A DNA stretch of 64,000 nt, taken from the IMG/VR virus record IMGVR_UViG_3300031994_000053, positions 25,879-89,878 of that record, one strand, 5' to 3'. The notes below the pieces were generated by a model that saw only the letters and a list, made by a program, of their open reading frames with translations, made no database searches and had not been told where the DNA came from. This stretch comes from a virus (lineage: Duplodnaviria; Caudoviricetes). The translations under genes and the position numbers were made by a program. Shown in pieces: positions 1 through 64,000 of the stretch. Position 1 is the stretch's first letter. Each line of letters begins with the position of its first letter.

Positions 1-1
1 G

Positions 2-343
2 ACCCTTGCCGGCCAGGACGCTAACATCTGGGCCGGCAGGCTCCCCGACACGGTGGGCTACGCCGTCCGCGACGCGCGCGGCGAAGTCCTTTGCGTCGAC
101 GACGGCCCGTGCTGGCGCCCCATGGGGCATCCGGCGGTCAAGGCCCGCACGATATGGGCGGCCACCGCGAGGGAAGCCGCCCTGGCGGCCGACTATGCGG
201 CGGACAGGATGACGCACAAATTCTTCCGGCGGGCCAGGTCCGACCTGTCCGTCTGGAGGGTGACGAGGCTCAACAGGAAAGGCGAATGCCACATGGAGCG
301 GATCATCGAACCAGACGACTTGGAGGTGGTAAATGGCCAGTAG
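2..343 (+). CDS. Hypothetical protein, 5'-truncated by the window; paralog of ORF 1337-1750
   Basis: Frame is open from base 2 (TLAGQDANIWAGRLPDTVGYAVRD...). Shares GRxPDxV..Y..RD..G..LC...CW...WA...EA...FFR...LxVW with ORF 1337-1750. Confidence 0.65.
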   Translation, partial: TLAGQDANIWAGRLPDTVGYAVRDARGEVLCVDDGPCWRPMGHPAVKARTIWAATAREAALAADYAADRMTHKFFRRARSDLSVWRVTRLNRKGECHMERIIEPDDLEVVNGQ

Positions 344-731
344 GACGATGCGCCTCCTGCGGGAGGACTCGAAGGACGAATGGGCCTGGCATCCGCGTCC
401 GTACCACATGACGCACCCGCCGGATTTCTATGTCTCCGGCGAGTGTCTGAAGCGGCCGCTCTATGCGGTCCATGCGCTGTTCAGGACCGCGGAGGGAATC
501 CTCTGGCGGTCCGTGCACGGACGTGGAATCCCGCCCGGCGTGGCGGTGCTCGCGGCGAGGTTCTTCGGAACGGCGCAGTCTCTTGTGGACTTCGTGCTCG
601 CCGCGCACCTCTGGACGAAACGCCCGGAGGAAATGAGGGAGAGGCTGCGGGCCAGGATGGCCCCGGCTCTTGAGGAATTTGGCGAACTGATGCGGGCCTT
701 GCGCCCGAAGGTGAACAGCAATGGAAACTGA
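333..731 (+). CDS. Hypothetical phage protein (132 aa)
   Basis: GGAGG upstream; overlaps neighbours in a tightly packed run; GC3-biased codons. Confidence 0.6.
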   Translation: MASRTMRLLREDSKDEWAWHPRPYHMTHPPDFYVSGECLKRPLYAVHALFRTAEGILWRSVHGRGIPPGVAVLAARFFGTAQSLVDFVLAAHLWTKRPEEMRERLRARMAPALEEFGELMRALRPKVNSNGN

Positions 732-1110
732 CAGGCAAAACAATGAAAAACTCAAATCGCCCCCGGCCGGGTTTCCCGGGATCACTGCCACGATAACGGG
801 ATTCGGGGCTCTGGGCCTGCTGCTAGGTAGACCGGTCACGGCGAACGACGGGAACCCGAAGGCGATTCTTCTGGAAATGCAGGCGTCCGACGACCCCAAC
901 GTTCGCTTGTACGGCTACCGGATGGAGATCGCCCTCAACCGGGTCAGGAAGCGGTTCCCGTCATACGCCGACGCGAGGCTCGCCCACATAATAGCGGCAG
1001 GGTGCAAAGACTGCGACCACGTAGACGGAGATGGCAAGTGCGCTGACTGCCTGGGCGAATGGCTGTACAACGAACTGACCAGGGAGGAGCCGGAATGCAG
1101 TACGAAGTGA
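721..1110 (+). CDS. Hypothetical protein with C-terminal CxxC...CxxC putative Zn site (129 aa)
   Basis: CKDCDHVDGDGKCADC; packed between neighbours. Confidence 0.6.
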   Translation: METDRQNNEKLKSPPAGFPGITATITGFGALGLLLGRPVTANDGNPKAILLEMQASDDPNVRLYGYRMEIALNRVRKRFPSYADARLAHIIAAGCKDCDHVDGDGKCADCLGEWLYNELTREEPECSTK

Positions 1111-1340
1111 CGTCCGTATACGAGTTGACGCCACAGTTCGAACGCCGCAAATCCTTTTACGGAAAAGCGACTGTCCGTCTGGCCGATAACCGGACGAAGA
1201 CACTGTACTCGTACGGCACGCCGGTTGTCGAACTCGACCTGAAGCGGCGCGAGCTAAACTACTATCCCGGCGTGCGCATGAGCCAGACCACCCGGAGGCA
1301 TCTCCGGGAGTTCCTCAGGCAGGAGGGAGTCGACGAATGA
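1095..1340 (+). CDS. Conserved small phage protein (YELxP..RKSFYGKA..LYSYxT..SxTTxRHLxEFLxQ type)
   Basis: ATG 1095 preceded by GGAGG; motif pattern recognised from many gut-phage hypothetical proteins. Confidence 0.7.
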   Translation: MQYEVTSVYELTPQFERRKSFYGKATVRLADNRTKTLYSYGTPVVELDLKRRELNYYPGVRMSQTTRRHLREFLRQEGVDE

Positions 1341-1750
1341 GAAACTTCCCCGAAGCCGGACTTTTCAGCTTTATGGCGGAAAAGCTCCGGAGAGACGGAC
1401 TGACAGTGCAGAACGGCCGCATCCCCGACGGTGTGGCCGTCTACATTATCCGCGACAGCCTTGGCAACGCGCTGTGCGAGGAGCACGGGCGGCTGTGCTG
1501 GAAGCGGTGGGACACCATCGATTCCCGCAACCGCGCGGTATGGGCCGGGTCCCCGGCCGAGGCGTTCACCATAGGCTGCTTCCTGGCGCACGAACTCGGC
1601 CGCGGGTTCTTCCGCAAGCGCGCCGGCTCGCTTGGCGTGTGGAAGTTCGGGATGCAGGGCCCGATCTCCATCTGGAGTACGTCGGCCCTGTCCCGGATTC
1701 CGCTGCATATTGACGAAGAACTTGACAAATCGCCGCGTGCGGAAGTATAA
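1337..1750 (+). CDS. Hypothetical protein (137 aa), paralog of ORF 2-343
   Basis: ATGA overlap with the previous stop; GGGAG RBS; shared motifs with the first ORF. Confidence 0.7.
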   Translation: MRNFPEAGLFSFMAEKLRRDGLTVQNGRIPDGVAVYIIRDSLGNALCEEHGRLCWKRWDTIDSRNRAVWAGSPAEAFTIGCFLAHELGRGFFRKRAGSLGVWKFGMQGPISIWSTSALSRIPLHIDEELDKSPRAEV

Positions 1751-1751
1751 T
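1722..1751 (+). promoter_or_regulatory. Sigma70-type promoter for the replication genes
   Basis: TTGACA (1722-1727), 18 bp, TATAAT (1746-1751); ACAGGAG RBS and ATG 1786 downstream. Confidence 0.85.
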
Positions 1752-1785
1752 TGTTCTTCCATTCTTTCAAACGACAGGAGTCAAC

Positions 1786-3924
1786 ATGTTGACAAATCTG
1801 AAGGACGACGCCGCCGTCGCCATAGACTACGAGACCTTCTACGACAGCAAGGCGGGCTATTCGCTGTCGTGCATGACGCCGCACGCATACGTGCACGATC
1901 CAAGATTCGAACCGTACCTCGTGTCGATCTGCGGTTGGGAGATAATGGACGACGGGCTCTTCCACCCGGAATGGGAAGAAGGCCAGACCGTTACCAAATG
2001 GGGCAACGAAGGCGGCTCCATCGTGCGCAAGCTGCCGGATGGCCGGCAGCTCTACGTGGGCCGCCCGGAGAAGTTCCCCTGCTGGGACAATCTGAATGGT
2101 CGAATCCTGCTCGCGCACAACGCGGGTTTCGACCAGGTTGTCACCGACCGCTGCGTCGAACTCGGGCTCATCCCCGGGCTTAGTGGCTGCCAGTGGCAGG
2201 ACACGGCCGACCTGACCGCGTACCTCATGGTGTCGCGCAGCCTGAAGGACGCGATGAAGTACCTCTTTGGCAAGGAGATTTCGAAGGCCGTCCGCGCCGG
2301 CATGGACGGGCGGCACGACTTCGAGCTCGGCGCGAAGGAGATGCGCGATCTCGTGGAATACGGCGGGGACGACGCCGTCGAGTGCCACGACATCTGGCTG
2401 AACTTCGCGGACAGGTGGCCCGAAATCGAGCGCAAGATCTCGTGCCAGAACCGCGACGCGATCCGCCGTGGCTTCCGCATCGACCGCGCCTACGCCGAGA
2501 AGGCGCTGAAGTGCCTGAAATCCGTCCAGGCCGAGGCGCTCGCCGGAATCCCGTGGGTGACGCAGATCAACCCGAAGACGAAGACGTTCTACGCGGCGGG
2601 CTCCCTGCCCGCCCTGCGCCAGGCCGTCCTCGACCTCGGGATCGAGCCGCCCAAGTCGTTCAAGAAGGACGACCCCGGGTTCCTCGACTGGCTCAAGGAC
2701 CACGACGACATCGACTTCATCAAGGCCCGGACGAAATACGCGGGGACGGTGCAGCACGTCGCCCGCATCGAGACGCTTGTGAAGTCCGCCGACGAGAACG
2801 ACCTGGTGCGCCCGGGCCTGATCTACTTCGGCGCGGCGACCGGGCGCTTCGCGGCCGGGCTTTCCGACGACTCGGGCGGCAAGAACGTGAACATGCTCAA
2901 CCTCCCCCGGAGCGCCCTGTTCAAGGGTGACCCGAGAATTCTCGACGGCAAGGGCATCGATCTCCGGGGAATGTACATTCCGCGCGAGGGCTACAAATAC
3001 GTCATCTTCGACTACTCGCAGATCGAGGCGCGCTTCGCCCTGTGGCTGGTCGACGACACGCACATGATGGAGGCGCTCGCCCGCGAGGGCAACCTGTACC
3101 AGGCGAACGCCGTGGCGATGGGCTGGTGCAAGTCCGGCGCAAGCCTCAAGCACGACGACCCGGACCTCTACCGTCTGGCGAAGTGCTGCGTGCTCGGCCT
3201 TGGCTACGGCATGGGCGCGGCCAAGTTCGTGGACTCCTGCAAGTCGCAGGGCCTCGACTTCCCGTCGATCCCGAAGGCCGAGTGGCCCGAGCTCGACAGG
3301 CGGCTGCTCTTCATCATCCGCAACACCGGCAAGGTGCGCGACCCCTTCGACCCGAAGAACGAGCACTATGTCGGGCAGCTTCTCCGCTCGGACCAGATCG
3401 TCCGCGACTGGCGCCGCGCCAACGCGGCCATAGTCCAGAGGTGGCGCAGCTACGCCGACGCCTTCCAGGCGCGGGCGATGGCAAACGCCAGGACCGTCAG
3501 TTTCCGGCTCCCCAGCGGGCGCGTCAAGACCTACTGGAACCCGGAAATGGTCAAGGAGCTGACGACCGAGATCGGCGAGGACGGCAAGGAGCACCCGTCG
3601 TACCGCATAGCCATGCGGGCGACCGTCGTGCGCGGCAAGCCGCCGAAGTTCCTCACGGGCGGAAACCTCATGGAGAACATCGTCCAGGCCACGTGCCGGG
3701 ACATCATGACCTACGGGGCCGTCGAAATCGAGGAGAGGCACCCGTCGTGGAAGTTCTGCTGGAGCTGCTACGACGAGGTCATCTTCGAGGTCCCGGAGGC
3801 CGAGGTCGGGACGGCGCTTGTGGAGATGCCCCGCATCATGACGGAAGGCGACTACATCAAGGACTGGACGCGGGGCCTTCCGCTCGAAGTGGAGGGCGGC
3901 GCGTTCGACAAGTACTGCAAGTAA
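1786..3924 (+). CDS. polA: Family A DNA polymerase with N-terminal 3'-5' exonuclease
   Basis: ExoI DYETF, ExoII AHNAGFD, ExoIII YGGDD; ATGRFA; motif A DYSQIEAR; motif B RLAKCCVLGLGYG; motif C CYDE. Confidence 0.95.
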   Translation: MLTNLKDDAAVAIDYETFYDSKAGYSLSCMTPHAYVHDPRFEPYLVSICGWEIMDDGLFHPEWEEGQTVTKWGNEGGSIVRKLPDGRQLYVGRPEKFPCWDNLNGRILLAHNAGFDQVVTDRCVELGLIPGLSGCQWQDTADLTAYLMVSRSLKDAMKYLFGKEISKAVRAGMDGRHDFELGAKEMRDLVEYGGDDAVECHDIWLNFADRWPEIERKISCQNRDAIRRGFRIDRAYAEKALKCLKSVQAEALAGIPWVTQINPKTKTFYAAGSLPALRQAVLDLGIEPPKSFKKDDPGFLDWLKDHDDIDFIKARTKYAGTVQHVARIETLVKSADENDLVRPGLIYFGAATGRFAAGLSDDSGGKNVNMLNLPRSALFKGDPRILDGKGIDLRGMYIPREGYKYVIFDYSQIEARFALWLVDDTHMMEALAREGNLYQANAVAMGWCKSGASLKHDDPDLYRLAKCCVLGLGYGMGAAKFVDSCKSQGLDFPSIPKAEWPELDRRLLFIIRNTGKVRDPFDPKNEHYVGQLLRSDQIVRDWRRANAAIVQRWRSYADAFQARAMANARTVSFRLPSGRVKTYWNPEMVKELTTEIGEDGKEHPSYRIAMRATVVRGKPPKFLTGGNLMENIVQATCRDIMTYGAVEIEERHPSWKFCWSCYDEVIFEVPEAEVGTALVEMPRIMTEGDYIKDWTRGLPLEVEGGAFDKYCK

Positions 3925-3933
3925 GGAGGACTT

Positions 3934-4413
3934 ATGCCCGTTGCTGGAATGAATGTTGATACCGGGCAAAAGACCTGGCTTACACCACCGTTCATCATCG
4001 CGGCGCTTGGCGAGTTCGATCTGGACCCCTGCTGCCCCGACGAAATGCCATGGCGGACGGCCCGGACGATGTACACCAAGAGCGTTGACGGCCTTCGCCA
4101 ATCCTGGCGGGGGCGAGTTTGGCTGAACCCCCCGTACGGAAGAGACTCCTACCCGTTTCTCGGGCGAATGGCCGCGCATGGAAACGGAATCGCCCTGCTG
4201 TTTGGTCGAACGGATACCGAAGCCTGGCACCGGTGGGTGTTTCCGTACTGTGATTCGGTCCTGTTCATGAAGGGCCGCGTTCGGTTCTGCCGACCGGACG
4301 GGACACAGGCGGACGCCGCGAACGCACCGTCATGTCTCGTGTCGTATTCGGGGAACGACACTCTTGCCCTCAGGCGCAGCGGAATCGAGGGATTCCTCAT
4401 GAGAAAGGTGTGA
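3934..4413 (+). CDS. Phage DNA N6-adenine methyltransferase (Dam-phage family)
   Basis: WLTPP, FDLDPC, DGLxQxW, VWLNPPYG catalytic motif, GRVRF. Confidence 0.9.
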   Translation: MPVAGMNVDTGQKTWLTPPFIIAALGEFDLDPCCPDEMPWRTARTMYTKSVDGLRQSWRGRVWLNPPYGRDSYPFLGRMAAHGNGIALLFGRTDTEAWHRWVFPYCDSVLFMKGRVRFCRPDGTQADAANAPSCLVSYSGNDTLALRRSGIEGFLMRKV

Positions 4414-4417
4414 CACC

Positions 4418-6739
4418 ATGTTCTTTAGCCAAGCCAACTTGGTCGACGACCATGTCGTCCCCTTGCCCGAGCCCTGGAAGGTCCGCGTCCCGCAGGAGAT
4501 CCTCGACATCCCGAAGGACGACTACAAGGCCCGCTGGCGCAACCCGGCTGTAAAGCACTGGCTGCTCAGCCTGGCCGAGGGCCGCAGCGAGTCCTTCGCC
4601 GTGACCAATTCGAACCAGGCGGCCGCGCTCCACGGTTTCTTCGCGGACTACGACGGCGTCTTCACGCAGGACATGATCGACATCATGGCCCGAAAGAAGA
4701 CGAAGTACCCGCCGGCGTGGTGGTGCCTCAGCCAGTCGCGCCAGCTCCACCTCGTGTGGCTGTTCGAGCGCCCCATCGCGGTCACGGGCAACGTGCACGC
4801 CTGCGACCTCCTGCACGTCGTGGCCATGAAGGTCAAGGCCCCGCACTGGGGCGTCGGCTACGACCCCGACTCCGAGAAGGTCACGCAGGTCATGGACATC
4901 GGACGCGAGTGGCACCCGTTCAGGGAGGACGCCCGCATCCCGTCCGCCGATCTCGTGCAGTGGGACGTGGCGCTCTTCGAAAAGGCCGCGAAGCAGTACT
5001 CGGACGACGCGATGAAGATACCCTTCGAGGACATCGTGCCGAAGATCCGGGAGCTCTACCCGGACGCGCCGGCCGATTTCCGCGAGGGGACGAGGTGCCG
5101 CCGCTTCTGGGACGCCTCGGCCGACAATCCGACGGCGTGCCTCGTGCGCCCGGAGGGCATCGTGGTCTTCACCCCGCACGACGGCGGGTTCAAGTCGTGG
5201 CCGTCCCTGCTCGGCAGGGACTTCTGCGAGCACTATTCCGCCGTGTCGATGGCCCCGTTCTACGAAGACACCTACTACGTCGCGGACCGCGACGCCTACG
5301 TGCGCTTCATGCGGAACGAGAACCCGCAGCGGTTCATCGCCCGGAACGAGAAGGTCCTGCGGAGGGACATCGTGGCCGCGACCGGAATGTCCACGAAACC
5401 GCCGAAGGACGGCGGCCTGAGCAAAATCGACGAGGCGCTCCACGTCATCAACGAGCGCAACGGCGTGGACGGCGCGGTGCCGGTCATCTACCGTCCGGCG
5501 GGAAGGCTCGCCCTCCCCAACGGGACCACGGTGCTGAACACGTCGCTCGTCACGGTGCTGAAGCCGGCGGGGCCCTTCGAGCTGCCGCCCGCGGACGTCG
5601 TGTACGGCGCCGACGTACCGAACCGGTTCAGGGCGGAACCCGACGCCTGCGAATGGGACAACCCGTTCGTCGTGTCGAAGTTCCCGCACATCCACCAGTT
5701 CCTTACGACGCTGTTCCTCCCGACGGAGAGCGCCCGCCGCGGCTGGGAGGCCGCGGGGTACCGGCCCTTCGGCCCGGATGCGAAGCTGTCATATGCGGCG
5801 GAGACCTACGAGCAGCTCACGAGGTTCCTCTCGTGGCTCTCGCACTGGTACCGCAACGCGGCCAGGATGTCGCAGACCCCGCACCCGGGGCAGGCCCTGT
5901 TCATCGCCGGCGACGCGAGCATCGGGAAGTCGTTCCTCGCCCGCGTGCTCGTCTCCGGCCTGATGGGCGGCTGCGCCGAGGCCCCGGACTTCTACATCAA
6001 CGGGGCGAGGTTCAACAGCGAGCTGCTCGCGGCCCCGCTGCACATCATCGACGACCGGCTCGGGTCGATAGACTTCCGCCACCGGATGCAGTTCTCGGAA
6101 TGCGTGAAGATCGTCGTCGCGAACGCCGGCCTCCGCTACGAGCGCAAGTTCGGGGACGCGATCGGCTTCGTGCCGTGGGCCGGCCGCCTGATGGTGATGC
6201 TGAACCGCGACCCGCAGTCCATGAGCGTGCTTCCCGACCTCGAGGTCTCGACGGCGGACAAGTTCATGATGCTGCGGTGCGGGACGGCGAGGTTCCCGTT
6301 CGGGCTGCCCGAGCAGAATGCGGCGTGGGTGCGGGAGGAACTCCCGTTCTTCGCCAGGTTCCTCCTCGGCTACAGCATCCCGGAGGAAATGCGGGACGTC
6401 CGGTTCGGCGTCTCCGCGTGGCAGCATCCCGAGATGCGCCAGGCGTCCACCGAGAACGGCCTCACGATCGAGGTCGTCGAATCCCTCGTCGACTACTTCG
6501 CGTTCCTCCGCCAGTCCGGCGAGAAGAACGAGACGGTTGCGTTCAGGGGGACGGTCGGGCAGCTCTACAGCGCCCTCGCCACGCACAGCGACACGTTCCG
6601 CGCGAACGTCAAGAGCTCAAAGGCCCTGCGCCAGCAGCTCCAGATACTCGTGCGGTCGCCGCTGTACAGCCTCTCCGAGGACGACTCGTTCACGCCTTCG
6701 GTGTGGTCCATACCGTACGACTTCGTCCGCAGGGACTGA
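4418..6739 (+). CDS. Primase-helicase (AEP-like N-terminus plus SF3/DUF5906-type helicase)
   Basis: ADYD and SQSRQLHLVW primase-like motifs; Walker A GDASIGKS; Walker B HIIDD; ERKF; adjacent to polA. Confidence 0.8.
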   Translation: MFFSQANLVDDHVVPLPEPWKVRVPQEILDIPKDDYKARWRNPAVKHWLLSLAEGRSESFAVTNSNQAAALHGFFADYDGVFTQDMIDIMARKKTKYPPAWWCLSQSRQLHLVWLFERPIAVTGNVHACDLLHVVAMKVKAPHWGVGYDPDSEKVTQVMDIGREWHPFREDARIPSADLVQWDVALFEKAAKQYSDDAMKIPFEDIVPKIRELYPDAPADFREGTRCRRFWDASADNPTACLVRPEGIVVFTPHDGGFKSWPSLLGRDFCEHYSAVSMAPFYEDTYYVADRDAYVRFMRNENPQRFIARNEKVLRRDIVAATGMSTKPPKDGGLSKIDEALHVINERNGVDGAVPVIYRPAGRLALPNGTTVLNTSLVTVLKPAGPFELPPADVVYGADVPNRFRAEPDACEWDNPFVVSKFPHIHQFLTTLFLPTESARRGWEAAGYRPFGPDAKLSYAAETYEQLTRFLSWLSHWYRNAARMSQTPHPGQALFIAGDASIGKSFLARVLVSGLMGGCAEAPDFYINGARFNSELLAAPLHIIDDRLGSIDFRHRMQFSECVKIVVANAGLRYERKFGDAIGFVPWAGRLMVMLNRDPQSMSVLPDLEVSTADKFMMLRCGTARFPFGLPEQNAAWVREELPFFARFLLGYSIPEEMRDVRFGVSAWQHPEMRQASTENGLTIEVVESLVDYFAFLRQSGEKNETVAFRGTVGQLYSALATHSDTFRANVKSSKALRQQLQILVRSPLYSLSEDDSFTPSVWSIPYDFVRRD

Positions 6740-6745
6740 AGCCGG

Positions 6746-6786
6746 AACCCCTCTTCCGCGAAAGCGGGGAGGGGTTTTTATTTTTT
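6746..6786 (+). terminator. Intrinsic terminator after the primase-helicase
   Basis: AACCCCTCTTCCGC-GAAA-GCGGGGAGGGGTT stem followed by TTTATTTTTT. Confidence 0.85.
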
Positions 6787-6790
6787 CCGC

Positions 6791-6819
6791 TTGACGCCGT
6801 GCACGGACAGGTATATAAT
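6791..6819 (+). promoter_or_regulatory. Sigma70-type promoter, probably giving a leaderless mRNA
   Basis: TTGACG, 17 bp, TATAAT; ATG 6826 lies 6 nt after the -10 with no SD. Confidence 0.85.
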
Positions 6820-6825
6820 ATTTGC

Positions 6826-7488
6826 ATGAATTTTTCGAGGACATTTGAAAGTGCCCCGCTTCCGGGGGTCGACAGGGAGGACGCCCCCCGCGCCGTCGTT
6901 GGTTGCGACCCCGGCCCGGAGTTCTGCGCGTTCGCCCTCGTCCTGCGCGACGGCGCCGCCCTCCGTCTCGCCGAGACCCGTTACGTACCTGTCGGCGACC
7001 TGATCGATTCAATGGTCCGCGGGTCTGTTCGCAACTCCTGGCTTGACGCCCGCCGATCCTTCACGAGCGTCAAAGCCGACGCGCCTTTCGTTTTCGCCTT
7101 CGAGAAGATGTCCACGCGCTACGGGGCCGTTCCCGGCGCGACCACGTTCGACACGTGCCGCAATTCCGGAATATGCCAGGTCCACGCGACGCTGGCCGGC
7201 GCGAAGCGGGTGTACAGCCTGTCGGCGTCCGACTGGCGCGTCGCGTTCGGCGGCTCGCCGGGCATGAAGGATTCCGAGACGCGGGCCGAGATCATCAGCC
7301 TCTTCGGCGAGGACGCGGACAGGGAAATCCAGCGCGTCTCGAAGGCCGCAAAGACGCGGCACTCGCTCGACAAGCCCGTCTCGGGGCACATGCGCGACGC
7401 CGTGGGCGTCGCCGCCGGGGTTTATTTTTTGCCGCGCCGCGGAGTTTCGATAGACTCGCGGCTGGTGTGGAGGGCCGTCGATGCCTAG
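6826..7488 (+). CDS. RuvC-like Holliday junction resolvase (220 aa)
   Basis: VVGCDPG, FAFEKM, SASDW..FGG, HMRDAVGVA acidic catalytic pattern. Real start is ATG 6826, not the track's 4717. Confidence 0.8.
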   Translation: MNFSRTFESAPLPGVDREDAPRAVVGCDPGPEFCAFALVLRDGAALRLAETRYVPVGDLIDSMVRGSVRNSWLDARRSFTSVKADAPFVFAFEKMSTRYGAVPGATTFDTCRNSGICQVHATLAGAKRVYSLSASDWRVAFGGSPGMKDSETRAEIISLFGEDADREIQRVSKAAKTRHSLDKPVSGHMRDAVGVAAGVYFLPRRGVSIDSRLVWRAVDA

Positions 7489-8158
7489 CAACGAAATGCT
7501 CACGGACGACGGCTTCCCGATCGGCGAGATCGTGGTGTCCAGCAAGCCGGTGAAGCGGATCGAGCCCGAGACGGAGGACCGCGAGGCGCTGGTTCGCGAG
7601 GAGCTTCTCGAGCTGGCGGCGGCCAGCGACGCGGACCAGGCGCTCGCCGAGCTGTACGACGGCTACCTCGACCAGCAGAAGCGCAGGAAGGCGCTCCGGC
7701 TCTACCTCGTCGAGCGCAAGTCGTTCGACGAGATCGCCAAGGCCGTGGGCGTCCCGCCCCGCACGGTCTCGATGTGGTCGTACAACGGCAAGTGGGACAC
7801 CGCCCTGCGGCGTGAAATACGCGTCGAGCAGGAGCACAGCCTGCTACAGCTGACGAGCATGAGGACGAAGCGCCGCGCCGACGCGGCGAAGGAGCAGCTC
7901 GACGCCGCGAAGGAAGTCCGCGAGACGGCGCTCGGCCAGCTCCGCGAGGGCAACGTGTCCGTCAAGTCCGCGGCCGAGGCGATCAAGTCCGCCGCCGACA
8001 CGGAGGCCCGCATTCTCGGCATTTCCGAATCCGGCGCGTTCGACCGTGGCGAGAAATCCGAGGACGAGAAGGCGAAGGGGGGCGGGAAGACTCCGCTCGT
8101 GCAGATTTTCCAAGGCGGGCTTCCGCCCATCAGGGTCGTGAAGGACGGTGCGCAATGA
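7481..8158 (+). CDS. HTH protein, probable terminase small subunit
   Basis: KSFDEIAKAVGVPPRTVSMWSYNGKWD helix-turn-helix, then helical oligomerisation-like region and a short C-terminal strand. Confidence 0.55.
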   Translation: MPSNEMLTDDGFPIGEIVVSSKPVKRIEPETEDREALVREELLELAAASDADQALAELYDGYLDQQKRRKALRLYLVERKSFDEIAKAVGVPPRTVSMWSYNGKWDTALRREIRVEQEHSLLQLTSMRTKRRADAAKEQLDAAKEVRETALGQLREGNVSVKSAAEAIKSAADTEARILGISESGAFDRGEKSEDEKAKGGGKTPLVQIFQGGLPPIRVVKDGAQ

Positions 8159-8382
8159 CGGAAGACATGGATGCAGTCGCCAAGGCGAAGGTCAAGTCGT
8201 GGCTCGAGTCGTTCAGGCCGGCGGACGGCTGCGCGGCGTGCGCCGTGCCGGAACCGGCGCCCGCGCCGGCGAGGCCGAAGGTCGACCTCTACGTCGCGGA
8301 CGGTTCGGGGATGTATGGCGCGGCGGACCGTCCCGTGCCCGGCATAGACATTCTCGTCGACGAACCGGAGGGGTCGCGATGA
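8155..8382 (+). CDS. Hypothetical protein (75 aa)
   Basis: ATGA overlaps at both ends; GC3 bias. Confidence 0.6.
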   Translation: MTEDMDAVAKAKVKSWLESFRPADGCAACAVPEPAPAPARPKVDLYVADGSGMYGAADRPVPGIDILVDEPEGSR

Positions 8383-8621
8383 CCGAGGAGATGGAGGAGA
8401 TAACCGGCTTGTCCGGCGAGTCCGAAGATACCGTCCGCAGGGTTTTGCGGGCCATGGCCATGACGGTGTGCGGGCGCGACCGGACGGAGCTTCGCGGGTT
8501 CGGCGTCTTCACGTGGCGCCCGTTCCGGGGGAGGACCCCGGAGGGCAGGAAGTTTTCGGTGATGAGGCTTTGGTTCAGGACCGGCAGCATGAGGAGAGAG
8601 GACAATGTACGAAATCCATGA
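8379..8621 (+). CDS. HU/IHF-like DNA-binding protein (80 aa)
   Basis: Two N-terminal helices, then TELRGFGVF (HU signature) and arm RxGRTP..G..F; ATG 8379 with GGAGG. Confidence 0.7.
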   Translation: MTEEMEEITGLSGESEDTVRRVLRAMAMTVCGRDRTELRGFGVFTWRPFRGRTPEGRKFSVMRLWFRTGSMRREDNVRNP

Positions 8622-9321
8622 CAGGCTCGACAACCCGTGCCCGCAATGCGCGCTCAAGCACTTGAGCGCCGCGCTCGCGACGCATCTCGAGACCCCGTAT
8701 GTCCGGCGCGACGATCTCGACGCCAGGCTTGCGGCGATGTACGCCGGCGTCGCCTATGTGAATTACGTGGAATACCTCGAGGGATACGAAAGCCATGTCC
8801 ATTTCGCGGTCGGCGCGGTCGTCCTCGCCGAGGAGCACGCGGCGCGCGCCGGGATCAGCCTGGTGCCATGGCGTGCCGCCCGGCTGTGCATGATGGACCC
8901 GAACAGCGACGGCCGGCAGGTGCTCGCCGCACTGGCCGCGACCGATCCCGATCTCGAGATGGCGCACCTCCACGAGGCGTTCCGCGAGCTCCCGATGCTG
9001 GAGGAGGCCGTGGTCGACACCGCGCTGGCGTTCTGCTGCGAGCCCGCCCCGACGCTCGACGGCATCCTTGACGCGATCCGATGGGTCAACCGCAACTTCT
9101 TCGACGATTTGGCCGGTTCGGACGGCTCCGCGGGTGCGGTGCCGGAAGACGGCGAGAACCCACCGCCGGGTTCGGCGGAAACCACAGGAGAAAACGAAAT
9201 GACGAAAGCCACGGTGAAGACGGCCGCCGCGAAGGCGCCGGCCAAGAAGGTCGAGGCCAAGAAGGCCGCGACCCGCGCCGCCTGCAAGGGCGGATGCGCG
9301 AAGAAGTCCTGCAAGAAATAG
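8605..9321 (+). CDS. Hypothetical protein (238 aa) with Lys/Ala-rich histone-like C-terminal tail
   Basis: CPQC near the N-terminus; tail MTKATVKTAAAKAPAKKVEAKKAA...CKK has its own AGGAG and in-frame ATG at 9199. Confidence 0.7.
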   Translation: MYEIHDRLDNPCPQCALKHLSAALATHLETPYVRRDDLDARLAAMYAGVAYVNYVEYLEGYESHVHFAVGAVVLAEEHAARAGISLVPWRAARLCMMDPNSDGRQVLAALAATDPDLEMAHLHEAFRELPMLEEAVVDTALAFCCEPAPTLDGILDAIRWVNRNFFDDLAGSDGSAGAVPEDGENPPPGSAETTGENEMTKATVKTAAAKAPAKKVEAKKAATRAACKGGCAKKSCKK

Positions 9322-9330
9322 GGGAGCAGG

Positions 9331-9588
9331 ATGTCGTTCCTCAGGCCCATAAAGGGACACGCGATCCTCGTCGACCGGCAGTTCGGGCCGGTCGGCGGGG
9401 TCGAGATCCCCGAGACGCTCTGGCCCGACCGTCTCGACTTCACCGTCGCGGCGGCCGGGCCGGGCGCGGGGTTCGGCGTCGGCGACACGGTCGTGCTCGC
9501 CGACCCGAACGCGGGGCGCAAGGTCAGGATCGACGGCGTTCCGTACCGCATAGTGCGGGAGTCCGACATACAGGGAGTACTTGAATAG
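9331..9588 (+). CDS. groES: GroES-like co-chaperonin (85 aa)
   Basis: LRPI..AILV, GGVEIP, VAAAGPG, VGDTVV, G..V..DG..YRIVRESDIQGVLE. Confidence 0.85.
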   Translation: MSFLRPIKGHAILVDRQFGPVGGVEIPETLWPDRLDFTVAAAGPGAGFGVGDTVVLADPNAGRKVRIDGVPYRIVRESDIQGVLE

Positions 9589-9634
9589 GAGCAACCAATC
9601 CCGACAAACCAGTCGTTCCCGTAAAGGAGATGCC

Positions 9635-9889
9635 ATGATGAAAGAATGTGGATGCTTAGCGCTGATTATCGCTATCGTCTTCTTGTTTGTTGTCATGCTC
9701 TTAGAAGCCGAACATGGTTATAGACAAGATATGTATGAGGATTATATGCATGACAACTGCCCCGAATGCACGTTCTACAGAATGCTTCACAAAGACGACG
9801 TGGCGTTCGCCATCCGCGAGAAGCAGCGTAGCGAGCGGGCCGCGCGACAACTCATTTCTGGCGCGTGCCAGGAAATCCAGGAACCCTAG
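9635..9889 (+). CDS. Small membrane-anchored protein
   Basis: AAGGAG RBS; hydrophobic LALIIAIVFLFVVMLL; CPEC. Confidence 0.6.
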   Translation: MMKECGCLALIIAIVFLFVVMLLEAEHGYRQDMYEDYMHDNCPECTFYRMLHKDDVAFAIREKQRSERAARQLISGACQEIQEP

Positions 9890-9904
9890 CAAGGAGACAA
9901 ACCA

Positions 9905-10447
9905 ATGAAGAAATACCTACGTTGCCACTTGGTCGAGGCGCAGCCCATGACCCGTGGCGCATACAACAAGAAACGCGGCTGGACGGTTCCCGCCGACGAG
10001 GACCCCAAGGAGAAGGGCTATCTGGTGAAATATCCGGACGGCTACGTCTCATGGTGCCCGAAGGCACAGTTCGAGAAGCAGGGCTTCCCGCTTGAAGACG
10101 GGACGAAGATCACAGGAAAAGACCTTCTTGACTTCAAGCTTCTCGGCAATCAGACGGTCAGCACGGAGAAGACCTCCGACGGCAAGCCGTTCACGCTACT
10201 CGAGATGGTCTATCCGACCGGCTTCACAGACTTCGCGACATCGATGTGCGTCGATCCGAAGAACTACTCGGAGGAGATTGGCTGTAGCAACTGCATCGAG
10301 CAAACCAACGGCCGTCTCTGGGCCTACCTCGGCTTCATGCTGGCATGGGCGAAGGACGGGCTTTCCGACAAGGCCCTGGAAATCGCCCGCAAGGAAGACG
10401 CCGAAGCCGCCGCGAAGGCTCCGACAACGAAGAAAGGCGGTAAGTAA
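9905..10447 (+). CDS. Two-domain protein: EAQPMTRG..GYLVKYPDGYVSWCPK domain plus N4 gp49/Sf6 gp66-like domain
   Basis: C-terminal GF...SMCVDPKNYSEEIG...LWAYLGFML matches the gp49/gp66 consensus; AAGGAG RBS. Confidence 0.75.
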   Translation: MKKYLRCHLVEAQPMTRGAYNKKRGWTVPADEDPKEKGYLVKYPDGYVSWCPKAQFEKQGFPLEDGTKITGKDLLDFKLLGNQTVSTEKTSDGKPFTLLEMVYPTGFTDFATSMCVDPKNYSEEIGCSNCIEQTNGRLWAYLGFMLAWAKDGLSDKALEIARKEDAEAAAKAPTTKKGGK

Positions 10448-10707
10448 TGGGATACATGGACTTCGGCGCGGCAATACGAGCCCTTAAGGAAGGCAAGAAG
10501 GTCGCGCGCTTTGGCTGGAACGGCAAGCGTCAGTATCTTTCGCTTGGCACGGAGTTCACCTATGTGGACTGCAATGGCAAGCAGAATGCCGAACACGTCA
10601 CCTCTGGCCGCGCGGCAATCGTCTTCCACGGCACAATCGGCGAACAGGTTGGCTGGCTCGCCTCGCAGGCCGACATGCTTTCCGAAGACTGGGTTATCGT
10701 TGAGTAG
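10447..10707 (+). CDS. DUF2829 (Tad2-like) protein (86 aa)
   Basis: MDFGAAIRALKEGKKVARxGWNGK..YL ... GWLASQADMLSEDW signature. Confidence 0.85.
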   Translation: MGYMDFGAAIRALKEGKKVARFGWNGKRQYLSLGTEFTYVDCNGKQNAEHVTSGRAAIVFHGTIGEQVGWLASQADMLSEDWVIVE

Positions 10708-10729
10708 GCGTAAACCAAAGGAAGGACAC

Positions 10730-10921
10730 ATGGCATGGAACAAGAAAATGAACACGCCGGAATCGGCGAAGGGGATGTTCGACGGGAGGACGAAGGCGTC
10801 GCTCCGGTCGGAGCAGTCGAGGCTCCGGTCGAAGGAAACCCGGACGGCGGCGGAACAGAAGCGCCTCCGCCGGGTGAACTTCGCCCTGAGGGCCAAGAAC
10901 AAGTTCGGCCCGGCGAAGTAG
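10730..10921 (+). CDS. Small basic protein (63 aa)
   Basis: AAAGGA RBS 7 nt upstream; strongly GC3-biased codons; Arg/Lys-rich. Confidence 0.65.
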   Translation: MAWNKKMNTPESAKGMFDGRTKASLRSEQSRLRSKETRTAAEQKRLRRVNFALRAKNKFGPAK

Positions 10922-11316
10922 CGAAACCGCGCCGCCCGGGAATTCGGATCAAGTTCCGGAACCTCCGCGGCGACCCGGCGCTCGAGGCCGAAACCGAGAG
11001 GTTCCGCGGGTGGCTCCGCACCGGCGTCTCCACGGATCTCCTCACCGACGAGCTCGGCGCCCCAGAACCCGGCGAGGACGGCGCGGTGACCTGGACCGTC
11101 ACGCCCGAGACGCTCGGGGCGTGGGCGAAGCGGCACGAGGGCGAGACGTTCGACGACCCGCGCCCCCCGCGGAGCCCGCAGCGCGCCCGTCCGGGCGCCC
11201 GACCCACGCTCGACGAGTTCCTCGCGCAGGGGCTTGTCGCGGAGGACTACGCCGCGTACCAGCGCGGATGCAAGCTCGCCGAACTGTACAGGAGTCTGTA
11301 CGGGGAGGCCCGGTGA
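10735..11316 (+). CDS. Hypothetical protein; start uncertain (ATG 10735 or a non-canonical start near 10940)
   Basis: Coding-like codon bias only downstream of about 10940; stop overlaps GTG 11313. Confidence 0.5.
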   Translation: MEQENEHAGIGEGDVRREDEGVAPVGAVEAPVEGNPDGGGTEAPPPGELRPEGQEQVRPGEVAKPRRPGIRIKFRNLRGDPALEAETERFRGWLRTGVSTDLLTDELGAPEPGEDGAVTWTVTPETLGAWAKRHEGETFDDPRPPRSPQRARPGARPTLDEFLAQGLVAEDYAAYQRGCKLAELYRSLYGEAR

Positions 11317-11525
11317 ACAAGCACCGGCACTGGGAGTACATGGTCGTCGCGGTCGGGGAACGCCCGGCCGCGACGCCTGACTCCCCCGTGTTTTTCAGCA
11401 TGAAGGCCGCGCAGGCCGAGAAGGACAGGCTCGATACCACGGATTGCATATACGACATCCCGAGCAAAGGCTACCGGATCGTGCGCCGCTGGGTCGAGCA
11501 CGGAAGATGGGAGAGGGTAAGATGA
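11313..11525 (+). CDS. Hypothetical protein (70 aa)
   Basis: GTGA overlap upstream with GGGGAGG RBS; ATGA overlap downstream. Confidence 0.6.
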   Translation: MNKHRHWEYMVVAVGERPAATPDSPVFFSMKAAQAEKDRLDTTDCIYDIPSKGYRIVRRWVEHGRWERVR

Positions 11526-13486
11526 ACGCGAAGATCGACTGGGGCAGGTATTTCGACCATATCTACTGCCTGTGCTACCTGGGTTCGGAGCACCAGGCCG
11601 TGAAGCGCCGGCTTTTGGAGGCCGAGCTGACAAGGACCGGCATCCTGGGGTCGGGGGTTTTTTCGTGGCAGTACACCACGCCGGACCCGTGGGACGAGGT
11701 TATTTCGGGACGGCTCCGCAAGCGGGTGCTGGGCAGCCCGGCCGCCAACGTCGGATTCATAAACCTGGGGCTCGCGACCGCCCGCATCTTTCGGGAGGCG
11801 AAAGCGCTCGGGTACCGCCGCATCCTCGTGCTCGAGGACGACGTGGCGTTCCTGAAGGATCTCAGAGAGGTTGAGATAATCCTCGAGAATATCCCCGATC
11901 GCAGTCTCGTCATGTTCGACAAGTTCCTGGACTGGGGCCTGACGTTGGACGAATACATGGGTTTCGTGCGGGAACACACAATCAATCCGTGTTTTTTCGA
12001 GGGGCGCGAGCTCCACACCGTAGGCGGGGTCGCGTTTTCGGTTGACCAGACGGCCATGTCGTTCTACATCCGGCGCTACGAGAATCCGGACGAAGGCCCC
12101 CATGCCGCCGATTCCTATTTCGATTGCTTCCCCGACCGTGCAGTGGCCATAAAAAGCCTGGCCGTGCAGGTGCAGTACGCTTCCGCGCTGTCTCCATCCT
12201 ACTGTTTCGGCAAGGGCATCGTCAACTCGCACACGAACGCCTACCGCCCCTCCGGCACCGACTACAGGGACTACGCCGTGCCGGACGGCTACACGATGGA
12301 CTCGCCGCCCTTCGACCTCGCCACGCTGGAGGACAAGCCGGCCGAAGTCCCGCCGCGGCCCCGCCCCGCCGTCGCCAGGAAGGGCCGCTTCTTCGTTTCC
12401 GTCTACGCCATCGCCAAGAACGAGGAGAAGTTCGTCGACCGCTGGATGGACTCGATGTCCGAAGCCGACGAGATCGTCGTGCTCGACACGGGCTCGTCCG
12501 ACGGGACCGTCGCGAAGCTGCGGGGGCGCGGCGCCCGCGTCGAGGTGAAGGAGTTCCACCCCTGGCGGTTCGACGTGGCCCGCAACGCGTCGATGGAGCT
12601 TTGCTCCCCCGGGGCCGACATTCTCGTGTGCACGGACCTCGACGAGGTCCTCAGCAAAGGATGGCGCAAACAGCTCGAGGACGCGTGGGGCAAGGCGGTC
12701 GACGCCGGGAAGCGCCCGACGACCGGCCAGTACCGGTACATCTGGAATTTCACCGCGGACGGCAGGCCGGACCGCACGTTCACCTACGAGAAGGTCCACG
12801 CGCCGGACACCTGCAAGTGGACGCATCCCGTCCACGAAATACTTTCCTACCACGTCCCGAGGATCCCGGTCGAGATCCCCGGCATGGTGCTCGAACACCA
12901 CCCGGACCGGACGAAGTCCCGGGCGTCGTACCTTCCGCTCCTCGAGATGAGCGTCGAGGAGGACCCGGAGGACGACCGCAACATGCACTACCTGGGGCGC
13001 GAGTACATGTTCCGCGGGGAGTGGCAGAAGGCGATCGACACGCTGCTGCGCCACCTCGCGCTCCCGAGGGCGAAGTGGCGCGCGGAGCGCGCGGCCTCGA
13101 TGCGCTTCATCGCGAGGTGCTACGCGAACCTGGGGAAGGACATGACGGCGGAACTGTGGTTCTACCGGGCGATGGACGAGGCCCCCGACCAGCGGGAGTC
13201 GGCGGTCGAGTTCGCCCAGTGGCTGTACGGGCGCAAGGCGCCATGGAGCCAGATCGCCGCCGCGTGCCGCCGCGCCCACGCGGTCGAGGCCCGCTCGGGG
13301 TCGTACCTCACGGAGGCCGAGGCGTGGGGCGAGAAGCCCTACGACCTGCTGTCGCTGGCGCTCTGGAACCTGGGGGACGCGCCGGAGGCGCTGTGCGCCG
13401 CGCAGAAGGCGCTGGAGCTCGCGCCGGGCGACTCGCGAATCGCGAACAACGTCGCGCTCATGGAAAAGGCGGTGAAAGGTGAGTGA
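11522..13486 (+). CDS. GT25-GT2-TPR fusion glycosyltransferase (654 aa)
   Basis: N-terminal FDHIYCL...ILVLEDDV (GT25); YAIAKNEEK, VVLDTGSSDGT, FDVARN, DLDE, VHE (GT2); C-terminal helical TPR-like repeats (YLGREY, AIDTLLRHL, ALCAAQKALELAPGD). Confidence 0.85.
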   Translation: MNAKIDWGRYFDHIYCLCYLGSEHQAVKRRLLEAELTRTGILGSGVFSWQYTTPDPWDEVISGRLRKRVLGSPAANVGFINLGLATARIFREAKALGYRRILVLEDDVAFLKDLREVEIILENIPDRSLVMFDKFLDWGLTLDEYMGFVREHTINPCFFEGRELHTVGGVAFSVDQTAMSFYIRRYENPDEGPHAADSYFDCFPDRAVAIKSLAVQVQYASALSPSYCFGKGIVNSHTNAYRPSGTDYRDYAVPDGYTMDSPPFDLATLEDKPAEVPPRPRPAVARKGRFFVSVYAIAKNEEKFVDRWMDSMSEADEIVVLDTGSSDGTVAKLRGRGARVEVKEFHPWRFDVARNASMELCSPGADILVCTDLDEVLSKGWRKQLEDAWGKAVDAGKRPTTGQYRYIWNFTADGRPDRTFTYEKVHAPDTCKWTHPVHEILSYHVPRIPVEIPGMVLEHHPDRTKSRASYLPLLEMSVEEDPEDDRNMHYLGREYMFRGEWQKAIDTLLRHLALPRAKWRAERAASMRFIARCYANLGKDMTAELWFYRAMDEAPDQRESAVEFAQWLYGRKAPWSQIAAACRRAHAVEARSGSYLTEAEAWGEKPYDLLSLALWNLGDAPEALCAAQKALELAPGDSRIANNVALMEKAVKGE

Positions 13487-13613
13487 GGTCTGCGCCATGT
13501 TCTTCGGCGGCGTGATAGTCGGGTGTCTGATCGCCGCGTCGTTTCTGGCAGGCCGCCGCTGCGGCTACTGGGAGAGGGTTGAGGAGGAAAGGTTTGCAAG
13601 GGGCATACGATGA
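13479..13613 (+). CDS. Small single-TM protein (44 aa; not in the ORF track)
   Basis: GTG 13479 after AAAGG; MFFGGVIVGCLIAASFLAG; TGA overlaps ATG 13610. Confidence 0.55.
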   Translation: MSEVCAMFFGGVIVGCLIAASFLAGRRCGYWERVEEERFARGIR

Positions 13614-14236
13614 GGAACGAAAAGATACTGGAGATCGTCCGCGGGATGAACAAACGGCTCCCCGAAGAAGCCGACGGGCTTGCCAACGTCGACGTCGGCT
13701 GGTGGAGAGACGCCTGCAAGAAGCTCGAAGCGGCGGCGTCCGACAAGGGCAACTGCGGGCAGATCGACAACACGAGCTACTACAGGCTGCCCGACGGGCG
13801 CCAGCTCGAGGACTTCATCTGGGACCGCGGGCTGTCGTTCGCGGAGGGCTCGGCGGTCAAGTACCTCTACCGCGCCGGGCATAAGGACGGGGAGTCCAGG
13901 GAGAAGGACGTCGCGAAGGCGAGGCACTACGCGAGGTTCGTGGCCGCAAGGGAGCTCGACGCGGAGGACAACGTCTGGGGCCGGATTGTCGGTCTCGTCG
14001 AGGCGGCGAGGTCTTTCAGGCAGGCCGCGGGGCGCCCGCCGTTTTCCAAGGTCCTCGGGAAGTTCCTGTCGAGCGGGCCCATGTGGGCCTGCGTCTCGCT
14101 GCTCGTCGCGATAGTCGCATTGGGCGTCGCCTGCAACTTCCCGTGGTCGGCCGTTCCGGCCGTGGCGGCCTGCCTATTCTGGCTGGGCGCCGAGTGGCGC
14201 CTGGCCCGGAGGCGCGCCGCCCCCGGCCTGCTCTGA
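13610..14236 (+). CDS. DUF3310 domain protein with C-terminal transmembrane hairpin
   Basis: YY.....QLEDFI....SFAEGSAVKYLYRAGHKD...EKDVAKARHY; hydrophobic WACVSLLVAIVALGVA..WSAVPAVAACLFWLGA. Confidence 0.75.
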   Translation: MRNEKILEIVRGMNKRLPEEADGLANVDVGWWRDACKKLEAAASDKGNCGQIDNTSYYRLPDGRQLEDFIWDRGLSFAEGSAVKYLYRAGHKDGESREKDVAKARHYARFVAARELDAEDNVWGRIVGLVEAARSFRQAAGRPPFSKVLGKFLSSGPMWACVSLLVAIVALGVACNFPWSAVPAVAACLFWLGAEWRLARRRAAPGLL

Positions 14237-15439
14237 AGAAGGCTCTTTGGCCCCGCCGCCGGGTTCTCCTTGGCTCTTTCCCGGGGCGGGGCCGTTTTTC
14301 TTTTCCGGCCTCGGCGACTGCCGGACCTTCGCGATGATGTCCCGGATGCGCTGGACGTTCGCCTGCTCCTCCCCGGTCTGCGGGGCGCCCATTTCCATCA
14401 CGGCGTCGAGGAACTCGACGGCCTCGTCGAGCTGCTCGTCCGTGGGGTCCTCGACGGACGTGTCGAAGGTGCAGATGCGGGCGAGGATCGTCCGGCGCAG
14501 CATGAGTTCGTCGCCGGCGTAGGCGGTGTCGGAGAAGAATTTCCTCTGCTCCCCCGTGGGCTCGGCCTGCGGGTCGAAGCCGTTGACCTCCATGAGAACG
14601 CGGAACGCCTCGTTGTACGCCGTGCAGAGGCCGTCCCGCTTGTCCTTGAAGACCTTCGGGTTGATCACTATGCGCGCGGGGGCCGAGGGCTCGGGGGCGG
14701 GCTGGGGGTCGGGCCCGCGTGTCTTCGAGCCGGAGACGCCGCCGCCTTTGGCGTCCTGCCGGACTTCCGCGTCGGCCTTCACGCGATATAGGTCCCCCGC
14801 CCTCAGCGTGGTGTCCGTCAGCTTGGGGTTGAGTTCCTTCAGCCGCTCCACGGACACCCCGGCGAGCTTCGCGAACTCCCCGATCGACCGGATGTCCTCG
14901 CCGACGCGCATGTGCGTCCCCGCGTCGAGCAGCGCCTTGTATTCCGGATACTCGTAGTCTTCGCCGAAGAAGTTCTTGTGGCCGAGGCGCCGGCGCGTCT
15001 CCAAACCCCGCATGATCCGGCCGCCGGCCTTCCGGTACGACGGGTACTCCGCCTTGACCGCGTCGAGCAGCTCCTGTTCGTTCTTCGCGGCCTTCAGCGC
15101 CTCGTGCAGGAGCGGCGACCTCCGCTCGGTCAGCACGTCGCGGACACCGAACGCGACGTCGATCAGCGCGCGCTTCCCGGCGTCGGGGATCTCGTCGTAC
15201 CTCGGGATCGTTTTCCCGAGCCACGCCTCGCGCTCCTTGATGTCACGCGTCAGCAGCGCGTCGGCGTCCTCCTCCGTGATGACATCGCCTTTCTGGACCT
15301 GCCCCCCGTCGGCGCGGAAGTGGCTCCCGTAGCCATAGTAGTACTTTTCGTCCACGTCCGGCTTATCCGCGGTTCCGGTGAACCCCTCCCGGTCCTTGAG
15401 GTGGTCCCGGAGCGTCTTGTCCTGTGCCAGTGTCGCCAT
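14174..15439 (-). CDS. GH24-like lysozyme plus LysM plus C-terminal domain; likely virion-associated
   Basis: REG..D..GYGSH, ITEEDADALLTRD, ALIDVAF, YRKAGG..MRGL..RR; LysM SIGEFAKLAGVSVERLKELNP....LRAGDLYRV. Confidence 0.8.
   Translation of the reverse strand: MATLAQDKTLRDHLKDREGFTGTADKPDVDEKYYYGYGSHFRADGGQVQKGDVITEEDADALLTRDIKEREAWLGKTIPRYDEIPDAGKRALIDVAFGVRDVLTERRSPLLHEALKAAKNEQELLDAVKAEYPSYRKAGGRIMRGLETRRRLGHKNFFGEDYEYPEYKALLDAGTHMRVGEDIRSIGEFAKLAGVSVERLKELNPKLTDTTLRAGDLYRVKADAEVRQDAKGGGVSGSKTRGPDPQPAPEPSAPARIVINPKVFKDKRDGLCTAYNEAFRVLMEVNGFDPQAEPTGEQRKFFSDTAYAGDELMLRRTILARICTFDTSVEDPTDEQLDEAVEFLDAVMEMGAPQTGEEQANVQRIRDIIAKVRQSPRPEKKNGPAPGKSQGEPGGGAKEPSSEQAGGGAPPGQAPLGAQPE
14249..14304 (+). 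terminator. Intrinsic terminator closing the + strand arm, lying inside the 3' end of the antisense lysozyme ORF
   Basis: GGCCCCGCC-G-CCGGG / CCCGG-GGCGGGGCC stem, then GTTTTTCTTTT. Confidence 0.65.
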
Positions 15440-18400
15440 TTACCTTCCCTCCCCCTCGAGTTCGTAGAACCCCGCGGCCCGCGGGTGCTCCCTGAAGAAT
15501 TCGAGATCCGCCTCAGTGTACTCTTCGGGCGTCTGCACGACTTTGATGCCGAATATGGTATCAGGTATCTTGTCCGTCGCGAGGAAATTGCCGAGGGCGG
15601 CGCCGCCGTTCGCGGCCTCGCGGACCTCCGGCCCGTACTCGATCGCCATGTTCGGGTTGGCATACGCCTGGCCGAGCATCAGGTACATGGCCCGCCCCTC
15701 CGCGTCACCGACCCGTGCACCGGACGACTTCACGCGCGAGCGCATCGACGCGACGGCCCGGTCGAACGCGCCCCCGAGCCGCAGGGCCGCACGGGCCGGG
15801 CGGTTCAGCGATGCGCTGTCAAACGGCGCCGACGGGTCGTACTTCATCAGCGCGCGGAAGAGCTCGCCGTAGTACTTGGCGAGCAGTTCCTGCGATGTGC
15901 TCTTCATGAGCGCGGCCGGGTCGTAGCCGTTGCGCCGCGCCTCGAGCAGCACGTCGTTGACCTTCGCGTACCGGCCGCGCCCGTCGCCGGTCGCGTAGCC
16001 GCGCCGGTCGTTCCGGGCCCAGAGGTCGAGCTGCTTCGTCAGCTCCTTGCCGAGCGCGGTCTTCGACGCGCCGCGCTGCACCGGCAGCGCCATCGAAACG
16101 AAACCGGCGTCCCGGTTCCGGGTCATCCCGCTGAACGAGAACGGCATCCACGCCTGCATGAGGTTCCAGGTCGCGCCGTCCACGGTGGGTGAGAGCCAGC
16201 GCTCGGCCCAGCCCATCTCGCTCCACGGGAGCGCCTGGGCCATGTAGCCGGGGTTGAACCCGAGAATGCCCTCGGTGACGCGCTGGGCCGGCATCGACAG
16301 CTTGGACAGGAATTGTCCGATCGGATCCTCGAACCAGCGGACCTCCTCCCACCCCTGCTTGCCGGCGTGGACGTAGACCCGGCGGTTGTACGACCCGTTG
16401 GCCGGATCGTCACCCATGTACAGCGGAATGAAGTCCGGCGAGACGCGGCCGGCGGTTGCACCGAGCCCGGCGCCAACCAGCCCGGTGAGCCAGTTCCCGC
16501 CTCCGGCGTAACCGGCCACGGCGCCTGCCGCTGCGCCGGCGACGCCCGCGCCGAAGCGCCCGCCCCGCTTGAACGAGCGGAGCGCGCCCCCGAGCCGCGT
16601 GTCGTCGAACCGCGCGATGGCGCGGAGCAGCGGGGTTATGTCCGCAGACTTCCAGCGGGCGCGGTCCTCGTTCTGCCACGTGAACCAGACGTCGCGGTTG
16701 TGCCAGCTGTGGCGGTCGGCATAGGCTGCCATCTCGAACCTGTCGCGCCCCCGCCCGTACTTCGCGAGGAATTCGGGCCCGCCCATGCCGGCGGTCGCCC
16801 GGGCGAACCGGACCTTCTCCGCGGCCGTGCGCTCCCTGTGGAACGCGGCGTAGAACTCCTCGTCGGACAGGCGGTCGTCGTCGTCCCCGTCCATGCCGCC
16901 CGCGGCGGCGTCGAGCACCTTCGCGAGCGCGGTGGACAGGATCTGGAGGACCTGCGGGAACCCGAGCATGACAAGCCCGAGCATCCGTGCCCAGCGCCCT
17001 ATGTAGTGCGCGCGCTCCTGGCGGCTCGCGGTGTTCGTGCCGAACGCGAGATCCTCGAGGACCTTGCCGCCCCCAGCCTCCCACGCGCCGCGGGTCCACT
17101 GCCACGAGAACATCAGCACGTTCAGGAGCCTGCGGTTCGCCGGATGCGCCCACGAGTACTTCAGCGGGTCGAGCCCGCCGACCTCGGCGTTGATGTAGTC
17201 CGCGTACTTCTTCAGGTCGCGGATCGGGTCGAACGCCTTGCCCTGGCGTTCGGCCAGGTAGCGGAGCTTGGTCGCGAGCTGCGCGGTCACGGCGAGCTTG
17301 GTCGCGTTGAGCGCGTAGTTGAACGCCTTGTCCGACTGGCGGAGCGCGACGTCGCGGGCCATGCGCCCGAACTTCGCCGCGATCTCCGCGCCGTAGGTGT
17401 CGCGGATTATCCGCTTCAGGTGGTCGAGATCCCCCTGCGTCATGGCCTGCGCGTCCTCAAGCGGGCTCACGAGACTCGTGGAGGTCCGCACGCCGAGCGC
17501 GTTGGCCCAGGCGTACAGCTCCGCGAGGAACGGGTCGTTCGAGTCCATCATGTCGACGATGTCCGAGAAGCCCAGGAAGTTCTTGGTGATCCAGGCGGGG
17601 CCGCCCGGGAGCTTCCGCAGGAAATCGAACGCTTTCGGGTGCTCGCGCATGTAGTCGGCGATTGGTTTATAGTTCCCGCCGAGCGTGGCGAGCGCGCCGA
17701 CCGCGGCGGTCGGGGACTCGAACCGGGTCGCCAGCGGGAAGAAGAACGAGAAGCTCACGCTCATCGCCTTCGACCAGCCGAGGGCGCGGTGCAGGAGGGA
17801 GCGCGCGGCGGGGCCGCCCGTGCCCATCGCCCGGCTCGCGCCGAGGAACTGCTGGAGGTAGCCGAGCGCCTCGCCCAGGCCGAGCTTGTCTATCGCGAAG
17901 TCCGCGATTCTTCCGTGCGGTGCGGCCTCCTCGGCCTCGCGGACGAGCCACCGCTCCACCGAGGCGATCGAGGCGTTCGCGTCCTTGTGCTCGCGGTAGC
18001 GGCAGGCTGTTTCCGGATTTGTCCCGAGAACACCCTTGTTGGCCGTCATCTTCGCCCGCAGCGCGGCGAACTCCCGCTTGGCGTTCTGGACGCCCGACAG
18101 CTTCTCGTCGTAGGCGTCGCCGTTGTACTCACACCACCAGCGGGCCACGTTCTGCCAGAAGGCGTCTGGCAGGCCGGAGACATCGGCCGCGATGTCGGAC
18201 GGGTCCGCGTAGTACACGGGCGCGCCGTCGTACGCGGGCGTCATCAGCATGTTCGCGAGAGTCGCCCGGGACATCATCGCGTTGGCGAGGCCGTCGATGG
18301 CCACGTGGACCTTGTGCCCGATCTGGTAGTTGGCCGGAAGGGTCCCGGTCCGGCGGAACATGTCGAGGTCGTTCAGGCCGACCGCGCCGCCGAACAGCTC

Positions 18401-21400
18401 GCCCCTTGTGAGCGCCGCGTCGCGGTACGCGTCCACGACGTCCATCGCGGCGCGGTAGTCGATCCCGGCCTCCTCCTTCGTCCCGAACTTCGCGGCCCAG
18501 GCGTTCTGGAGGCTCTTCGAGTAGATGGCTTCCGCCAGGCCGGCGTAGGTCGCGTCCGCGGGGAGCTCGAGCCCGGTGCGCCGTGAGCGCGCGGAGCCCG
18601 GCTCGAACCCGCCGGCCGCGATGAGGTCGATGAGAGGCTGCCCCGACACGCCGATGCCGTACAGATTGGACAGCATGTCAAGTCCGTTGATGACCTTGTC
18701 CGCCTGGAGGTCGCGGACGGGAACGTCGGCGAACTCGGAGTCGACGACCGCCTTCATGCGCTCGTAGTCGCGGCTTGCGGCTCCCTGCCGGTCCGCCGCG
18801 CGGTCGCGGAGGGCGCGCTGCGCGTTGTACATGAACACGCCGGAGCCACGCCAGAACGGGAGCGCCGTGCCGAAATTGCTGAAGTACGCGCCGTCGCCGT
18901 GGGTGAGCCACGGGTGCGCCTTCGCAAACCTGACGGCCTTCGAGTAGACGGCCATCATGTCCTTGATTATGGCGTCCCGGTCGAGCATTTCCGGCTTGCG
19001 GCCGCCCTTGTCGGACGTGAGCTTGCGGTACGCCTCGCTTCCGAGGAACGCGTCGTTGATTTCATCGCACGGAATCGTGGCGGCCGCGGACGTGAACCGG
19101 GGGAGCCCGTCGACGTCGTAGCGGTAGTTGTCGCGACACATCCCCTCGACGAGGCCCCTCTCCCGCAACGCGGATATGACGAGCGCGTTGTAGCGAGCGG
19201 ATGTCGGGCCACTGGCGCGGACTAACTTGTCGCCATCGGCCTCGGCCATGGCCGCGATGGCGCTGGCCACGAACCTCCTGCGGTACGGTTCGAGGATTTC
19301 CGGGGGTATCTGGTCGTCCATGCGACGCAGGGCGAACGACAGCGCGTCGAGTTGCTCCGAGTTCGCCAGTCGCCTCGCTATCGCCTCGCGGGAGTAGAAC
19401 GCGGGGTCACGGTTCATGCCGCCGTGGAACCGGATGTCGGCCACGCCAGTCACCACGCGGTCCTGGCGGGAGGCCCGGGCCGCGCACATCTTCTTGAAGA
19501 TGTCGATGATCCGAAGGTCGGATTCGGTCAGGACGATGTCGGCCAGCTGCCGGCGATAGTTGTCGAACTTGAGGTATTTCCCGCCGGCTGCCCACACAAC
19601 CTGGCCGTCTTCGAGTGCGTGCGTCGCATCGTGCTCCAGCAGCTTCAGGATGCGCCCGCCGGCCTCGACATTGTCGCCGAAGAGGAAGGCGTGGAAGTTC
19701 TCGAGCCTCGCGATCTCGCCCTTGATGGCGTCGTACTCGTGCATCTCGGCCGATAGCATCTCGCCGATGTTGCCCTTTGCGCCGAACGACTTGCGGATGA
19801 GCGACCGTGACCACGCGGAGACGTTTTCCGCGATGAAGCTGGACTGGTCGGAGTAGTCGACGAGCCCCGCGTCGCCAGCGAGGTTCGAGTCGCCAGCCGC
19901 CTGGGCCGCCAGCCACTCGGCCGCGGTGAGCCCGGCCGGGACGCCATGCCGCTCCCGCGCCGCCTTCTGGAACTCGAGGTCCTCGGGGGTCGCGGGCTCG
20001 GTGCCGGTCTCCCGGTAGAACTTCGCCATCGCGGCGACCTGGTAGGCCGCGGACACGCACGCCTTGAGGCCGCGCTGGAACTCGGGGTCGGAGACGAGGG
20101 CCCGGCGCCGGGCTATCACCGGCGCGTCGTCATCGTCGAGCAGCCGCGCCGTCGACACGTCGCCCCGCTCGTCGACCTCGTTCACCGGCACGAAGTCCGG
20201 CATCCGCCCGCGGGCGTCCGGCTTCCCGGCCCTCACGCCGGTCCACAGGGCGTGCATCACGCGGTCGATGGTCTCCGCCCCGTCCGTCTCGACGTACCGG
20301 GCGAGGCTTCCAGGGTCCTTCACCATCGCGGCGAGCGCGTCCATCTGCTGCTTCTGGAACAGCAGCTCGGCGGCGAGCTCGCCCCCCGCCCCGTTCTCCA
20401 TGGCGCGCTTCAGCCGTGTCCCCGCGGACGCCGCGGCCCGCGCCGCGACCTTCGACGGGGCAACCGGGTCGGAGGACGTTACCCAGGCGGAAACCTGGTA
20501 CATGCTCGCGTGGCGGGCCTTCGGGTCGCGGCGGAAGTCACCGGTGATCTTGTCGTGGCGCGAGTTCGCGGGCTTGGCCTCGCCCGTCGCGGCGTCCACG
20601 TTGGTCCTCGTTATGAAGCTCGCCTCGAGCGAGTGGTACATCCGGAGCGCGGCCTGGAAGGCTATGCTGTCCCGGATGTCCTTGTCGTTCAGCTTGCCGA
20701 GGGCTTCGGGGTTCACGGTCGCGAGGGCGCGGCGCAGGCCGTTCATCACGATGACGCGGTCGCGGGCCACCTCGCGCGGGTCGGGCAGCGCGTACTTGCG
20801 CGTAACGTATTCGAGCCCGCGGCTCCAGCTGCCGTCGGTCTTGAGCCCGTGTTCCATTGATTCCCTGATCCACCGCGCCGTCGCGTAGAAGTCGTTGGAG
20901 ACCGACAGCGGCAGCGTTCCGCGACGCACGTTCCCCGCCGCCGCGGAGGCATTGGCCGAGGGCGTGCCCGCCGGGTCGGCCGGCGTGGCCTCGAAGAAGT
21001 CCTCCGTGTCGGAGACGGGGGCGGCGTTCCGGTCGTCGGCCACGCTCCGGCGCGTCTCCGCGGACTCCGCGAGAAGGCGGCGGAACTCCGCGTCCGGGAC
21101 GCGCTCCTCGCCTGTCAGCCTCCGCATGACGCGGAGGTCCGCGGCGCGCACCTTTTCGGCGGCCTCGGGGTTGGCCAGCGCGAACTTGTGCCAGCGCTTC
21201 GACCTGCCGAAGTCCGCTATCGTGTTGCCGAGGACAGGGGCCTCGACGTTCGCGGCGGCCGCGGCCTCGAGCTCCTCGGGGGTGCGGACAGTTTCCGACA
21301 CGGCGGGCGCGAAGGCGTTGCTCAGGACCGACGCGATGGCGGTCTCGTCGCCCTCTTCGAGACGCGCGACGGAGTCGTACATGCCCGCTGCCTCGGCGAT

Positions 21401-24400
21401 CGCGGCCTCGTCGTCCGGGTTCTCGCGGGCGCGCGCGGCCGCGGCCTCGGCGGCTTCGGTGCCCGCCGCGACGGCCGATGCGATGGCCTCCTCGTTCCGG
21501 GCCCGGCTTGTCTCCGCAATCCCGTGCACCACCATGTTGAATACGGTGTTGTCGGTGGCGAAGCCCTCGTCCCCGTAGTTGAAGCCATTCTTGAGGGAAT
21601 CCCAAAAGCCCTTGAGGAAATCGAGGATGCGTTGGAACACCCCGCGGGTCTCCGCGCCGGCGACTCCGGCATCCCCCTCGACCCACTTGCGGAACGCCTC
21701 GGCCGCGGCTTCCTCGTTGAAGCCGTGGGCGCGGGACGGGTCCGTGCCGAACTGCTTGCGGAGCGCCTCGTAGTCAGCCTCCCCGAACAGCCCGATGGCC
21801 TCGAACATACGCATCATCGAGTGGAAGTACTCGTGGTACAGTTCGGTGCCCTTCGCCCCGGCAGGAAGCTGGATCGCGCCGACGAGCGTCTGCGCGCCCT
21901 TGCCGCTGAACGACCACTCGACCTTGTGGGACGTGACACCGCCGATCGTCGCCTTGCGGGCGAGTTCCTTGCGGATCTCGAGCGGGAGGCGGGCGAAGTC
22001 GTCGGCCGTGAACGGCCGTTCCTTCGTGCCGAGGTTCACCGCCGCGCAGTACGAGGCCGCGAAGGCCCGCGAGTTTGCGAGGCGCTCCACGTCCTCCTCG
22101 GTCTCGGCGCGGAGGCCCTTGCCCGCGGTCTCGACCACGATGGAGACGCGGCGGCCGAGACCGGCGTTCCCGCGGAGCTTGCCGCGGATCGTGAACGCGG
22201 TGCCGCCGAGGTACTCCACGTTCGCCCAGGACGAGAGCAACCTGCCCATCGCCCTCGCGGCGTTGGCGGCTCGCTCGTCATATGCCCCCTTCGACAGGAG
22301 GGTCGGACGCGCCGGGGGTTCCGGCGCGGCGTTTGGCACATGTCCGACGTTGTACGCGTCGACGGCGTTCACCATGCGCTCGAACCGGTCGCCCGAGAAC
22401 AGCTCGAGCGAATGGCGGAACGGGGCCTGGACCCTGCCACGGGGTTTTCCGGCGGGCGTCCGGGCCTCCGGCGCCATGTCGTTCGCGACGAGAATGGCGC
22501 GGGACTCCGGGCCCAGCGCGGCCTCGGACGCCGACAGCATCCGGTAGTACCGGTCCGGCAGGATGCCAAACAGGGACGGGGACGCGCCGGACGGCGTGCC
22601 GGTCACGCGGGACGTGACGAGCGAGTAGAACGGGAGGATCTGGCCGACCAGCATGGCCGGAGTCACCGCGTCTATGCCGTAGTTTTCCTTCAGCGCGCCG
22701 AGCGCCGCCTTGGCGTCTTCGGCCATTGCCTTCAGCTCTGCCGAGGCGTTGCCGGCTTCCTTGACGAGCGCGTCAACGTTATCCGCGGTAAGCGTGTAGC
22801 CTTTCGCCCGGGCGTATGACTTGGTGGTCGCGTTGGCCGCTTCCATGCCGTCGCCCTCGAATCCCACTGATACGCGACGTTCGCCCGCGTACGCCCGCCC
22901 CGCTATGACGTCGTCAAACATCGCGCGGACACGTTCGTTGGCCGCCGTGTCGTTCTCGCGGTACGTGGGGCCGATGCGAAGGAGCCCGTCGCCCATGCGG
23001 CCGTACGGGAAGTACTTGTGCGGCTTGCCGTCGGAGTCCTCGCCAAAGATGTAGTACGTCTGCTCGCCGTAGCCGGTGTCCCGGCGTGCGGAGATGTACG
23101 CGAACGCCTTGTTGCCGGCCGCGGAGTTGAATTCCTCCGAGGTCACGATGGACCGGTACATCATGCCGAACATGGCCTCGACGCCGCGGCGGAACGCCAG
23201 CACGGTGGGTGCAGGGGCCACGTCCTTGGTGGAGATTTTATCCGCGCGCTTTTCATATATGGCCGCCGATTGGAGATAAGCCTGTTTTTCTTCTCCTTGG
23301 GCCGATTCTGCGGATACGCGCTTATTAACCGCGGCCCTGCGGAGTTTCGCGGCTTCATCCGCCGCGACCGCGCGCCGGGAAACCTCGCCAGCCATCTCGC
23401 GCATCGCCGCGTACATTTGGCGACCGTCCTTGAACACAGAGCCCGCCACGGGAAACGCGGCGAGGCTCGAGAGGAGTCCGTGCACGTACGGGAGCTGCTC
23501 CGCGTTGGACTCGATGTGCATCGCGTCCCAGGACTTGAGCCGGTCGGACTCGGAGACCAGAGGCTCCTTGGGGTCGGTTCCGTCGCGGTACGCGGTCATC
23601 GCGCCTGCCATGACGGTCTGGAGGCCTTCGCCCAGGGAGTATGCCATCCGCGTCGCCGCGTGCATTCTGCTCAAGGTCCCGGCCAGAGGTCCGAGTCCCG
23701 GGATTTCAACAGCCTTGGCGACGTCAAAGGTCGCCTTACCATCTTCCGACGTAAACGCCTCGCGGACCGAATCGCCAAGCGCCGTGGCGTTGGGCGAGCC
23801 CGGGTCGGCCGTCAGGTAGTTGATCGCCTGGCCGAACGACCGTGCGTCGTCAAGTTCGCACTTCATGCCGAACCACCGGGCGAACGCGGGGGCGGACGAT
23901 TCGTGACCCGATGCCAGCCATGCGACATACCCGAACACGGGGTTGTGCCCGCCATCCTTTGCGAGCTCCGTTATCAGCTTCCGCCGTTCGGCCCGTTTAA
24001 GCCCGCTGTTCATGACAGTGCGGAACCACGCGGGGGTCGCGCTCCCGAGTTGCAAAGACCCCGACTCCCATGTAAGGTCCAGGGCCTTCTCCAGCCAAGC
24101 CTTTGTAATGTTGTTCGGATCCGCAGAGTCGCCGGCCACGGCCTTCGCCATGTCTGCGAATTTCGGTCCATTGGCGGCGCCACGGCGTGTGGCGGCCAAC
24201 GCCCAGAGGAACCGGCCGCCATTCTTGATGTCCTTGATGTACGCGCCGAGCACGTCGGCAAACGCCTGGTCCGTCACGGGCAGCCCGGAGTCCCCGGCCG
24301 CCACATAATTGAGGAGGTTCGCGTAGACACTTTCAAGCATCTCCCGCGTCCAGCCCAGACGGCCGCACAGCTGTTCCTTCACGTCGTCGAACGTCGCATT

Positions 24401-27400
24401 GGATATGCCGTCGAGATGGTAGGCGAACTTCCACCAGTTTTCGGACAGGCCCGCGTTGTTCCGGAACATCCGGGGGAATGCGTCGCTCGCCAGCCAGGCG
24501 AGATGGAGGTTACGGGCCAGCGCCACGGCGATGCCACGCGCGTCGCCGGCGTCCTTTGCGGAAGTCGACACTTCGGCGGCGACCTTCGGGTCCCCGAGGT
24601 CCCGTTTATCTTCATTGCTTAGCGTGGGCGGCAGCATATCGTGGCGCAGTTCCTCCGCGGCCGCTCCACTGACCGGGAACGCCTTGGTCGGTGCCGACAC
24701 GAGCCCGTCAGGCGCCAGGAACGTCTCGCGAGGCACTCCGGAATTTTCGGAACTGAACCGGTCGACCAGCTGGAGCTTGTTCCCCTCCTGGTCCACGGCC
24801 GCGTGCACCGGCATGTGGCGCGCCATCTCGAACAGCGCCTTGACGAACGTATTGGAAACCCGGCGCCTCGCGTCCTCGGAAATTTTGTAATAAACGTCCT
24901 CTCCGGCCTCTGTCGCCTCGTCGACCGGCTTCTCCGTGTCGGACTCGGGGTCGTACCGCCAGGCTTCCAGGAACTTGCGCGTCTTCTTGTCCGCCCGGAA
25001 CGTCGCGGCTTCTGTCAGAAGCGCCCGGACGCCGTCGGGGTTGTTTTCAATTTTGTCGGGGTCCCCTTGATACTGCGGTATCTCAGCCTCCGGCAGCTGG
25101 CCGGTCCAACTTTGGTAAAGCAAGTATGCCTTGGTCTTGTCACCGTCGTGGTCGCAGCCGAGAAGCTGGTTGGTGAACGGGTCGGGCTGGACCATCGCGT
25201 CGGCGCCGACGCGCCAGCCCAGGGTCTTCCCCTTCGTGTCCTTCTCCTCAATCTCCGTGGCGGGAAGCCCGGCGCGGACCACCTGGAGCCACATGGACCC
25301 GTTGTAGGACGGGGTGCGCGGCAAGCCGAACATGGTGCCACCGAGCACGATGTGCTTCTGCCCGGTCGCGTCGTTGAAGATCTGGTCCCGCGACTCGCAC
25401 ATGACGGCCGTGAGGTCGAACACCTGTGCACCGGTACCCTTCGGGTCGTCACGGAACAGGTCGTCGAAACCGAAGTTGTCCGCCGCGCCCGGTATGTCGG
25501 ATATGTACCGGCCGTGGTGGTCCTTGAAGCACTCCGCGATCCGCCGCCGGAGGGCCGACCTTTCACCCCTGTCCTTGGTCCCGCGCAGGTTCTCGAACAC
25601 CCGGGCGATGCCGAGCGCGACCAGCTGGCCGGAGGTGAGCACGCCTTCGTGGTCTTTCGTGTAGTCTAGCAACGCACCCGAAATCTCGCTGTCGAAAGCC
25701 GTCCTGAACTTACCCTCGTCGAGGAACCAGGCGTACCGGAAGTTGCGCTGCGAGTAGTTGACGTTGCAGAGCGCGAAGTTGCGGTCCGCGCCGTAGAACC
25801 CCCGTTCCGACTTGCTGTACAGGCAGGAGCCGCGCATCACGTCGCGCTGCATCTGGCTGGCCGACATCGTGAACAGCTTCCCGTTGTCGTCCAGCGCCGC
25901 GCCGGACGACACGAGAGCCATGTCCACGCCGCCGAGCGGGAGGTTGGACGCCTGCCGTATCTCAGCCCACACCTGGCGGGCGAGCTCCTCGCGGGCAAAC
26001 TGCCCGCCGGCCGACTCGCCAGCCTCGCGGAGCTCGTTGAAGTGGCGGGCGCGCCGGGTCACGGAGCGCACGTACTCCGGGTTGGAGTAGACCGCGTTGG
26101 CGAACACGCCCCAGTCGGCGATGAGACCGAGGGCTTTCTGCGCAAGGCCCGGCGCGTTGTCGAGCGCGCCAAAGCGGGCGAGCGCCGTGGCCATCGTGGC
26201 CATGTCGACCTCGTAGTTGCGCGGGGACCGGCCCGGGACGTTCGGAAGCCTGGAGTTGTGGGACACGTTGGCCACGGGATACGCCATCGCGCCGTCCTCG
26301 CGGTACGAGAAGTCGAGCGCGGGGCCGGACAGGCCCGGAAGGTAGCGCAGTTCCGCGCCCGGCAGCAGCTCGGACAGCTTCATCGTCGATTCGCCGCGGA
26401 CGTCGTCCTTCACGGCGATGTCGCCGAACATCGCATCCAGCTGGTCGCCGGACACGCCACCCCCGAACGCGGTCCGCAGGGCCTTGTCGAGCTCGTCGAA
26501 CAGCACCTGCTTCCGCTCCCCGTCCTTGAGGTCGCCTTTACTGAACTTGCCGTCAACCGCCTTGTCGAACGCGAGGTCGTAGATGACCTTCATTAGGGTC
26601 CCGCCGTATTTGCGCTCCTGCCCGCCGACGATCGCCTTGACAGTGACCGTGATGGACTTGGACGACAGCGGGCCTATCTTGTAGGAATCCCTGTCGGTGA
26701 AGACGTCGGTGGACAGGTCGTCCGCGCCGCGGTACTTCGCGAGGTAGTCGTCGATGGCGCGGTCGGCGGAACCGGGCGCGAACTCGCCCGACCCGGAGGA
26801 CGTGGCGACGGACAGGGATTTGCCGAAGAACAGGTCGCGGCCCTGCGTGGAGATGAGGTGGACCTTGAGCAGGGACGAGGATGGGTCCTGCGCGGTCTCC
26901 TTCAGGGCGCGCGCCGCATAGCCGCGCATGAACGTGGAGCCGAGGAGCGCCTCGTTGGGCTTCTTGGCGTAGCCGTTCTCGCCGCCGAAGCTGAAGTCCC
27001 CGTCGTAGAACCGGAAATTCTCGCCGACGTGGATGCGGTTCTCGCCCCATGTGCGGTTGCCATCCTGGCCCACGCGAGTGCCAACCATGCCGACGCCCGT
27101 GGCCTCAAGGGATGAGATCGCGGAGCGCTTGGCGTCCACGCCCATGAGGGCCATGCCGATCGCACGGTAGACGGCCTTTGACGCCTCTTCGTAGGAAGGT
27201 ACGTGTTTTTTATCAGACGGTTGAGTCGCCGCCGGCGTTTCCTGGCGTAGCCGCTGGCGTGCCTCAGAAAGCGCTTTTGGGAACTCCGTGGCCCAAATGC
27301 CACGATCTTGCGTGTGGGTAAATGTCGCAGACCCCGTGTCAAGCAAAGCTCGCTTCGCCTCCGGGTTCTGCCGGAACGACTCGAAAACCAAGTCGCGCAT

Positions 27401-30400
27401 CAACTGCACATTGGTCCTGGTATCTGCCTGTCGGAAGCTGCGAATCTTCTTGCCCGCCGCCCACCTCTGTCGGTAGGTTGTTTCATCGAACGACCCGCTT
27501 TTCAGTGTTTGATACGCGTGCTCGACGGAAACGTAATCATGCCCCTGGAAAGAGAATGGCCGACTCGCCAAATTGCTGAACTCGGCGTTTTCGCCCGTCC
27601 CATGCCAAACGTTTATCGGGCCCTTAGGCTGACTAACAGTTTGGGTCGGTTGCTGCGCAACTTGCTGTAGGGCCTCCACCGTCAAATCAACCTCGCGCGG
27701 TATCTGGAGCAGCGTGTTGGACGAGTGGTCGCCAGAGAACAGCGGGACATAGTACGTCGTGCGCTTCTGATCACCGGCCATCGCCTCGTAGGAACGGCGG
27801 CAAGCCTCATACACTTCGTTCGGGCTGAAGCTGGCCGACAGGCACTTCGCGCAGATCGGGGTCCGCGCGGCATCCGGCCACGTGGCGTCCTGGCGGCACT
27901 CGGCTATGACCTCGTCAGTCACGCCGGGGAAGAACCGGCGGCACGTCTCGGCGAACGTCGGGAGCGTGGTCCCGTCCGCGAGCTTCAGCGCGGTGGACTC
28001 GTCGGCGTAGAGCCAGCGCGACACGAGGGGCACGAGGTCCCGGGGCGCCACGGCTATCGAGGACGCCTTGGTCCCGCGCCGCTGGTCGATCTCGGCCGCC
28101 ATGATGGTCGTGGGGAGGCTGTTCTGGAAAATGTCGAGGACGGAGAACACGGGGCTCTCCATCGCCACGCTGGACGACGCGCCGGCGACGCCCGCGGCCT
28201 GCGGGTTGCCGGTCGCGATGGCGGCCGTCATCACGGCGGATATGTCGGAACGCGACAAGTTCCCGGACATCCGGGACAGCGAGTCGAGCGCATAGGCTAT
28301 CGTGTCGATGAACTCGACCGTCTGGGCCTTTGGCTGGTACTTTGTCTTGTCGGGGCGCTCGATTTCCGCCGGCACGGGCATTCCGTCCCGTATGCGCAAC
28401 GCGGTCACGCCATTTGAATACCCGTGCGGGCGTAACGTAAGCGCCAAATTCTGCAACACCTCGGTCCGTACGCGGGCAAGCTGTGCGAACGCCATGTCGG
28501 AAGACAGCGCCGTGCAGAGCGGGGACTCGCGCCCGAACGCCTGCCCGATGATGCCGGACAGGACCCGCATGTTCTGCTTCACGGCGGCTATGAGCTGCGC
28601 GCGCGTCGCGTTGGCCGGTTGCTTGGGTGCCCAGCCGGCCGCGTCGTCGGCAGCCTTGAGCAACTGGTCCTTCAGTTCCCTTGCCTTGGCTGCGGGCCGC
28701 CCGTCGAGCTCGGCGAAGCTGTCGGCCACAAGGGACTCGGCGATGCGGCCGCCCCCGCGGGACTGTGCCTCGCGGATCACCATGCCGCCGCCCTCGTTCT
28801 CCTTGAGGGCTATCGGGGTCGCCGCGACGGAGTACGCCATGAGGCGGGCCAGGCGGAAACGCCCGTTCGGGCGCATCGAGGTCAGATAGGAAAGGAGGAA
28901 CGCGCCCTTGCGGGACACGGGCCTGCCGTCCGTACCGTTCCCGAGGAGCGACCGGATGTACCCGTTGGCCTCCTCGCCGCCGAGCTTCAGGAGGTCCTCG
29001 CGGAGCAGGGCGTCGTGCTGCGGGAGCGACGCCCCCTCACGGTTGGCCCTCGGGTTGAGGATGCGGTACAGGAACTTCCCGGCGTCGCTGGGCGCCGCGT
29101 CGGCGCGCACCGACCCGCGGGCGAGGCGGACGAACCCTTGGAGGTTCGCGCCGGTTTCCGGGGACGCCTTCGCGGCGAGCGCGAGAAACGTGCGCATGGC
29201 GTCGGACGTGTACTCGTCGACCGCGACACGGTTGTAGTCGTCGGACGAAAGGCTCTCGTCGTCCTTCACGTCCTCGGCGAAGAACCACACGCCGGACGAC
29301 GCGGCGTCGGACCAGTCCCCCCGGTTCCTCACGCGGTCGTCGTCCATGCGGGTGTACGCCGCCAGGACCTCGGCGCGGTCCGCGGCGTCCATGCCGGGGA
29401 ACATCTTTCGGAGGACGCCGGCCACGCCGGCGCGATTCACGGGTTCGCCGCTCGCCAGAAGGGCGCGGACGGCGACCGCCGCGGCCGTGTCGGCCTCGCG
29501 GGGCTCGAGGTGTCGGCCGGCGGGGCCGACCTCCAGCCCGTGCATCACGGTGAAGCCGTCGAGGTTCGCCGCGTCGGGCGCCATCGCCGGGAGCTCGCGA
29601 GTCCCGCCGAACACCACGGTGGGGTCGTCTTCGAGCACGATGTCGTCGTTCGTCGTGTCGTCGTTCGAGTCGATGGCCGTCACGCTGCGCGGACTCCAGG
29701 TGGCTCCGGCGCGGCCGCCGAGGTCACTTGCGCGGACGACCCGCGCTCCCGTCTCGGCCTGGACCTTATCAAGATTTGTCGCAGCGTCCTTCGCGGCGTC
29801 ATCGGCTGCCTGGTACTCGGCGCGTGCCCGGTTCACTTCTGCATTGAGGTCTTCAACAGATGCGCCGGACTCCGCGGCGGCTTCGGCCACGGCCTCCGTC
29901 CCCTCGACCCGTGCGGCGGCCGCGTCAAGTTTGGCCATCGCGTCAATCACATTCCTGCGGGCTTCGTTCCGTCTCTCCTCCGCGTCGACTTTTGCGTTTG
30001 CCGCCTCGGCCACGCGTTCCGCCGGTGTCTGGTCCACATTGTACAGCGCGCGCTTGATCTCGCCGAGCATCCCGCGGGCCGCCGTCTTCTGGGCCTCGGT
30101 GACGGTCGGGTCGGTCACCGCGTCCTCCATCAGCTTGGCCATGACCTTGGTGAACGCGCGCGGGACACTGCCCTCGCGGGTCATTTCGGCAGTCCTCTTG
30201 AGCACGCCGACGAGCCTGGACATGAAGTTGAGGTGGGCTTCCGCGGCCTCCGCGGCCGTGGCCTTCGGGGTCTCGGCCTCCTTCGCCGCCTCCTTCAGCT
30301 CCTCGGTCTCCTTCGGGGACGCGGCCTCCCGCGACGCACCCTCGGACTTCAGCATCGATGTCATGCCCTGGAGCATCCGGTCGAGGAACTGGGAGTACGT

Positions 30401-33400
30401 CATCCCGGCGGGGAGCGACGCCTCCAGCGACTTCCTCATCGCCTCGGCGTCCCCGTCAGCCCACGCCATCAGGGCCGCGACGCCGCGGGGTTCGGCCGGG
30501 GCGGACTTGTCCCGGTTCGCCGCGCGGACGGCCTCGGAGAGGAACCCGTCGCCGCCAAGCACGAGGTCCGCCGTGTTCATGAAGAACGCGTAGGACGGCA
30601 GCCTGCGGGCGCGCTCGGCAAGGACCGCGGCGGCGCGGAGGAACGGGTTCTCCTTGTACTTCTCGGCGCGATTCAGCACGAACGCCGATACGATGCGCGC
30701 GAACCCCTCGCCGGTGAGTCCGGCTGTGTGGCGGGCCTCGTACCGGCCGTCCTCGGTCTCCACCACGACGTCGGAGCCGCGGAGGTAACTGTCGCGGAAG
30801 TTCCTGATCTGTTCGGCCAGCGGCACGTCCTTCGCCTTGTAGGCGTCCTCGATGGCCTGGTCGGCCACGGCGGAGAGCTGCCGGATGTAGTCCGCCGTGT
30901 TCTCGCCTGTCGCGCCGGTGGACAGCAAATGCCCGCGGTTGAGGAACGCCCGGAGCATGACACCGTTCAGCACGGCATCCATCATGTCGGCGTTGACCGT
31001 CGGGTCAACCTGGATGAAGACATCGGACGAGACATTGGCGACGCGGCCCGCGGACATCTTGAACGTGTACCTCGGGTGCGTGTACGCGGCAGCTTCGCCC
31101 GTGACGGCGGACGATCCGTCTTTCTCGACGCCGTGCCGCGTGAGGATGCGCTCGCCGACCGTCATGTAGCCAGTCTCGCCCCAGACGCGCTCCCACGCCT
31201 TGCGCTCGTCCGTGCCGGCGTCCGCGGTCTCCCCGCGCGCCGCCGCGGCGAGCTCCCTCGCCAGGACATCGCGCGCCGCGTCCTCCTCCAGCAACTCGCC
31301 CGATTCCTTCTGGCGGAGCATCGGATGGAGGCTGTCGTTCTGCGCGGAGACGCCGCCGAGCGCCCTGTAGTACTCGCCGGAGTAGCCCAGCTCACGGAGC
31401 GCGTGGAACATGTCGCCGAACTCGATGACCTTCGCCTGGGTGATGACATACCTTCCGCGCTCGCGGGCCCAGCCGTGCTCCACCAGGGACGCGACGGCCT
31501 CGTCACGGGTGCCGAAGGTTTCGGACGCCTGCCCGTCGATGCCGACGACCCACTTGCCGCCAGTCTCGCGGAGACGCGCGCGCTCGGTGCCGTTGGGCGA
31601 GAGCCTTGCGGCCATCCCGCGAAGGTCCTCCACGGGCTTCGAGTAGTATTCGGTGCCGCGGTCCCTGTCGGCCGTCAGCAACTTGGCCATCCTGAAGATC
31701 TCGTCATTGCGTGCGGCAAGGCCCTTTTCGGTGCCGTCGAACCCGCGGCGCATCGACTGCGCGACGGACTCGAACACAATGCCGTCGACATCCGACACGT
31801 TCGCCTTGCCCCCGATGTACTCGATCGCGTCGGCCGTGGCCGTGCTGACCGCACCCCCGCGAAGAATCTCGGCCAGGGGCACGTCGCCCTCGTCGGTGCG
31901 TATGCGGTGGAGCAGGCCGTCTTCGCCGACGATCCTCGCGGCGGCGTCGTACACGGCTATGGCCGCGAGGTCCGACCTCGAGTTCACCGCGTTGTCGACC
32001 GCCTGGACGACCTTGCCGTCCACGTTGGCGCTATAGCTAAGGCCCCGGACGACAAGGTCCGTAGTCGCCCGCAGAATGTCGCGGTACGCGGCTTCCACCT
32101 CGTCCCGGTGCGCTTCCGCGAACTCCTCCGCGGGAATGACGCTGGTTTCGTCAACGGCCGTCTTGTCCTCCGTCAGGCGGTAGAGCACGGGCTTGCCGTC
32201 GCGTATGGCGGACAGGTACGGGCGCGGGTCCGCCGGGTCCTCGTGGTGCGCGGCTGCGTACTCAAGGGCCTGGGACCGGAACAGCCCCTGGGAAAACGAG
32301 CGGAGCTGGCTGACGGTGGTGTCCGCGCGCATGATGTCGCGGGCCCTCTGGGCGAACCGGCGCTGTGCCTCGTCCAGGACTTGTGCCTGGGTTGGCTTCC
32401 CGCCTTCGGCCTTCACGGCCATCTCGCGGCGCGTCCGGAGGTACTCCTCGCGGAACCCGCTCTTGAGCGCCTTGACGGTGTTTTCCTCCAGCCCCATGTC
32501 GCGGGCCGTCCACTGGGACGGGTTGACGGCGGCCATGCCGAAGTCGCCCGTGGCGAGCGCGGCGGCGAACCCGACGATCTTGTGCGCGGCGCGACGGTAC
32601 CACGCGGGCTCCTCGCCCTCGAGGTGCATCTCGGACGTATAGAGGTCGCGGGCCAGCTCCGGCGCGTAGTCCGCAAGATTGTCGCGGGCGGAAAGCCCCG
32701 CCTCGGCGTCGCGCGCCGAATAGGTCGGGGTCAGCTTGTTCATGAGGTCGTCCGCCAGGAAGCGGCTCGGGATGAGTGGGACGGCGAGCAGCTCGCCGTT
32801 CGCCTTCGCGACTTCATCGACCGTGGCGGAGAAGCTGTTGTGGCGGGCCTCGCGGCGCTCCACGACCTTTGTCGTCTCGGCGATCTGCTCCTCCAGGTCC
32901 TTCGCCTTGGACTCGTCGCCGGCGGCACGGGCCGCGTCGCGAAGCGTCCCGAGCCGCTCGATCTCGGCGCGGTCCTTCTCCTGTAGCATCTCGTGAACGC
33001 CGACATAGTCGCTCCACGTCATCTGCGCGGGGTTCGTGACGCGGTTCACCTCGGCAATGGCGTCGAGCCGCGCCCGCATCTTCGTCAGTTTACCCTCGCC
33101 GCCTATGGCGGACTGGGCGCGGAGAGCCAGGGTCCTGGTCACGCCGGGGATCGCGAAGCCAACGGCCTCCGCGACCAGCTGGTCCCAACCGGGAAGCGCG
33201 CCGGCCTTCGCGCTGGCCAGGCCGGCCTTGAGGTTGCGCCAGAACTTCTCCGGCTCGGACCGCCACTTCGGTCCGTCGGGGTTGGCGTCGAGGCCGAGCA
33301 GCCCGTTAACCACGTCGGCGTAGCGCTCCTCGAACATCTCGCCGAGAACGCCGTCGTAGCCGCCGGTCCGCCACAGGTTGAGCACGGATTCGGCGCCAAG

Positions 33401-35287
33401 GTTGTGGCGCGCCATGAAGTCGCCCAGCACGTACCGCATGTACGCGCGGTTCAGCTTGCCCTGGAACTGGCGGTCGTACATCTCGTCCAGGGCCTTGGCC
33501 GCGAACTTGCGGAAGTCATTGCCGATCGCGGCCTTCATCGCGTCGGGAAGCGAGGCGGCCGAGCCGCTCTCCACGGCGTTCCGTATAAGCGCCTTTCCGG
33601 CCACGTCCGTGACGCCAAGCTTCGCCGCGACGGCCTCGGCCTGCCTGCCGGCGGCCGCCCGCATGAACTCCTGGCGCGTGCCACCGGAGGACAGGATCAT
33701 CTCGCGGAGACGCGCGCCGATGGCGTAGCCCTTCCCGTCGTCCGCGAGGCCCGCGGCCACGTCGACGAGACGGGACGGGGTGACAAGACCCTTCACGCCG
33801 GCGCGCTCGAGACCCAGGCCGGCCGCGTGGAAAACGGAATTCAGGCCGCGGCCGGTGTTCTCGGAAATGTACTCCATGAGGCCGAGGCCCATCGACATCG
33901 ATTCGGCGCAGTCCATCAGACCCCAGTTCCCGGTGCGAAGGGCCGCGGCCTCGAAGGAAAGCCGGTTCTCGGTGACGACCCTGCCGTCCGCGCCCCAGAG
34001 CGCGCCGACGGCCGGGCGGGCGACGAACTGGTTAGGCGCCCACATCATCGCGCCGCGGACCGGGGCCTCGACGAACCAGGCCCCCGCGGCGTCCGCGAGG
34101 GACTTGCCGATGGAATCGCGAGACGTGTAGAGAATCGTGCTCTCCTCGGTGCCGTACGTGCCAAAGTCGAGGAGCCCGCGGGAAAGGTTGTGCGTGGCCC
34201 ACTGCCCGAAGGACTTCAGGCCGCGGGCGACGGCGCCGCCGGACGTGCGCGACGCATACCGTGCCAACTCGATGCCGGCTCGCTTTTTCGCGAGCTCGCG
34301 GATGGCCTCGGAGGACAACCCCTTGTATGCGGTCTTCTCCATCTGGGCCTTGAGCATGAAGTTCGCGATGTCGTCCGCGACGCCGCTCTCGATGGCGGCC
34401 TTCGCGGCGTCGTCCGAAAGGTTGGCCAGCGTGCGGGCACCGGCTTTCGCCAGGGCCTCGCCAGCGGCCTTCTCCGTGAACTCGCGGGCGAGGATTTTCG
34501 TGGCGCGGTTCATCGCGAGGGCCGTGCTCTCGGGGAGCGCGCGGGACGCGGCGCCGCGGACGGCGCCGCCAATGAAGCTCGTAGCGGCGAACTCGGCCAT
34601 GAAGCCCGGCGCGTGACGGGCGATGTCGCCCACCGTGCCCATGAGCGTCGTGTTGTTGGAACGGTAGTCCTGCTCCGCCATGTAGAGGCGGGCGCGGATC
34701 AGCTCCTCGTCGGAGACATCCTCCTTGTTCCGCAGCTTACGGAATGTGTCGGAGACCATCTGCGCGTCGCGGAAGGAGTTGCGGACGCTGGCGATCATGC
34801 CGACGAACGGAAGGTCGGAAACGGAGACTTCGGAAAGAGCCGTGAGAAAGCCACGCTTCACGCCGTCACGGGTCTTGCCCGCTATTTCGAGAAGCCTACG
34901 ACCGTCTTCCGATCTCATCAGTTTGTCTCGGGAGACCGCACGGCCAAACACGTTGAGCGATACAATATCGTTAGATGTGAGGGGCAGACCGGCACGCTCG
35001 CCATAGGCGACGGTTCGGCTTCCGTCAAAATCCGGGTCAAGCGTATACCAATCGCCAGCCATCCCGTCGAACGGTACCGCATTCGGGTCAGGCGGGTCAG
35101 CATAGCTGATGCTCAAAGGAGCCACACGGGCGGCCTGCTGCGTGGCCAGCGTCTGCTCAAGAAGCGATTCCCGCCGGGCCGAAAGATATTCTGCGAGGGA
35201 ACCGGGCTCGGCCCCGGAGCCAAACAACGGCTCGCGGGCCACGGCAAAGTCAGACTGCGATAAATCGGAAAAGGAAAAAAGGGCCAT
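15440..35287 (-). CDS. Giant (6615 aa) multidomain virion/ejection protein: putative two-barrel RNA polymerase, NADAR and zincin domains
   Basis: One uninterrupted 19.8-kb ORF with its own promoter and GGAGG. YDG (D2762), LKVH..GK, SYKIG, PRTP (R3324), GCDHDGD (D3379); NADAR SVEHAYQTLK; HEYFH (H4485). Confidence 0.85.
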   Translation of the reverse strand: MALFSFSDLSQSDFAVAREPLFGSGAEPGSLAEYLSARRESLLEQTLATQQAARVAPLSISYADPPDPNAVPFDGMAGDWYTLDPDFDGSRTVAYGERAGLPLTSNDIVSLNVFGRAVSRDKLMRSEDGRRLLEIAGKTRDGVKRGFLTALSEVSVSDLPFVGMIASVRNSFRDAQMVSDTFRKLRNKEDVSDEELIRARLYMAEQDYRSNNTTLMGTVGDIARHAPGFMAEFAATSFIGGAVRGAASRALPESTALAMNRATKILAREFTEKAAGEALAKAGARTLANLSDDAAKAAIESGVADDIANFMLKAQMEKTAYKGLSSEAIRELAKKRAGIELARYASRTSGGAVARGLKSFGQWATHNLSRGLLDFGTYGTEESTILYTSRDSIGKSLADAAGAWFVEAPVRGAMMWAPNQFVARPAVGALWGADGRVVTENRLSFEAAALRTGNWGLMDCAESMSMGLGLMEYISENTGRGLNSVFHAAGLGLERAGVKGLVTPSRLVDVAAGLADDGKGYAIGARLREMILSSGGTRQEFMRAAAGRQAEAVAAKLGVTDVAGKALIRNAVESGSAASLPDAMKAAIGNDFRKFAAKALDEMYDRQFQGKLNRAYMRYVLGDFMARHNLGAESVLNLWRTGGYDGVLGEMFEERYADVVNGLLGLDANPDGPKWRSEPEKFWRNLKAGLASAKAGALPGWDQLVAEAVGFAIPGVTRTLALRAQSAIGGEGKLTKMRARLDAIAEVNRVTNPAQMTWSDYVGVHEMLQEKDRAEIERLGTLRDAARAAGDESKAKDLEEQIAETTKVVERREARHNSFSATVDEVAKANGELLAVPLIPSRFLADDLMNKLTPTYSARDAEAGLSARDNLADYAPELARDLYTSEMHLEGEEPAWYRRAAHKIVGFAAALATGDFGMAAVNPSQWTARDMGLEENTVKALKSGFREEYLRTRREMAVKAEGGKPTQAQVLDEAQRRFAQRARDIMRADTTVSQLRSFSQGLFRSQALEYAAAHHEDPADPRPYLSAIRDGKPVLYRLTEDKTAVDETSVIPAEEFAEAHRDEVEAAYRDILRATTDLVVRGLSYSANVDGKVVQAVDNAVNSRSDLAAIAVYDAAARIVGEDGLLHRIRTDEGDVPLAEILRGGAVSTATADAIEYIGGKANVSDVDGIVFESVAQSMRRGFDGTEKGLAARNDEIFRMAKLLTADRDRGTEYYSKPVEDLRGMAARLSPNGTERARLRETGGKWVVGIDGQASETFGTRDEAVASLVEHGWARERGRYVITQAKVIEFGDMFHALRELGYSGEYYRALGGVSAQNDSLHPMLRQKESGELLEEDAARDVLARELAAAARGETADAGTDERKAWERVWGETGYMTVGERILTRHGVEKDGSSAVTGEAAAYTHPRYTFKMSAGRVANVSSDVFIQVDPTVNADMMDAVLNGVMLRAFLNRGHLLSTGATGENTADYIRQLSAVADQAIEDAYKAKDVPLAEQIRNFRDSYLRGSDVVVETEDGRYEARHTAGLTGEGFARIVSAFVLNRAEKYKENPFLRAAAVLAERARRLPSYAFFMNTADLVLGGDGFLSEAVRAANRDKSAPAEPRGVAALMAWADGDAEAMRKSLEASLPAGMTYSQFLDRMLQGMTSMLKSEGASREAASPKETEELKEAAKEAETPKATAAEAAEAHLNFMSRLVGVLKRTAEMTREGSVPRAFTKVMAKLMEDAVTDPTVTEAQKTAARGMLGEIKRALYNVDQTPAERVAEAANAKVDAEERRNEARRNVIDAMAKLDAAAARVEGTEAVAEAAAESGASVEDLNAEVNRARAEYQAADDAAKDAATNLDKVQAETGARVVRASDLGGRAGATWSPRSVTAIDSNDDTTNDDIVLEDDPTVVFGGTRELPAMAPDAANLDGFTVMHGLEVGPAGRHLEPREADTAAAVAVRALLASGEPVNRAGVAGVLRKMFPGMDAADRAEVLAAYTRMDDDRVRNRGDWSDAASSGVWFFAEDVKDDESLSSDDYNRVAVDEYTSDAMRTFLALAAKASPETGANLQGFVRLARGSVRADAAPSDAGKFLYRILNPRANREGASLPQHDALLREDLLKLGGEEANGYIRSLLGNGTDGRPVSRKGAFLLSYLTSMRPNGRFRLARLMAYSVAATPIALKENEGGGMVIREAQSRGGGRIAESLVADSFAELDGRPAAKARELKDQLLKAADDAAGWAPKQPANATRAQLIAAVKQNMRVLSGIIGQAFGRESPLCTALSSDMAFAQLARVRTEVLQNLALTLRPHGYSNGVTALRIRDGMPVPAEIERPDKTKYQPKAQTVEFIDTIAYALDSLSRMSGNLSRSDISAVMTAAIATGNPQAAGVAGASSSVAMESPVFSVLDIFQNSLPTTIMAAEIDQRRGTKASSIAVAPRDLVPLVSRWLYADESTALKLADGTTLPTFAETCRRFFPGVTDEVIAECRQDATWPDAARTPICAKCLSASFSPNEVYEACRRSYEAMAGDQKRTTYYVPLFSGDHSSNTLLQIPREVDLTVEALQQVAQQPTQTVSQPKGPINVWHGTGENAEFSNLASRPFSFQGHDYVSVEHAYQTLKSGSFDETTYRQRWAAGKKIRSFRQADTRTNVQLMRDLVFESFRQNPEAKRALLDTGSATFTHTQDRGIWATEFPKALSEARQRLRQETPAATQPSDKKHVPSYEEASKAVYRAIGMALMGVDAKRSAISSLEATGVGMVGTRVGQDGNRTWGENRIHVGENFRFYDGDFSFGGENGYAKKPNEALLGSTFMRGYAARALKETAQDPSSSLLKVHLISTQGRDLFFGKSLSVATSSGSGEFAPGSADRAIDDYLAKYRGADDLSTDVFTDRDSYKIGPLSSKSITVTVKAIVGGQERKYGGTLMKVIYDLAFDKAVDGKFSKGDLKDGERKQVLFDELDKALRTAFGGGVSGDQLDAMFGDIAVKDDVRGESTMKLSELLPGAELRYLPGLSGPALDFSYREDGAMAYPVANVSHNSRLPNVPGRSPRNYEVDMATMATALARFGALDNAPGLAQKALGLIADWGVFANAVYSNPEYVRSVTRRARHFNELREAGESAGGQFAREELARQVWAEIRQASNLPLGGVDMALVSSGAALDDNGKLFTMSASQMQRDVMRGSCLYSKSERGFYGADRNFALCNVNYSQRNFRYAWFLDEGKFRTAFDSEISGALLDYTKDHEGVLTSGQLVALGIARVFENLRGTKDRGERSALRRRIAECFKDHHGRYISDIPGAADNFGFDDLFRDDPKGTGAQVFDLTAVMCESRDQIFNDATGQKHIVLGGTMFGLPRTPSYNGSMWLQVVRAGLPATEIEEKDTKGKTLGWRVGADAMVQPDPFTNQLLGCDHDGDKTKAYLLYQSWTGQLPEAEIPQYQGDPDKIENNPDGVRALLTEAATFRADKKTRKFLEAWRYDPESDTEKPVDEATEAGEDVYYKISEDARRRVSNTFVKALFEMARHMPVHAAVDQEGNKLQLVDRFSSENSGVPRETFLAPDGLVSAPTKAFPVSGAAAEELRHDMLPPTLSNEDKRDLGDPKVAAEVSTSAKDAGDARGIAVALARNLHLAWLASDAFPRMFRNNAGLSENWWKFAYHLDGISNATFDDVKEQLCGRLGWTREMLESVYANLLNYVAAGDSGLPVTDQAFADVLGAYIKDIKNGGRFLWALAATRRGAANGPKFADMAKAVAGDSADPNNITKAWLEKALDLTWESGSLQLGSATPAWFRTVMNSGLKRAERRKLITELAKDGGHNPVFGYVAWLASGHESSAPAFARWFGMKCELDDARSFGQAINYLTADPGSPNATALGDSVREAFTSEDGKATFDVAKAVEIPGLGPLAGTLSRMHAATRMAYSLGEGLQTVMAGAMTAYRDGTDPKEPLVSESDRLKSWDAMHIESNAEQLPYVHGLLSSLAAFPVAGSVFKDGRQMYAAMREMAGEVSRRAVAADEAAKLRRAAVNKRVSAESAQGEEKQAYLQSAAIYEKRADKISTKDVAPAPTVLAFRRGVEAMFGMMYRSIVTSEEFNSAAGNKAFAYISARRDTGYGEQTYYIFGEDSDGKPHKYFPYGRMGDGLLRIGPTYRENDTAANERVRAMFDDVIAGRAYAGERRVSVGFEGDGMEAANATTKSYARAKGYTLTADNVDALVKEAGNASAELKAMAEDAKAALGALKENYGIDAVTPAMLVGQILPFYSLVTSRVTGTPSGASPSLFGILPDRYYRMLSASEAALGPESRAILVANDMAPEARTPAGKPRGRVQAPFRHSLELFSGDRFERMVNAVDAYNVGHVPNAAPEPPARPTLLSKGAYDERAANAARAMGRLLSSWANVEYLGGTAFTIRGKLRGNAGLGRRVSIVVETAGKGLRAETEEDVERLANSRAFAASYCAAVNLGTKERPFTADDFARLPLEIRKELARKATIGGVTSHKVEWSFSGKGAQTLVGAIQLPAGAKGTELYHEYFHSMMRMFEAIGLFGEADYEALRKQFGTDPSRAHGFNEEAAAEAFRKWVEGDAGVAGAETRGVFQRILDFLKGFWDSLKNGFNYGDEGFATDNTVFNMVVHGIAETSRARNEEAIASAVAAGTEAAEAAAARARENPDDEAAIAEAAGMYDSVARLEEGDETAIASVLSNAFAPAVSETVRTPEELEAAAAANVEAPVLGNTIADFGRSKRWHKFALANPEAAEKVRAADLRVMRRLTGEERVPDAEFRRLLAESAETRRSVADDRNAAPVSDTEDFFEATPADPAGTPSANASAAAGNVRRGTLPLSVSNDFYATARWIRESMEHGLKTDGSWSRGLEYVTRKYALPDPREVARDRVIVMNGLRRALATVNPEALGKLNDKDIRDSIAFQAALRMYHSLEASFITRTNVDAATGEAKPANSRHDKITGDFRRDPKARHASMYQVSAWVTSSDPVAPSKVAARAAASAGTRLKRAMENGAGGELAAELLFQKQQMDALAAMVKDPGSLARYVETDGAETIDRVMHALWTGVRAGKPDARGRMPDFVPVNEVDERGDVSTARLLDDDDAPVIARRRALVSDPEFQRGLKACVSAAYQVAAMAKFYRETGTEPATPEDLEFQKAARERHGVPAGLTAAEWLAAQAAGDSNLAGDAGLVDYSDQSSFIAENVSAWSRSLIRKSFGAKGNIGEMLSAEMHEYDAIKGEIARLENFHAFLFGDNVEAGGRILKLLEHDATHALEDGQVVWAAGGKYLKFDNYRRQLADIVLTESDLRIIDIFKKMCAARASRQDRVVTGVADIRFHGGMNRDPAFYSREAIARRLANSEQLDALSFALRRMDDQIPPEILEPYRRRFVASAIAAMAEADGDKLVRASGPTSARYNALVISALRERGLVEGMCRDNYRYDVDGLPRFTSAAATIPCDEINDAFLGSEAYRKLTSDKGGRKPEMLDRDAIIKDMMAVYSKAVRFAKAHPWLTHGDGAYFSNFGTALPFWRGSGVFMYNAQRALRDRAADRQGAASRDYERMKAVVDSEFADVPVRDLQADKVINGLDMLSNLYGIGVSGQPLIDLIAAGGFEPGSARSRRTGLELPADATYAGLAEAIYSKSLQNAWAAKFGTKEEAGIDYRAAMDVVDAYRDAALTRGELFGGAVGLNDLDMFRRTGTLPANYQIGHKVHVAIDGLANAMMSRATLANMLMTPAYDGAPVYYADPSDIAADVSGLPDAFWQNVARWWCEYNGDAYDEKLSGVQNAKREFAALRAKMTANKGVLGTNPETACRYREHKDANASIASVERWLVREAEEAAPHGRIADFAIDKLGLGEALGYLQQFLGASRAMGTGGPAARSLLHRALGWSKAMSVSFSFFFPLATRFESPTAAVGALATLGGNYKPIADYMREHPKAFDFLRKLPGGPAWITKNFLGFSDIVDMMDSNDPFLAELYAWANALGVRTSTSLVSPLEDAQAMTQGDLDHLKRIIRDTYGAEIAAKFGRMARDVALRQSDKAFNYALNATKLAVTAQLATKLRYLAERQGKAFDPIRDLKKYADYINAEVGGLDPLKYSWAHPANRRLLNVLMFSWQWTRGAWEAGGGKVLEDLAFGTNTASRQERAHYIGRWARMLGLVMLGFPQVLQILSTALAKVLDAAAGGMDGDDDDRLSDEEFYAAFHRERTAAEKVRFARATAGMGGPEFLAKYGRGRDRFEMAAYADRHSWHNRDVWFTWQNEDRARWKSADITPLLRAIARFDDTRLGGALRSFKRGGRFGAGVAGAAAGAVAGYAGGGNWLTGLVGAGLGATAGRVSPDFIPLYMGDDPANGSYNRRVYVHAGKQGWEEVRWFEDPIGQFLSKLSMPAQRVTEGILGFNPGYMAQALPWSEMGWAERWLSPTVDGATWNLMQAWMPFSFSGMTRNRDAGFVSMALPVQRGASKTALGKELTKQLDLWARNDRRGYATGDGRGRYAKVNDVLLEARRNGYDPAALMKSTSQELLAKYYGELFRALMKYDPSAPFDSASLNRPARAALRLGGAFDRAVASMRSRVKSSGARVGDAEGRAMYLMLGQAYANPNMAIEYGPEVREAANGGAALGNFLATDKIPDTIFGIKVVQTPEEYTEADLEFFREHPRAAGFYELEGEGR

Positions 35288-35309
35288 CTAGCCAAAGCCT
35301 CCATAAGAT

Positions 35310-35338
35310 AGAATACCACACGGAGGCCCGGTTGTCAA
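35310..35338 (-). promoter_or_regulatory. Sigma70-type promoter with extended -10 for the giant gene
   Basis: Minus strand: TTGACA, 17 bp, TGG-TATTCT; GGAGG at 35302-35298; ATG 35287. Confidence 0.85.
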
Positions 35339-37534
35339 CTAGATGCTGTTTTTCTTTTCCGCTTCAGATTGGCGGAGCGCCTCGCTAACCTTTTTGGTCT
35401 GCCAGTCCCGACGGGCCCTGTCTTCGGCTTTGAGCCGTATGCCCAACGCCCTTTGGCTACTCATGTACTGGTCGAGAGACACGCCTTCCGCTTCAGCCTG
35501 TTGCGTCCGGTCGCCCCAGCCTTCTGCAACGAAGTCTTGGGCAATGTTCCCCCCCTTGTCCCGGTACTGATATTCAACGTCGACGGGATTGCCGTTCTCA
35601 TCGACGTTCTTTTGCAGGTAAAGGTACCGTCCCTGCGCTAAAACACCCAAAAGCAGGTCTTCAACGTCGTCGCCGGAAAGACGCGCTTTTTCCAGCTCGG
35701 CCATCTTTCGAGCAACGTACATGGTGGCGGCCGCGTCGTCGTCCGGATATTCCTGCTTGTAGTGCGCCGTCAAAAGCTCGCGCCACCTCTTATGGTCGGA
35801 GTCGCGGCCGGTATTCGCGGCAAGCCACGTACGGAGCTCCTCTTTATCACGGTCGCTTAACCTGGATGACATGCCCGCGTCGTTAAGAACGCCGTTGAAA
35901 ACGTCCTCCACCACCATCTGCGTCCCGCCGGATTTTGTCCAGGCCGACCACATGGCGAGGGCCAACGTATTGCGCAGTTCCTTGGAACTAAAGGGGATGG
36001 CGTCACCCACTACGTTCGCGAGCCCACGGAACATCGTGCGTTTTGCGTCATCGTCGCCAACGATGGCCTCCCGGGCCCCGTCTACTGTGGTCGATCCGTC
36101 GGACAGTCGCGGGACGAATGCGCCGGAGACGACCTTATCGAACCCCCAGGCCACGCCGTCGAGCCCCATAAGCTCCGAAGACTGGAGGATCGCTTTTTGG
36201 CGGGCCTCCGCGCCAGACCTCACGTCAGTGTAATGCGCATCAGGCCGACTTGCCCCGCGGACTCCCGTAGAAAGCGCAGATCGCAAAGACGCTAGCTCGC
36301 GAGCGTAGCCGGGGGCATCGTCGCCAACCATCCCGGCGGCGACCCATCTTCCCATGCTATCGCACCAAGAAGACCCGGCGTCCGCAGCCGCGCCAGCCAC
36401 ATTGACGTCCATCAGTTCCCACCAAGCGACTTCGTCGAAAAGCCGGCGCATACCTTTCGCGAGTGCAGGGGACGTGGGGTCGATCGGACGCCCGCTTTCC
36501 CTGATGGCGTCGAACGTCTTGCCCAACGCGGCGTTGAACATGAAAACGGACTGCGGGTCTGGTTTGTTCGGGTCGGTAAGTCCCGCAAGCGCGGCTTGCC
36601 GAAGAATACTGTATGTCGACGCGGTTTTGGCGGCGAGAGATTCTCCCGTGTCGGTATCGTTCCGCAAATTTTCCCCGATCTTCTGGAACAGGCCGAGGGC
36701 GCTCGCAAAACCTCCAACACCCCTATGACGTTCCACCACATCCCGGAGGACAAGACCGGCGCTGCTGCCGAACGTTCCTTCCAACTTGGACAAATTGTCG
36801 AAATCGCCGTCATTGTCCGTATGCGATATGTAACCAACCAGGTCGCTTAGCTGAACGGAAAACTCTGGCGTCACCTTATTGTTCTTGGCGTCCAGCAAAG
36901 GGTTGATCGCCTGCTGCATTAAGACACGTGCAGTCTCTCCCCTCTCTCCGAAATACATATCGGCCGCTGCATCGGAAAACCCCAGGCTTTGAAGTGACTT
37001 CCTTTTATACCCCTGGTATGTCGCGTTTAGACCGAGCACCTGGCCAATCGTCGTCTCTTCGTCTCCAGCAAGAACCTTCAACTGGTCGAAATCCCCCCGC
37101 AGCAAAGCATCAGACCGCTCGGCAAGCACCCGGCCCAAGCTTCCGGCGCTCCGTACCTTGTCACGGGTGAAGTCAACGAGGTCATTCAGATTGCCCTGGA
37201 TTATCGAACGAAAATCGTCGTACGATTTTTGCGCCCCTGCGAAATCGCCTGCGTTGACCATCGCCTGAAGCTTTTTTCCAAACCCCTCCGAATCCATCAC
37301 GAAACGGGCGAGCATATCCCCGCCCTCTTCCTCAGGACGCAAACGGCGTGCCAGGCTCGATTCGACTTCACGCGCCTGCTTCTCCCGCCTGTCGCGAACC
37401 CTTTCCTCCGCTTTGGCCCGCTCCATGACCGGATCCTTCTTTGGGGTCTCACGCCCGATGGTGGCCATATCATTCCACCCGCGCGTAAATTCGGGGCCCG
37501 AGTATCTGTCAACGGTGAATTCAGCCATCATCAT
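35339..37534 (-). CDS. Putative internal virion (ejection) protein, 731 aa
   Basis: Helical, Ala/Gly-rich, no enzyme motif; sits between the adaptor and the giant gene. Confidence 0.6.
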   Translation of the reverse strand: MMMAEFTVDRYSGPEFTRGWNDMATIGRETPKKDPVMERAKAEERVRDRREKQAREVESSLARRLRPEEEGGDMLARFVMDSEGFGKKLQAMVNAGDFAGAQKSYDDFRSIIQGNLNDLVDFTRDKVRSAGSLGRVLAERSDALLRGDFDQLKVLAGDEETTIGQVLGLNATYQGYKRKSLQSLGFSDAAADMYFGERGETARVLMQQAINPLLDAKNNKVTPEFSVQLSDLVGYISHTDNDGDFDNLSKLEGTFGSSAGLVLRDVVERHRGVGGFASALGLFQKIGENLRNDTDTGESLAAKTASTYSILRQAALAGLTDPNKPDPQSVFMFNAALGKTFDAIRESGRPIDPTSPALAKGMRRLFDEVAWWELMDVNVAGAAADAGSSWCDSMGRWVAAGMVGDDAPGYARELASLRSALSTGVRGASRPDAHYTDVRSGAEARQKAILQSSELMGLDGVAWGFDKVVSGAFVPRLSDGSTTVDGAREAIVGDDDAKRTMFRGLANVVGDAIPFSSKELRNTLALAMWSAWTKSGGTQMVVEDVFNGVLNDAGMSSRLSDRDKEELRTWLAANTGRDSDHKRWRELLTAHYKQEYPDDDAAATMYVARKMAELEKARLSGDDVEDLLLGVLAQGRYLYLQKNVDENGNPVDVEYQYRDKGGNIAQDFVAEGWGDRTQQAEAEGVSLDQYMSSQRALGIRLKAEDRARRDWQTKKVSEALRQSEAEKKNSI

Positions 37535-37537
37535 CTC

Positions 37538-37981
37538 CTATGCGTACGCTAGGTTTTCTTCGGCTTTCCGAATAAACGACACGTCACCAAGCACCGCGGC
37601 CGCGTGCGCTTCGTTCCAATCGACACCCATCGCCCGGGCGTACCGCTCCAGAGTTCGTGCTTCCATATCGGCGACATGTGCTTTGGCCGCGTCGACCGCT
37701 GCCGCATAGTCAGCTCTTTCGGACTCCTCTACGTAACGCCGCATAAAGAACTGGCGCGTCCCCTCCCGGGACAACGTCTGTTTTGACATGTCTACGCCGA
37801 AACTGCCGAACGCCGCATACGGGTTCAACGACGCGGCCGTGGCGAGTTCGGACGCCTCATGGTAGTCCATGTCGGCCAGATTACCCTCGGCCATCGCCAT
37901 CCGAAGGGAGTCTCCAGCCATGCGGGCCATCAAGGTCACGGCAACGCCAGTCTCCGCCAACTGTGGCGTGTTCCCATCCAT
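37538..37981 (-). CDS. Putative small internal virion protein (147 aa)
   Basis: TAATG coupling with the upstream stop gives start 37981; Ala-rich. Confidence 0.55.
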   Translation of the reverse strand: MDGNTPQLAETGVAVTLMARMAGDSLRMAMAEGNLADMDYHEASELATAASLNPYAAFGSFGVDMSKQTLSREGTRQFFMRRYVEESERADYAAAVDAAKAHVADMEARTLERYARAMGVDWNEAHAAAVLGDVSFIRKAEENLAYA

Positions 37982-39219
37982 TAAGCGCCCTCCCAAGACT
38001 GTTCGTATGACATGCCTTTATACCTGCCGGTGGCGACCCGTGGTTTCCTCGACTCTTCTGGGTTCACAGGACCGACCCAACGGTTTGAACGATCCCGGTT
38101 ATCCCGCCAGACCTGTCCGGCTTTCCGAGTATCATTCCAGTCAACAGTTCCGCTAGGCCGTCCTTCAAACCCGACTATTTTACCTGTCAAAGTAGTCTCC
38201 GTCGTATTTGGATCCGAATATTCGGGATTTCTGGTGATAGTTTGAGTCACTTTTTCGGCAACATCATTCGGACCAAATTTGGTAACCGACCCGTAAACCT
38301 GCCGGACAATATCCTGTTTTTCGCTCCGGGACATCTTGTCCCAGTCCAAATCAGACACGGTGTCACCGGACACCTTTGTCAAAATATCGCCCCAATTTTC
38401 TTTGTTCGCACGATAAAAAGCATTCAGTTTCATCGCCTCGTTATAGTTTTTCTCCCCACCGTACCTGGCGTATTCCTCCTCGCGTTCAGCAAGGTCGTAC
38501 TTCCAATCGTCATGCCGTGCCGCTAGGTCATTCGAGGCTTGTGCAAACCGTAGCAATTTGTCCTTCTGCCTTTGAGTCCTTATGCCCATCTGGTTAAGGA
38601 CCCCCGTCATTTGGTGCTCTATCCCAAGAGCCTGCGTTATCGCGTGAAACATTTGGGCGTCTTGTGCCGTAAACCGCCCGGCGTTCTGCCTATCTATAAA
38701 AGCCGCGCGCTCCCCTGCCCGGCCAGGCATAGTGCCAGACCCGGAATGAAAAGTCAGAGACGTCGAGCCATGCGAATTTTCATACCGAGCCAAAAGCGAA
38801 CCGAACATAGCGTTCAGCTGCTTTCGTGTCTCTTTAAGATAACCGTGTTCCTGTTCCCCAAAGTAATTACTAGTACCTTCCCCTCTTTTTCCCAAAGCAG
38901 TTATTCCACCATCCATATCCGCCATTGTAGTTTTGGGCGGCCACGGTTCAAACTCCTCGTCTTCTCCCTCGTTGTCAACTCTCCCCATAGACGGTGTTAC
39001 GTCAATCGAATCCGCGACAACATCAGCTACGGCGGGGGCGACGGGGGCGACGGGGGCGACGGGCTGTATGTCTTCTTCCCGCACAATATTCCCCCCGGCA
39101 TTAGTCACCTCAATGCTCCTGGCGGTCTCTGCCCCCGGCTGATTTCGTTGCTGAAGATCCTTGCGGTTCGCGTTGACCCCAGTTCTGTCCCAATTTTGCG
39201 CTGACACTCTCGTGGCCAT
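37981..39219 (-). CDS. Putative internal virion protein (412 aa)
   Basis: GGAGG RBS; disordered N-terminus with VAPVAPVAP, then coiled coil; position. Confidence 0.6.
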   Translation of the reverse strand: MATRVSAQNWDRTGVNANRKDLQQRNQPGAETARSIEVTNAGGNIVREEDIQPVAPVAPVAPAVADVVADSIDVTPSMGRVDNEGEDEEFEPWPPKTTMADMDGGITALGKRGEGTSNYFGEQEHGYLKETRKQLNAMFGSLLARYENSHGSTSLTFHSGSGTMPGRAGERAAFIDRQNAGRFTAQDAQMFHAITQALGIEHQMTGVLNQMGIRTQRQKDKLLRFAQASNDLAARHDDWKYDLAEREEEYARYGGEKNYNEAMKLNAFYRANKENWGDILTKVSGDTVSDLDWDKMSRSEKQDIVRQVYGSVTKFGPNDVAEKVTQTITRNPEYSDPNTTETTLTGKIVGFEGRPSGTVDWNDTRKAGQVWRDNRDRSNRWVGPVNPEESRKPRVATGRYKGMSYEQSWEGA

Positions 39220-39227
39220 TGGACCTC

Positions 39228-40718
39228 CTAAAAATCGTCTATGGAAAAACCTTCAACTGTAAAAGGCGTGACGGCAGGCGCGTCCGTGACGGCAGGCGCG
39301 TCCGTGACGGCAGGCGCGTCCGTGACGGCAGGCGCGTCCGTGACGGCAGGCGCGGTTATCGCACGGGCATATTCGTCCCTAACTTGCGCGTCTAGGCCTT
39401 GAACTCTCACAGCCGGCGTACCTGTAAAAGACATCGCATCCCCGACAAGTCGAAGCACCGCGTCCCATTTATCAGGGGGTAAAGCCGCATCGATCGCTTT
39501 CAGATAATTTTCAGCCGCTTTAACCGCAGCTCCGGGCTCACCATTAGATTTGCCTAATTCTTGAGCGTATGCAACCGAAGCATCTTGGATCTTCCTCCGA
39601 CGCTCCTCGTCCATATAAGATACACCGCCTAACTCACGCCGAACCGCAGCTGTAGTAAGCCCCGCTCCGCCCCAAGTACCAAGAAGCCACCCGGCGATTT
39701 TCCCAATCTTGCCTAAGCTAGACTTAGCCGGAACAAGCCGCGAGACGGTGACATAACCTTTATCAACGGCGCCATGCCGCTTAGCCTGTGCCTCTGACCA
39801 GTATATCTTCCGACGAAGTCCCGTCGGGGCCGGTTCTTTCTCTGGCCCGCGTTTCCCTTCGGTGGTTCTTATCCCATAAGCGTTGTTCAGCGCTTTTTTT
39901 ACGGCAGAACGACTCTTTGTGTCTAGCTCAGATTCCTTAGCGGCGACTCGCAAAGCGAAATCCAACTCCGCGTCAGCCCTCGCTTCCCGCTCCCGAATAG
40001 CCTGTGCTTCCGTAGCCTCTCGCTCAGGAACCGAGGCTCGTTCATTCAAAAACCTGATATCTTCTGCTTGCTTTCTAGCCTCGACCCGATTGGCCACCCA
40101 GTCATTCCTGGCCAACTCTAACGCGGCTGCGTTCTTCGCTTCACGGGCGTTCGTCCGTCGAGTAGCCTGCCCCTTAGCTACAGACGCGGCTCGTTTCGCC
40201 CCCTGCTCCTGCCACAAGCTCCAGGTCGGTGCGTCGACCGCCTCGAACCCGGGGCGTGTAACAGGCATCGCTGTTTTTTTCGCAGGCCGGCCGCGACGAG
40301 GCGTAACCACCGGACGCTGCCCCTGACCCGGTTGCATAGGTCTGACCTGCCTATTCATCACGGGCGAAAGAAGCATCCCCATCCCGACCGTCTCAGCAGC
40401 CTGAAGCCCGTAGTCCGCCGTCCTTATAAGAGTCGCGACACCTCTCCGACCTTCCATCGCCAGCGCGTCGGCGGCCGCCTGCATCGCCTCATGCGGATCG
40501 GGGTCACCATACGGCAGAGAAAGACCGGGCCTGTGTCCCGGGGTCCAAATTTCATCCAGCTCGCGCTCCGGTGCACGACCTGCCGTAATCGATGGGGGCT
40601 CTTTCATACGAGCCGCAATGCGAGAAACCCGGTCAAGGTATTTCAGCTCTTCCATCATCTGGCTGGCGGGAGGTTCGGCTCCTTCGACCCTCTCAACCAC
40701 GTTACGGGGCCTAGACAT
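39228..40718 (-). CDS. Putative internal virion/pilot protein (496 aa)
   Basis: Coiled coils; hydrophobic Gly-rich segment IGKIAGWLLGTWGGAGLTTAA; C-terminal APAVTD repeats. Confidence 0.6.
   Translation of the reverse strand: MSRPRNVVERVEGAEPPASQMMEELKYLDRVSRIAARMKEPPSITAGRAPERELDEIWTPGHRPGLSLPYGDPDPHEAMQAAADALAMEGRRGVATLIRTADYGLQAAETVGMGMLLSPVMNRQVRPMQPGQGQRPVVTPRRGRPAKKTAMPVTRPGFEAVDAPTWSLWQEQGAKRAASVAKGQATRRTNAREAKNAAALELARNDWVANRVEARKQAEDIRFLNERASVPEREATEAQAIREREARADAELDFALRVAAKESELDTKSRSAVKKALNNAYGIRTTEGKRGPEKEPAPTGLRRKIYWSEAQAKRHGAVDKGYVTVSRLVPAKSSLGKIGKIAGWLLGTWGGAGLTTAAVRRELGGVSYMDEERRRKIQDASVAYAQELGKSNGEPGAAVKAAENYLKAIDAALPPDKWDAVLRLVGDAMSFTGTPAVRVQGLDAQVRDEYARAITAPAVTDAPAVTDAPAVTDAPAVTDAPAVTPFTVEGFSIDDF
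39267..39354. repeat. Perfect 18-bp tandem repeat, about 4.9 copies, encoding (APAVTD)n
   Basis: Unit CGTGACGGCAGGCGCGTC starts at 39267, 39285, 39303, 39321 and 39339 (partial). Confidence 0.95.
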
Positions 40719-41691
40719 TGAACGCCTCCTCGCTTATCTCGCCCATCGACCCCTCGAACAGCGCGTTGGCCACGACGGGCGTCTGCACGGTGTTGTCGAC
40801 GATTTCCTGGGCCTTGAGCCACTGGGCCGCCTGCGCCTGGTACTTCGCCGCGGCGTCGGCCTCGTTGGCCTTCATGAGCCAGTCGTACCTTATCATCCAC
40901 TCTATCGGGTCGAGCGCCTGAATCGGCAGCACGTCCGTGTCGCGCACGAGCGGCAGCGGGTCGAGCCTGACCTCGGCGAGAATCTCGACCGGAACCCCGG
41001 GCGGCACGCCCTTGAGCCTGTAGCGCCGGAACTGGGGCGCCTTGACCTCGGGGTGGTACTGCCCGATGGCGTACCGGACGGGCGCGCCGAAGGCGTCGGC
41101 CGCGTAGAGCGTGGCGTAGCCCGACGCGCTGTCGTCGACCACGACCTCCGAAATGGACGCGAACACCTCGTCGGTGGGCGCCGCCGACGCCGGATCGGCG
41201 CCGTAGAGCGCCGGGACGTCCGCGTGGACCTCCCGGCCGTTCGGGGAAAAGCCCCTTACGTGGAGCGGCGGCTCGCCGGGGGCGTCCGCCAGGGCGAACA
41301 GCCGGGACGGCGAAACCGGGTCCACGAGAAGCGGGAACCAGCCGAGGTCCAGCACGTCGCCCGGACGGACGCGCGCAAAGCCCGCGGGCGGATGCAGCGC
41401 GTCGCCCGGCCCCGACTGGAGAAATCTAAAATCCCGCCCGCGCAGCGTGGACGGCCTGCCGTTCACGCAGACGCGGACGAGAGCCGCGCAGCCCTGGGGG
41501 AGAGAGAACTCGGGGCCTGCCGCGGCAAACCTCACGGTTTTGCGCAGGCACTCCCACGCGGCCATCCCCGCGAGCGACTGTATCGCCCGGTTGATGGCCG
41601 TCCTCGCGTCCGTGACGCCATAGGCGTGGGTCGCGGAGGAAAGGGCCGTGACGGCCTGCTTGAGAGTGTACTGCACTGTGGAATCCCCCAT
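40711..41691 (-). CDS. Head-tail adaptor / tail tubular A-like protein
   Basis: Directly after the MCP; AINRAIQ..W..L, FSLP, VRVCVNG and C-terminal helical pattern typical of podovirus adaptors. Confidence 0.55.
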   Translation of the reverse strand: MGDSTVQYTLKQAVTALSSATHAYGVTDARTAINRAIQSLAGMAAWECLRKTVRFAAAGPEFSLPQGCAALVRVCVNGRPSTLRGRDFRFLQSGPGDALHPPAGFARVRPGDVLDLGWFPLLVDPVSPSRLFALADAPGEPPLHVRGFSPNGREVHADVPALYGADPASAAPTDEVFASISEVVVDDSASGYATLYAADAFGAPVRYAIGQYHPEVKAPQFRRYRLKGVPPGVPVEILAEVRLDPLPLVRDTDVLPIQALDPIEWMIRYDWLMKANEADAAAKYQAQAAQWLKAQEIVDNTVQTPVVANALFEGSMGEISEEAFNV

Positions 41692-41694
41692 GTC

Positions 41695-41722
41695 GCGGCC
41701 CCGCCCCGAAGGGCGGGGCCGC
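41695..41722 (-). promoter_or_regulatory. Perfect 12-bp C(UUCG)G hairpin between the MCP stop and the adaptor start, with no U-tract
   Basis: GCGGCCCCGCCC-TTCG-GGGCGGGGCCGC, then GAC ATG. Confidence 0.7.
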
Positions 41723-41727
41723 TACGC

Positions 41728-43845
41728 CTAGCCGACCGTGATGGTCGCGCCCTTGTCGACCGCATAGGCGGCCCCGCCGGTCGGGCCCTCGACCTGGACG
41801 AGGATCGTCTTGGTCGCGGGCGCGCCGATGACGTAGCCGACCGTCGGGCCGGTGGCCGACGCCGTGCGGGAGGCCGCGCCGGTGAGGCCGGTGGCCCCGC
41901 CCGCGATGTCGACCGTGAACGCCAGGCCGGTCGCGCCGATGTCGGACGCGGGCCCTGTGACGGTCACGGTCTCGCCGGCGGTATCGGACGCGACGGTCCA
42001 GGCGCCGTTGGCGTAGGTCGCGGTAAACGGGCCGGTGGCTCCGGTCACGCCGCCGAAGTTCCAGGCGCTGAGCGTCTTGGTCGTGAGGGCGACCTCGTCA
42101 CCGACGCCGACGAGAAGCGAGGACGCGAGCTCAAGCTCGATCGTGTTCTCGCCAGGCAGCGCGGCGGTGGCGCCGGACGTGACCGCGGTCTTGGACGCGG
42201 TCGGGTTGACCTTGACGTTCTCCGCCGGGCACATGCTCGGGAGGGCCTGGACACAGCGGCGGTAGAGGACCGAGAAGCACTCGAACACGCAGAGCTCGGG
42301 CTTCGGGACGATTTCGAACTCACCGTAGAAGTTGCCGATCTTGCCGTCGGGGTTCTTGTCCCAGCTGACGATGTTGCGCCAGCCCCACTTGCCGTTGAGG
42401 CCCGTGACCGGCCCGAAGTACGTTCCGGAACCGAGGGTCGTCGGGCCCGCCGGCACGAACAGGTTCGTGAAGACCTTGTTCATGAACACCGGGGCGATGG
42501 CGATCTCGGCCTTGTAGTAGTCCGGGTTGTACACGGGGATCGGGGCGCCGTTGACGCCGGGGCGGTTCGGGTCGGCCTTGCGCGGGGGGACGAACTCCGC
42601 GATCCAGACGGCCTTGTCGGCGAACTCCCTGTAGCCGACCATGCCGTACTTCCTGGCGACCGCCTCGGTGTACGAGGGCTCGAACTTCTTCAGCTTGAAC
42701 CGGAGCTGGTTGCCATCGTTGGTGATGACCCAGCGGCGGAACGTGCTCGGCGCGAAGCCGTAGTGCTGGATGAGCGCGCGCGGGTCGGCCTCGATCCAGT
42801 ACTTGCGCTCCTCCTCGTTGCCGCGGATGTAGCGCTCGACGTCGTCGTGGCTGACGGCGAGGGCGAACATCGGCTCGCCGTTGCCGGACGAGACGGCCGC
42901 CTCGGGGCACTGGACCTTGAGGTACTCGCGCACCTGGTCGAGCATGTCGAAGTTCAGGGGTTCGAGTTCGACGGTGGCGTCGAAGACGATGAACGGCTTG
43001 TCGACCGTGCCGTACTCGGCGTGCCCGTCGGAGCCGTTGCCGTCGGAGGCGTCGAACTTGACGAACGGGTTGTACACGTAGCGCGGGGCCGCGAGCAGGT
43101 CGGTCATCTGCGAAGTCATCATGATGGACTTGCCCGCCATCACGGACTGGTAGATGAACATGTCGCGGTTCCAGACTTCCTGCATGTCCATGCCGTAGTT
43201 GGCGCCGGTCTCGAGAATCCAGCCGAGCTGCTCGACGGCCTTGTCGACGAACTTGAGCGTGTCGAGGCAGATGGGGTCGGAACCCCAGCCCGCGCGCTTG
43301 CCCTTCCAGGCCATCGTCTCCCAGCCGTACTGGTACGTGTCGTACTTCAGCGGGGCGCAGGGGTCGTGCTGGCCGTCGGGCCACGGATCGATGTCCTCCC
43401 ACTGCGACAGGCCGGCGTAGGTGCTCAGGCCGCCGCGGTAGACGCGGGTCTCGTGGACCAGGCCGTTGAACAGCTGGAACGCGCCGCGGGGGATGCGGGA
43501 GAACCACCAGCGGGGGCTGGCGATCTCCTTGCGCTGCACGAACGGGTCGAAGTGCTGCGCGACCGTCATCATCATTTGGTTGTAGCGGCCGTACTGGTCG
43601 GTGACGCTACCGGTTCCGGCCGGGTCGTAGGGGTTTGCCCAGGGGCCCTTGTACTGAATGACGCCGCGGCCGGGACGGCCCGCCGCGCCCGAAAAGTCCA
43701 GCACGGTGTCGTTTAGCGTGTGGGCGACGTCGGCCGGGTTGAGGGAAGTCGTGATGCCGGGCTTCCCGGTGAAGGTGGAGTACATGTCGGCCTGCGGGTT
43801 GTTCGCGTTGCCGGTGACGACTCCGTTGACTATGATGTCTGCCAT
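41728..43845 (-). CDS. Major capsid protein with Thr/Ala/Gly-rich C-terminal extension (705 aa)
   Basis: Follows portal and scaffold; dedicated promoter and AAGGAGG; most extreme GC3 bias in the window; R..F..FNG motif region. Confidence 0.75.
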   Translation of the reverse strand: MADIIVNGVVTGNANNPQADMYSTFTGKPGITTSLNPADVAHTLNDTVLDFSGAAGRPGRGVIQYKGPWANPYDPAGTGSVTDQYGRYNQMMMTVAQHFDPFVQRKEIASPRWWFSRIPRGAFQLFNGLVHETRVYRGGLSTYAGLSQWEDIDPWPDGQHDPCAPLKYDTYQYGWETMAWKGKRAGWGSDPICLDTLKFVDKAVEQLGWILETGANYGMDMQEVWNRDMFIYQSVMAGKSIMMTSQMTDLLAAPRYVYNPFVKFDASDGNGSDGHAEYGTVDKPFIVFDATVELEPLNFDMLDQVREYLKVQCPEAAVSSGNGEPMFALAVSHDDVERYIRGNEEERKYWIEADPRALIQHYGFAPSTFRRWVITNDGNQLRFKLKKFEPSYTEAVARKYGMVGYREFADKAVWIAEFVPPRKADPNRPGVNGAPIPVYNPDYYKAEIAIAPVFMNKVFTNLFVPAGPTTLGSGTYFGPVTGLNGKWGWRNIVSWDKNPDGKIGNFYGEFEIVPKPELCVFECFSVLYRRCVQALPSMCPAENVKVNPTASKTAVTSGATAALPGENTIELELASSLLVGVGDEVALTTKTLSAWNFGGVTGATGPFTATYANGAWTVASDTAGETVTVTGPASDIGATGLAFTVDIAGGATGLTGAASRTASATGPTVGYVIGAPATKTILVQVEGPTGGAAYAVDKGATITVG

Positions 43846-43994
43846 GGTGTTTCCCTCCTTGGGAAAAACTTGTGGACGTAGTGGAATTTCGCTTGGCCGC
43901 CCCGAATGGCGCCTAGCCTGCCGACGCGGGCTCGCCGGAAATAGGCCCGAAGTTCCCCGACGGGTGGAGGGAAAATATTTTCACCGTCGAACAT

Positions 43995-44023
43995 AATATA
44001 CCAAAAATCCCCCTTGGCGTCAA
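43995..44023 (-). promoter_or_regulatory. Sigma70-type promoter for the capsid gene
   Basis: Minus strand: TTGACG, 17 bp, TGG-TATATT. Confidence 0.8.
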
Positions 44024-44030
44024 GGGGGAT
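44003..44030 (-). terminator. Intrinsic terminator of the scaffold transcript, overlapping the capsid promoter -35
   Basis: ATCCCCCTTG-ACGC-CAAGGGGGAT perfect 10-bp stem, then TTTT, 8 nt after the stop at 44039. Confidence 0.7.
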
Positions 44031-44038
44031 CCGGTTTC

Positions 44039-45451
44039 CTAGCCTTGGGGGGCCTGCCCGAACATCTCGTTGAGCATGTTCCGGGCGAAGGCGTTCGCCC
44101 CGGACGCGTCGGCCCTCGCGAAGCCGTCCACGGTCTCCTGCGCGGAAGGCGGGGGAGGGGGCGGAGGTGGCGGCGGGGGCGAATACGGCGACGGGGACAC
44201 CGGCGGCGCGGAGACCCGGCCGCGAAGCTGGAGCTGCCGCTTCAGCTCGATGTTCTCGCGCATGACCTGGTCGAGCATCTCGTAGGTCTTGGGGGCCATG
44301 AAGCCTTCGAGCATCGCCATGTACCGGTCCTGCTCGGAGGCGCGGCCCACCCACTGCCTGAACTGCTGCTCGCGGGCGTCGCGCTCGGCCGAAAACTGCG
44401 CGTCGGTCACGCGGTACGCCGGGGCCAGCCCGGTCTCGGGGGTCAGCGAGCGGTAGGCGTCGATCGCCCTGCCCGCGGCCTCCTGGACATGCTGCGCCGT
44501 GCGGACCCCGCTCTCGCGCTGGCCCGCGGCCTCGAGCCCGGCCTGCGCGTTGCGCCAGTCCTCGAGCTCGCGCTGCCGCTCGGCGAAGACCTGGCCCGCC
44601 TGCCCGGCGTAGACCATGACCTCGCCCTGCGCGTAGGTCGGAAGGTTCCCGACCATGTTCGGCAGATCCTTGGGGTCGGCGACTATGATGTCGCGGGCGA
44701 GGTTGAACGCCTCCTCCTTGCCCACGCCGTTGCGCTCAAGCACGGCCGCGATCTGCGCGTGGCTGGCGTCGAGCTTCGCATCGTACTTCTCGCGGAACGC
44801 GGGGGACCTGGCGAGGTCCATCTTCCCGATCTCGTCCTCGAGCTCGGTGATGCGCTGGTCCTTCGCGTTGAGCTGGTTCGCGAACTCGGCCTTCTCGGCC
44901 TGGAAGCCCTTGGTGGACTCGACCAGCTCGTTGAACTTCCGCTGCGCCTCCTCGGCCGCCCTGCGGTTGGCCTTGGACTGGGCGCGGAGCGCAGCCCAGG
45001 CGTGGTTCTGCTGGTCGTTCGCGAACTGCGGGTCGACGACCTGCTGCTCGGGCGCGAGCGCCGGGAGCGGCTGGAGGTCCGACAGCGGGTCAGCGGGCGG
45101 CACGGCGTAGCGGTCGACCGGGGCCGGCTGGGGCGCGGGCTGCGTGTTGACCGGCTGGACCGGGACGGGCGCGGGCTGCGTGTTGACCGGCTGGGCCGGG
45201 ACGGGCGCGACCTGCTGGGTCGGGTCCTGCGTGGGAGGGGTGATGGGCACCTGGACCGGGAACGCCGGGGGCAGTGGATGCGCCGGACCGGGCGCCTGGG
45301 CGAAGAGCCCGGCGAGGTAGTTGGCCCCCGTCACCGGCTGCCCGGCCGCCGGCGCGGCCGCGGTGAAGGGTTGCGGTTCGGGGGACGGCTGGACGCTTGG
45401 CGCGGTTGGTGCCGCCGGCGCCGGGGCGGGTTGGACAGCAGGGTCTGCCAT
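44039..45451 (-). CDS. Probable capsid scaffolding protein (470 aa)
   Basis: Pro/Gln-rich disordered N-terminus with a duplicated QPVNTQPAP unit; long coiled coils; immediately upstream of the MCP. Confidence 0.7.
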   Translation of the reverse strand: MADPAVQPAPAPAAPTAPSVQPSPEPQPFTAAAPAAGQPVTGANYLAGLFAQAPGPAHPLPPAFPVQVPITPPTQDPTQQVAPVPAQPVNTQPAPVPVQPVNTQPAPQPAPVDRYAVPPADPLSDLQPLPALAPEQQVVDPQFANDQQNHAWAALRAQSKANRRAAEEAQRKFNELVESTKGFQAEKAEFANQLNAKDQRITELEDEIGKMDLARSPAFREKYDAKLDASHAQIAAVLERNGVGKEEAFNLARDIIVADPKDLPNMVGNLPTYAQGEVMVYAGQAGQVFAERQRELEDWRNAQAGLEAAGQRESGVRTAQHVQEAAGRAIDAYRSLTPETGLAPAYRVTDAQFSAERDAREQQFRQWVGRASEQDRYMAMLEGFMAPKTYEMLDQVMRENIELKRQLQLRGRVSAPPVSPSPYSPPPPPPPPPPPSAQETVDGFARADASGANAFARNMLNEMFGQAPQG

Positions 45452-45454
45452 TCT

Positions 45455-45841
45455 TTATTTCTCCTGTGGGTCGTCGAACGGATCGACCGTAAAGGCGTCG
45501 CCCGCGACGAGCGGGTTGAACGCCGACCCCTTCTCGGCCGAAGCGAACAGCTCGGGGAAGACCGACGACGGATCCTCCGCGAGCCTGGCGGCAAGGCTAA
45601 GCCCGAGGCTTATGCCGTACTGCACGAGATGGTTGTCGGAATCGGCGGGCGCGGGGGCGTGCAGCGCGAGGTCGCGCAGCGCGTCGCGGAAGAGCCGGGT
45701 CCCGGTGAGCGACGCCCACTGGTGGAACAGCTCCGCCTTGTCCTGCCCGGAGTAGCAGGCCCGGAAGCGCGCCACCCCGGAGGGTCCGAGGACTCCTCCG
45801 GGGGACTGCGCGTGGAGCCTGTCGGCGACAGGCTCAGCCAC
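45455..45841 (-). CDS. Hypothetical head-module protein (128 aa)
   Basis: GTG start with AAGGAGG; packed between portal and scaffold. Confidence 0.6.
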   Translation of the reverse strand: MAEPVADRLHAQSPGGVLGPSGVARFRACYSGQDKAELFHQWASLTGTRLFRDALRDLALHAPAPADSDNHLVQYGISLGLSLAARLAEDPSSVFPELFASAEKGSAFNPLVAGDAFTVDPFDDPQEK

Positions 45842-46169
45842 GCCCTTCCTCCTTGTTGAGCGTGCGGCGGTAGATCACCTGGCGCTCGAGCTGCGCCATG
45901 CCGATCTGCCCGTCGATGTTGTTGAGCATCTGCTTCGCCTGGTCCATCTGGGCCACGACGCGGATGCGCTGGACCGCGAGCTGCGCGAGCTGGATCTCGA
46001 TGTCCGCCAGCGCCTTCTCGGCGTCCTCCTTGGAGATCGGCGACTCGATCTCCTTGCGGAACGCATCCTCCTGCTCCTTGCGGAGCTCCTCGGGCGACTT
46101 CGCCGGGGCGTCCGCTTCCTTCCCTCCCTTGCTGATCCTCAGTTCGGGTCCGTTGGGTTGCTCTCCCAT
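45834..46169 (-). CDS. Coiled-coil protein (111 aa)
   Basis: Heptad pattern LADIEIQLAQLAVQRIRVVAQMDQAKQMLNNID; GGGAGAG RBS. Confidence 0.7.
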   Translation of the reverse strand: MGEQPNGPELRISKGGKEADAPAKSPEELRKEQEDAFRKEIESPISKEDAEKALADIEIQLAQLAVQRIRVVAQMDQAKQMLNNIDGQIGMAQLERQVIYRRTLNKEEGRG

Positions 46170-46193
46170 TTTTCTCTCCCTGTTGCGGCCGGC

Positions 46194-48791
46194 CTAGAGC
46201 GCCAGCCCTTCCAGCAGTCCTTCATCCGTACCTGCCGCGCCGGCGACGTCCTCCGGGCGGACTGCCTGTTGCCCGGTGACTTCGTTGACGGCGCGGAAAC
46301 GGTTCAGCGCGTTCGCCGCGTTGACGCGGGACCTCGCGAGGCGCTCCTCGCGGTCGATGCGCGCGGTGGTCTCGGCGTCCTTCCTGGCCTCGTCGGCCGC
46401 GGCCCGCGCTGCGGCGCGGCCCTCCTCGGCCTGGCCGCGGGCGCCCTCGAGCTCCAGCCTGTGCATCTGCACCTCGTGGTCGCGGTCGACGCGGTAGCGG
46501 TCGACCTCGGCCTTCTTGTCGGCCTCGTACTGGGCCTTGGCCAGCTCGTTCTCGTCGGCCCTGCGCTGTAGCTCCTGCATTTCGCGCTCGCGCTTCTCGC
46601 GCTCGGCCTGCTCCACGCGTTCCTGCGTGGCGACGGCGAGGTTGAGCGCCTTGATGGTCGGGCGGAGGTCGCGGAGCATTTTGGCCACCTGCTTGGCCTG
46701 GTCCTGCATGCCGATCTGCATTCCGCCGACCGCCAGGTGGTCCTGGACGTGCTTCGACGCCATCACCAGGACACCGAGGATCTTCTTCGGGTCCTCCTGG
46801 AGGTTGCGGAGCGTCTGCTCGGCGACCTGCATGGTCTGCTGCGGGTTGCCGTTCCACTCGTTCATCTCCGGCGTGCTGTCCTCCGGCGCCTGGACCATCT
46901 CCACGATCTCCTGGAGGAGGCGCGCGTGGACCGGAATGTGGCTCCAATGCCACTGGTCCTGGCCGACGACGACCTGGAAGCCCATCTTGATCTGGTTGTT
47001 CTCCATCGTCGCGAAGGACGCCTGGTCGTTCGGCGCCTGGTCGCGGCTGACCTCGGCCGCGTACCTGTCGGCGGACTGCGTGCCGAGCCTGAGCTGCACG
47101 ATGTCGCGCACGGCGTTGCGCCTGCCGGACTCGTCCATCGTCCCGCCGTAGGTCCCGACGATCTCGTTGAGCGCGGTGACCTTGCCCTCGGAGCCGAGGA
47201 CGAGATCGCGGCACGCGGCTATCGTGAACGCCTGGGGTATGGCGACGACCTGGTCGGGCGTCACGCCACGCAGCTGGCAGCGGCGGAGGAACTCCGGTAT
47301 CTCCGGGTAGTCGGCCATGACGATCGGGTCCGGCTTCTCCGGGTCGGCGACCATCGCGACGAGGCGCACGAACCTCCTGAACGTCTGGCGCGCTATCAGG
47401 TCGACGACGTGGACGCGCTCGACGAAGAGGGCCTCGTCCTTCTGGACGCGGCGGCGCTCCGCGATTTCGGCCTCGGCCTTGGTCGGGCGGTCGTTCTGGA
47501 AAAGCTTCGGGGACGTCGTGGACAGCGGGTGCTTGTCGGTGCCCGCGACCGCGTTCACGCCGAGGTTGTCCATGTACTGTAACGCCGCGATGCCGGCCTG
47601 CATGTCGGGGCGGGCGTTGTTCTGCACGGGGACGAAATCCTTCGGGATGAAGGTGTACGGCCCCTGCTCGCTGAGCGTAAGCTGGGTCTGCGCCCCGAGG
47701 GACTGCTGCGAGAAGAACATCGACAGCGCGCGGGCGGCGGAATCGACGAACGCGCACTTCATGCGGTTGGCGGCGCGCTCCGGCGCGTAGAGGTCGGACG
47801 CGAGGCCGCGGACGGACCTGGCGTACTTCTCGCTGATGTCGTAGGGGAACCAGACGAAGCACTCGTCCATCCTGGAATAGGCGTTCTGCTTCTCGAACAG
47901 GAACCCGGCGTCGTCGGCCGACGCGGGGATGATGAGGTGCGTGATGCCCCGCGGGAACTGCATCTCGCGGACAAACGCGTGGATGACCTTGAAGTCGTCG
48001 AACTGGTGCTCCTCCGCGAACAGGTTGCGCCGCACGAGCGACAGCTGCGTCTCGACCGGCGTCGAGCCCGGGTCGGTGCCCGGCTCGGCCGCGGTCTCGA
48101 AGCCGTCGCGGAAGACGCGGACCGCCCACTTGCGGAGCTCGGCGGGGTTCCACCCCTCGGCGGAGGCGACCTCCTCGTTGTCGAGGAGCATGAAAAGGTA
48201 GGAGGCGGGGAGCACGGACTCGAACATGATGATGTCGTGCTCGGACGAGAGGACGGGACCGTCGCCCCGGAACATCACCTGCGACCGCTCCAGGGCCACG
48301 GGGCTGTAGTCCATGCTGGAACGCCACGTCACGGGGCCCAGGCCGTACAAGTCGGCCTCCTGGTTCATGGCCGCGAGGGCCGGGACGAACTTGCCGACCT
48401 CGCGCAGCGTGGCGGAGAACTCCTCCGCGACCACGCGGGAGATGCGTTCGGCGTCGGGGCCCGCCATCTCGCGGGCCCTCGGGCGGAGCTCGACGAGGTT
48501 CGCCGTATCGGAGGAAAGGCGGAGGATGACGCCGGCCCGGTTCTTGATCACGGACTTGAGCCCGAGCCAGTTCACATTCGTGATGTTGCGCAGCCCGCTC
48601 TGCTTCAGCTTCTCCGGGTCGTACGGGAGAAACCCGTCGAACATCTTGCGGATCTTGCCCCGGCGCTCGGCGTCCTTGAGATCGTCATCGCGGAAATGGC
48701 GGTAGACCGCGCGCACCGCGTTCGCGTCGGTGAACCTCTTCCTCGCGGGCCGTCCGCCCTTCTCTATGACATGGTAGCCTTCAAAGCTCAT
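46194..48791 (-). CDS. Probable portal protein (865 aa)
   Basis: Size, position upstream of scaffold and MCP, D..RRGKI...FDG..PY N-terminus and long C-terminal coiled-coil barrel; ATGA-coupled start at 48791. Confidence 0.75.
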   Translation of the reverse strand: MSFEGYHVIEKGGRPARKRFTDANAVRAVYRHFRDDDLKDAERRGKIRKMFDGFLPYDPEKLKQSGLRNITNVNWLGLKSVIKNRAGVILRLSSDTANLVELRPRAREMAGPDAERISRVVAEEFSATLREVGKFVPALAAMNQEADLYGLGPVTWRSSMDYSPVALERSQVMFRGDGPVLSSEHDIIMFESVLPASYLFMLLDNEEVASAEGWNPAELRKWAVRVFRDGFETAAEPGTDPGSTPVETQLSLVRRNLFAEEHQFDDFKVIHAFVREMQFPRGITHLIIPASADDAGFLFEKQNAYSRMDECFVWFPYDISEKYARSVRGLASDLYAPERAANRMKCAFVDSAARALSMFFSQQSLGAQTQLTLSEQGPYTFIPKDFVPVQNNARPDMQAGIAALQYMDNLGVNAVAGTDKHPLSTTSPKLFQNDRPTKAEAEIAERRRVQKDEALFVERVHVVDLIARQTFRRFVRLVAMVADPEKPDPIVMADYPEIPEFLRRCQLRGVTPDQVVAIPQAFTIAACRDLVLGSEGKVTALNEIVGTYGGTMDESGRRNAVRDIVQLRLGTQSADRYAAEVSRDQAPNDQASFATMENNQIKMGFQVVVGQDQWHWSHIPVHARLLQEIVEMVQAPEDSTPEMNEWNGNPQQTMQVAEQTLRNLQEDPKKILGVLVMASKHVQDHLAVGGMQIGMQDQAKQVAKMLRDLRPTIKALNLAVATQERVEQAEREKREREMQELQRRADENELAKAQYEADKKAEVDRYRVDRDHEVQMHRLELEGARGQAEEGRAAARAAADEARKDAETTARIDREERLARSRVNAANALNRFRAVNEVTGQQAVRPEDVAGAAGTDEGLLEGLAL

Positions 48792-49348
48792 CGGGTATGC
48801 CTCCAGCACGTCTCCGGCGCGCCGCCCCAGACCTTGTCGCCGGGCCCGTACTCGACCGACGCGAGCGCGGCCTCGTAGGCCCGCGCGCACCGGCAGATTC
48901 CGGAACCCTTGTCCTCCGGGACGGACGGGCGGCGACCATTAAATAGTAGCATAATCCGCTGCATGTGTCCAGTGCACGTGACGCAGTACTCGCGCGTGTG
49001 CTTCGGGCACGACAGGCAGACGCGCAGCCTCCGCTCGATCTCGTCGAAGGGGACGACGTGCCGGCCGGCCGCGGCCTTCTCGGCGTTCGCCATCGCCTCG
49101 CGGGGCATCACGTAGTCCGCGGCGCGGGAGACCGGGCCGGTGCAAAGGCTCGCGGCCTCGGGGATGCGGGGGCACATGTAGCCGGCGACCGCCTGCTCGA
49201 CGGTGCCGGGTATGCCGTACTTGCGCATCAGGGCGCGGACCTTGGGCTCGATCTGCACGTACGTCGGCGCGGAGACCTTCTCCCCGTGGGTCTCGTAGAA
49301 GAAGCCGCCGCGGGGCGCGATGTTTACGTTGCGGAAAAAGTTAGGCAT
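48788..49348 (-). CDS. Cys-rich putative Zn-binding protein (186 aa)
   Basis: CLSCP, CVTC, CRC, C-W C-terminus. Confidence 0.7.
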   Translation of the reverse strand: MPNFFRNVNIAPRGGFFYETHGEKVSAPTYVQIEPKVRALMRKYGIPGTVEQAVAGYMCPRIPEAASLCTGPVSRAADYVMPREAMANAEKAAAGRHVVPFDEIERRLRVCLSCPKHTREYCVTCTGHMQRIMLLFNGRRPSVPEDKGSGICRCARAYEAALASVEYGPGDKVWGGAPETCWRHTR

Positions 49349-49970
49349 GGCCGCCTCCCTCCGCGAGCATCCGGCGGTAATCCTCGAGCCAGGCGGCGAG
49401 CTGCCCGTGGTCGCGCCCGCACGCGTCCCCCGCGCCGCACCTCCCGGCCACGTCCCTGGCGTGCGCTATCGCCTCGTCGAGCGACATGGCGCCGGCCGGC
49501 CGGCTTTCGGCGAAGCCTGCCAGCTCGTCCGGCAGCCGCCCGAGCACCCGGCCGGTATTGGCCTCCACCTGCACGCAGCGGTCGTCGAAAAGCTGGAGCA
49601 TGGCGTAGTCTTTCTCGTGCGTCACCCCGGGGGCGAACCCGAGGTTCCGGTAGCACCACTCCTGGACAAACTCCCTGGCGCCCCAGTCCGGCTTCAGCGC
49701 CCAAGTCTGGACATCGGGGTCCTGGACGCACCAGCTGTGCTTGACGTAGGGGTTCGGGCGTGTCTCGGGAAGGGGGCGCGGGGACACGCGCGCGGTGACC
49801 ACCTTTATCCGAAGCCCGATCTCGTGCATGCGCCGCGCCAGCCGGACCATGGGGGCCACCGGCGCCCCGATATGGTCGATGCCCCTCCAGCCGTCGTAGA
49901 CGGCCAGCGTGCCGTCAAGGTCAAAGCCGTACCACCCGGCGACCCGGACCCCGTGCGTGTCGTTGGCCAT
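49341..49970 (-). CDS. HAD-family phosphatase (PNKP-phosphatase-like) with small C-terminal phage domain
   Basis: FDLDGTLA (motif I), VVTAR, K..LFDDR; tail MSLDEAIAH..C..DHxQLAxWL. Confidence 0.8.
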   Translation of the reverse strand: MANDTHGVRVAGWYGFDLDGTLAVYDGWRGIDHIGAPVAPMVRLARRMHEIGLRIKVVTARVSPRPLPETRPNPYVKHSWCVQDPDVQTWALKPDWGAREFVQEWCYRNLGFAPGVTHEKDYAMLQLFDDRCVQVEANTGRVLGRLPDELAGFAESRPAGAMSLDEAIAHARDVAGRCGAGDACGRDHGQLAAWLEDYRRMLAEGGGHA

Positions 49971-49972
49971 CG

Positions 49973-50533
49973 CTACCTCCCCCTCCTGGCCTTCGCCCCC
50001 GCCATGCTGACCCGGGTCTTCTTCTCAAAGACGCCCGGCAGCTCGCCGGCGATCTTCTCGGCCTCGCGCTGCGCGTCGGCCGAGATGTCGGGCGCGTCCG
50101 GCTTTTCGGGCGGGGGCGCCTCCCTCTTGAGGTTCACAACCGGCGCCTTCGCCGGAGGCGGCGGGAACGGGGACTTGCCGTCCCGCATCGCGGCGTAGTA
50201 GAGGAACTCGGCGCGGGGCCTCATGCGGTGCGGGTCGAACCCGCCCTCGAACCACGCCTGCGCCCCGTTGCCGCGCGGGCGAAGCGGCTTCCCGGTGTAC
50301 GCGCAGACGAACGGCTTGCCGGCGCGGAGGCCCGAGCGGCCGTCGGTGCGGTCCCACGCGGCGACCATCTCGGCACGCGTGGGGAACCGGTCCGTCGTCG
50401 AGTAGTCGTCCGGCGCGAAGAAAAGGGGCTCGCCTCTCTTCGGGACCAGCATCTTCACGCGGACGTCCTCGCCCGTGTAGGGGTTCTTCAGCCCGCGGAA
50501 CGCCGGGCTTGTGACTTCCAGTATCGTGCTCAT
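49973..50533 (-). CDS. Hypothetical protein (186 aa)
   Basis: GGAGGGAG RBS; GC3 bias; NPYTG / CAYTG internal repeat. Confidence 0.7.
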   Translation of the reverse strand: MSTILEVTSPAFRGLKNPYTGEDVRVKMLVPKRGEPLFFAPDDYSTTDRFPTRAEMVAAWDRTDGRSGLRAGKPFVCAYTGKPLRPRGNGAQAWFEGGFDPHRMRPRAEFLYYAAMRDGKSPFPPPPAKAPVVNLKREAPPPEKPDAPDISADAQREAEKIAGELPGVFEKKTRVSMAGAKARRGR

Positions 50534-50550
50534 TTATGTCTTTCTCCCTC

Positions 50551-52341
50551 CTATTTGAACGTGAAACTGTCGTGGTAATCTATGAGAATAACAGACATTG
50601 CCGGGTCTGTCAAACTATAAACAAATTCCGTATACGTCCCATCGCCCGCCGGCGTCCCAAAAGCTATGGGCCAGACACCCTGTCCGAGCTTGCCATACGC
50701 TGGCTCAGGAATGTCATTAACTGAGTGCGAGACCGCCGTATTTCCGGAAACGACAAGCCCCCGCCACCGCGAGCCGCAATCTCCAGAAACAGAAAGCCCA
50801 TACCGCACAACGTTTTCACCGGACAACGGCCAGTAGCAGCCGTCCCCACCTCCTGACAGCACCGGAGAATACTCCTCGGTCCTTTCCGACACAAGTTCAC
50901 AAGTATCCAGCGCGACAAGGCCAGAAGTTCGCGTTTCCTCAAACTGGAAATGGTTCGACGTGTTATAATAAGGATCGACATCTAGCGGCTCCGTGTAAGT
51001 AAACTCTTCGCGGGCCACTTTGACTTCCCCGCAAGGGCCGTACCAGATTTCACTAATGGCCGCGGGGAAAACAAACTCCAAACTGTCGGACCAAAAATCA
51101 AAAGTGCTATATGTGCCAACAGAAACGCTTACGGCTTTATCACACGAGAATATCGGATACTGCCAGACCTCCGAAAAAACATCGTCAACGGTCGAATCGC
51201 TACGCACGTCCACCTGGAACGGCACTCTCTCTAACTTACCTGGGTCGGACACCTCCGCATAGTAATAGTCGTCACACGCGGCTGTTCTGGCCACACCGTC
51301 GAGAATTGATGGGTTGGGGACCTCGACAACTCTCCAAAACTGCGCAAATGAATCGCGATCATCCCTATCCGATTGAGTAACTAACGTCACATCATGGACG
51401 TCCTGACCCGAATAACCTCTAGACGAATCCGCCTCATCTAACTTAAAGTCGCTATGATCGCAGACACAGCGCCCCAACCGATCATCATACTGGCACTCCG
51501 TGGGGACACCAAAATATTTCGTTCCGTCAGACGAGGTATCATGCCGAGAGCTCCGGGTATACCCCCCGGAAAAAACATACGCCGAAGAACCGACACCATA
51601 AGAACAGGAGCTTAGCTCCGACCAATAGGTAGACGGATCGCCGACCAAATGCCATGGCGTGTCTTCATTGTTTTTATCAAAAACGTCATAATCCTCATTA
51701 ACCGGATCGTAATCGGTCCGCTCCCCGTCGGCAACGCTATAATAAGACTCGTCGTAAACGCCGGAATCATGGCCATAAATGGTGGTCGCTTCCGCCTGAC
51801 AACCGTTCGTACACTGACAAATGCCACTAACGTTAACGGTTCGGAAAAGCTTCAGCCAATGTCGGACCGTCCGGAAAAACCCAAGCAACTCCCCGGCGTT
51901 ATCATCGGAAAACCCAAGATACCCGGGTCCTGGCAGAAAACGGTACAGCGGAAACTCTTCGTCCTTGCCTACAAAATTCGAATATGAGACAACAACGGGA
52001 AATGGACGTGGTTGGCGGGAGGCCAAACCCCAATTGACACCGCTGACTTTTAATTGAGTTTCACGGGGCAGCCTGTCCCACTCGGACACATACGAGCCGG
52101 ACAACGCTTCAACAACGGACAGAACCTCCGAAAAATAAGAACCCGAAACGTACCCATCCGGCTGCACAGCTTCATCCACAACCCTGCGCAAAAGCCCTGA
52201 TTCGCCTACCGCAACGATGCGCTCCGTCAAAGCTGTCTCTATGGCGAAAAACGCGGCCCGTACCCGAGGGTGGTCCCCGGAACGGAGCGACGAAAAATTA
52301 TCGTCCCACAAAGCTCTAGCCTGTTCTGCCAAATCACTCAT
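50551..52341 (-). CDS. Acidic Tyr/Asp/Ser/Cys-rich protein (596 aa), lower GC; possible tail or receptor-binding component
   Basis: TGATG coupling gives start 52341; long ORF in a compositionally distinct block. Confidence 0.6.
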   Translation of the reverse strand: MSDLAEQARALWDDNFSSLRSGDHPRVRAAFFAIETALTERIVAVGESGLLRRVVDEAVQPDGYVSGSYFSEVLSVVEALSGSYVSEWDRLPRETQLKVSGVNWGLASRQPRPFPVVVSYSNFVGKDEEFPLYRFLPGPGYLGFSDDNAGELLGFFRTVRHWLKLFRTVNVSGICQCTNGCQAEATTIYGHDSGVYDESYYSVADGERTDYDPVNEDYDVFDKNNEDTPWHLVGDPSTYWSELSSCSYGVGSSAYVFSGGYTRSSRHDTSSDGTKYFGVPTECQYDDRLGRCVCDHSDFKLDEADSSRGYSGQDVHDVTLVTQSDRDDRDSFAQFWRVVEVPNPSILDGVARTAACDDYYYAEVSDPGKLERVPFQVDVRSDSTVDDVFSEVWQYPIFSCDKAVSVSVGTYSTFDFWSDSLEFVFPAAISEIWYGPCGEVKVAREEFTYTEPLDVDPYYNTSNHFQFEETRTSGLVALDTCELVSERTEEYSPVLSGGGDGCYWPLSGENVVRYGLSVSGDCGSRWRGLVVSGNTAVSHSVNDIPEPAYGKLGQGVWPIAFGTPAGDGTYTEFVYSLTDPAMSVILIDYHDSFTFK

Positions 52342-53153
52342 CAGTCGATAACCCTGGAAAAATCCGCGAGACAAACCCGCTGTGTTTGACTTCCAACGGT
52401 CAACCCATCATACTCCCACACAATATCTTCATCCCCTTGGTGGGAAAATTTCACAGGCCCTGTAGCCGTCCGCAAATCCTTATCGGCAACAAACTCTCCA
52501 ATAGACCACACATTCCCGGACAACACGGCACGACCACAACGAGTTCTCTCAACATCCATCTCAAAAACTTGCCCGTCTTGCGAAAACCGAGGATTCCCCA
52601 CGGCAATCCGAGAAGGTCCGCCCCAACCATCCGCCGCCCCCGAATACACCCCGGCAACCGAATCTAACCCCTCCTCTGTTCGCTCTAGCCGGGGATAGTT
52701 GTATGTAGCCTTTAATGGTTCTCTCCCTTCACTGTTTTTCCCCGCCGGCTGCAACGTCAAAGCTAAAGAAAGACCGGAAAGACCGGACACCGGAAAAACG
52801 GGAAAACCCGAACTGCCTTCTAATTCCCACCAAGAATCCCCGTTTTCTGAACCGTCTGCTCTTCTATAATAGTACGGAACCTTAAGACCAGAAGTAGTAT
52901 ACAACATCCGGGAAGCAGCCCCCGGAACAGAATACAAGAAACGATTGCCGTTTTTATAGACACCACTCCCAAGAAACTCCCGATAAAACGGCAGAACACG
53001 ACCATCGATACTTACCCCGGGCAACAACCGATTCGCTTTCACGATCCAACAATCCCGACCATCGGAACATAATGCCAACGTCTGGTCGTTGATGTTGCCC
53101 CACACGCGGAAAAACCTGTTACCACCAGTCTCTATCCACAAGTCGTCCATCAA
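52341..53153 (-). CDS. Hypothetical Gly-rich beta protein (270 aa), lower GC
   Basis: Overlap-coupled to both neighbours. Confidence 0.6.
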   Translation of the reverse strand: MMDDLWIETGGNRFFRVWGNINDQTLALCSDGRDCWIVKANRLLPGVSIDGRVLPFYREFLGSGVYKNGNRFLYSVPGAASRMLYTTSGLKVPYYYRRADGSENGDSWWELEGSSGFPVFPVSGLSGLSLALTLQPAGKNSEGREPLKATYNYPRLERTEEGLDSVAGVYSGAADGWGGPSRIAVGNPRFSQDGQVFEMDVERTRCGRAVLSGNVWSIGEFVADKDLRTATGPVKFSHQGDEDIVWEYDGLTVGSQTQRVCLADFSRVID

Positions 53154-53461
53154 TGCGACCCCCCAACGACACGGACAAAGCCAACCGCGGCCGCGAGCTC
53201 ACCGGGCAAGGAGAGCCCGTCGCCATTGCAAAATGGAAGAAGCACCGTCGCTTCTTTCGTCTCTCCACCCTCTTCGTAATGCCCGGTGAAAACGACAGGA
53301 CCTCCAGTCACCCCCATCAATATCAAAGCGCCGCCTCCACCGCCTCCGTTCCCGCCCACGGTCTCGGTGGTCACGCCGGGGCCTTCGCCCAATTCGCTGT
53401 CGAACGAATCGAGCCGGTCTTCCAGATCACCAATCCTGTCCCTGAGCGTCACGTCGATCAT
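53150..53461 (-). CDS. Hypothetical tail-module protein (103 aa)
   Basis: ATGA overlap; N-terminal coiled coil plus Gly-rich linker. Confidence 0.6.
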   Translation of the reverse strand: MIDVTLRDRIGDLEDRLDSFDSELGEGPGVTTETVGGNGGGGGGALILMGVTGGPVVFTGHYEEGGETKEATVLLPFCNGDGLSLPGELAAAVGFVRVVGGSH

Positions 53462-56400
53462 ACGAGTTTCTCCAACGCCTTCTCGATACCCCTTACGTCG
53501 GACGTGGCCAAATCGCCCGATTCGACTCTGGTCCAGTCCATCGTCAGCACCCAGGGGCTGTACCCTCTCAACACGTAAAGCCGGTGGCCGAGGATCGTGG
53601 TGAACAGCCCGATCTTGTGGGACTGCATGACGAGCGGCTCGTGCGACGTGGTCTTCCGCTCGGCCCAGTCGCGCGCGTCGCTCATGGACTCGAACAGTTT
53701 CTCGTACTCGATCCGGGCGTACACGGCTCGCTTGGTCACGTACTCGCCGTTCTCGCTCTCGCGCTTGTATTCGGTGGTGAACTCCGGATATTTCTTGAGG
53801 CTCGTCGACAGGATGTCGGACTTGATCTTGCCCACGTTCTTCACCCGGACGTACTCGCCGTCCTCAAGCCCGAAGTCGTTTTCGGAAACCTGAAGCTGGC
53901 CATAGACCTCTGAAGTCGTTTCACCGTCGCCGCCGCGAAGATCCTTCCAATACCCAAGTCTCTGGTTTCTCCACTTCTTGACTTCGTATTTCCGGCCGCG
54001 ATAGATGTAGTCGTAATCGAGGTCCCACTCCACGGCCGTCCGGGTCTCGGTCTCCCCGTTGAACCTGCCGCCGTCGCTCAGGGACCAGTCCGTCCTCACG
54101 ATCTTGCCGCGGGTGGCGTCGGAAAAAGCAACATCCCCGGGAGCCTTATCGTCATACCGGACGCGATCGGAAGACCTGATCTCGAACCGGGTCTCCACAT
54201 GCCCGTGCCGATCGTCCTGCACGTTCTCGTCGAGATAGCCTTCCGTGTACTCCCACGAGCCTGTCTCGTTCTGCCTGCCGGAGACGGAATAGGTATGGCC
54301 GTTTCCGGCGGATTCGGCCGTCTTGTCGGGCACATCCGGGACAATCTCCGTGTCCGAGTGCCGGTGCTCAAATACGGTGTTGCTGTCCGAGAACGCGATC
54401 TCGAACCCGTCGCCCTTCTCGAGCCTGGTGACGGACGCGTCAAACCGGCCGCCCGGCGTCATGCGGGCCTGGGACGAGTCACCGACATTCAGCACGTCGG
54501 CAGAGTGGTCGTCCGGCGTGTTGCGGTACACGGTGGTCACGACCACGCCCTGAAGCGTCTTGCGCTTCTCGATCCACATCTGCGGGATTTCGTCGACATC
54601 TTCCTCGGTCACGTCCCACGTGCCGACATCGGTCTGGCGGGAGCTGTGCCTGTAGTGCCTGCCACCGCCCGCCCGGGGGGCGTCCGCCCCCGGGGCGTTC
54701 CTGTTTTCCGTGCTCGACGTCAAGCTCTCGAAGACCGTGGTCTCGGTCCTCCTGGCGATCTCGCCGACGTCCTTGGGCGATCTTTTCGTGAAGGACCCGC
54801 TGAACTTGCCGCCGGGGGTCATGCGGGCCTGGGAAGACTCACCGACTTCGGTGACGTCATTCGCATGGTCGCCGGGCGCGTTCTGGAACACGGTCGTCTC
54901 GAACACGCCCTGGAGGGTGACGCGCTTCTCGCGCCACTGTCGTTCCGGGAGCTCCGTGATTTCACGAAGGGTCGTGGTCACCACGCCGTAGTCGTCGACG
55001 GAGCTGTCCTTGACATAATATTTACCGCCGCCCGCGGAAGGCGCATCGGAGGAATCGGCCCTATCCCCGGCTCTGACCGTGACGTCGTCATGCCTATGCT
55101 CGAAAACAGTGGTTTCGCAGTGCGCGCGGTCGGGCCGGCCGAGAGGCTCGACCGTCACGACGGTCACGTCCCGCGATCCGCCGCGGTTGGTCGTATGCCT
55201 CTGGGTCCCGATGCCCGCGGGCTCCTCCGCGGAACGGGAGACGTTCCTGTCAGTCCTTGTCGTGATCACGGCCTTGGCGGTCTTGCGGATCTCGACCTCG
55301 GCGCCTTCGACGGGAACCTCGACGACTGTCTCGTCCGTCACCACGACGGAACCATCCTCGTTCAGGCGCGCGTCGCGCTTGCGGTACGTCCCGCCGCCGG
55401 CCTTCTCGACGTGGCCCTCCGGGACGTCACCGGCCGGAGCCACGGACACGCTCGTGTCCCCGTGCTCGAAAACCGTCCTGCTGCACCCGGAACCTGCCTC
55501 GATCTTTTTGCCGGACTTCTCAAACTCCTCGACGGTGACGTTGTACAAGCCGCCTGGCGTCTTCTCGACGGTCATCGCCGTTCCGATGTTCTCACGGGAA
55601 TACCGCGGCGCGGCCGGAACCTTGTCCGTCTGCGTGTCCGTGACGGAGTGCCTGACCCCGCGGAGACGGACCTCCCAGGACTCGCGGGACGACTTGACCT
55701 CCTTCTCCGTGCGGGTCTGCGTCGTCTGCGTGATGGCGCCCTCGTCGTCCATCTCGGTCCGGCGGGACTTGACCACGCCGTTCTTCCCGCTGTCCTTGAC
55801 GTGATCGTCGGGGCCGGGGACCGAATCAAGCCCGGATCTAGTCAAAGCGTGCTCGTGCTTGTAAAGATCCTCCTCGCACGTCTCGCCCACGCTCTGCGAA
55901 ACTCTCTCGAACTTGATGGTCGTGTTGTCGTACAGCCCGCCGTCGGTCTTCTTCACGACGGCGCCGTTGCCGGGCGCCAGACCCTCTATGGCGGCGGGCA
56001 CCGCCTGGTTGCGGTCGAGCCGCTCAATGCGGCTGCCGCGACGGCCGACGGTCACCTGGACCACGGCGTCCTTGACCGGAAGCTCCGTGCGCACCGACTT
56101 CGACGTGGAGAACGAACCATCCGGCTGGAGCTGGTCCTGGTGCCTCTCGATTACGCCGCCGGCGGCCGCCGGAGCCTCGCCGAGCGGCTCCGCCTGCCCG
56201 ATCCTCTCCTGCGAGTGCTCGTGCTGGAACTGGGTCTTCTCGCAGCCCTCGCGGACCGTGGCGGACTTCGACTCCGTCCACTTCGCGGTGATCTTGAACG
56301 TGCAGTCGGCGTTCTCCTGGCGGACGACCTCGCAGACCACGCCGTCCTTCGAGCCAGGCTTGGGAATGTCGAGACGCGCGCCGGTGTTGTCGACATAGCG

Positions 56401-57045
56401 CCCCGAGCCGTCCGTGTAGACGTTGTCCCACGTGTCGGAACTCTCGCGCGCCGTCGCGGTGTCGCTCGAGACCGTCCGGCCCGCGTGCTGCGTGACCGCC
56501 GTGCGTTTCACGAGCGCATAGTCGAAGGTCCCGTCGTCCTTCCGCCCGACCTGGGCGAGCTGCCACGTGACGCCCTGCTCCGCGGGCGGAAGCGGGACGG
56601 GCTCCGCCGCGTCCCAGTGCCACTCGGTGACGACCTCCTCGGAACACGACGCGCTCGTCGACGCGGAATACAAATCGTCCTCCCGCGTCGATATGAGGTC
56701 CTGCACGAGCGTGTAGGTGCCGTCCGGCCTGCCGGACTGGGTGTTGACGGTCTCGCGGTCGTCGCGCTGCCACGCGGTCAGCGTGGGCCGGTACTCGTCG
56801 TCGAGCTCCAGGCCATTGAACACGAGCCCGCGGTACGGCGCCTTGGACACAAGGTAGCGGATGCCCTCGGGCACAAACGCCCACGGGATGCCCTCGACGA
56901 AACGCCGTATGCGCACGGGCAGGTCCTTGCGCTCGCCCGTGCGCACATTAAGCCGCTGGCGCCTGGACATGACCTGGAGGCGCCACTTGCCCTCAAGCGA
57001 ATCTATCCACTTGCGCGCTTCGGATTGTGATACGACGTCCGACAT
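53458..57045 (-). CDS. Large Thr/Glu-rich beta-repeat virion protein (1195 aa)
   Basis: GGAGGTG RBS supports start 57045; five to six internal repeats of about 120-130 aa. Confidence 0.7.
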   Translation of the reverse strand: MSDVVSQSEARKWIDSLEGKWRLQVMSRRQRLNVRTGERKDLPVRIRRFVEGIPWAFVPEGIRYLVSKAPYRGLVFNGLELDDEYRPTLTAWQRDDRETVNTQSGRPDGTYTLVQDLISTREDDLYSASTSASCSEEVVTEWHWDAAEPVPLPPAEQGVTWQLAQVGRKDDGTFDYALVKRTAVTQHAGRTVSSDTATARESSDTWDNVYTDGSGRYVDNTGARLDIPKPGSKDGVVCEVVRQENADCTFKITAKWTESKSATVREGCEKTQFQHEHSQERIGQAEPLGEAPAAAGGVIERHQDQLQPDGSFSTSKSVRTELPVKDAVVQVTVGRRGSRIERLDRNQAVPAAIEGLAPGNGAVVKKTDGGLYDNTTIKFERVSQSVGETCEEDLYKHEHALTRSGLDSVPGPDDHVKDSGKNGVVKSRRTEMDDEGAITQTTQTRTEKEVKSSRESWEVRLRGVRHSVTDTQTDKVPAAPRYSRENIGTAMTVEKTPGGLYNVTVEEFEKSGKKIEAGSGCSRTVFEHGDTSVSVAPAGDVPEGHVEKAGGGTYRKRDARLNEDGSVVVTDETVVEVPVEGAEVEIRKTAKAVITTRTDRNVSRSAEEPAGIGTQRHTTNRGGSRDVTVVTVEPLGRPDRAHCETTVFEHRHDDVTVRAGDRADSSDAPSAGGGKYYVKDSSVDDYGVVTTTLREITELPERQWREKRVTLQGVFETTVFQNAPGDHANDVTEVGESSQARMTPGGKFSGSFTKRSPKDVGEIARRTETTVFESLTSSTENRNAPGADAPRAGGGRHYRHSSRQTDVGTWDVTEEDVDEIPQMWIEKRKTLQGVVVTTVYRNTPDDHSADVLNVGDSSQARMTPGGRFDASVTRLEKGDGFEIAFSDSNTVFEHRHSDTEIVPDVPDKTAESAGNGHTYSVSGRQNETGSWEYTEGYLDENVQDDRHGHVETRFEIRSSDRVRYDDKAPGDVAFSDATRGKIVRTDWSLSDGGRFNGETETRTAVEWDLDYDYIYRGRKYEVKKWRNQRLGYWKDLRGGDGETTSEVYGQLQVSENDFGLEDGEYVRVKNVGKIKSDILSTSLKKYPEFTTEYKRESENGEYVTKRAVYARIEYEKLFESMSDARDWAERKTTSHEPLVMQSHKIGLFTTILGHRLYVLRGYSPWVLTMDWTRVESGDLATSDVRGIEKALEKLV
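54050..56244 (-). repeat. Degenerate protein repeats of about 120-130 aa (CxxTVFEHxH...GG.Y...TPGG)
   Basis: Anchors CEKTQFQHEH, CEEDLYKHEH, CSRTVFEHGD, CETTVFEHRH, TETTVFES, SNTVFEHRH; near-identical DNA GTCATGCGGGCCTGGGA at 54458 and 54818 (360 nt apart). Confidence 0.8.
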
Positions 57046-57082
57046 GATTACACCTCCAGAATACACGAAAAAATTCCGCAAG

Positions 57083-60040
57083 TCAAGTTTCGGCGAATTC
57101 CAGCTCGTAGCCATCGCCGTCGAACGCGTCGACGCCGTCCGTCGGGTCAGGCATGTACACGGCCGGCGCGACCGGCTCGGGGGACACCAGCGCGGACGGC
57201 GGAGGCGGGACGATGAATCCGAACGGCGGCAGGCCGATCCGCTCCTTGACCGCCAACGCGGCCAGCGCGCAGGCGTCCGCCTCGTCGGGCGACTTCTTGA
57301 AAATGCGCGACTTGAACTGGTCCTTGGGCTCGAGGCGAAGGGGGAACGACGTGGACGTGGTCCCGGCCTTCACGGCGTACCGCCGCTCCTCCAGCGCCCG
57401 AAGCGCCTCCGCGGGCAACCCGCGCACCTGTCCGGCGCGGCAGAACTCCGCGAGGACGCACCACGCCTCGGTGCCGCGGTCGTAAATGGTCTCCTTCGCG
57501 GGGCGGGGGTCGTTGGCGCGAAGGGGCAGGTCCGAAGCACGGGCCGAATTGTTCACGGGCAGCACGTCCGCGCCCGCGTAGATCATCAGGTCGTCGGCCA
57601 GGCCCTGGTTGGCGGAGGCGTCCACCGCCGTGTTGCGGAAAGGGGCCTCGTACGGCTGGCGCATCATCGCGATCGTCTGGTCCCGCATCTGCTGCACGGG
57701 CGGGCGCGGGTCGGACGCCATGATCTTGAGGTAGGACAGCCCGCCCGTGAAATCGAGGATGTTCCGGCCGAAGGCGTCGCGGACCACGCGGACGCGGACG
57801 CGGCAGGCTCCGTCGCCGCCCTCGGACCACGCGGGGTCGATGCCGGCCGCCACGGCCACGATCGCGGACGGGTCGCACTCCATTGGCTCCATCACCTGGT
57901 TGCGCTGGGCGACGGCCCTGTCGAGGACCGTGGGCAGCGCGTCGCCGGAGGGCACGGGGAACCCGCGGATCATCTTCCATATCTGCGGGGCGTCGGCGTT
58001 GCCGTCCGCCTCGCGGAGCGCGGCGTCGATCTCCTCCTTGCTGAGGAGATACGGAAAGGTCTTCCGAAGCGAGGGGTCAAGGACGCACGGGGACTTGAAC
58101 CCGTCGTGATGGCGGACAAACGCGCCAAACGTAGACCGCCAGCAACCGGTGTCGACATTGACGGAATCAACGCCCTTTTCCGGAATGCAGTACTGGCACG
58201 ACGGGTTGGCCCAGGACTCGGGGTTGGCGAGACCGATGAACTTAAAGCTCTTCGTGCCGACCCGGAGGTTGGTCATCGCCGTCTTGATCTCCTGGTGCTT
58301 CTCGATGGTCGCAAGCTCATCGACCACCAGGCGGACATACTGCGCGTGGGCGCCCTGAAGACGGCCGCCCTCCTCGAGGGCGCGGCCCTGTATGCCGGCC
58401 TTGTCGCCAGCCGATTCCGGGTTGTCGGCGTCCGCTTCGTTCTGGAGGGCGAACCCGACCTTCGACATCTTGCCGGGGACGAGGAACTGGGCGTTTGCCT
58501 TGACCGCGGCAAAGTACTTCTCAAGGGAGTCCCAGATGCGGGACCGCAGGTCGACCTTGGTGGTCGAACCCACCAAAGTCACGGTGTCAAAGGGGTCGAC
58601 GAGCCAGTCCAAAAGGATGAGATAGGCATAGTCGTTGGAGTTGTGGGTAACGACGAAATTCCTTATCGGGAAAAGCCCGTGGGTCTCGTTGCCTTCCACG
58701 TCGTGGTCTTCGATAGTTATGCACCGCGTCTCCCGTGGATAATCGGCGCGATTCTCGACCGGTCTGACGGACATGATGCGACGCCAGCCAACCCCTTTAG
58801 CCGCCTCGCGAATCCGATTGCGCTTTCGGGAAAGCTTGAACCACCGGCGCATAGTCTCGGCGGGAACACCGTGCGGCCTCACGGTATAGGCAGTACGGCA
58901 GGAAACACGAACACCGTCCTTTTTATACCCGGACGGATGAACCGCAATCGTAACGCTTGCCCCCAGGGATTCGAACAAAGTCTTAACATTGTCAGCCAAA
59001 CGACGTGATACCGTCGTAAACGACACTTCGCCGAGCGCGCTGACAAAACCATCCGTGTCCAGCAGCCCGGCCAGCAAATCCTCGCGAACCGAAACGGAAT
59101 TAACCAGATACTCTCCGGGGATAAACTTGTCGGCGGAGCAGGACCTGTACAGCCCCAAGGTCTTTAATGCGGAGACATACCGGTTCCTGACCTTCGACCC
59201 AGGTTCTTTTACAATCATATAGCACGTGTGGCTGTTCCCCACGCGTTTCAAATTATACCCCGGCGTGGCTATGCTCAGCCGTCGTTGAATCTCGTCTCTA
59301 ACTTCAACATCATCCACACGGGAAGTCAGCAATATAGTGCCAGTTAAAGACCCGTCCCCGATAAGACACCCTAAAACGTACGGGTCAACGGGGGTATCTT
59401 GCGCGTCAAACTCGACGGGGCTGACCAAAGGTACGGCTGGCTGCCTACGACGAAACGACGCCTCTCCCCACTTAGCGAGCTGCCTGGTAGGGACCGTCCG
59501 GTAAACCCAGCCAGTAACGCCCCGTCGGGTTTTACGTGGCCCCTCCCGCCGAACACGGCCCCAATACCGTATCATCCACAAATGATCGCCGCCGCAAACC
59601 ACCGTGGTGCCATCCTTGAACGTGACATTATACAGCGGGTGGTCCAGGTGGTCGTACACCCCGCGCACCCGGACAGGGTGCCCGGTAGCGGCCATTATGG
59701 TCGACCCGGAAACAACCTCGCGGATCGTCCCGACGTGGTCTGGAAAATAGACCGGCTCGTCAAGCAAAACCTCTTTGCCACTGGACGCGCACCCCCAAGT
59801 GACAACAGTGTTTTCCATGACAAAATCATGGAAATGCTGCTCTGTCCAGGGAGAAACGCGGAAGAGCCGGTCCCCCACGAGCGAACGGGCGGTGTCGAGT
59901 AGGGGAACCCAGGGATCCTTGAACTCGACACCGTACTCCTCACGGAACTCGCGCCATTTCTTCGCGACCGTCAGGTCTATGAACTGGTCGGCCATATCGG
60001 CCGGCCAGTCCACTCCATGCCTTCGCTTGTACTGGCCCAT
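57083..60040 (-). CDS. terL: Terminase large subunit, intein-containing precursor (985 aa; about 607 aa spliced)
   Basis: Walker A GCASSGK|S split by the intein; Walker B LVVDE; IGLANP; nuclease AGIDPA..GGD; C-terminal SPDEADA. Confidence 0.9.
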   Translation of the reverse strand: MGQYKRRHGVDWPADMADQFIDLTVAKKWREFREEYGVEFKDPWVPLLDTARSLVGDRLFRVSPWTEQHFHDFVMENTVVTWGCASSGKEVLLDEPVYFPDHVGTIREVVSGSTIMAATGHPVRVRGVYDHLDHPLYNVTFKDGTTVVCGGDHLWMIRYWGRVRREGPRKTRRGVTGWVYRTVPTRQLAKWGEASFRRRQPAVPLVSPVEFDAQDTPVDPYVLGCLIGDGSLTGTILLTSRVDDVEVRDEIQRRLSIATPGYNLKRVGNSHTCYMIVKEPGSKVRNRYVSALKTLGLYRSCSADKFIPGEYLVNSVSVREDLLAGLLDTDGFVSALGEVSFTTVSRRLADNVKTLFESLGASVTIAVHPSGYKKDGVRVSCRTAYTVRPHGVPAETMRRWFKLSRKRNRIREAAKGVGWRRIMSVRPVENRADYPRETRCITIEDHDVEGNETHGLFPIRNFVVTHNSNDYAYLILLDWLVDPFDTVTLVGSTTKVDLRSRIWDSLEKYFAAVKANAQFLVPGKMSKVGFALQNEADADNPESAGDKAGIQGRALEEGGRLQGAHAQYVRLVVDELATIEKHQEIKTAMTNLRVGTKSFKFIGLANPESWANPSCQYCIPEKGVDSVNVDTGCWRSTFGAFVRHHDGFKSPCVLDPSLRKTFPYLLSKEEIDAALREADGNADAPQIWKMIRGFPVPSGDALPTVLDRAVAQRNQVMEPMECDPSAIVAVAAGIDPAWSEGGDGACRVRVRVVRDAFGRNILDFTGGLSYLKIMASDPRPPVQQMRDQTIAMMRQPYEAPFRNTAVDASANQGLADDLMIYAGADVLPVNNSARASDLPLRANDPRPAKETIYDRGTEAWCVLAEFCRAGQVRGLPAEALRALEERRYAVKAGTTSTSFPLRLEPKDQFKSRIFKKSPDEADACALAALAVKERIGLPPFGFIVPPPPSALVSPEPVAPAVYMPDPTDGVDAFDGDGYELEFAET
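58640..59773 (-). mobile_element. Class 3 intein (378 aa) with LAGLIDADG homing endonuclease, inserted in the TerL P-loop
   Basis: Block A EVLLDEPV; block B GDHLW; LAGLIDADG PYVLGCLIGDG and LLAGLLDTDG; block F TRCITI; block G VVTHN followed by Ser; lower GC than the exteins. Confidence 0.9.
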
Positions 60041-60061
60041 GACAGTAGACTCGCCGGAATG

Positions 60062-62056
60062 TTAAACGCTGGGGGCCGTAGGACCGGTGGCCCATACGTC
60101 TGTGCGCGTAGACCCTCTGGCCATGCCACGGGGCCACGTGACATCCACGCCGATGGTCATCGTGTACGGGTTCACGGTAAACTCCAGGAAAACATACGCG
60201 GGGCTCTGCCCAACCAGCGCAGTGGCCAGCGCAGCGTTCCTCGTGAGATCAACCCAAACGGACCCGCCCCCCAGGCAGGAAACCGGCACCGTATAACTGG
60301 TCGTCGTGGACGAGTGGCTTGCCGACTTGACCGTGTAGTCAAAGAGGTTTCTGGCGCTCTCCCCCGACCTGCCGAAACCAAACTGGACCCAAAAACTGGA
60401 CGCTTCCGAAAAATTGGAAATGACGAACAAAACCCCCAGCTTCTGGACAGCCGAAACCTGACCGGGGTACCGGATATCCAAGTTAAGCCCGCTATTGCCA
60501 ACGGCCGCCGCATCCGCGTAAACCGTGGCGAGCTTCCCGGACCCGCCAAGATCGACGACCCTCCATTCCGCCGACGGCCCGGTGGCGTTGACGGCCGGCC
60601 CCGTCACGAACAACATCGTCGCCTCCCCCGTCGGGCCCTGGGGGCCCGTCGGGCCTTGACTCGGCCCCGTTGGCCCCACCGGGCCTTGAGGCCCGGTCTC
60701 GCCAGTAGGCCCGGTCTCGCCAGTAGGCCCCGTCGGGCCTGTAACCGTACTGGCTGCGCCAGTAGGCCCGGTGACGCCTTGAGGCCCAGTCGGACCCTGG
60801 GGCCCAGTATCGCCATCCACGCCCGCCTCTCCCGTCGGGCCCGTCGGGCCGTCACCCCCGGTCGGCCCCAAAGGACCAGCCGGACCGGGGACGGTGCTCG
60901 CGGGGCCAGTAGGCCCAGTCGGTCCAAGCATCCGGCCAACCACGTCCCATGTCCCGTTGATCAGCCTGTATACGTTGCCTGTGTCGACGTCCCACCAGAA
61001 ATCACCCTCACGGCCGGATTGCGTGCCTCGCCCGTACCCCCATCTCGTGCCGGTCGGGCCCGCCGGCCCGGTCGGTCCGGGAACCGTGCTGCCCGGCCCG
61101 GTGGGACCGGTCACGCCCGGTCCGGTGGGGCCGGTCGGCCCGGGAACCGTGCTGCCCGGCCCGGTGGGACCGGTGGGGCCGACGTCACCTTTGGCGCCGG
61201 TCTCGCCGATTTCGCCGCGGCGTCCAGTCGGACCCGTCGGTCCGGGAACCGTGCTGGCCTGGCCCGTGGGGCCGGTCGGCCCCGTGGGGCCCGTGCCGCC
61301 GGTCGCGCCGGTCAAGCCCGTCGGGCCCGGGACTTCGCTGTCGGCCCCCGTCGGCCCGGGCACATTGCTGTCGGCGCCCGTGGGCCCGACGGGGCCGGTC
61401 CCCCCTTCGGGGCCCGTGGCGCCGCGTGGGAGCGTCAGGTTGAGGACGTACCCGCCGGAGGGGCCCGTCACGAGACTGGCGGACGCGGAGTCCCCGCCGG
61501 TGACCGACCCGATGGCGATCCCGAACTTGGAGACCGCCTCGGCGAACGCGTCGGTGAAATCGTTGGACGAAAGCCCCTTGCCCGCCTCCTTGTCGACCTT
61601 CCGCTGGAGCAGCTCGTCGACCTGGGCGGCGGTGTAGTAGCCGCCGGTCGGGCCGGACGGGCCGCCCGGGGAGAACGGGCGGACGTGGAACGGGACCGCC
61701 GTGTCGACCAGCGTCCGGGACGCGTCCCCGGCGACAAGGCGGACCGACGTCAGGTCCGGACGGTCCGCGCACAGGTCGGCGACGAGCCCGGTCGCGAGGC
61801 CGAGGACACCGCGGCGCAGCTTGGAATACCCCTCGGGCTCCCCGAACGTGTCAACCGAGGCGAACGGGACCCGCGCGTTGGCGTCGGCGTAAAGCTCCAG
61901 CTTCAGGGACGCGGTGTCCAGCTGCGAGAGCTCGTCGGCGGAAAGGCGCGAAAGGTCGAGGACAAGGGGGTTGTAGGTGTCGCCGGCGCACAGCGCGTGC
62001 ACCTCGCGGAACGTCGCGGACAGTTCTACAGGGTCTACGAAGATCGTAAGCTGCAT
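60062..62056 (-). CDS. Collagen-like (Gly-Pro-Thr) tail fibre (664 aa)
   Basis: N-terminal anchor domain; long (GPT)n tracts interrupted by a [10 protein letters not shown] knob; globular lower-GC C-terminal tip. Confidence 0.85.
60620..61410 (-). repeat. Collagen G-X-Y repeat region, mostly GPT
   Basis: Repeated GGCCCCGTCGGGCC / GGGCCGGTCGGCCC units; duplicated STVPGPTGP interruptions. Confidence 0.9.
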
Positions 62057-62059
62057 GGT

Positions 62060-62437
62060 CTATCTCCCCGGAATGAGGTGGTCGAAAAGTTGGATGACCT
62101 GCGGGCGGTACCCCATCAGCACGCAGACGATGAGGACCACGCCGAGGACTAAGATGACAATCTGGTTGCGGCACAGGAAGATCAGCCTGTAAAGCCCCGC
62201 GCGGCTGTTCCCGCCCTCCAGCTTGTCCCTCATGAACAAATAGCAAAGGTTGAAAAGATTCTGGGAGTTGGCCTGGAGCTTCTCCGGAAGCGTGAGCCCA
62301 TTGGTCCCGTCCCGCGTCTCCTCCAGTATCTTCAGGTAGTCGTCCTGGTCGCTGAGGGACAGGAGCTTGGACGTCTTCAGCGCGCTGGACAGCGTGTCGT
62401 ACCGATTCTGGACGCTCAACGGAACCGACATCCCCAA
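62060..62437 (-). CDS. Membrane protein with one C-terminal TM helix (holin-like candidate)
   Basis: IVILVLGVVLIVCVLMG; AGGAGG upstream. Confidence 0.55.
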   Translation of the reverse strand: MGMSVPLSVQNRYDTLSSALKTSKLLSLSDQDDYLKILEETRDGTNGLTLPEKLQANSQNLFNLCYLFMRDKLEGGNSRAGLYRLIFLCRNQIVILVLGVVLIVCVLMGYRPQVIQLFDHLIPGR

Positions 62438-62443
62438 ACCCTC

Positions 62444-62848
62444 CTACGCCCCGACGGGCACCCTGCGGGACTCGGCGTATGCGCCGCGGACGCTCTCGAC
62501 GATCCTGTCGAACTCGTCAACGTCGATAGTGAACTGGCACGGGGGCACAGACCCCCCGAGACCGATCTCCTTCACGCTGAACCGCACACCTTCCTTCCCG
62601 ACGGATGCGCGCAGCGCGGCGACGACCTCCTCGAAGGTCTCCGGCGACGCGGCGATGGCGTCCACGATTTTTAACGTGGCCGCCGGCAACACCGACGTGA
62701 CGAGCTTCTCCGCGACCGCGGGGTTCGTTTCCGCGAGACTCACGGCCGCGACGGAGACCGCCTTCGCCACGCCGTACTTGGCCAGACGGGGAACTATTGC
62801 CTTCCCGTACCACCGGACGACCCCCCGGACTATGGATTCCCTGTTCAC
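62444..62848 (-). CDS. Hypothetical protein (134 aa)
   Basis: GTG start, AAGGTAGG upstream, GC3 bias. Confidence 0.65.
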   Translation of the reverse strand: MNRESIVRGVVRWYGKAIVPRLAKYGVAKAVSVAAVSLAETNPAVAEKLVTSVLPAATLKIVDAIAASPETFEEVVAALRASVGKEGVRFSVKEIGLGGSVPPCQFTIDVDEFDRIVESVRGAYAESRRVPVGA

Positions 62849-62857
62849 TATCTTGTC

Positions 62858-62950
62858 CTACCTTTCCTGGGCTGTTACGCTGGTCCGGCGGCGCGCCCCC
62901 TTCACGGCCTTCGCCGCATATTTCCCGATTATGACGCTGTCCGAAACCAT
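62858..62950 (-). CDS. Putative leaderless 30-aa basic peptide (MVSDSVIIGKYAAKAVKGARRRTSVTAQER)
   Basis: ATG 6 nt after TATAAT, the same geometry as 6826; not in the ORF track. Confidence 0.4.
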   Translation of the reverse strand: MVSDSVIIGKYAAKAVKGARRRTSVTAQER

Positions 62951-62956
62951 GAGAAG

Positions 62957-62985
62957 ATTATACCAAATCGGGGCCCGGTCCGCAA
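62957..62985 (-). promoter_or_regulatory. Sigma70-type promoter with extended -10
   Basis: Minus strand: TTGCGG, 17 bp, TGG-TATAAT. Confidence 0.7.
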
Positions 62986-63058
62986 CACCCCGGCGATGAC
63001 CGCCAACACGCCCGGAACGCGCCCCGAAACTCATTCGCCGGGTCCCGCGGGTGGAGGC

Positions 63059-64000
63059 TCACATTGGGGTGCGCTCCCCGCGGGGGCGGACGGCCCAGTT
63101 TGCGGGCACTGTGTCCCCGTCCCTTTCGGAGGGCGCCATGGCCTCTATCTCCGCGGCCAGGGACGCGGGGCATATGAACACTCCCGGGCCCGACACATTG
63201 TCGAACCAGATGCTTGTTGGGGCATTGTCAGGGTCGCCATCCCAGGCAAATGTCTCGAACCCCACTGATACGCGGGACAACCGTGTACAGCTGTCGAACA
63301 TTCCTTGATAGCACCCCTCCGCAAGCTCCTTGGCGGGAAGGTACGGGGCCGATACCAAATTGTCACAATACGCGAACATATTTGCGTAGCAATACTCAAT
63401 TACGTTCGTGGCCGGCAGGTCCGGTGCGCGCACCAGCCCCCAGAAGCTATTAAACATGTCGCCGAGGATTTGAGACGGCAACAGGTGACGAATGGGTTTC
63501 TCGCCGTCAAGTAGGCTCATTACGCTGCCGTAGGCCGCAAACCGGCCCTGCCCGTTCTCGTTTTGAAAATAGACGTTAGTATCGAACCTTGGATTTCCGC
63601 CCGGACCGGCCTTAAACCATACCGAATCTCCCGCACGTGGCATCGTAAATGTCTTATCGTCCAGTTCCTCCCAGTCCACCCGGTTGGTGGACCAGTAGAC
63701 GCCACCATCAAGATTTGCACTGTCGTAGTCGACATTGAACGAAGCCCCGTCGTCCAGGGCCATGAGGGAAAGAACCCAGTCGTCACCCATGTCCTCAAGC
63801 GCGGCGATACGGGATTCAAGTCCCGCTATAATGCGGTCCATGCCGGCGGCACCCACGCCGCTGTCCCGCAGGCCCCCGTTCCCGTCAAGCTCCACGAAAT
63901 TCCCGGCCGGGCCCGGCACCGAAGGGTACGACCCCGTCGGCCCCCGCGGGCCGGTGGGGCCGACGGGGCCGGGGGGGCCGTGGAGCGCGTTGACGAAGAC
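63059..64000 (-). CDS. Fibre-like protein, 5'-truncated: collagen repeats plus C-terminal BspA/DUF285-like leucine-rich repeats
   Basis: Frame is open to the window edge ([16 protein letters not shown]); LVRAPDLPAT...CYANMFAYCDNLVSAPYLPAKELAEGCYQGMFDSCTRL. Confidence 0.8.
   Translation of the reverse strand, partial: VFVNALHGPPGPVGPTGPRGPTGSYPSVPGPAGNFVELDGNGGLRDSGVGAAGMDRIIAGLESRIAALEDMGDDWVLSLMALDDGASFNVDYDSANLDGGVYWSTNRVDWEELDDKTFTMPRAGDSVWFKAGPGGNPRFDTNVYFQNENGQGRFAAYGSVMSLLDGEKPIRHLLPSQILGDMFNSFWGLVRAPDLPATNVIEYCYANMFAYCDNLVSAPYLPAKELAEGCYQGMFDSCTRLSRVSVGFETFAWDGDPDNAPTSIWFDNVSGPGVFICPASLAAEIEAMAPSERDGDTVPANWAVRPRGERTPM

Follow-up and report, generated by a model that had tools for sequence, protein, structure and literature searches.

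A domain encoded in two parts that may tether a lysozyme protein to a giant protein in a lineage of uncultured phages

Virion-associated peptidoglycan hydrolases include T7 gp16, which carries a lytic transglycosylase domain. In polymorphic toxin loci such as those of the Rhs and CDI systems, conserved regions flank swappable cassettes. Proteins that are naturally split and then reassemble are also known, as exemplified by split inteins and by gene-fission or "Rosetta stone" pairs. Among phages, fusions of N4-like virion RNA polymerases with zincin-like peptidase domains, and in some cases with lysozyme or transglycosylase domains, are reported by Iyer et al. (2017, J Bacteriol, PMC5512222). 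That paper concerns polyvalent proteins, giant multidomain chains that presumably are packaged together with the DNA and delivered with it. In the N4-type cassette gp50-gp51-gp52, one operon encodes a giant virion protein and, after it, smaller proteins that are ejected along with it (PMC13434306).

The locus described here lies on the minus strand of a 64,000-nucleotide stretch of phage DNA (the window) and can be compared with each of these systems. A possible likeness to polyvalent proteins is that its giant open reading frame (ORF) contains motifs of the DxDGD and HExxH types as well as a sub-threshold NADAR-like stretch, and that a lysozyme adjoins it. However, the lysozyme is carried by a separate polypeptide, its connection to the giant protein would be a split domain, and neither part of that domain matches the families of Pfam (including its LPD domains) or PHROGs. 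As with T7 gp16, a wall-cutting enzyme is found at the end of a putative virion or ejection block, beside a large protein, but whereas the textbook hydrolase is a covalent domain of an ejected protein, the enzyme in the window is a separate protein that is putatively attached by complementation. The arrangement of a giant protein and then one or more smaller proteins in a single operon resembles N4 gp50-gp51-gp52. There is no sequence relationship between the two loci, and the N4 partners are channel formers rather than cargo enzymes linked by a split domain.

The resemblance to Rhs and CDI loci lies in the conserved flanks, the short demarcation motif (QDAKGG, 30 aa before the domain) and the unrelated cassettes found in near-identical backgrounds. 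Unlike in those loci, the cargo is located between two parts of one domain and not at a C-terminal tip, there is no immunity gene, and the setting is a putative phage virion module. As in gene-fission pairs, one domain is whole in some genomes, whereas others divide it between two genes and the break falls in a loop. A split intein was considered and rejected, since the C-part of the domain in P0001 lies at the C-terminus after the cargo, an order disallowed in an intein arrangement, and Pfam gave no intein match. The locus carries no intein hallmarks, and no splicing is implied.

The lysozyme protein (P0001, 421 aa, 14174..15439) consists of a lysozyme domain, a LysM-like stretch, a linker, a domain that we call RIVINP and a Pro/Gly-rich tail. 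The GH24 phage lysozyme domain (aa 17-151, 14987..15391) matches PHROG endolysin families and PF00959 (E 2.2e-10, 41.4 bits versus a cut-off of 22.3, profile positions 3-123 of 125). Its GH24 membership, which was also found at the genome level, is above the curated cut-off over almost the entire model, and by its position the Glu of "REGF" (aa 18) is the candidate catalytic residue, at the expected place. The LysM-like stretch (aa 190-216, 14792..14872) is a weak match to PF01476 (E 0.018, 15.5 bits, under the cut-off of 20.9). A QDAKGG linker motif (aa 225-230, 14750..14767) precedes the RIVINP domain by 31 aa, and 98 of 155 relatives have the same motif, with a median distance of 30 aa. The RIVINP domain itself (aa 256-385, 14285..14674) is composed of a conserved N-terminal stretch and then five helices. 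The translation bears out the placement of RIVINPKVF from aa 256 in the earlier note on this DNA.

No Pfam or PHROG family matches the RIVINP domain, which is represented by at least 322 clusters at 50% identity. AF2 predicts the isolated domain with a mean pLDDT of 86.6 and a pTM of 0.78. A Foldseek comparison of this model with the PDB returned nothing at E<=0.001, and the best ESM Atlas score of 0.84 falls short of a usable lead. The type III secretion gatekeepers BopN, CopN and MxiC, whose best VIA-align Z score of 6.4 lies within the noise for helical domains, were rejected as relatives. There was likewise no real match when P0001, the tail of the giant protein and the RIVINP domain were compared by tblastn with 50,697 deposited phage genomes. 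Relatives in IMG/VR were found only by profile search, single-sequence scans having given none. A homologue search with alignment A1 (near lengths) yielded close relatives only and did not reach a distant stand-alone family, which was recovered by a metagenome scan.

The giant ORF (15440..35287, including the stop codon TAA) encodes 6615 aa, for which Pfam and PHROGs give nothing but the NADAR-like stretch (26.5 bits, below the Pfam cut-off of 35.1). The DxDGD-type motif is DHDGD at aa 3379 and the HExxH-type motif is HEYFH at aa 4485. No RNA polymerase-type match to the DHDGD region is present in Pfam or PHROGs, and the 900 aa around this motif match no PDB sequence at E<=1. DHDGD fits the DxDGD metal-binding motif of two-barrel (crAss-like or YonO-type) virion RNA polymerases, enzymes that also have recognizable double-psi beta-barrels, and the ejected polymerase named in the earlier note is a candidate identity for the giant protein. 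At its C-terminus, 53 aa (15443..15601) form a tail motif, FLATDK...IFGIKVV...YTEADLEFFREHPRAAGFYE, which ends with LEGEGR and is recognized by a motif HMM built from relatives with E 2e-31. The residues of this C-terminus quoted in the earlier note are correct, but the six final ones were omitted. Alignment A2 of the tail motif contains 12 invariant columns. Immediately preceding the motif is ANGG (15602..15613), which comparison with relatives, where KGG, KAG or NGG occupies this position, identifies as the version of the QDAKGG-type linker found here. If such motifs were cleavage sites along the giant protein, the protein body might be read as a polyprotein, but this reading was dropped because only a single site was found, just before the tail motif.

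The tail motif and the RIVINP domain occur in a conserved order. In all 31 loci where the motif is visible, it precedes RIVINP and shares its strand, and these 31 include every one of the 27 loci in which the upstream sequence reaches 2.3 kb or more. Each of the 14 ordinary loci that gave no tail-motif match has 1.5 kb or less of upstream sequence.

The earlier note proposed, from the sequence pattern of a stand-alone phage family, that a single domain supplies both pieces as its N- and C-parts. Fused or uninterrupted relatives, which this would predict, were recovered. In P0156, the motif (residues 187-228, E 5e-20 with the motif profile) and RIVINP (residues 231-354) are 3 residues apart in one chain. 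In P0151, a cargo of ~300 aa separates the motif from RIVINP, again in one chain. These two are the only ones among 306 family proteins to hold both parts. A further form is the distant stand-alone ORF of L055/L056, which spans both parts and matches the pattern given in the note. The L056 copy (L056:5677-6054, 126 aa) aligns without a break to residues 200-312 of P0156 (38% identity, E 8e-18), and its residues 33-112 align to residues 256-336 of P0001 (38% identity, E 2e-11). An alignment that is continuous across both halves is observed for the L056 ORF with P0156. It is not observed with the window's own tail, which gave no match to the stand-alone ORF in a direct BLASTP comparison. With the motif profile A2, hhalign covers residues 3-28 of that ORF (E 0.001, probability 21%). 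The window's tail is connected to the stand-alone ORF indirectly, by way of P0156 and this profile.

Structural models are consistent with a single domain. In the AF2 model of P0156, the contiguous form is predicted as one ordered unit, wherein the motif has pLDDT values of 79-94. DSSP assigns strands at FPIV, GFYS and RIVI and a helix at 212-220. Strand pairing in this model was read only from the DSSP string, and contiguity alone favors a hairpin between adjacent strands. In the isolated C-part model, the RIVINP stretch is coil even though its I, N and P residues are invariant. A Foldseek search of BFVD matched a 132-aa viral protein, A0A6J5QIK5, to the C-part alone with E 0.018 and a TMt (TM normalized to the target) of 0.55, and to the contiguous model with E 7e-6 and a TMt of 0.78. 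A VIA search with the P0156 model was dominated by its N-terminal helical hairpin and was uninformative on the domain.

In L052 and L015, the gene is naturally split at precisely the boundary of the two parts, with a 36-aa linker in L015. Covariation between the motif and RIVINP, inspected by eye in 28 loci, was uninformative, both being too conserved. At the level of sequence homology, the assignment of the tail motif and RIVINP as two parts of one unannotated domain of ~170 residues holds, and related phages encode this domain whole, split or interrupted by variable cargo.

We propose complementation in trans between the two parts, which would tether the lysozyme protein to the giant protein, a reading to which we assign a probability of about one half. 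In this lineage of GC-rich phages of ~90-100 kb, successive late-operon genes nearly always encode the domain in two pieces, with variable cargo joined to the pieces or located between them. The N-part (strand, helix, strand; ~50 residues) forms the extreme C-terminus of the giant protein and is followed by a genuine stop and a restart coupled to a Shine-Dalgarno sequence. The next protein presents the GH24 lysozyme and LysM-like cargo and then the C-part, comprising RIVINP and a five-helix bundle (~130 residues). Strands GFYE and IKVV of the giant protein would pair with the RIVI strand of its partner. The cell-wall hydrolase would then be held non-covalently at the C-terminus of a giant virion protein, and the two would be packaged and delivered together. 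A virion location is suggested by gene position, and we infer both the binding in trans and a role in entry.

The fact that the C-part is confidently predicted to fold alone, as a domain that has no need of the N-part, counts against docking, and the rare fusions could be accidents of adjacency. These observations would fit a different and somewhat unlikely explanation, in which the motif and RIVINP are two independent modules that are neighbors through conserved gene order and do not tether the lysozyme. In that case, the motif might act as a short tag that serves, say, in packaging, in ejection or in contacts with another virion part, and RIVINP would be helical and distinct from it, with a partner of its own, the fusions being by-products of adjacency. 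Indeed, 99 of 306 family proteins begin directly at the RIVINP domain with no tail motif in the same chain, and the tail motif also heads proteins with unrelated C-terminal parts. Independence of the two modules sits poorly, however, with the compact 126-aa protein of a distant lineage that keeps both parts, the improvement of the match to the 132-aa viral protein when the motif is added, the invariance of a RIVINP stretch that is unstructured in the isolated model, or the occurrence of natural splits exactly at the loop between the parts.

It is also conceivable, but improbable, that P0001 is simply the phage's endolysin, working from within the host when infection ends and not carried in the virion, with its C-terminal domain serving in regulation or cell-wall binding. 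PHROGs label its N-terminal domain as endolysin, and P0001 is the only peptidoglycan hydrolase found with the six Pfam families searched, being the only PF00959 match in a 94%-complete genome in which PF01510, PF01464, PF01183, PF01520 and PF13539 have none. Yet the same C-terminal domain is joined to many non-lysin cargos and also occurs alone, and therefore its wall-binding role, if any, is not specific to lysins. Translation of the gene is, moreover, coupled to that of the giant late gene. Among the closest relatives, L006 has another cargo at this position and L015 has none, and therefore the locus is not dedicated to lysis. The endolysin explanation concerns the timing of the enzyme and is compatible with docking.

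Exchange of the cargo is evident from a blastn comparison of the window with L006, its closest relative. The two are ~90% identical on both sides of the lysozyme-LysM cassette and share no similarity within it (14751..15431). The breakpoints of the swap are the stop/ATG and the QDAKGG motif of P0001, at which similarity resumes. This result supports the view in the earlier note that lysozyme-LysM is a cassette between domain halves. The suggestion that insertion came first and the stop second found no support, since the same split is found without cargo in L015 and L052 and with unrelated cargo in L006. A stop after the motif that exists with no cargo or with other cargo means that the split probably predates the lysozyme, and from these comparisons it most likely arose before the insertion. 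Lysozyme cargo is found on either side of the stop among relatives, as motif-lysozyme in L004, L009 and L014 and as lysozyme-RIVINP in P0005, P0006, P0011 and P0069. A Pfam search of ten cargo-bearing relatives left nearly all cargo without annotation.

So clean a swap, with 90%-identical flanks and breakpoints at the stop/ATG and QDAKGG, might mean that the conserved flanks are simply DNA substrates for homologous recombination that swaps cassettes, with no complementation at the protein level. We regard this as very unlikely. The tail motif is 90% identical to that of L006 in nucleotides and 94% in amino acids, and this flank contains 16 nucleotide differences but only 3 amino-acid changes. 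Furthermore, the 38% protein identity of the distant stand-alone form is far past DNA-level homology. The few amino-acid changes and the distant protein similarity therefore indicate selection on the protein.

At the junction of the two ORFs, the TAA (15442-15440) directly abuts the ATG of P0001 (15439-15437) in the same frame, and these coordinates agree with the earlier description of one frame split by a single TAA. In-frame adjacency of two ORFs is expected 1 time in 3 by chance alone, and here the shared frame recurs only in L006. A Shine-Dalgarno sequence, GGAGG (15448..15452), is located 8 nt 5′ of the ATG, within the final codons of the giant gene, and is kept in L006. Readthrough or recoding of the TAA, raised earlier as a route to a single polypeptide of 7037 aa (6615 + 1 + 421), gains something from the abutting frames and from the presence of motif and cargo in one chain in L014 and P0151, but we reject it as extremely unlikely because the two ORFs are out of frame in L015 (where they overlap by 11 nt) and in L052 (where 1 nt separates stop from start), TAA terminates efficiently, the corresponding stop in L006 is TAG, and the GGAGG stands before the ATG. 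The junction stop is a maintained gene boundary.

Binding of the two parts, if it occurs, would account for the way in which fast-changing enzymes are held to a giant virion protein without covalent fusion, and also for the free movement of gene boundaries in this region. It would also define a family of 322 or more clusters (50% identity) that is absent from Pfam and PHROGs. The natural split site of the domain has already been mapped by evolution, and a tag and catcher pair of this kind could serve protein engineering. We tentatively suggest that a tag of ~45 residues and a catcher of ~130 residues, derived from one ancestral domain, may constitute a natural two-piece connector, with which a lineage of uncultured phages may clip interchangeable enzymes (lysozymes, peptidase-like proteins and unknown cargos) to a protein of ~6000 residues and to each other, while stops and cassettes remain mobile.

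The giant ORF of the window (minus strand, 15440-35287; 6615 aa) has the C-terminal end ...GFYELEGEGR followed by TAA, and the three bases directly after this stop are the ATG of P0001, the 421-aa lysozyme ORF (minus strand, 14174-15439), in the same frame. A GGAGG sequence lies 8 nt ahead of this ATG, within the final codons of the giant ORF. All features of the junction and ORFs described in the earlier note are present in the window sequence and its Pfam matches. The same junction, with the same SD and with TAG in place of TAA, occurs in the independently assembled closest relative, L006, and the stop marks a genuine end of the giant gene that has been maintained. Readthrough into a single longer protein is unlikely, because the in-frame arrangement is not conserved: in the related locus L015 the giant and RIVINP ORFs are in different frames, with an 11-nt overlap, and in L052 they are likewise out of frame.

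P0001 carries a GH24 lysozyme domain (aa 17-151; PF00959, 41.4 bits versus a cut-off of 22.3), a LysM-like stretch (aa 190-216, a sub-threshold match), a Pro-rich linker, and a domain starting at R256 that is without a Pfam or PHROG match. Its gene is the last in a late operon that also includes the large terminase and a tail-fibre gene. The terminase (57083-60040, minus; 985 aa) matches terminase PHROGs in two separate stretches (aa 83-469 and 558-935) and, at aa 77-361, primase and helicase-loader PHROGs, a pattern that fits an inserted element such as an intein. The tail-fibre protein (60062-62056, minus; 664 aa) has strong collagen-like PHROG matches (phrog_5073, E 1e-33). The giant protein contains DHDGD at aa 3379, HEYFH at aa 4485, and a sub-threshold NADAR-like stretch at aa 2566-2671 (26.5 bits versus a cut-off of 35.1), and otherwise matches nothing in Pfam, PHROGs or the PDB sequences. 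With DHDGD but none of these matches, it is at most a candidate ejected RNA polymerase.

The domain that begins at R256, called RIVINP here, belongs to a large family without annotation. Across 1.84 billion representatives, a full HMMER scan recovered 322 clusters at E≤0.001, including 139 with E≤1e-30, and the proteins are 103 to 1579 aa long. The onset of the domain is always sharp, at R-I/V-I/V-I/V-N-P, and the flanking sequences before or after it are unrelated from protein to protein. Among 306 collected proteins, the domain starts no more than 12 residues from the protein start in 99 and has >200 residues ahead of it in 119. The lone domain is confidently predicted to comprise five helices (mean pLDDT 86.6, pTM 0.78), with the invariant RIVINP stretch modeled as coil, and no solved structure is convincingly similar to it. 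The top three VIA-align rows for the model of P0001 aa 250-390 (ma4d12d9e8758) are the type III secretion gatekeeper proteins BopN (Z 6.4), CopN (5.8) and MxiC (5.2), with SepL (5.0) also in the list; this is a consistent cluster, yet one inside the noise for helical bundles.

The last ~50 residues of the giant protein define a tail motif, which in relatives reads FLATDKVPDTIFGIPVV, then YTExDLxFFxxHPxAGGYYD. There it also stands at the head of separate proteins with differing C-terminal parts, which are lysozyme-like, HExxH peptidase-like or unknown. HMMs of both modules were used to survey 45 non-redundant loci, drawn from public contigs, IMG/VR and JGI metagenomes. In 31 of these the motif shares the strand of RIVINP and lies 16 to 2241 nt upstream of it; they include 27 of 27 loci whose upstream sequence reaches 2.3 kb or more. 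In the 14 ordinary loci that lack a motif match, the upstream sequence is ≤1.5 kb. Deposited phage genomes do not contain the motif and RIVINP family. In L004/L005, the genes downstream of the RIVINP gene include, a few positions on, one (10478-11437) with a weak Pfam match to Hom_end_hint (homing endonuclease/intein hint).

ORF boundaries shift around both modules among these relatives. The giant ORF ends with the motif and RIVINP follows in L052 (1 nt from stop to start) and L015 (36-aa linker), whereas in the window and L006 the following ORF carries cargo ahead of RIVINP. The motif and cargo form an ORF of their own between the giant and RIVINP ORFs in L002 and L024, and both belong to the giant ORF, with another stretch preceding RIVINP in the next ORF, in L014, L039, L045 and L048. 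Lysozyme domains related to that of P0001 are found on both sides of the stop, either behind the motif (L004, L009 and L014) or ahead of RIVINP (P0005, P0006, P0011 and P0069).

There is good support for the proposal that the two modules are parts of a single domain. Two family proteins hold both in one chain: in P0156 the motif (187-228) runs almost directly into RIVINP at 231 (...GGFYSDS-RIVINP...), and in P0151 ~300 residues of cargo separate them. Moreover, two metagenome contigs of a distant lineage (L055 and L056) encode a stand-alone ORF of ~126 aa (...ERDFFQKNPTVTG...KITLNP...LNEASRIYM...RRTILARILSGDSS...), essentially matching the family pattern given in the earlier note. This ORF spans both halves in one unbroken alignment to P0156 residues 200-312 (38% identity, E 8e-18), so that a continuous match of the kind demanded by the earlier note's reading exists. 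Its alignment to P0001 begins at residue 256 of the latter (E 2e-11), and residues 3-28 of the ORF align with the motif profile (hhalign E 0.001); the link from the window's own tail is transitive, because direct BLASTP of that tail against the ORF gave no match. The AF2 model of P0156 has pLDDT 79-94 across the motif, with DSSP strands at FPIV, GFYS and RIVI and a helix over TPEDLAFFK. In Foldseek, an uncharacterised viral protein of 132 aa in BFVD, A0A6J5QIK5, matches the contiguous model (E 7e-6, TMt 0.78) better than it matches the C-part by itself (E 0.018, TMt 0.55).

In L056 (4133-6057), the intact stand-alone gene comes immediately after a 510-aa "amidase" gene (phrog_5107, E 1e-119), whose stop it overlaps. 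Both are situated in a block that also contains genes for major head, tail and virion structural proteins. The association of the domain with wall hydrolases therefore recurs.

Comparison with L006 reveals that lysozyme-LysM is a swappable cassette. The two DNAs are ~90% identical over a stretch that starts 22 nt ahead of the motif and ends 11 nt beyond the stop, with 16 nucleotide differences in this flank yielding only 3 amino-acid changes. Identity (~90%) resumes exactly at a short linker motif, QDAKGG, 73 nt ahead of RIVINP. The intervening ~680 nt, which share no similarity, encode lysozyme-LysM in the window and an unrelated 280-aa cargo in L006. Insertion of the cassette had been proposed to come first and the stop second. 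The reverse order is most likely, with the split preceding the arrival of the lysozyme, because a stop after the motif is seen without cargo (L015 and L052), with other cargo (L006) and with lysozyme (the window).

The linker motif (window 14750-14767; P0001 aa 225-230) has the consensus [QE][DAQ][ADSG][KEL][GA]G, is typically RQDAKGG, and sometimes occurs in 2-3 repeats. It is present in 98 of 155 RIVINP proteins with an N-extension, at a fixed spacing to the domain (median 30 aa, IQR 29-33), and its density at that spot is 29 times that found elsewhere. The tail motif, too, is preceded by such a motif in a KGG or NGG form, in the window (15602-15613) as in relatives. The linker motif may mark a site of cleavage, binding or recombination.

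On the reading we favour, the N-part and C-part would reassemble in trans and so fasten the lysozyme protein to the giant protein's C-terminus. The conserved order of the modules, their rare natural fusions, splits located exactly in an inter-strand loop, and a RIVINP stretch that is invariant yet unstructured argue for such reassembly, and from sequences and models we would give its binding step roughly even odds (about 0.5). We infer a virion location for the lysozyme protein from the position of its gene. P0001 may also, or instead, serve as an endolysin. It is the sole PF00959 match in the IMG/VR virus record of which the window is part (89,878 bp; 94% complete by CheckV; GC ~66%), where PF01510, PF01464, PF01183, PF01520 and PF13539 have no match and no separate endolysin is recognised; as the only match among these six peptidoglycan-hydrolase families, it is a possible endolysin.

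The combination of giant virion proteins and lysozyme domains is known from accounts of polyvalent proteins (PMC5512222), and ejection cassettes adjoin the giant virion RNAP of N4 (PMC13434306). As far as our searches show, these accounts do not extend to a small domain like the present one, which the lineage keeps divided between genes, with its parts used as flanks of a hypervariable cargo slot.

Follow-up and report, generated by a model that had tools for sequence, protein, structure and literature searches.

Does the 6,615-residue protein at the end of the structural genes of a GC-rich phage conceal an RNA polymerase (RNAP), and what would such a chain do for the virus? The window analysed here, a stretch of 64,000 nucleotides, is part of a circular phage genome of 89,878 bp with a 155-nt terminal overlap and a GC content of 65.6%. 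A first-pass annotation of this DNA had proposed a single-chain two-barrel RNAP within this giant late protein. Our analysis leads us to put a probability of about 0.8 on the following reading: the middle of the protein is an active DNA-dependent two-barrel RNAP of the gp66/QDE-1/P23-45 branch and serves tailed phages of ~90–98 kb, an undescribed family that probably infects Kiritimatiellia, as their virion RNAP. This reading draws on sequence, a structure model and analogy.

The RNA polymerase core

The gene and its modelled part are placed as follows.

15440..35287, minus strand: giant polyvalent protein with RNAP, 6,615 aa (ORF call; homologues align over nearly the full length)
24188..27247, minus strand: two-barrel RNAP core, aa 2681–3700, the modelled part (AlphaFold2 model and fold matches)

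Searches of the 6,615-aa protein against Pfam, PHROGs and PDB sequences left the RNAP unseen and detected only a NADAR-like domain. ESM Atlas returned unnamed matches for the RNAP region, all below 0.9; a PDB profile search with the RNAP gave no match, tblastn of the giant protein against 50,697 GenBank phage records (E 1) found no relative, and HHalign of the RNAP against gp66 of phage phi14:2 was not significant (probability <1%). The first-pass annotation had called for a structure comparison, and we ran it on an AlphaFold2 model of aa 2681–3700 built from 29 sequences (pLDDT 85.6, pTM 0.88). It placed gp66 first and QDE-1 among the top matches. With Foldseek, gp66 was the sole PDB match of this model at E <0.001. 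VIA-align also ranked gp66 at the top (Z 12.2, rmsd 5.1, 580 aligned residues, 10% identity), pairing model residues 3–1019 with gp66 839–1661, a range that takes in the bridge helix and the trigger loop; entries 1–13 of this comparison were all single-chain two-barrel RNAPs. By way of a wide structure search independent of Foldseek, we obtained Z scores of 12.3 for gp66, 9.2 for P74 gp62, 8.8 for QDE-1, 8.2 for RDR2 and 7.2 for gp96, followed by unrelated helical proteins at Z 5.2. The RNAPs of P23-45 and P74-26 were thus also among the best fold matches, and the BFVD matches were largely proteins of crAss and uncultured phages. The structural alignment with QDE-1 pairs model residues 22–982 with QDE-1 646–1140. 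The likeness of the core to these enzymes is modest (rmsd 4.5–6, ~10% identity).

These comparisons support the assignment of aa ~2700–3700 as a single-chain two-barrel RNAP in which, as modelled, both barrels, connector, bridge helix and trigger loop sit in one chain. The enzyme belongs to the two-barrel superfamily and is not of the gp66 family, the N4 type or the gp96 type.

Every motif named by the first-pass annotation was recovered in the same order: D2762 (nt 27002–27004), K2808, K2823, K2870, R3324 and D3379–D3383 (nt 25139–25153). We assessed their conservation in an 82-row alignment of homologues, counting the ungapped rows of each column. The residues of interest are listed in the order of the chain.

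27122..27136, minus strand: D2718-x-K2720-R2721, in the helix before barrel 1, 93–96% conserved
27002..27004, minus strand: D2762, the 'DG' aspartate of the first-pass annotation, poorly conserved, in a low-confidence loop
26951..26953, minus strand: E2779, candidate metal-B acid, preceding the barrel-1 strand-helix; acidic in 77/80 rows
26819..26866, minus strand: K2808 (with H2810) and K2823, barrel-1 lysine pair, near invariant
26678..26695, minus strand: D2865-x-D2867-x-x-K2870, 99/99/98% conserved
25310..25318, minus strand: R3324-x-P3326 of barrel 2, 81/81 each; compare the R-X-P loop of QDE-1
25139..25153, minus strand: catalytic Asp triad D3379, D3381, D3383, 80/80 each
24482..24589, minus strand: long helix aa 3567–3602, putative bridge helix (model helix 887–922; the structural alignment spans gp66 839–1661)
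24353..24412, minus strand: conserved block aa 3626–3645, putative trigger loop; most positions 85–95% conserved, by eye like gp66 1608–1615

The arginine and proline of barrel 2 and the three aspartates are invariant in the rows counted, as are K2808 and K2870 in 80/80 rows, and K2823 is kept in 80 of 81; chance could not account for such conservation. Near invariant too are D2718/K2720/R2721, H2810, D2865/D2867 and the block 3626–3645. The order of the motifs matches that of gp66, with K2720/R2721 corresponding to K893/R894, E2779 to D962, K2808/K2823 to K1012/K1027, K2870 to K1065, R3324 to R1322 and the triad to D1361/63/65; we made this pairing by inspecting the gp66 sequence by eye, so that residues are equated by motif and not by superposition. 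The 15 residues between K2808 and K2823 equal the spacing of K1012 and K1027, and the non-significant HHalign aligned D2865...K2870 with gp66 D1062–K1065. Judged from sequence, D2718-x-K2720-R2721 is likely the counterpart of gp66 K893/R894 and QDE-1 R671.

The four acids of QDE-1 comprise D709 of barrel 1 and three residues of barrel 2, which the enzyme combines with K743, K767 and the R-X-P loop (PMC9508822). For the barrel-1 acid, the first-pass annotation had chosen D2762. This column holds Asp in just 11/82 rows, with 55% gaps, and residues 2762–2775 form a low-confidence stretch of the model, the loop that starts at D2762 having a pLDDT <50. Since D2762 is both unconserved and located in this loop, we rejected it as metal-B acid and as a catalytic candidate. 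E2779 fits better: Glu occurs in 61 and Asp in 16 of 80 rows, and the residue is probably the metal-B acid, matching the position of QDE-1 D709 and gp66 D962. The description of DHDGD as a variant active site also has to be turned around. Position 2 varies among the homologues (H 67, N 11, Q 1, F 1), whereas position 4 is Gly (G3382) in 98% of the rows, and crAss RNAPs carry Ile or Val there (10.1101/2020.03.07.982082). DxDGD is the canonical form of the motif, and it is the crAss RNAPs that hold the variant.

The giant chain, its phage family and a probable host

Two large protein searches yielded ~80 homologues of the giant protein, mostly 6,000–7,600 aa long, which align along nearly its whole length; those from one of the searches are 28–43% identical over the core by blastp. 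Together with the fold searches and the gene context, this conservation bears out the proposal of a two-barrel RNAP within a giant late protein. Further features of the chain and its surroundings are as follows.

27203..27685, minus strand: variable cargo slot, aa ~2535–2695, holding a NADAR-like domain, aa 2566–2671 (Pfam/PHROG)
21821..21835, minus strand: HExxH (H4485), zincin-like metallopeptidase (assigned by motif and PMC5512222)
14174..15439, minus strand: lysozyme-LysM protein, 0-nt gap after the stop of the giant gene (Pfam Phage_lysozyme, E 2e-10)
35339..37534, minus strand: 731-aa protein just upstream of the giant gene, possible ejection protein (position conserved; function suggested by it)
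41728..43845, minus strand: probable major capsid protein, 705 aa (Atlas features, relatives)
57083..60040, minus strand: terminase large subunit (TerL) with a LAGLIDADG insert, a probable intein (PHROG terminase, E 1.6e-24; Pfam Hom_end, LAGLIDADG_3)

The cargo slot lies just before the RNAP core and measures 39–1,076 aa between fixed anchor motifs across homologues. It is empty in about half of them; here it holds the NADAR-like domain (Pfam E 9e-6, below the cut-off; phrog_1017 E 5e-9), and others carry different modules. Domains seen in relatives are DUF1848, ART-PolyVal and an exonuclease. HExxH is present in 71/71 full-length giants, preceded by an aromatic residue in 65. The protein has a single hydrophobic segment, and two divergent giants, P0085 and a 7,367-aa protein of the genome G155, carry the lysozyme domain of the downstream neighbour fused to their C terminus. 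With an MPTase, interchangeable effector domains and a late-gene context, the giant protein has the predicted make-up of a polyvalent ejection-type protein. No second DxDGD protein conserved across the phage genomes was found. Free-standing relatives of 507–2,081 aa were sought by word matching; none came up, but this proves nothing because known fragments were missed too.

Five further genomes of 91–98 kb belong with this phage, giving a family of six genomes of ~90–98 kb, undescribed and without a sequenced isolate; no description turned up in a literature search made largely without subscription papers. The IMG samples 3300028805, 3300028832, 3300028886 and 3300031992 are, we presume, rumen metagenomes. 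Shared by the family genomes are a helicase, a PD-(D/E)XK nuclease, PolA, a 773-aa replication protein, TerL, portal, scaffold, capsid and the giant gene (for one of them, G005, the structural part was compared, by tblastn). In the six genomes the giant gene ends the structural arm, and a gene of 690–1,050 aa occupies the position upstream of it (6/6). Because of this place in the structural arm, the lysozyme fused in two relatives and the HExxH motif in all 71 giants, we favour a virion RNAP.

The first-pass annotation had also set this lineage apart from Crassvirales on account of its capsid, its PolA and its GC-rich genome. The capsid candidate has Atlas features 0.93 alike to SU10_MCP, with only 133 shared, and is 44–64% identical in five relatives; its model (pLDDT 44.5) gave weak matches to several capsids and is too poor to classify. 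Capsid, portal and the C-terminal part of TerL had no tblastn match among 50,697 GenBank phage records, crAss isolates included, and no profile match among the phi14:2 proteins, a test which also misses the RNAP–gp66 homology. As these three proteins are without such matches, the phage is not recognisably crAss; by sequence it is not a member of Crassvirales, which would be compatible with a deep kinship. For such an RNAP in a GC-rich phage outside the crAss group there is a precedent in gp96 of P23-45, a Thermus phage that is itself GC-rich. PolA, here ~25% identical to that of small siphoviruses, does not separate the phage from crAss because it is common in crAss-like phages (PMC7886860). 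Pfam/PHROG scans of the main ORFs and part of the small ones gave no IHF, gene 74/75, DnaG or DnaB, and the 773-aa replication protein received no assignment. The two arms of the genome converge at the RNAP cluster, a layout like that of phi14:2.

The host was approached through metagenome-assembled genomes (MAGs). One bacterial chromosome (G006) contains a 3,380-aa homologue that, measured on the alignment, lacks about 1,900 residues at the N terminus and 2,000 at the C terminus and keeps the catalytic motif and the peptidase. It is flanked by a low-GC defence-like cassette and alpha-2-macroglobulin/PBP1C genes, has a reverse transcriptase, a TOTE-type TPR protein and an AAA15/DUF3696 pair as neighbours, and is present on about 40 contigs. 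G006 had no match to the family capsid gene, and its fetched flanks showed no other phage-family gene. Its RecA shows 92–93% identity to proteins that bear the name Kiritimatiellae, one of which falls into the same 90% cluster. A second genome of the same Kiritimatiellia order holds the giant gene and the capsid gene on short contigs, and the GC content of the phage agrees with such a host. A DNA search of 319 genomes of this order for spacer-like matches gave only short ones at chance level, the phage contig of G155 apart. The third copy (G005, 91 kb) comes from a MAG titled Anaeromicropila; we regard this label as probable mis-binning, because the contig is a whole phage and the capsid gene occurs in 0/400 other genomes of the order. 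The host is thus probably a member of Kiritimatiellia, a call that rests on two MAGs.

Has the bacterium domesticated the polymerase? The alleles of the chromosomal copy differ by just 1–4 changes (1 synonymous, 2 non-synonymous, 1 frameshift), and some are split. The copy may therefore be a recent remnant, which counts against domestication; we consider the latter unlikely. Were the copy to act in defence, it would provide a present-day example of the kind of transfer from phage to cell from which the eukaryotic RNAi polymerases have been proposed to derive.

Transcription signals and proposed working

The giant gene is preceded by a recognisable host-type promoter.

35310..35338, minus strand: sigma70-type promoter (-35, extended -10) of the giant gene; equivalent site before the giant gene in G001–G004

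Sigma70-type promoters with an extended -10 also precede the capsid and replication genes. In each genome, a cluster of small early genes extends over 10–17 kb from the strand switch and is almost free of such sites: 2 were seen in the early regions against 7.9 expected (P 0.01), a scarcity that is inflated because the borders of these regions were set at the first sigma70 site. The early cluster is headed by a bipartite element, in which a C-run stands ~30 nt before the core ATCGTCAGT, 150–310 nt before the first early gene. The core 9-mer occurs exactly once in G000, G001, G003 and G004, always at the head of the early cluster (0.2–0.3 expected per genome); G002 has a variant in the same place, and G005, added after the element was found, has it at the strand switch too, which makes 6/6 genomes. 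In G000 it lies at 5078–5119, outside the window. No repeated early promoters were found within one genome, and a scan of IMG/VR with a loose form of the pattern gave mostly chance matches. In phi14:2, middle and late RNA are made by the host RNAP and early RNA by gp66, for which no common early motif was found. Since the split of promoters here matches this pattern, the element is a candidate promoter of the virion RNAP, as read from its position; it could also be a packaging or terminus site.

The observations suggest the following sequence of events. From the promoter seen upstream, the host sigma70 RNAP would transcribe the giant gene at middle and late times, and the chain would be packaged together with the neighbouring ejection proteins. 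At infection it may be threaded into the cell like beads on a string, the wall being opened by the lysozyme and the chain perhaps cut by the HExxH peptidase, by analogy with N4 and P23-45. The RNAP would start at or near the early-head element and transcribe the 10–17 kb of early genes, which have no host promoter at their head, while the cargo slot might co-deliver counter-defence domains such as the NADAR domain present here. Replication and late genes, with the promoters observed before them, would pass to the host RNAP.

Other uses of the same chain have to be weighed. It is hardly credible that the barrels are a catalytically dead scaffold within a structural protein: a frameshift in one Kiritimatiellia chromosomal allele would agree with this, but the Asp triad, RxP and the lysines are invariant among proteins just 25–50% identical. 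An active two-barrel enzyme might instead work only inside the infected cell, as a non-virion RNAP for late transcription or primer synthesis that the peptidase frees from the chain. The host promoter of the giant gene speaks for this possibility, as does P23-45 gp64, which shares the fold (Z 9.3) but is not a virion enzyme. We consider it very unlikely in view of the host promoters already standing before the late genes, the place of the giant gene in the structural arm and the lysozyme fusion in relatives; moreover, crAss gp66 genes are also preceded by phi14:2-type middle promoters. A packaged and active RNAP might also serve mainly to draw the genome into the cell, transcribing from one site at the entry end and expressing early genes as a by-product; we give this reading similarly little credence. 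The single-copy element at the strand switch would suit such a motor, and gp96 has been proposed to transcribe during DNA translocation; this role is compatible with early transcription by a virion RNAP and does not exclude it.

The phage might also be a very deep-branching member of Crassvirales, and its RNAP a diverged gp66 orthologue fused to neighbouring cargo proteins. The best fold match is gp66, several crAss proteins are among the BFVD matches, the genome of ~90–100 kb has two arms converging at the RNAP cluster as in phi14:2, and both PolA and the PD-(D/E)XK nuclease are present. Against this stand the capsid, portal and TerL, unmatched in 50,697 phage records and by the phi14:2 profiles (the same test misses the RNAP–gp66 homology), Gly instead of Ile/Val in the catalytic motif, host clues that point away from Bacteroidota, and the other segments of the giant protein, which have no similarity to phi14:2 gp76/gp78. 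On balance we find this descent quite unlikely and prefer to see a virion RNAP in a family of its own.

Relation to known polymerases

Giant virion RNAPs outside the crAss group were already known; new here are the phage family, the cargo slot, the candidate promoter and the chromosomal copy. Beside crAss and P23-45, the family represents one more independent setting in which single-chain two-barrel virion RNAPs occur, and it offers a new outgroup for the origin of the eukaryotic RNAi polymerases. Its single early-head element bears on the question of how enzymes of the gp66 type locate early genes in double-stranded DNA. Our literature search found no described phage of the PVC class that is probably infected here.

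The closest known enzyme is gp66 of the Cellulophaga phage phi14:2, a crAss-like virion RNAP (PDB 6VR4; 10.1101/2020.03.07.982082). Both proteins hold the two barrels in one chain (best fold match, Z 12.3), their motifs correspond in order and spacing, their genes lie at the end of the structural arm, and host promoters serve the middle and late genes. Unlike the 6,615-aa chain, gp66 has 2,180 aa, Ile at motif position 4 where Gly stands here, and Asp as metal-B acid where Glu prevails here; it has no detectable sequence similarity to the giant protein, no common early upstream motif was found for it, in contrast to the one conserved candidate in this family, and its phage infects Bacteroidota. 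P23-45 gp96 (PDB 8H2M/8H2N; 10.1101/2022.12.01.518664) likewise combines a two-barrel RNAP of the Gly-type motif with a metallopeptidase, within a virion protein of 5,002 aa from a non-crAss phage (fold match Z 7.2). However, its RNAP is N-terminal in the tape measure of a very long tail, whereas the RNAP here is central (aa ~2700–3700 of 6,615) and no tail tube was recognised in the phage; gp96 is also clamp-less and paired with a non-virion RNAP, while no second RNAP was found here. QDE-1 and RDR2 (PMC9508822) share the single-chain two-barrel fold (Z 7.4–9.4), R-X-P, the Asp triad, a fourth acid and the lysines, but are eukaryotic RNAi polymerases that are not virion-delivered and have Asp as the fourth acid.

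In its proposed delivery, the chain resembles gp50 of coliphage N4 (PMC13434306; PMC5512222): a giant ejected multidomain RNAP encoded among late genes, in a group whose vRNAPs carry an MPTase and sometimes a lysozyme or ART (PMC5512222). The polymerase module of gp50 (~3,500 aa) is of the T7 type, whereas the confident model here is a two-barrel enzyme. The same contrast holds for the phage polyvalent proteins (PMC5512222), which are also large delivered proteins with an MPTase and swappable effectors (NADAR, DUF1848, ART-PolyVal and exonuclease among the homologues here) and whose RNAP module, as discussed there, is of the N4 type. A polyvalent chain of 6,000–7,600 aa would combine an enzyme of the crAss type with a means of delivery like that of N4 and, by analogy, would function as a crAss-type virion RNAP does, brought into the cell by a polyvalent chain of the N4 type.

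Head of the early cluster

Where this cluster starts, all six phage genomes carry a single copy of a bipartite element (aligned in A6), which is a candidate for either a promoter of the virion RNA polymerase or a genome end. About 1.4 kb into this cluster lies an AT-rich island whose 500-nt block has a GC content of 39%. Similar islands occur in the related genomes G001–G003, and this island is possibly a replication origin. On L042, a locus of the 89,878-bp circular genome G000, the two map as follows:
5078-5119 (outside the window), bipartite element
6490-6720, AT-rich island

Genes and stretches of the window

7481-8158, 225-aa HTH protein
11444-13486, glycosyltransferase
~35400-40700 and ~50500-53150, lower-GC stretches
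41728-43845, probable capsid protein
57083-60040, TerL with a LAGLIDADG-containing insert

The HTH protein resembles sigma70 region 4 (E 6e-6); its gene follows the replication genes, is kept in G001–G004, and may encode a terminase small subunit or a regulator. Homologues from the same four genomes match only about 473 aa of TerL, and the probable capsid protein bears a C-terminal beta-barrel extension (aa ~550-705). For the glycosyltransferase (phrog_13126, E 1.6e-102), no counterpart was found in the five relatives. The lower-GC stretches (54-59%) span genes for proteins of 731, 412, 496, 607, and 270 aa with poor or no match to these relatives, and may represent modules of the tail or ejection apparatus acquired by recent exchange.

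Variants of the giant protein

A second insertion site in the 6,615-aa giant protein, at aa ~2737-2745 just within the RNA polymerase core, accommodates inserts of 100-670 aa in four homologues:
P0004, aa ~2701-3368
P0018, aa ~2920-3102, which looks like its ART-PolyVal domain
P0031 and P0007

A Kiritimatiellia chromosome contains a truncated, 3,380-aa RNA polymerase-peptidase copy (loci L016:6799-16941 and L019:10001-20142), split in some alleles, with RT, TOTE-type TPR, and AAA15/DUF3696 genes as neighbours. Giants fused to a C-terminal lysozyme (L169:2331-20000 with L170, on contig C159 of G155; P0085) form a divergent clade with about 25-33% identity.

Follow-up and report, generated by a model that had tools for sequence, protein, structure and literature searches.

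A NADAR domain in an exchangeable slot of a giant polymerase-like protein from an uncultured phage

How does a domain with the sequence pattern of a NADAR come to lie inside a phage protein of several thousand residues, and what might it do there? The question arises from the window analysed here, 64,000 nucleotides from the 89.9-kb record of an uncultured GC-rich phage (65% GC), in which an earlier note had recognised a NADAR/YbiA pattern within a giant open reading frame (P0001).

15440..35287, (-) strand: giant ORF of 6615 aa, a single open frame, host of the NADAR insert

The ORF had no match among GenBank phages, and its 78 homologues, ranging in size from 3.9 to 7.5 thousand amino acids, are of metagenomic origin. 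Among the neighbouring genes, family searches returned nothing beyond a match for the lysozyme gene directly downstream and, for one other gene, a weak match (E 6.4e-5) to a PHROG without assigned function. Precomputed Pfam domains in relatives of the giant ORF include ART-PolyVal, UvrD/AAA_30 and RNase_T+PDDEXK.

Profile searches and modelling point to a compact NADAR-fold domain

The pattern reported at residues 2556-2682 was borne out by the residues of the translation, by an AlphaFold2 model and by structural comparison with both Foldseek and VIA-align.

27242..27622, (-) strand: NADAR/YbiA-fold domain, aa 2556-2682 (Pfam, subfamily HMM, AlphaFold2, VIA-align)

The translation contains FSNLASRPF (2570-2578), SVEHAYQTLK (2587-2596), TFTHTQDRGIW (2655-2665) and FPKAL (2669-2673). 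An HMM search for NADAR, proposed in the earlier note as a check, gave a match to PF08719 (E 4.6e-8 to 7.5e-8) with a score of 33.2-33.9 bits, slightly under the gathering score of 35.1 bits. The same Pfam profile matches 17 of 23 members of the domain's subfamily at E<=0.01, and a crAss-like relative of this subfamily reaches 51.6 bits. A subfamily HMM scores 188 bits on the giant ORF, with an envelope extending to aa 2692, and the subfamily profile finds both YbiA (2b3w; E 1.5e-6) and the NADAR of Phytophthora (8bau; E 0.0022). The domain was modelled with high confidence (pLDDT 92.3), and the top three Foldseek matches to the model were 2b3w, 8bau and 8bat, the only three solved NADARs and its only strong PDB matches: VIA-align Z-scores were 13.6 for 2b3w (137 aligned, rmsd 2.9), 13.2 for 8bau (131 aligned, rmsd 2.6) and 8.1 for 8bat, against 2.6 for the next-best structure. 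A search of a viral structure library returned NADAR proteins and pieces of giant crAss-like phage proteins. Together, model and profiles indicate that residues 2556-2682 are a genuine, compact domain of NADAR/YbiA fold.

With E. coli YbiA as the best solved structural match, and a weak match to TIGR02464, the domain could be read as a housekeeping enzyme of YbiA type, acting as an N-glycosidase on riboflavin intermediates. We regard this as extremely improbable, as the TIGR02464 score (26.9 bits) falls short of the cut-off (73.7), a Glu typical of the YbiA family is replaced by His, and it is hard to see what a metabolic damage-control enzyme would do within such a large phage protein.

Predicted catalytic residues are of the His type

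Three positions of the predicted active site could be located in the domain.

27521..27523, (-) strand: codon of Glu2589, predicted catalytic Glu, aligned to the Glu of 8bau (E43 in the paper) and of YbiA
27500..27502, (-) strand: codon of Lys2596, predicted phosphate-binding Lys at Glu +7, aligned to K50 of the Phytophthora NADAR
27314..27316, (-) strand: codon of His2658 in the TH.QD motif, third catalytic position, placed on E125 by profile alignment to 8bau

The residue numbers given earlier for E2589 and K2596 hold in the translation, and both residues are invariant among the 23 subfamily members; the roles of the corresponding Glu and Lys have been described for NADARs of E. coli C7 (E88/K95) and Phytophthora (E43/K50; PMC11543638). 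The residue at the third position, in the last strand, differs between NADAR subfamilies (Glu, Asp or His); it is His here and throughout this subfamily, although the register of H2658 is uncertain, being one residue off in the alignment to YbiA. All 20 columns that are invariant in the subfamily, E, K and H included, are kept in the giant-ORF copy.

His at the third position is also characteristic of phage gp30.3-type NADARs (PMC11543638, PMC11125620), whereas antitoxin NADARs associated with DarT1 have Asp (D171 in E. coli C7; PMC11543638). The domain is not of this DarT1-linked antitoxin type (DarG1/BC4488). Those antitoxins, from E. coli C7 and Geobacter lovleyi (8bat), have the same fold and the conserved Glu/Lys pair (PMC11543638), but they carry extra nucleic-acid-binding extensions and are encoded beside DarT1, in contrast to the roughly 130 residues of the domain described here. 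The Phage_30_3 profile (PF08010) gave only 16-17 bits on the domain, below its cut-off of 36, and weakly matches 4 of the 23 subfamily members.

The domain lies in a swappable cargo slot

Comparison with the homologues delimited the site of the NADAR domain (slot A) and a second variable region further along the protein (slot B).

27698..27751, (-) strand: left border of slot A, YVP..SGDHSS...P block, aa 2513-2530 (P2515, G2519, H2521, S2523 and P2530 invariant in 14 giants)
27623..27697, (-) strand: N-terminal Gln/Thr/Pro-rich linker, aa 2531-2555, read from the sequence and unconserved among homologues
27191..27241, (-) strand: C-terminal Gln/Thr/Pro-rich linker, aa 2683-2699, read from the sequence and unconserved among homologues
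27104..27157, (-) strand: right border of slot A, G..L...D.KRS......E block, aa 2711-2728 (G2711, L2714, D2718, K2720, R2721 and E2728 invariant)
20537..21520, (-) strand: slot B, variable region, aa 4590-4917, where homologue coverage drops

The flanking linkers of the earlier description are thus present on both sides. Using the two border blocks as anchors, we measured the slot A gap in 77 homologues: it is a linker of 20-30 aa in most of them and spans 100-1056 aa in a close clade, where the slot holds other modules, namely DUF1848 (E 3e-20 in P0033) and several unnamed ones. Modules of one slot recur in other slots of other giants. Slot B, which is of low complexity in P0001, carries a NADAR in the relatives P0059, P0060 and P0067 (between q4589 and q4917). 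By the presence/absence comparison that had been suggested, the NADAR domain is an in-frame insert in one of several swappable cargo slots, absent from most homologues and found in only 5 of 79 giants, across two different slots.

The insert is also compositionally distinct, as had been noted from its AT-richer codons (GC 0.572 vs 0.676 and GC3 0.677 vs 0.883 for the gene as a whole). Among windows of the same length, just 1.3% have a lower GC and 1.8% a lower GC3 than the insert, and the GC minimum of the gene is the window beginning at aa 2548. This composition and the patchy distribution fit the later acquisition of the insert, yet the word 'recently' in the original proposal may be too strong: three giants that are quite divergent have slot-A copies grouping in a single clade, so that we may be dealing with an old cassette, exchanged or lost over time, instead of a fresh capture. 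In the domain tree, slot-A and slot-B NADARs form separate clades (support 0.92 and 1.0), and the node that joins them takes in 115 of 148 leaves.

With slot A ranging in size from a mere 20-aa linker up to 1056 aa, the domain might instead be a passenger that is degenerating or of structural use only, filling space in a variable linker and catalysing nothing; the Pfam score under the gathering cut-off would fit such a fate. The retention of every subfamily-invariant column, the confident model and the lack of frame disruptions all argue against it. Moreover, slot-A NADARs retain 62-65% identity where the backbones of the giants share only 23-41%, a sign of purifying selection acting on the domain. 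We consider a mere passenger very unlikely.

A polymerase-like core follows the insert

The earlier note had placed the insert next to the first barrel of an RNA polymerase.

24338..27187, (-) strand: two-barrel RNA-polymerase-like core, aa about 2700-3650 (motifs invariant across giants, AlphaFold2 model)

The positional part of this claim stands, as the NADAR ends about 30 aa upstream of a conserved block leading into the two-barrel polymerase motifs (K2808, K2823, D2865/D2867/K2870, R3324-T-P and the metal-binding DxDGD motif D3379-H-D-G-D3383). Of these, D3379-H-D-G-D3383, R3324-T-P, K2808, K2823 and K2870 show strict or almost strict conservation in up to 31 giants. Structural likeness of the core to a virion RNA polymerase is weak. 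An AlphaFold2 model of aa 2400-3590 (pLDDT 64) has gp66, the virion RNA polymerase of the crAss-like phage phi14:2 (6vr4), as its top match in both Foldseek (E 0.32) and VIA-align (Z 7.3, 583 aligned, rmsd 6.4, 9% identity), with QDE-1 and P23-45 gp96 also among the matches. The DxDGD and Lys motifs and the single-chain two-barrel layout are common to gp66 and the giant protein, which differ in size (2180 residues vs 6615 aa).

Most members of the NADAR subfamily are parts of very large phage proteins

The subfamily comprises 871 representatives at E<=1e-3. Among the 149 top representatives, 95 belong to proteins of >1000 aa and only 24 to proteins of <=250 aa, so that this His-type, compact subfamily resides for the most part within phage proteins of very large size. 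The stand-alone members are found amid small, early-type phage genes without an ART nearby.

Two crAss-like phages encode comparable giant proteins. In cr126_1, a NADAR with the same subfamily signature as the giant-ORF domain (37% identity, E 2e-20) is N-terminal in the 2402-aa QOR59539.1 ('DUF1768 domain-containing protein'), the gene of which is directly upstream of an RNAP-subunit gene; cr130_1 encodes a second NADAR-bearing giant (YP_010113266.1, 5801 aa). Both phages, of about 95-99 kb, thus share with the present one a NADAR within a very large protein. However, cr126_1 has no similarity to the giant ORF outside the NADAR, and its NADAR and polymerase are separate polypeptides, whereas in the giant ORF the NADAR is internal and shares its chain with the polymerase-like core. 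The crAss-like NADAR phages have Bacteroidota hosts and low GC, against 65% GC for the phage studied here.

Possible roles in early infection

Phage NADARs tested so far all remove guanine-linked ADP-ribose from DNA, and several counter DarTG1 (PMC11257639). By analogy, the giant-ORF domain was probably acquired against ADP-ribosylation of nucleic acids by host defences. T4 gp30.3 (=AdfN), NADAR-Bas32 and NADAR-Bas60 (PMC11257639) resemble it in being phage proteins of NADAR fold that keep the Glu/Lys pair and have no adjacent cognate toxin gene, and gp30.3 also shares the His at the third catalytic position. These orphan NADARs are, however, small stand-alone early proteins remote in sequence from the internal domain of the 6615-aa protein, and none of the 14 GenBank phage records matching the domain by tblastn is T4-like, T5-like or from the Vequintavirinae.

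We favour a scenario in which a functional-looking His-type NADAR (ADP-ribosyl N-glycohydrolase) in the exchangeable slot is delivered by the virion and de-ADP-ribosylates the incoming genome or first transcripts, a scenario we judge reasonably likely. The RNA-polymerase proteins of crAss phages are virion cargo ejected ahead of the DNA (PMC10172136), and the giant protein may likewise be packaged and accompany the DNA into the cell. ADP-ribosyltransferases deployed in host defence, whether DarT1-like or of another kind, would modify bases of the incoming genome or the first transcripts, and the tethered NADAR would strip ADP-ribose from those bases, keeping the template usable by the co-delivered polymerase. 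We infer packaging and ejection from the crAss analogy, and enzymatic activity and substrate from characterised NADARs. Co-injection of the NADAR as part of the polymerase, the original proposal, draws on this analogy and the weak gp66 likeness. The specific anti-DarT1 role proposed with it is tentative; the domain is of the His rather than the Asp type and matches none of the three experimentally tested phage NADARs. T4 gp30.3 and YbiA are active in vitro yet give no protection against DarT1 in cells (PMC11125620), so the target cannot be read off from the fold. Searches for DarT, ART and Macro genes found none in the 89.9-kb phage record, nor any match to DarT, ART-PolyVal or ADPrib_exo_Tox, although the DarT and ART-PolyVal searches were silent in control genomes too and are weak negatives.

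The substrate could also be RNA, with the NADAR acting on guanosine or cytidine ADP-ribosylation of early transcripts or host RNAs and countering RNA-targeting ART toxins rather than DarT1. All tested NADARs, that of T4 included, reverse guanosine ADP-ribosylation of RNA (PMC11833690), reversal of cytidine-ADPr by NADARs was reported in 2026 (PMC12945103), and the domain is fused beside an RNA-polymerase-like core. On the other hand, nothing distinguishes RNA from DNA as the substrate, and the slot-B NADAR of relatives lies about 2000 residues from the core, so proximity to the polymerase is not required. An RNA-directed role of this kind appears unlikely to us.

We attach similarly little weight to a role in degrading soluble ADPr-derived molecules (immune signals, for instance cyclic ADPr isomers, or by-products of NAD-consuming defences), which would blunt signalling defences at the start of infection. 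Iyer et al. contend that soluble ADPr derivatives are the substrates of most phage NADARs (PMC9503650), and the early-type, ART-free surroundings of the stand-alone subfamily members would suit this. The substrate of every biochemically tested NADAR is nevertheless base-linked ADPr of DNA or RNA, the literature examined describes no NADAR active on cyclic ADPr signals, and tethering to a polymerase better suits a nucleic-acid substrate.

Extending the favoured scenario of nucleic-acid de-ADP-ribosylation, the giant family might be a virion-delivered polymerase scaffold with hot-swappable bays for nucleic-acid repair or de-modification enzymes, the NADAR being coupled to the first round of transcription; we offer this as a tentative and rather doubtful possibility. 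If true, NADAR, DUF1848 and several unnamed modules would be exchanged between phages and between bays of a transcription-coupled anti-defence repair device, in which de-ADP-ribosylation of the template or nascent RNA is physically tied to transcription. Such a protein would be reminiscent of polyvalent proteins, which, in the work of Iyer et al. as reviewed in PMC9503650, are large, multidomain, presumably virion-delivered and equipped with variable early-acting enzymatic modules; the giant protein is likewise very large, with variable exchangeable modules upon a conserved scaffold. There, ART domains are given as the commonest modifying enzymes of polyvalent proteins and viral NADARs as typically stand-alone outside RNA-virus polyproteins, whereas the module here is a NADAR, and its backbone, unlike those of the polyvalent proteins described there, belongs to a distinct unnamed family with a two-barrel polymerase-like core.

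Identity of the inserted domain

The giant protein of the window (P0001) is encoded as one chain, into which the domain of interest is set in frame:

Window 15440-35287 (-): giant gene, 6615 codons in a single open frame
Window 27242-27622 (-): insert, aa 2556-2682 of P0001, NADAR/YbiA fold

Translation reproduced exactly the residues that the earlier note, made from the sequence alone, had read at aa 2556-2682, with E2589 and K2596 correctly numbered, and the Gln/Thr/Pro linkers it described were recovered as Gln/Thr/Pro-rich stretches at aa 2531-2555 and 2683-2699. Its identification of the domain as a NADAR was upheld by HMM search (Pfam NADAR, E 4.6e-8 to 7.5e-8, 1-2 bits short of the gathering score), with structure searches concurring. 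When 1.84 billion representatives were searched exhaustively with HMMER, relatives of the domain numbered 871 at E<=1e-3, of which 566 also passed E<=1e-10. When the window domain was aligned with 22 stand-alone members of its subfamily (23 sequences), 20 columns were invariant, among them those of the Glu, the Lys, and the His of the TH.QD motif, and 17 of the 23 sequences matched Pfam NADAR individually. Among PDB sequences, the subfamily profile matched E. coli YbiA (E 1.5e-6) and a Phytophthora NADAR (8bau, E 0.0022); a further match to T4 RNase H (E 0.0044, profile positions 71-133) was treated as chance because fold searches gave NADARs alone.

An AlphaFold2 model of the insert, built on the subfamily alignment, reached a pLDDT of 92.3 and a pTM of 0.87, and the top three Foldseek matches in the PDB were the three solved NADARs. 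VIA-align yielded Z scores of 13.6 (2b3w), 13.2 (8bau with ADP-ribose), and 8.1 (8bat, a DarT1-linked NADAR), the next match scoring 2.6, while matches in a viral structure library comprised NADARs of giant viruses, phages, and nidoviruses along with fragments of giant crAss-like phage proteins. We consider the predicted NADAR fold of the insert to be secure.

Catalytic residues and NADAR type

Three residues of the E. coli C7 NADAR, E88, K95, and D171, are required (Schuller et al., PMC11543638); their counterparts in the Phytophthora enzyme are E43, K50, and E125 (PMC11543638). NADAR groups differ at the third catalytic position, where the YbiA family has Glu, DarT1-linked NADARs have Asp, and those of the phage gp30.3 type have His (PMC11543638, PMC11125620). 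Profile alignment to 8bau places E2589 and K2596 on the first and second catalytic positions and the invariant H2658 on the third, and because of this last correspondence the insert is best read as a His-type NADAR, with the register of H2658 in some doubt given that the YbiA alignment sets the His one residue off the third position. Membership of the gp30.3 family itself was rejected (Phage_30_3, 17 bits vs a cut-off of 36), as was identity with the YbiA equivalog (TIGR02464, 26.9 bits vs 73.7).

An insertion site with exchangeable modules

Using the polymerase region of P0001 as a query, we retrieved 78 giant homologues, exclusively metagenomic and 3.9-7.5 thousand residues in length. The presence and absence of the domain across these proteins bear out the earlier claim that it is an insert: BLAST coverage of P0001, near complete on either side, collapses from 76-77 to 9-19 of the 78 homologues across aa 2551-2700. 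Measured between anchors on the conserved stretches aa 2380-2520 and 2700-2860, the gap (slot A) is mostly 20-30 residues in homologues (median 31), as opposed to 179 in P0001 and 100-1056 in its closest clade. The longer slot-A inserts of this closest clade are not NADARs, and include several modules, the types of which recur at other positions of other giants.

Modules found in slot A, the insertion site between conserved blocks aa 2513-2530 and 2711-2728 of P0001
~130 aa: commonest module (all-against-all BLAST)
~110 aa: module delineated by all-against-all BLAST
~180 aa: module delineated by all-against-all BLAST
~340 aa: module common to giants P0002 and P0004 (all-against-all BLAST)
~360 aa: DUF1848 in giant P0033, L008:9189-10373, E 3.1e-20, above cut-off

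DUF1848 is confirmed, and is also found in slot A of P0004 and P0013 (BLAST) and in a different slot of six further giants. Most slot-A modules have no family assignment. Homologue coverage also collapses in hypervariable regions elsewhere in the giant protein, namely aa ~1650-1950, 3700-4300, and 4590-4917 (window 20537-21520 (-)), the last of which is Ala/Glu-rich and of low complexity in P0001. Precomputed Pfam matches in two relatives, P0021 and P0079, were to ART-PolyVal (polyvalent-protein ADP-ribosyltransferase) or to RNase_T and a PDDEXK nuclease; the family thus includes members with modules that add ADP-ribose and others with modules that remove it.

Distribution and history of the giant-protein NADARs

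With the subfamily HMM, NADARs were detected in only 5 of the 79 giants: in slot A of P0001 and P0017, and in the second variable region (aa 4590-4917 of P0001) of P0059, P0060, and P0067, of which P0059 and P0060 carry UvrD/AAA_30 helicase domains too. The representative search added three remoter giants (P0080, P0105, and P0156); anchor HMMs detected no slot-A borders in the distant P0080, and slot homology of its NADAR is unsupported. A FastTree phylogeny of 148 NADAR domains unites P0001, P0017, and P0080 (support 0.92) and, in a separate clade, P0059, P0060, and P0067 (support 1.0), with P0105 and P0156 placed elsewhere; the common ancestor of all these giant-family NADARs spans 115 of the 148 leaves. 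This split placement, in the tree and across slots, suggests that the giant family acquired NADARs repeatedly or exchanges them between members.

The AT-richer codons remarked on in the earlier note are evident in both GC content (0.572 for the insert vs 0.676 for the gene) and GC3 (0.677 vs 0.883). The insert is the lowest-GC window of the gene, and a lower GC3 occurs only at the gene's 5' end; GC3 is reduced in the gene's other variable regions as well. The insert is flanked by no notable repeats, direct or inverted, and hence the DNA bears no trace of the insertion mechanism.

A polymerase-like core

Residues K2808, H2810, K2823, D2865, D2867, K2870, R3324-T-P-S-Y-N, and D3379-H-D-G-D-K are invariant across 14 to 31 giants, a pattern that would be expected for a two-barrel RNA polymerase. 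A structural model of aa 2400-3590, based on 13 homologues, had a mean pLDDT of 64, with 587 residues at >=70. Its best PDB match with both Foldseek and VIA-align was gp66, the virion RNA polymerase of crAss-like phage phi14:2 (Foldseek E 0.32; VIA-align Z 7.3 over 583 aligned residues, with model 3-1191 matched to chain 297-1554), and further long alignments were obtained with QDE-1 (Z 3.7 over 429 residues) and with P23-45 gp96 (Z 3.2 over 219 residues), both single-chain two-barrel polymerases. A single-sequence search of PDB sequences with aa 2700-3600 returned no match. The modelled core is suggestive, though not proof, of a two-barrel polymerase resembling gp66, and since the gp66 alignment extends past the insert in both directions, the NADAR may fall inside the polymerase-homologous region instead of beside it.

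The NADAR subfamily in other proteins

Most of the best 149 of the 871 representatives belong to large proteins: for 48 the length exceeds 3000 aa and for 47 it is 1001-3000 aa, while only 24 come from proteins <=250 aa. Of the 149, 142 have nothing in common with P0001 beyond the NADAR. No additional Pfam domains were found in four large NADAR-bearing proteins of other phage groups. In GenBank, 14 phage records match, including Bacillus phage AgentSmith and Xylella phages Sano and Salvo, and two of the 14 are crAss-like phages. In the crAss-like cr126_1, a NADAR (51.6 bits, above cut-off) occupies residues 62-189 of a 2402-aa protein that is annotated with DUF1768 and whose gene lies directly upstream of the RNAP-subunit gene; this NADAR is 37% identical to that of P0001, whereas the rest of the two proteins is without similarity. 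In cr130_1, the NADAR lies within a 5801-aa protein. One stand-alone subfamily member is located among small same-strand genes, with no ART nearby.

Putative role of the insert

In P0001, a giant protein with a polymerase-like core, an intact-looking NADAR is tethered by flexible linkers within a slot of exchangeable content. RNA-polymerase proteins of crAss phages are virion cargo that exits the capsid ahead of the DNA (PMC10172136). Guanine-ADPr on DNA is hydrolysed by every phage NADAR tested so far, and several of them neutralise DarTG1 (PMC11257639), a defence only recently shown to be defeated in this way; the phage NADARs tested are all small stand-alone early proteins. Guanosine-ADPr on RNA is also reversed by NADARs (PMC11833690). 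We infer that the giant protein is injected into the host with the phage DNA, where its NADAR would clear either the incoming genome or early transcripts of ADP-ribose. Such injection would make counter-defence ready before the expression of any phage gene, which matters because DarT acts on incoming DNA.

T4 gp30.3 and YbiA gave no rescue from DarT1 in cells (PMC11125620), and in vitro NADAR activity thus does not predict cell protection. Iyer et al. favour soluble ADPr substrates for most phage NADARs (PMC9503650). A self-antidote reading, in which the NADAR would be paired with a phage-encoded ART, gained no support, as no ART-PolyVal, ADPrib_exo_Tox, DarT, or Macro match was found in the phage record, with controls silent in two of these searches.

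Several elements have been described or annotated before: phage NADARs that act against DarT, the predicted packaging of NADARs in virions, the class of polyvalent proteins, and giant proteins with a NADAR in crAss-like phages. New here are a NADAR in frame within one chain with a putative two-barrel polymerase-like core, a GC-rich (65% GC), uncultured lineage unlike crAss phages, a demonstrable and defined cargo slot with contents varying among relatives, and a NADAR subfamily that is mainly a giant-protein component. By exposing a defined insertion site in which enzyme modules replace one another, the comparison of 79 giants makes slot A a natural inventory in which to look for candidate activities of the "first minute", whether in anti-defence or in DNA repair, and its cassette, which can be swapped or deleted, a simple experimental handle.

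The phage record and its relatives

The source record (IMG/VR, 89,878 bp) has a CheckV completeness of 94%, and no tRNA genes were found in the window. The following features were recorded around and within the giant gene:

Window 14174-15439: 421-aa gene directly downstream of the giant gene, phage lysozyme/endolysin family match
Window 35339-57114 (-) and 8575-13498 (-): eleven large neighbour ORFs (326-1218 aa), without Pfam or PHROG family, one weak match excepted
Window 39228-40718: ORF with a weak PHROG match (E 6.4e-5), PHROG function unassigned
Window 21821-21835 (-): HExxH motif HEYFH, aa 4485-4489 of P0001

This phage lineage is not represented in GenBank phage records, and almost all of its genes lack annotation. 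The giant backbone had no match among 50,697 GenBank phage records (tblastn, polymerase region), and an IMG/VR search with a single protein query found no relatives; an alignment-based search retrieved only two IMG/VR loci and one contig in an Anaeromicropila MAG. Contigs related to this phage group stem from metagenomes of the gut and other sources. This phage-sized 91,134-bp contig (L006, CAYPEJ010000018.1), which encodes a giant-protein relative at 32% identity, was binned with an uncultured Anaeromicropila (Lachnospiraceae) MAG, and the bin is the sole host hint, an indirect one, for the wider giant family. In another relative, the giant protein (L008:924-12683) is only 3919 aa long, and 77 bases further on another long gene begins (12760 onward), which indicates that what is a single 6615-aa chain in the window is encoded by two or more genes in some relatives. 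Within the HEYFH motif, H4485, E4486, F4488, and H4489 are invariant in 14 giants, with further conserved acidic residues ~40 aa downstream, a pattern that suggests a zincin-like metallopeptidase module.
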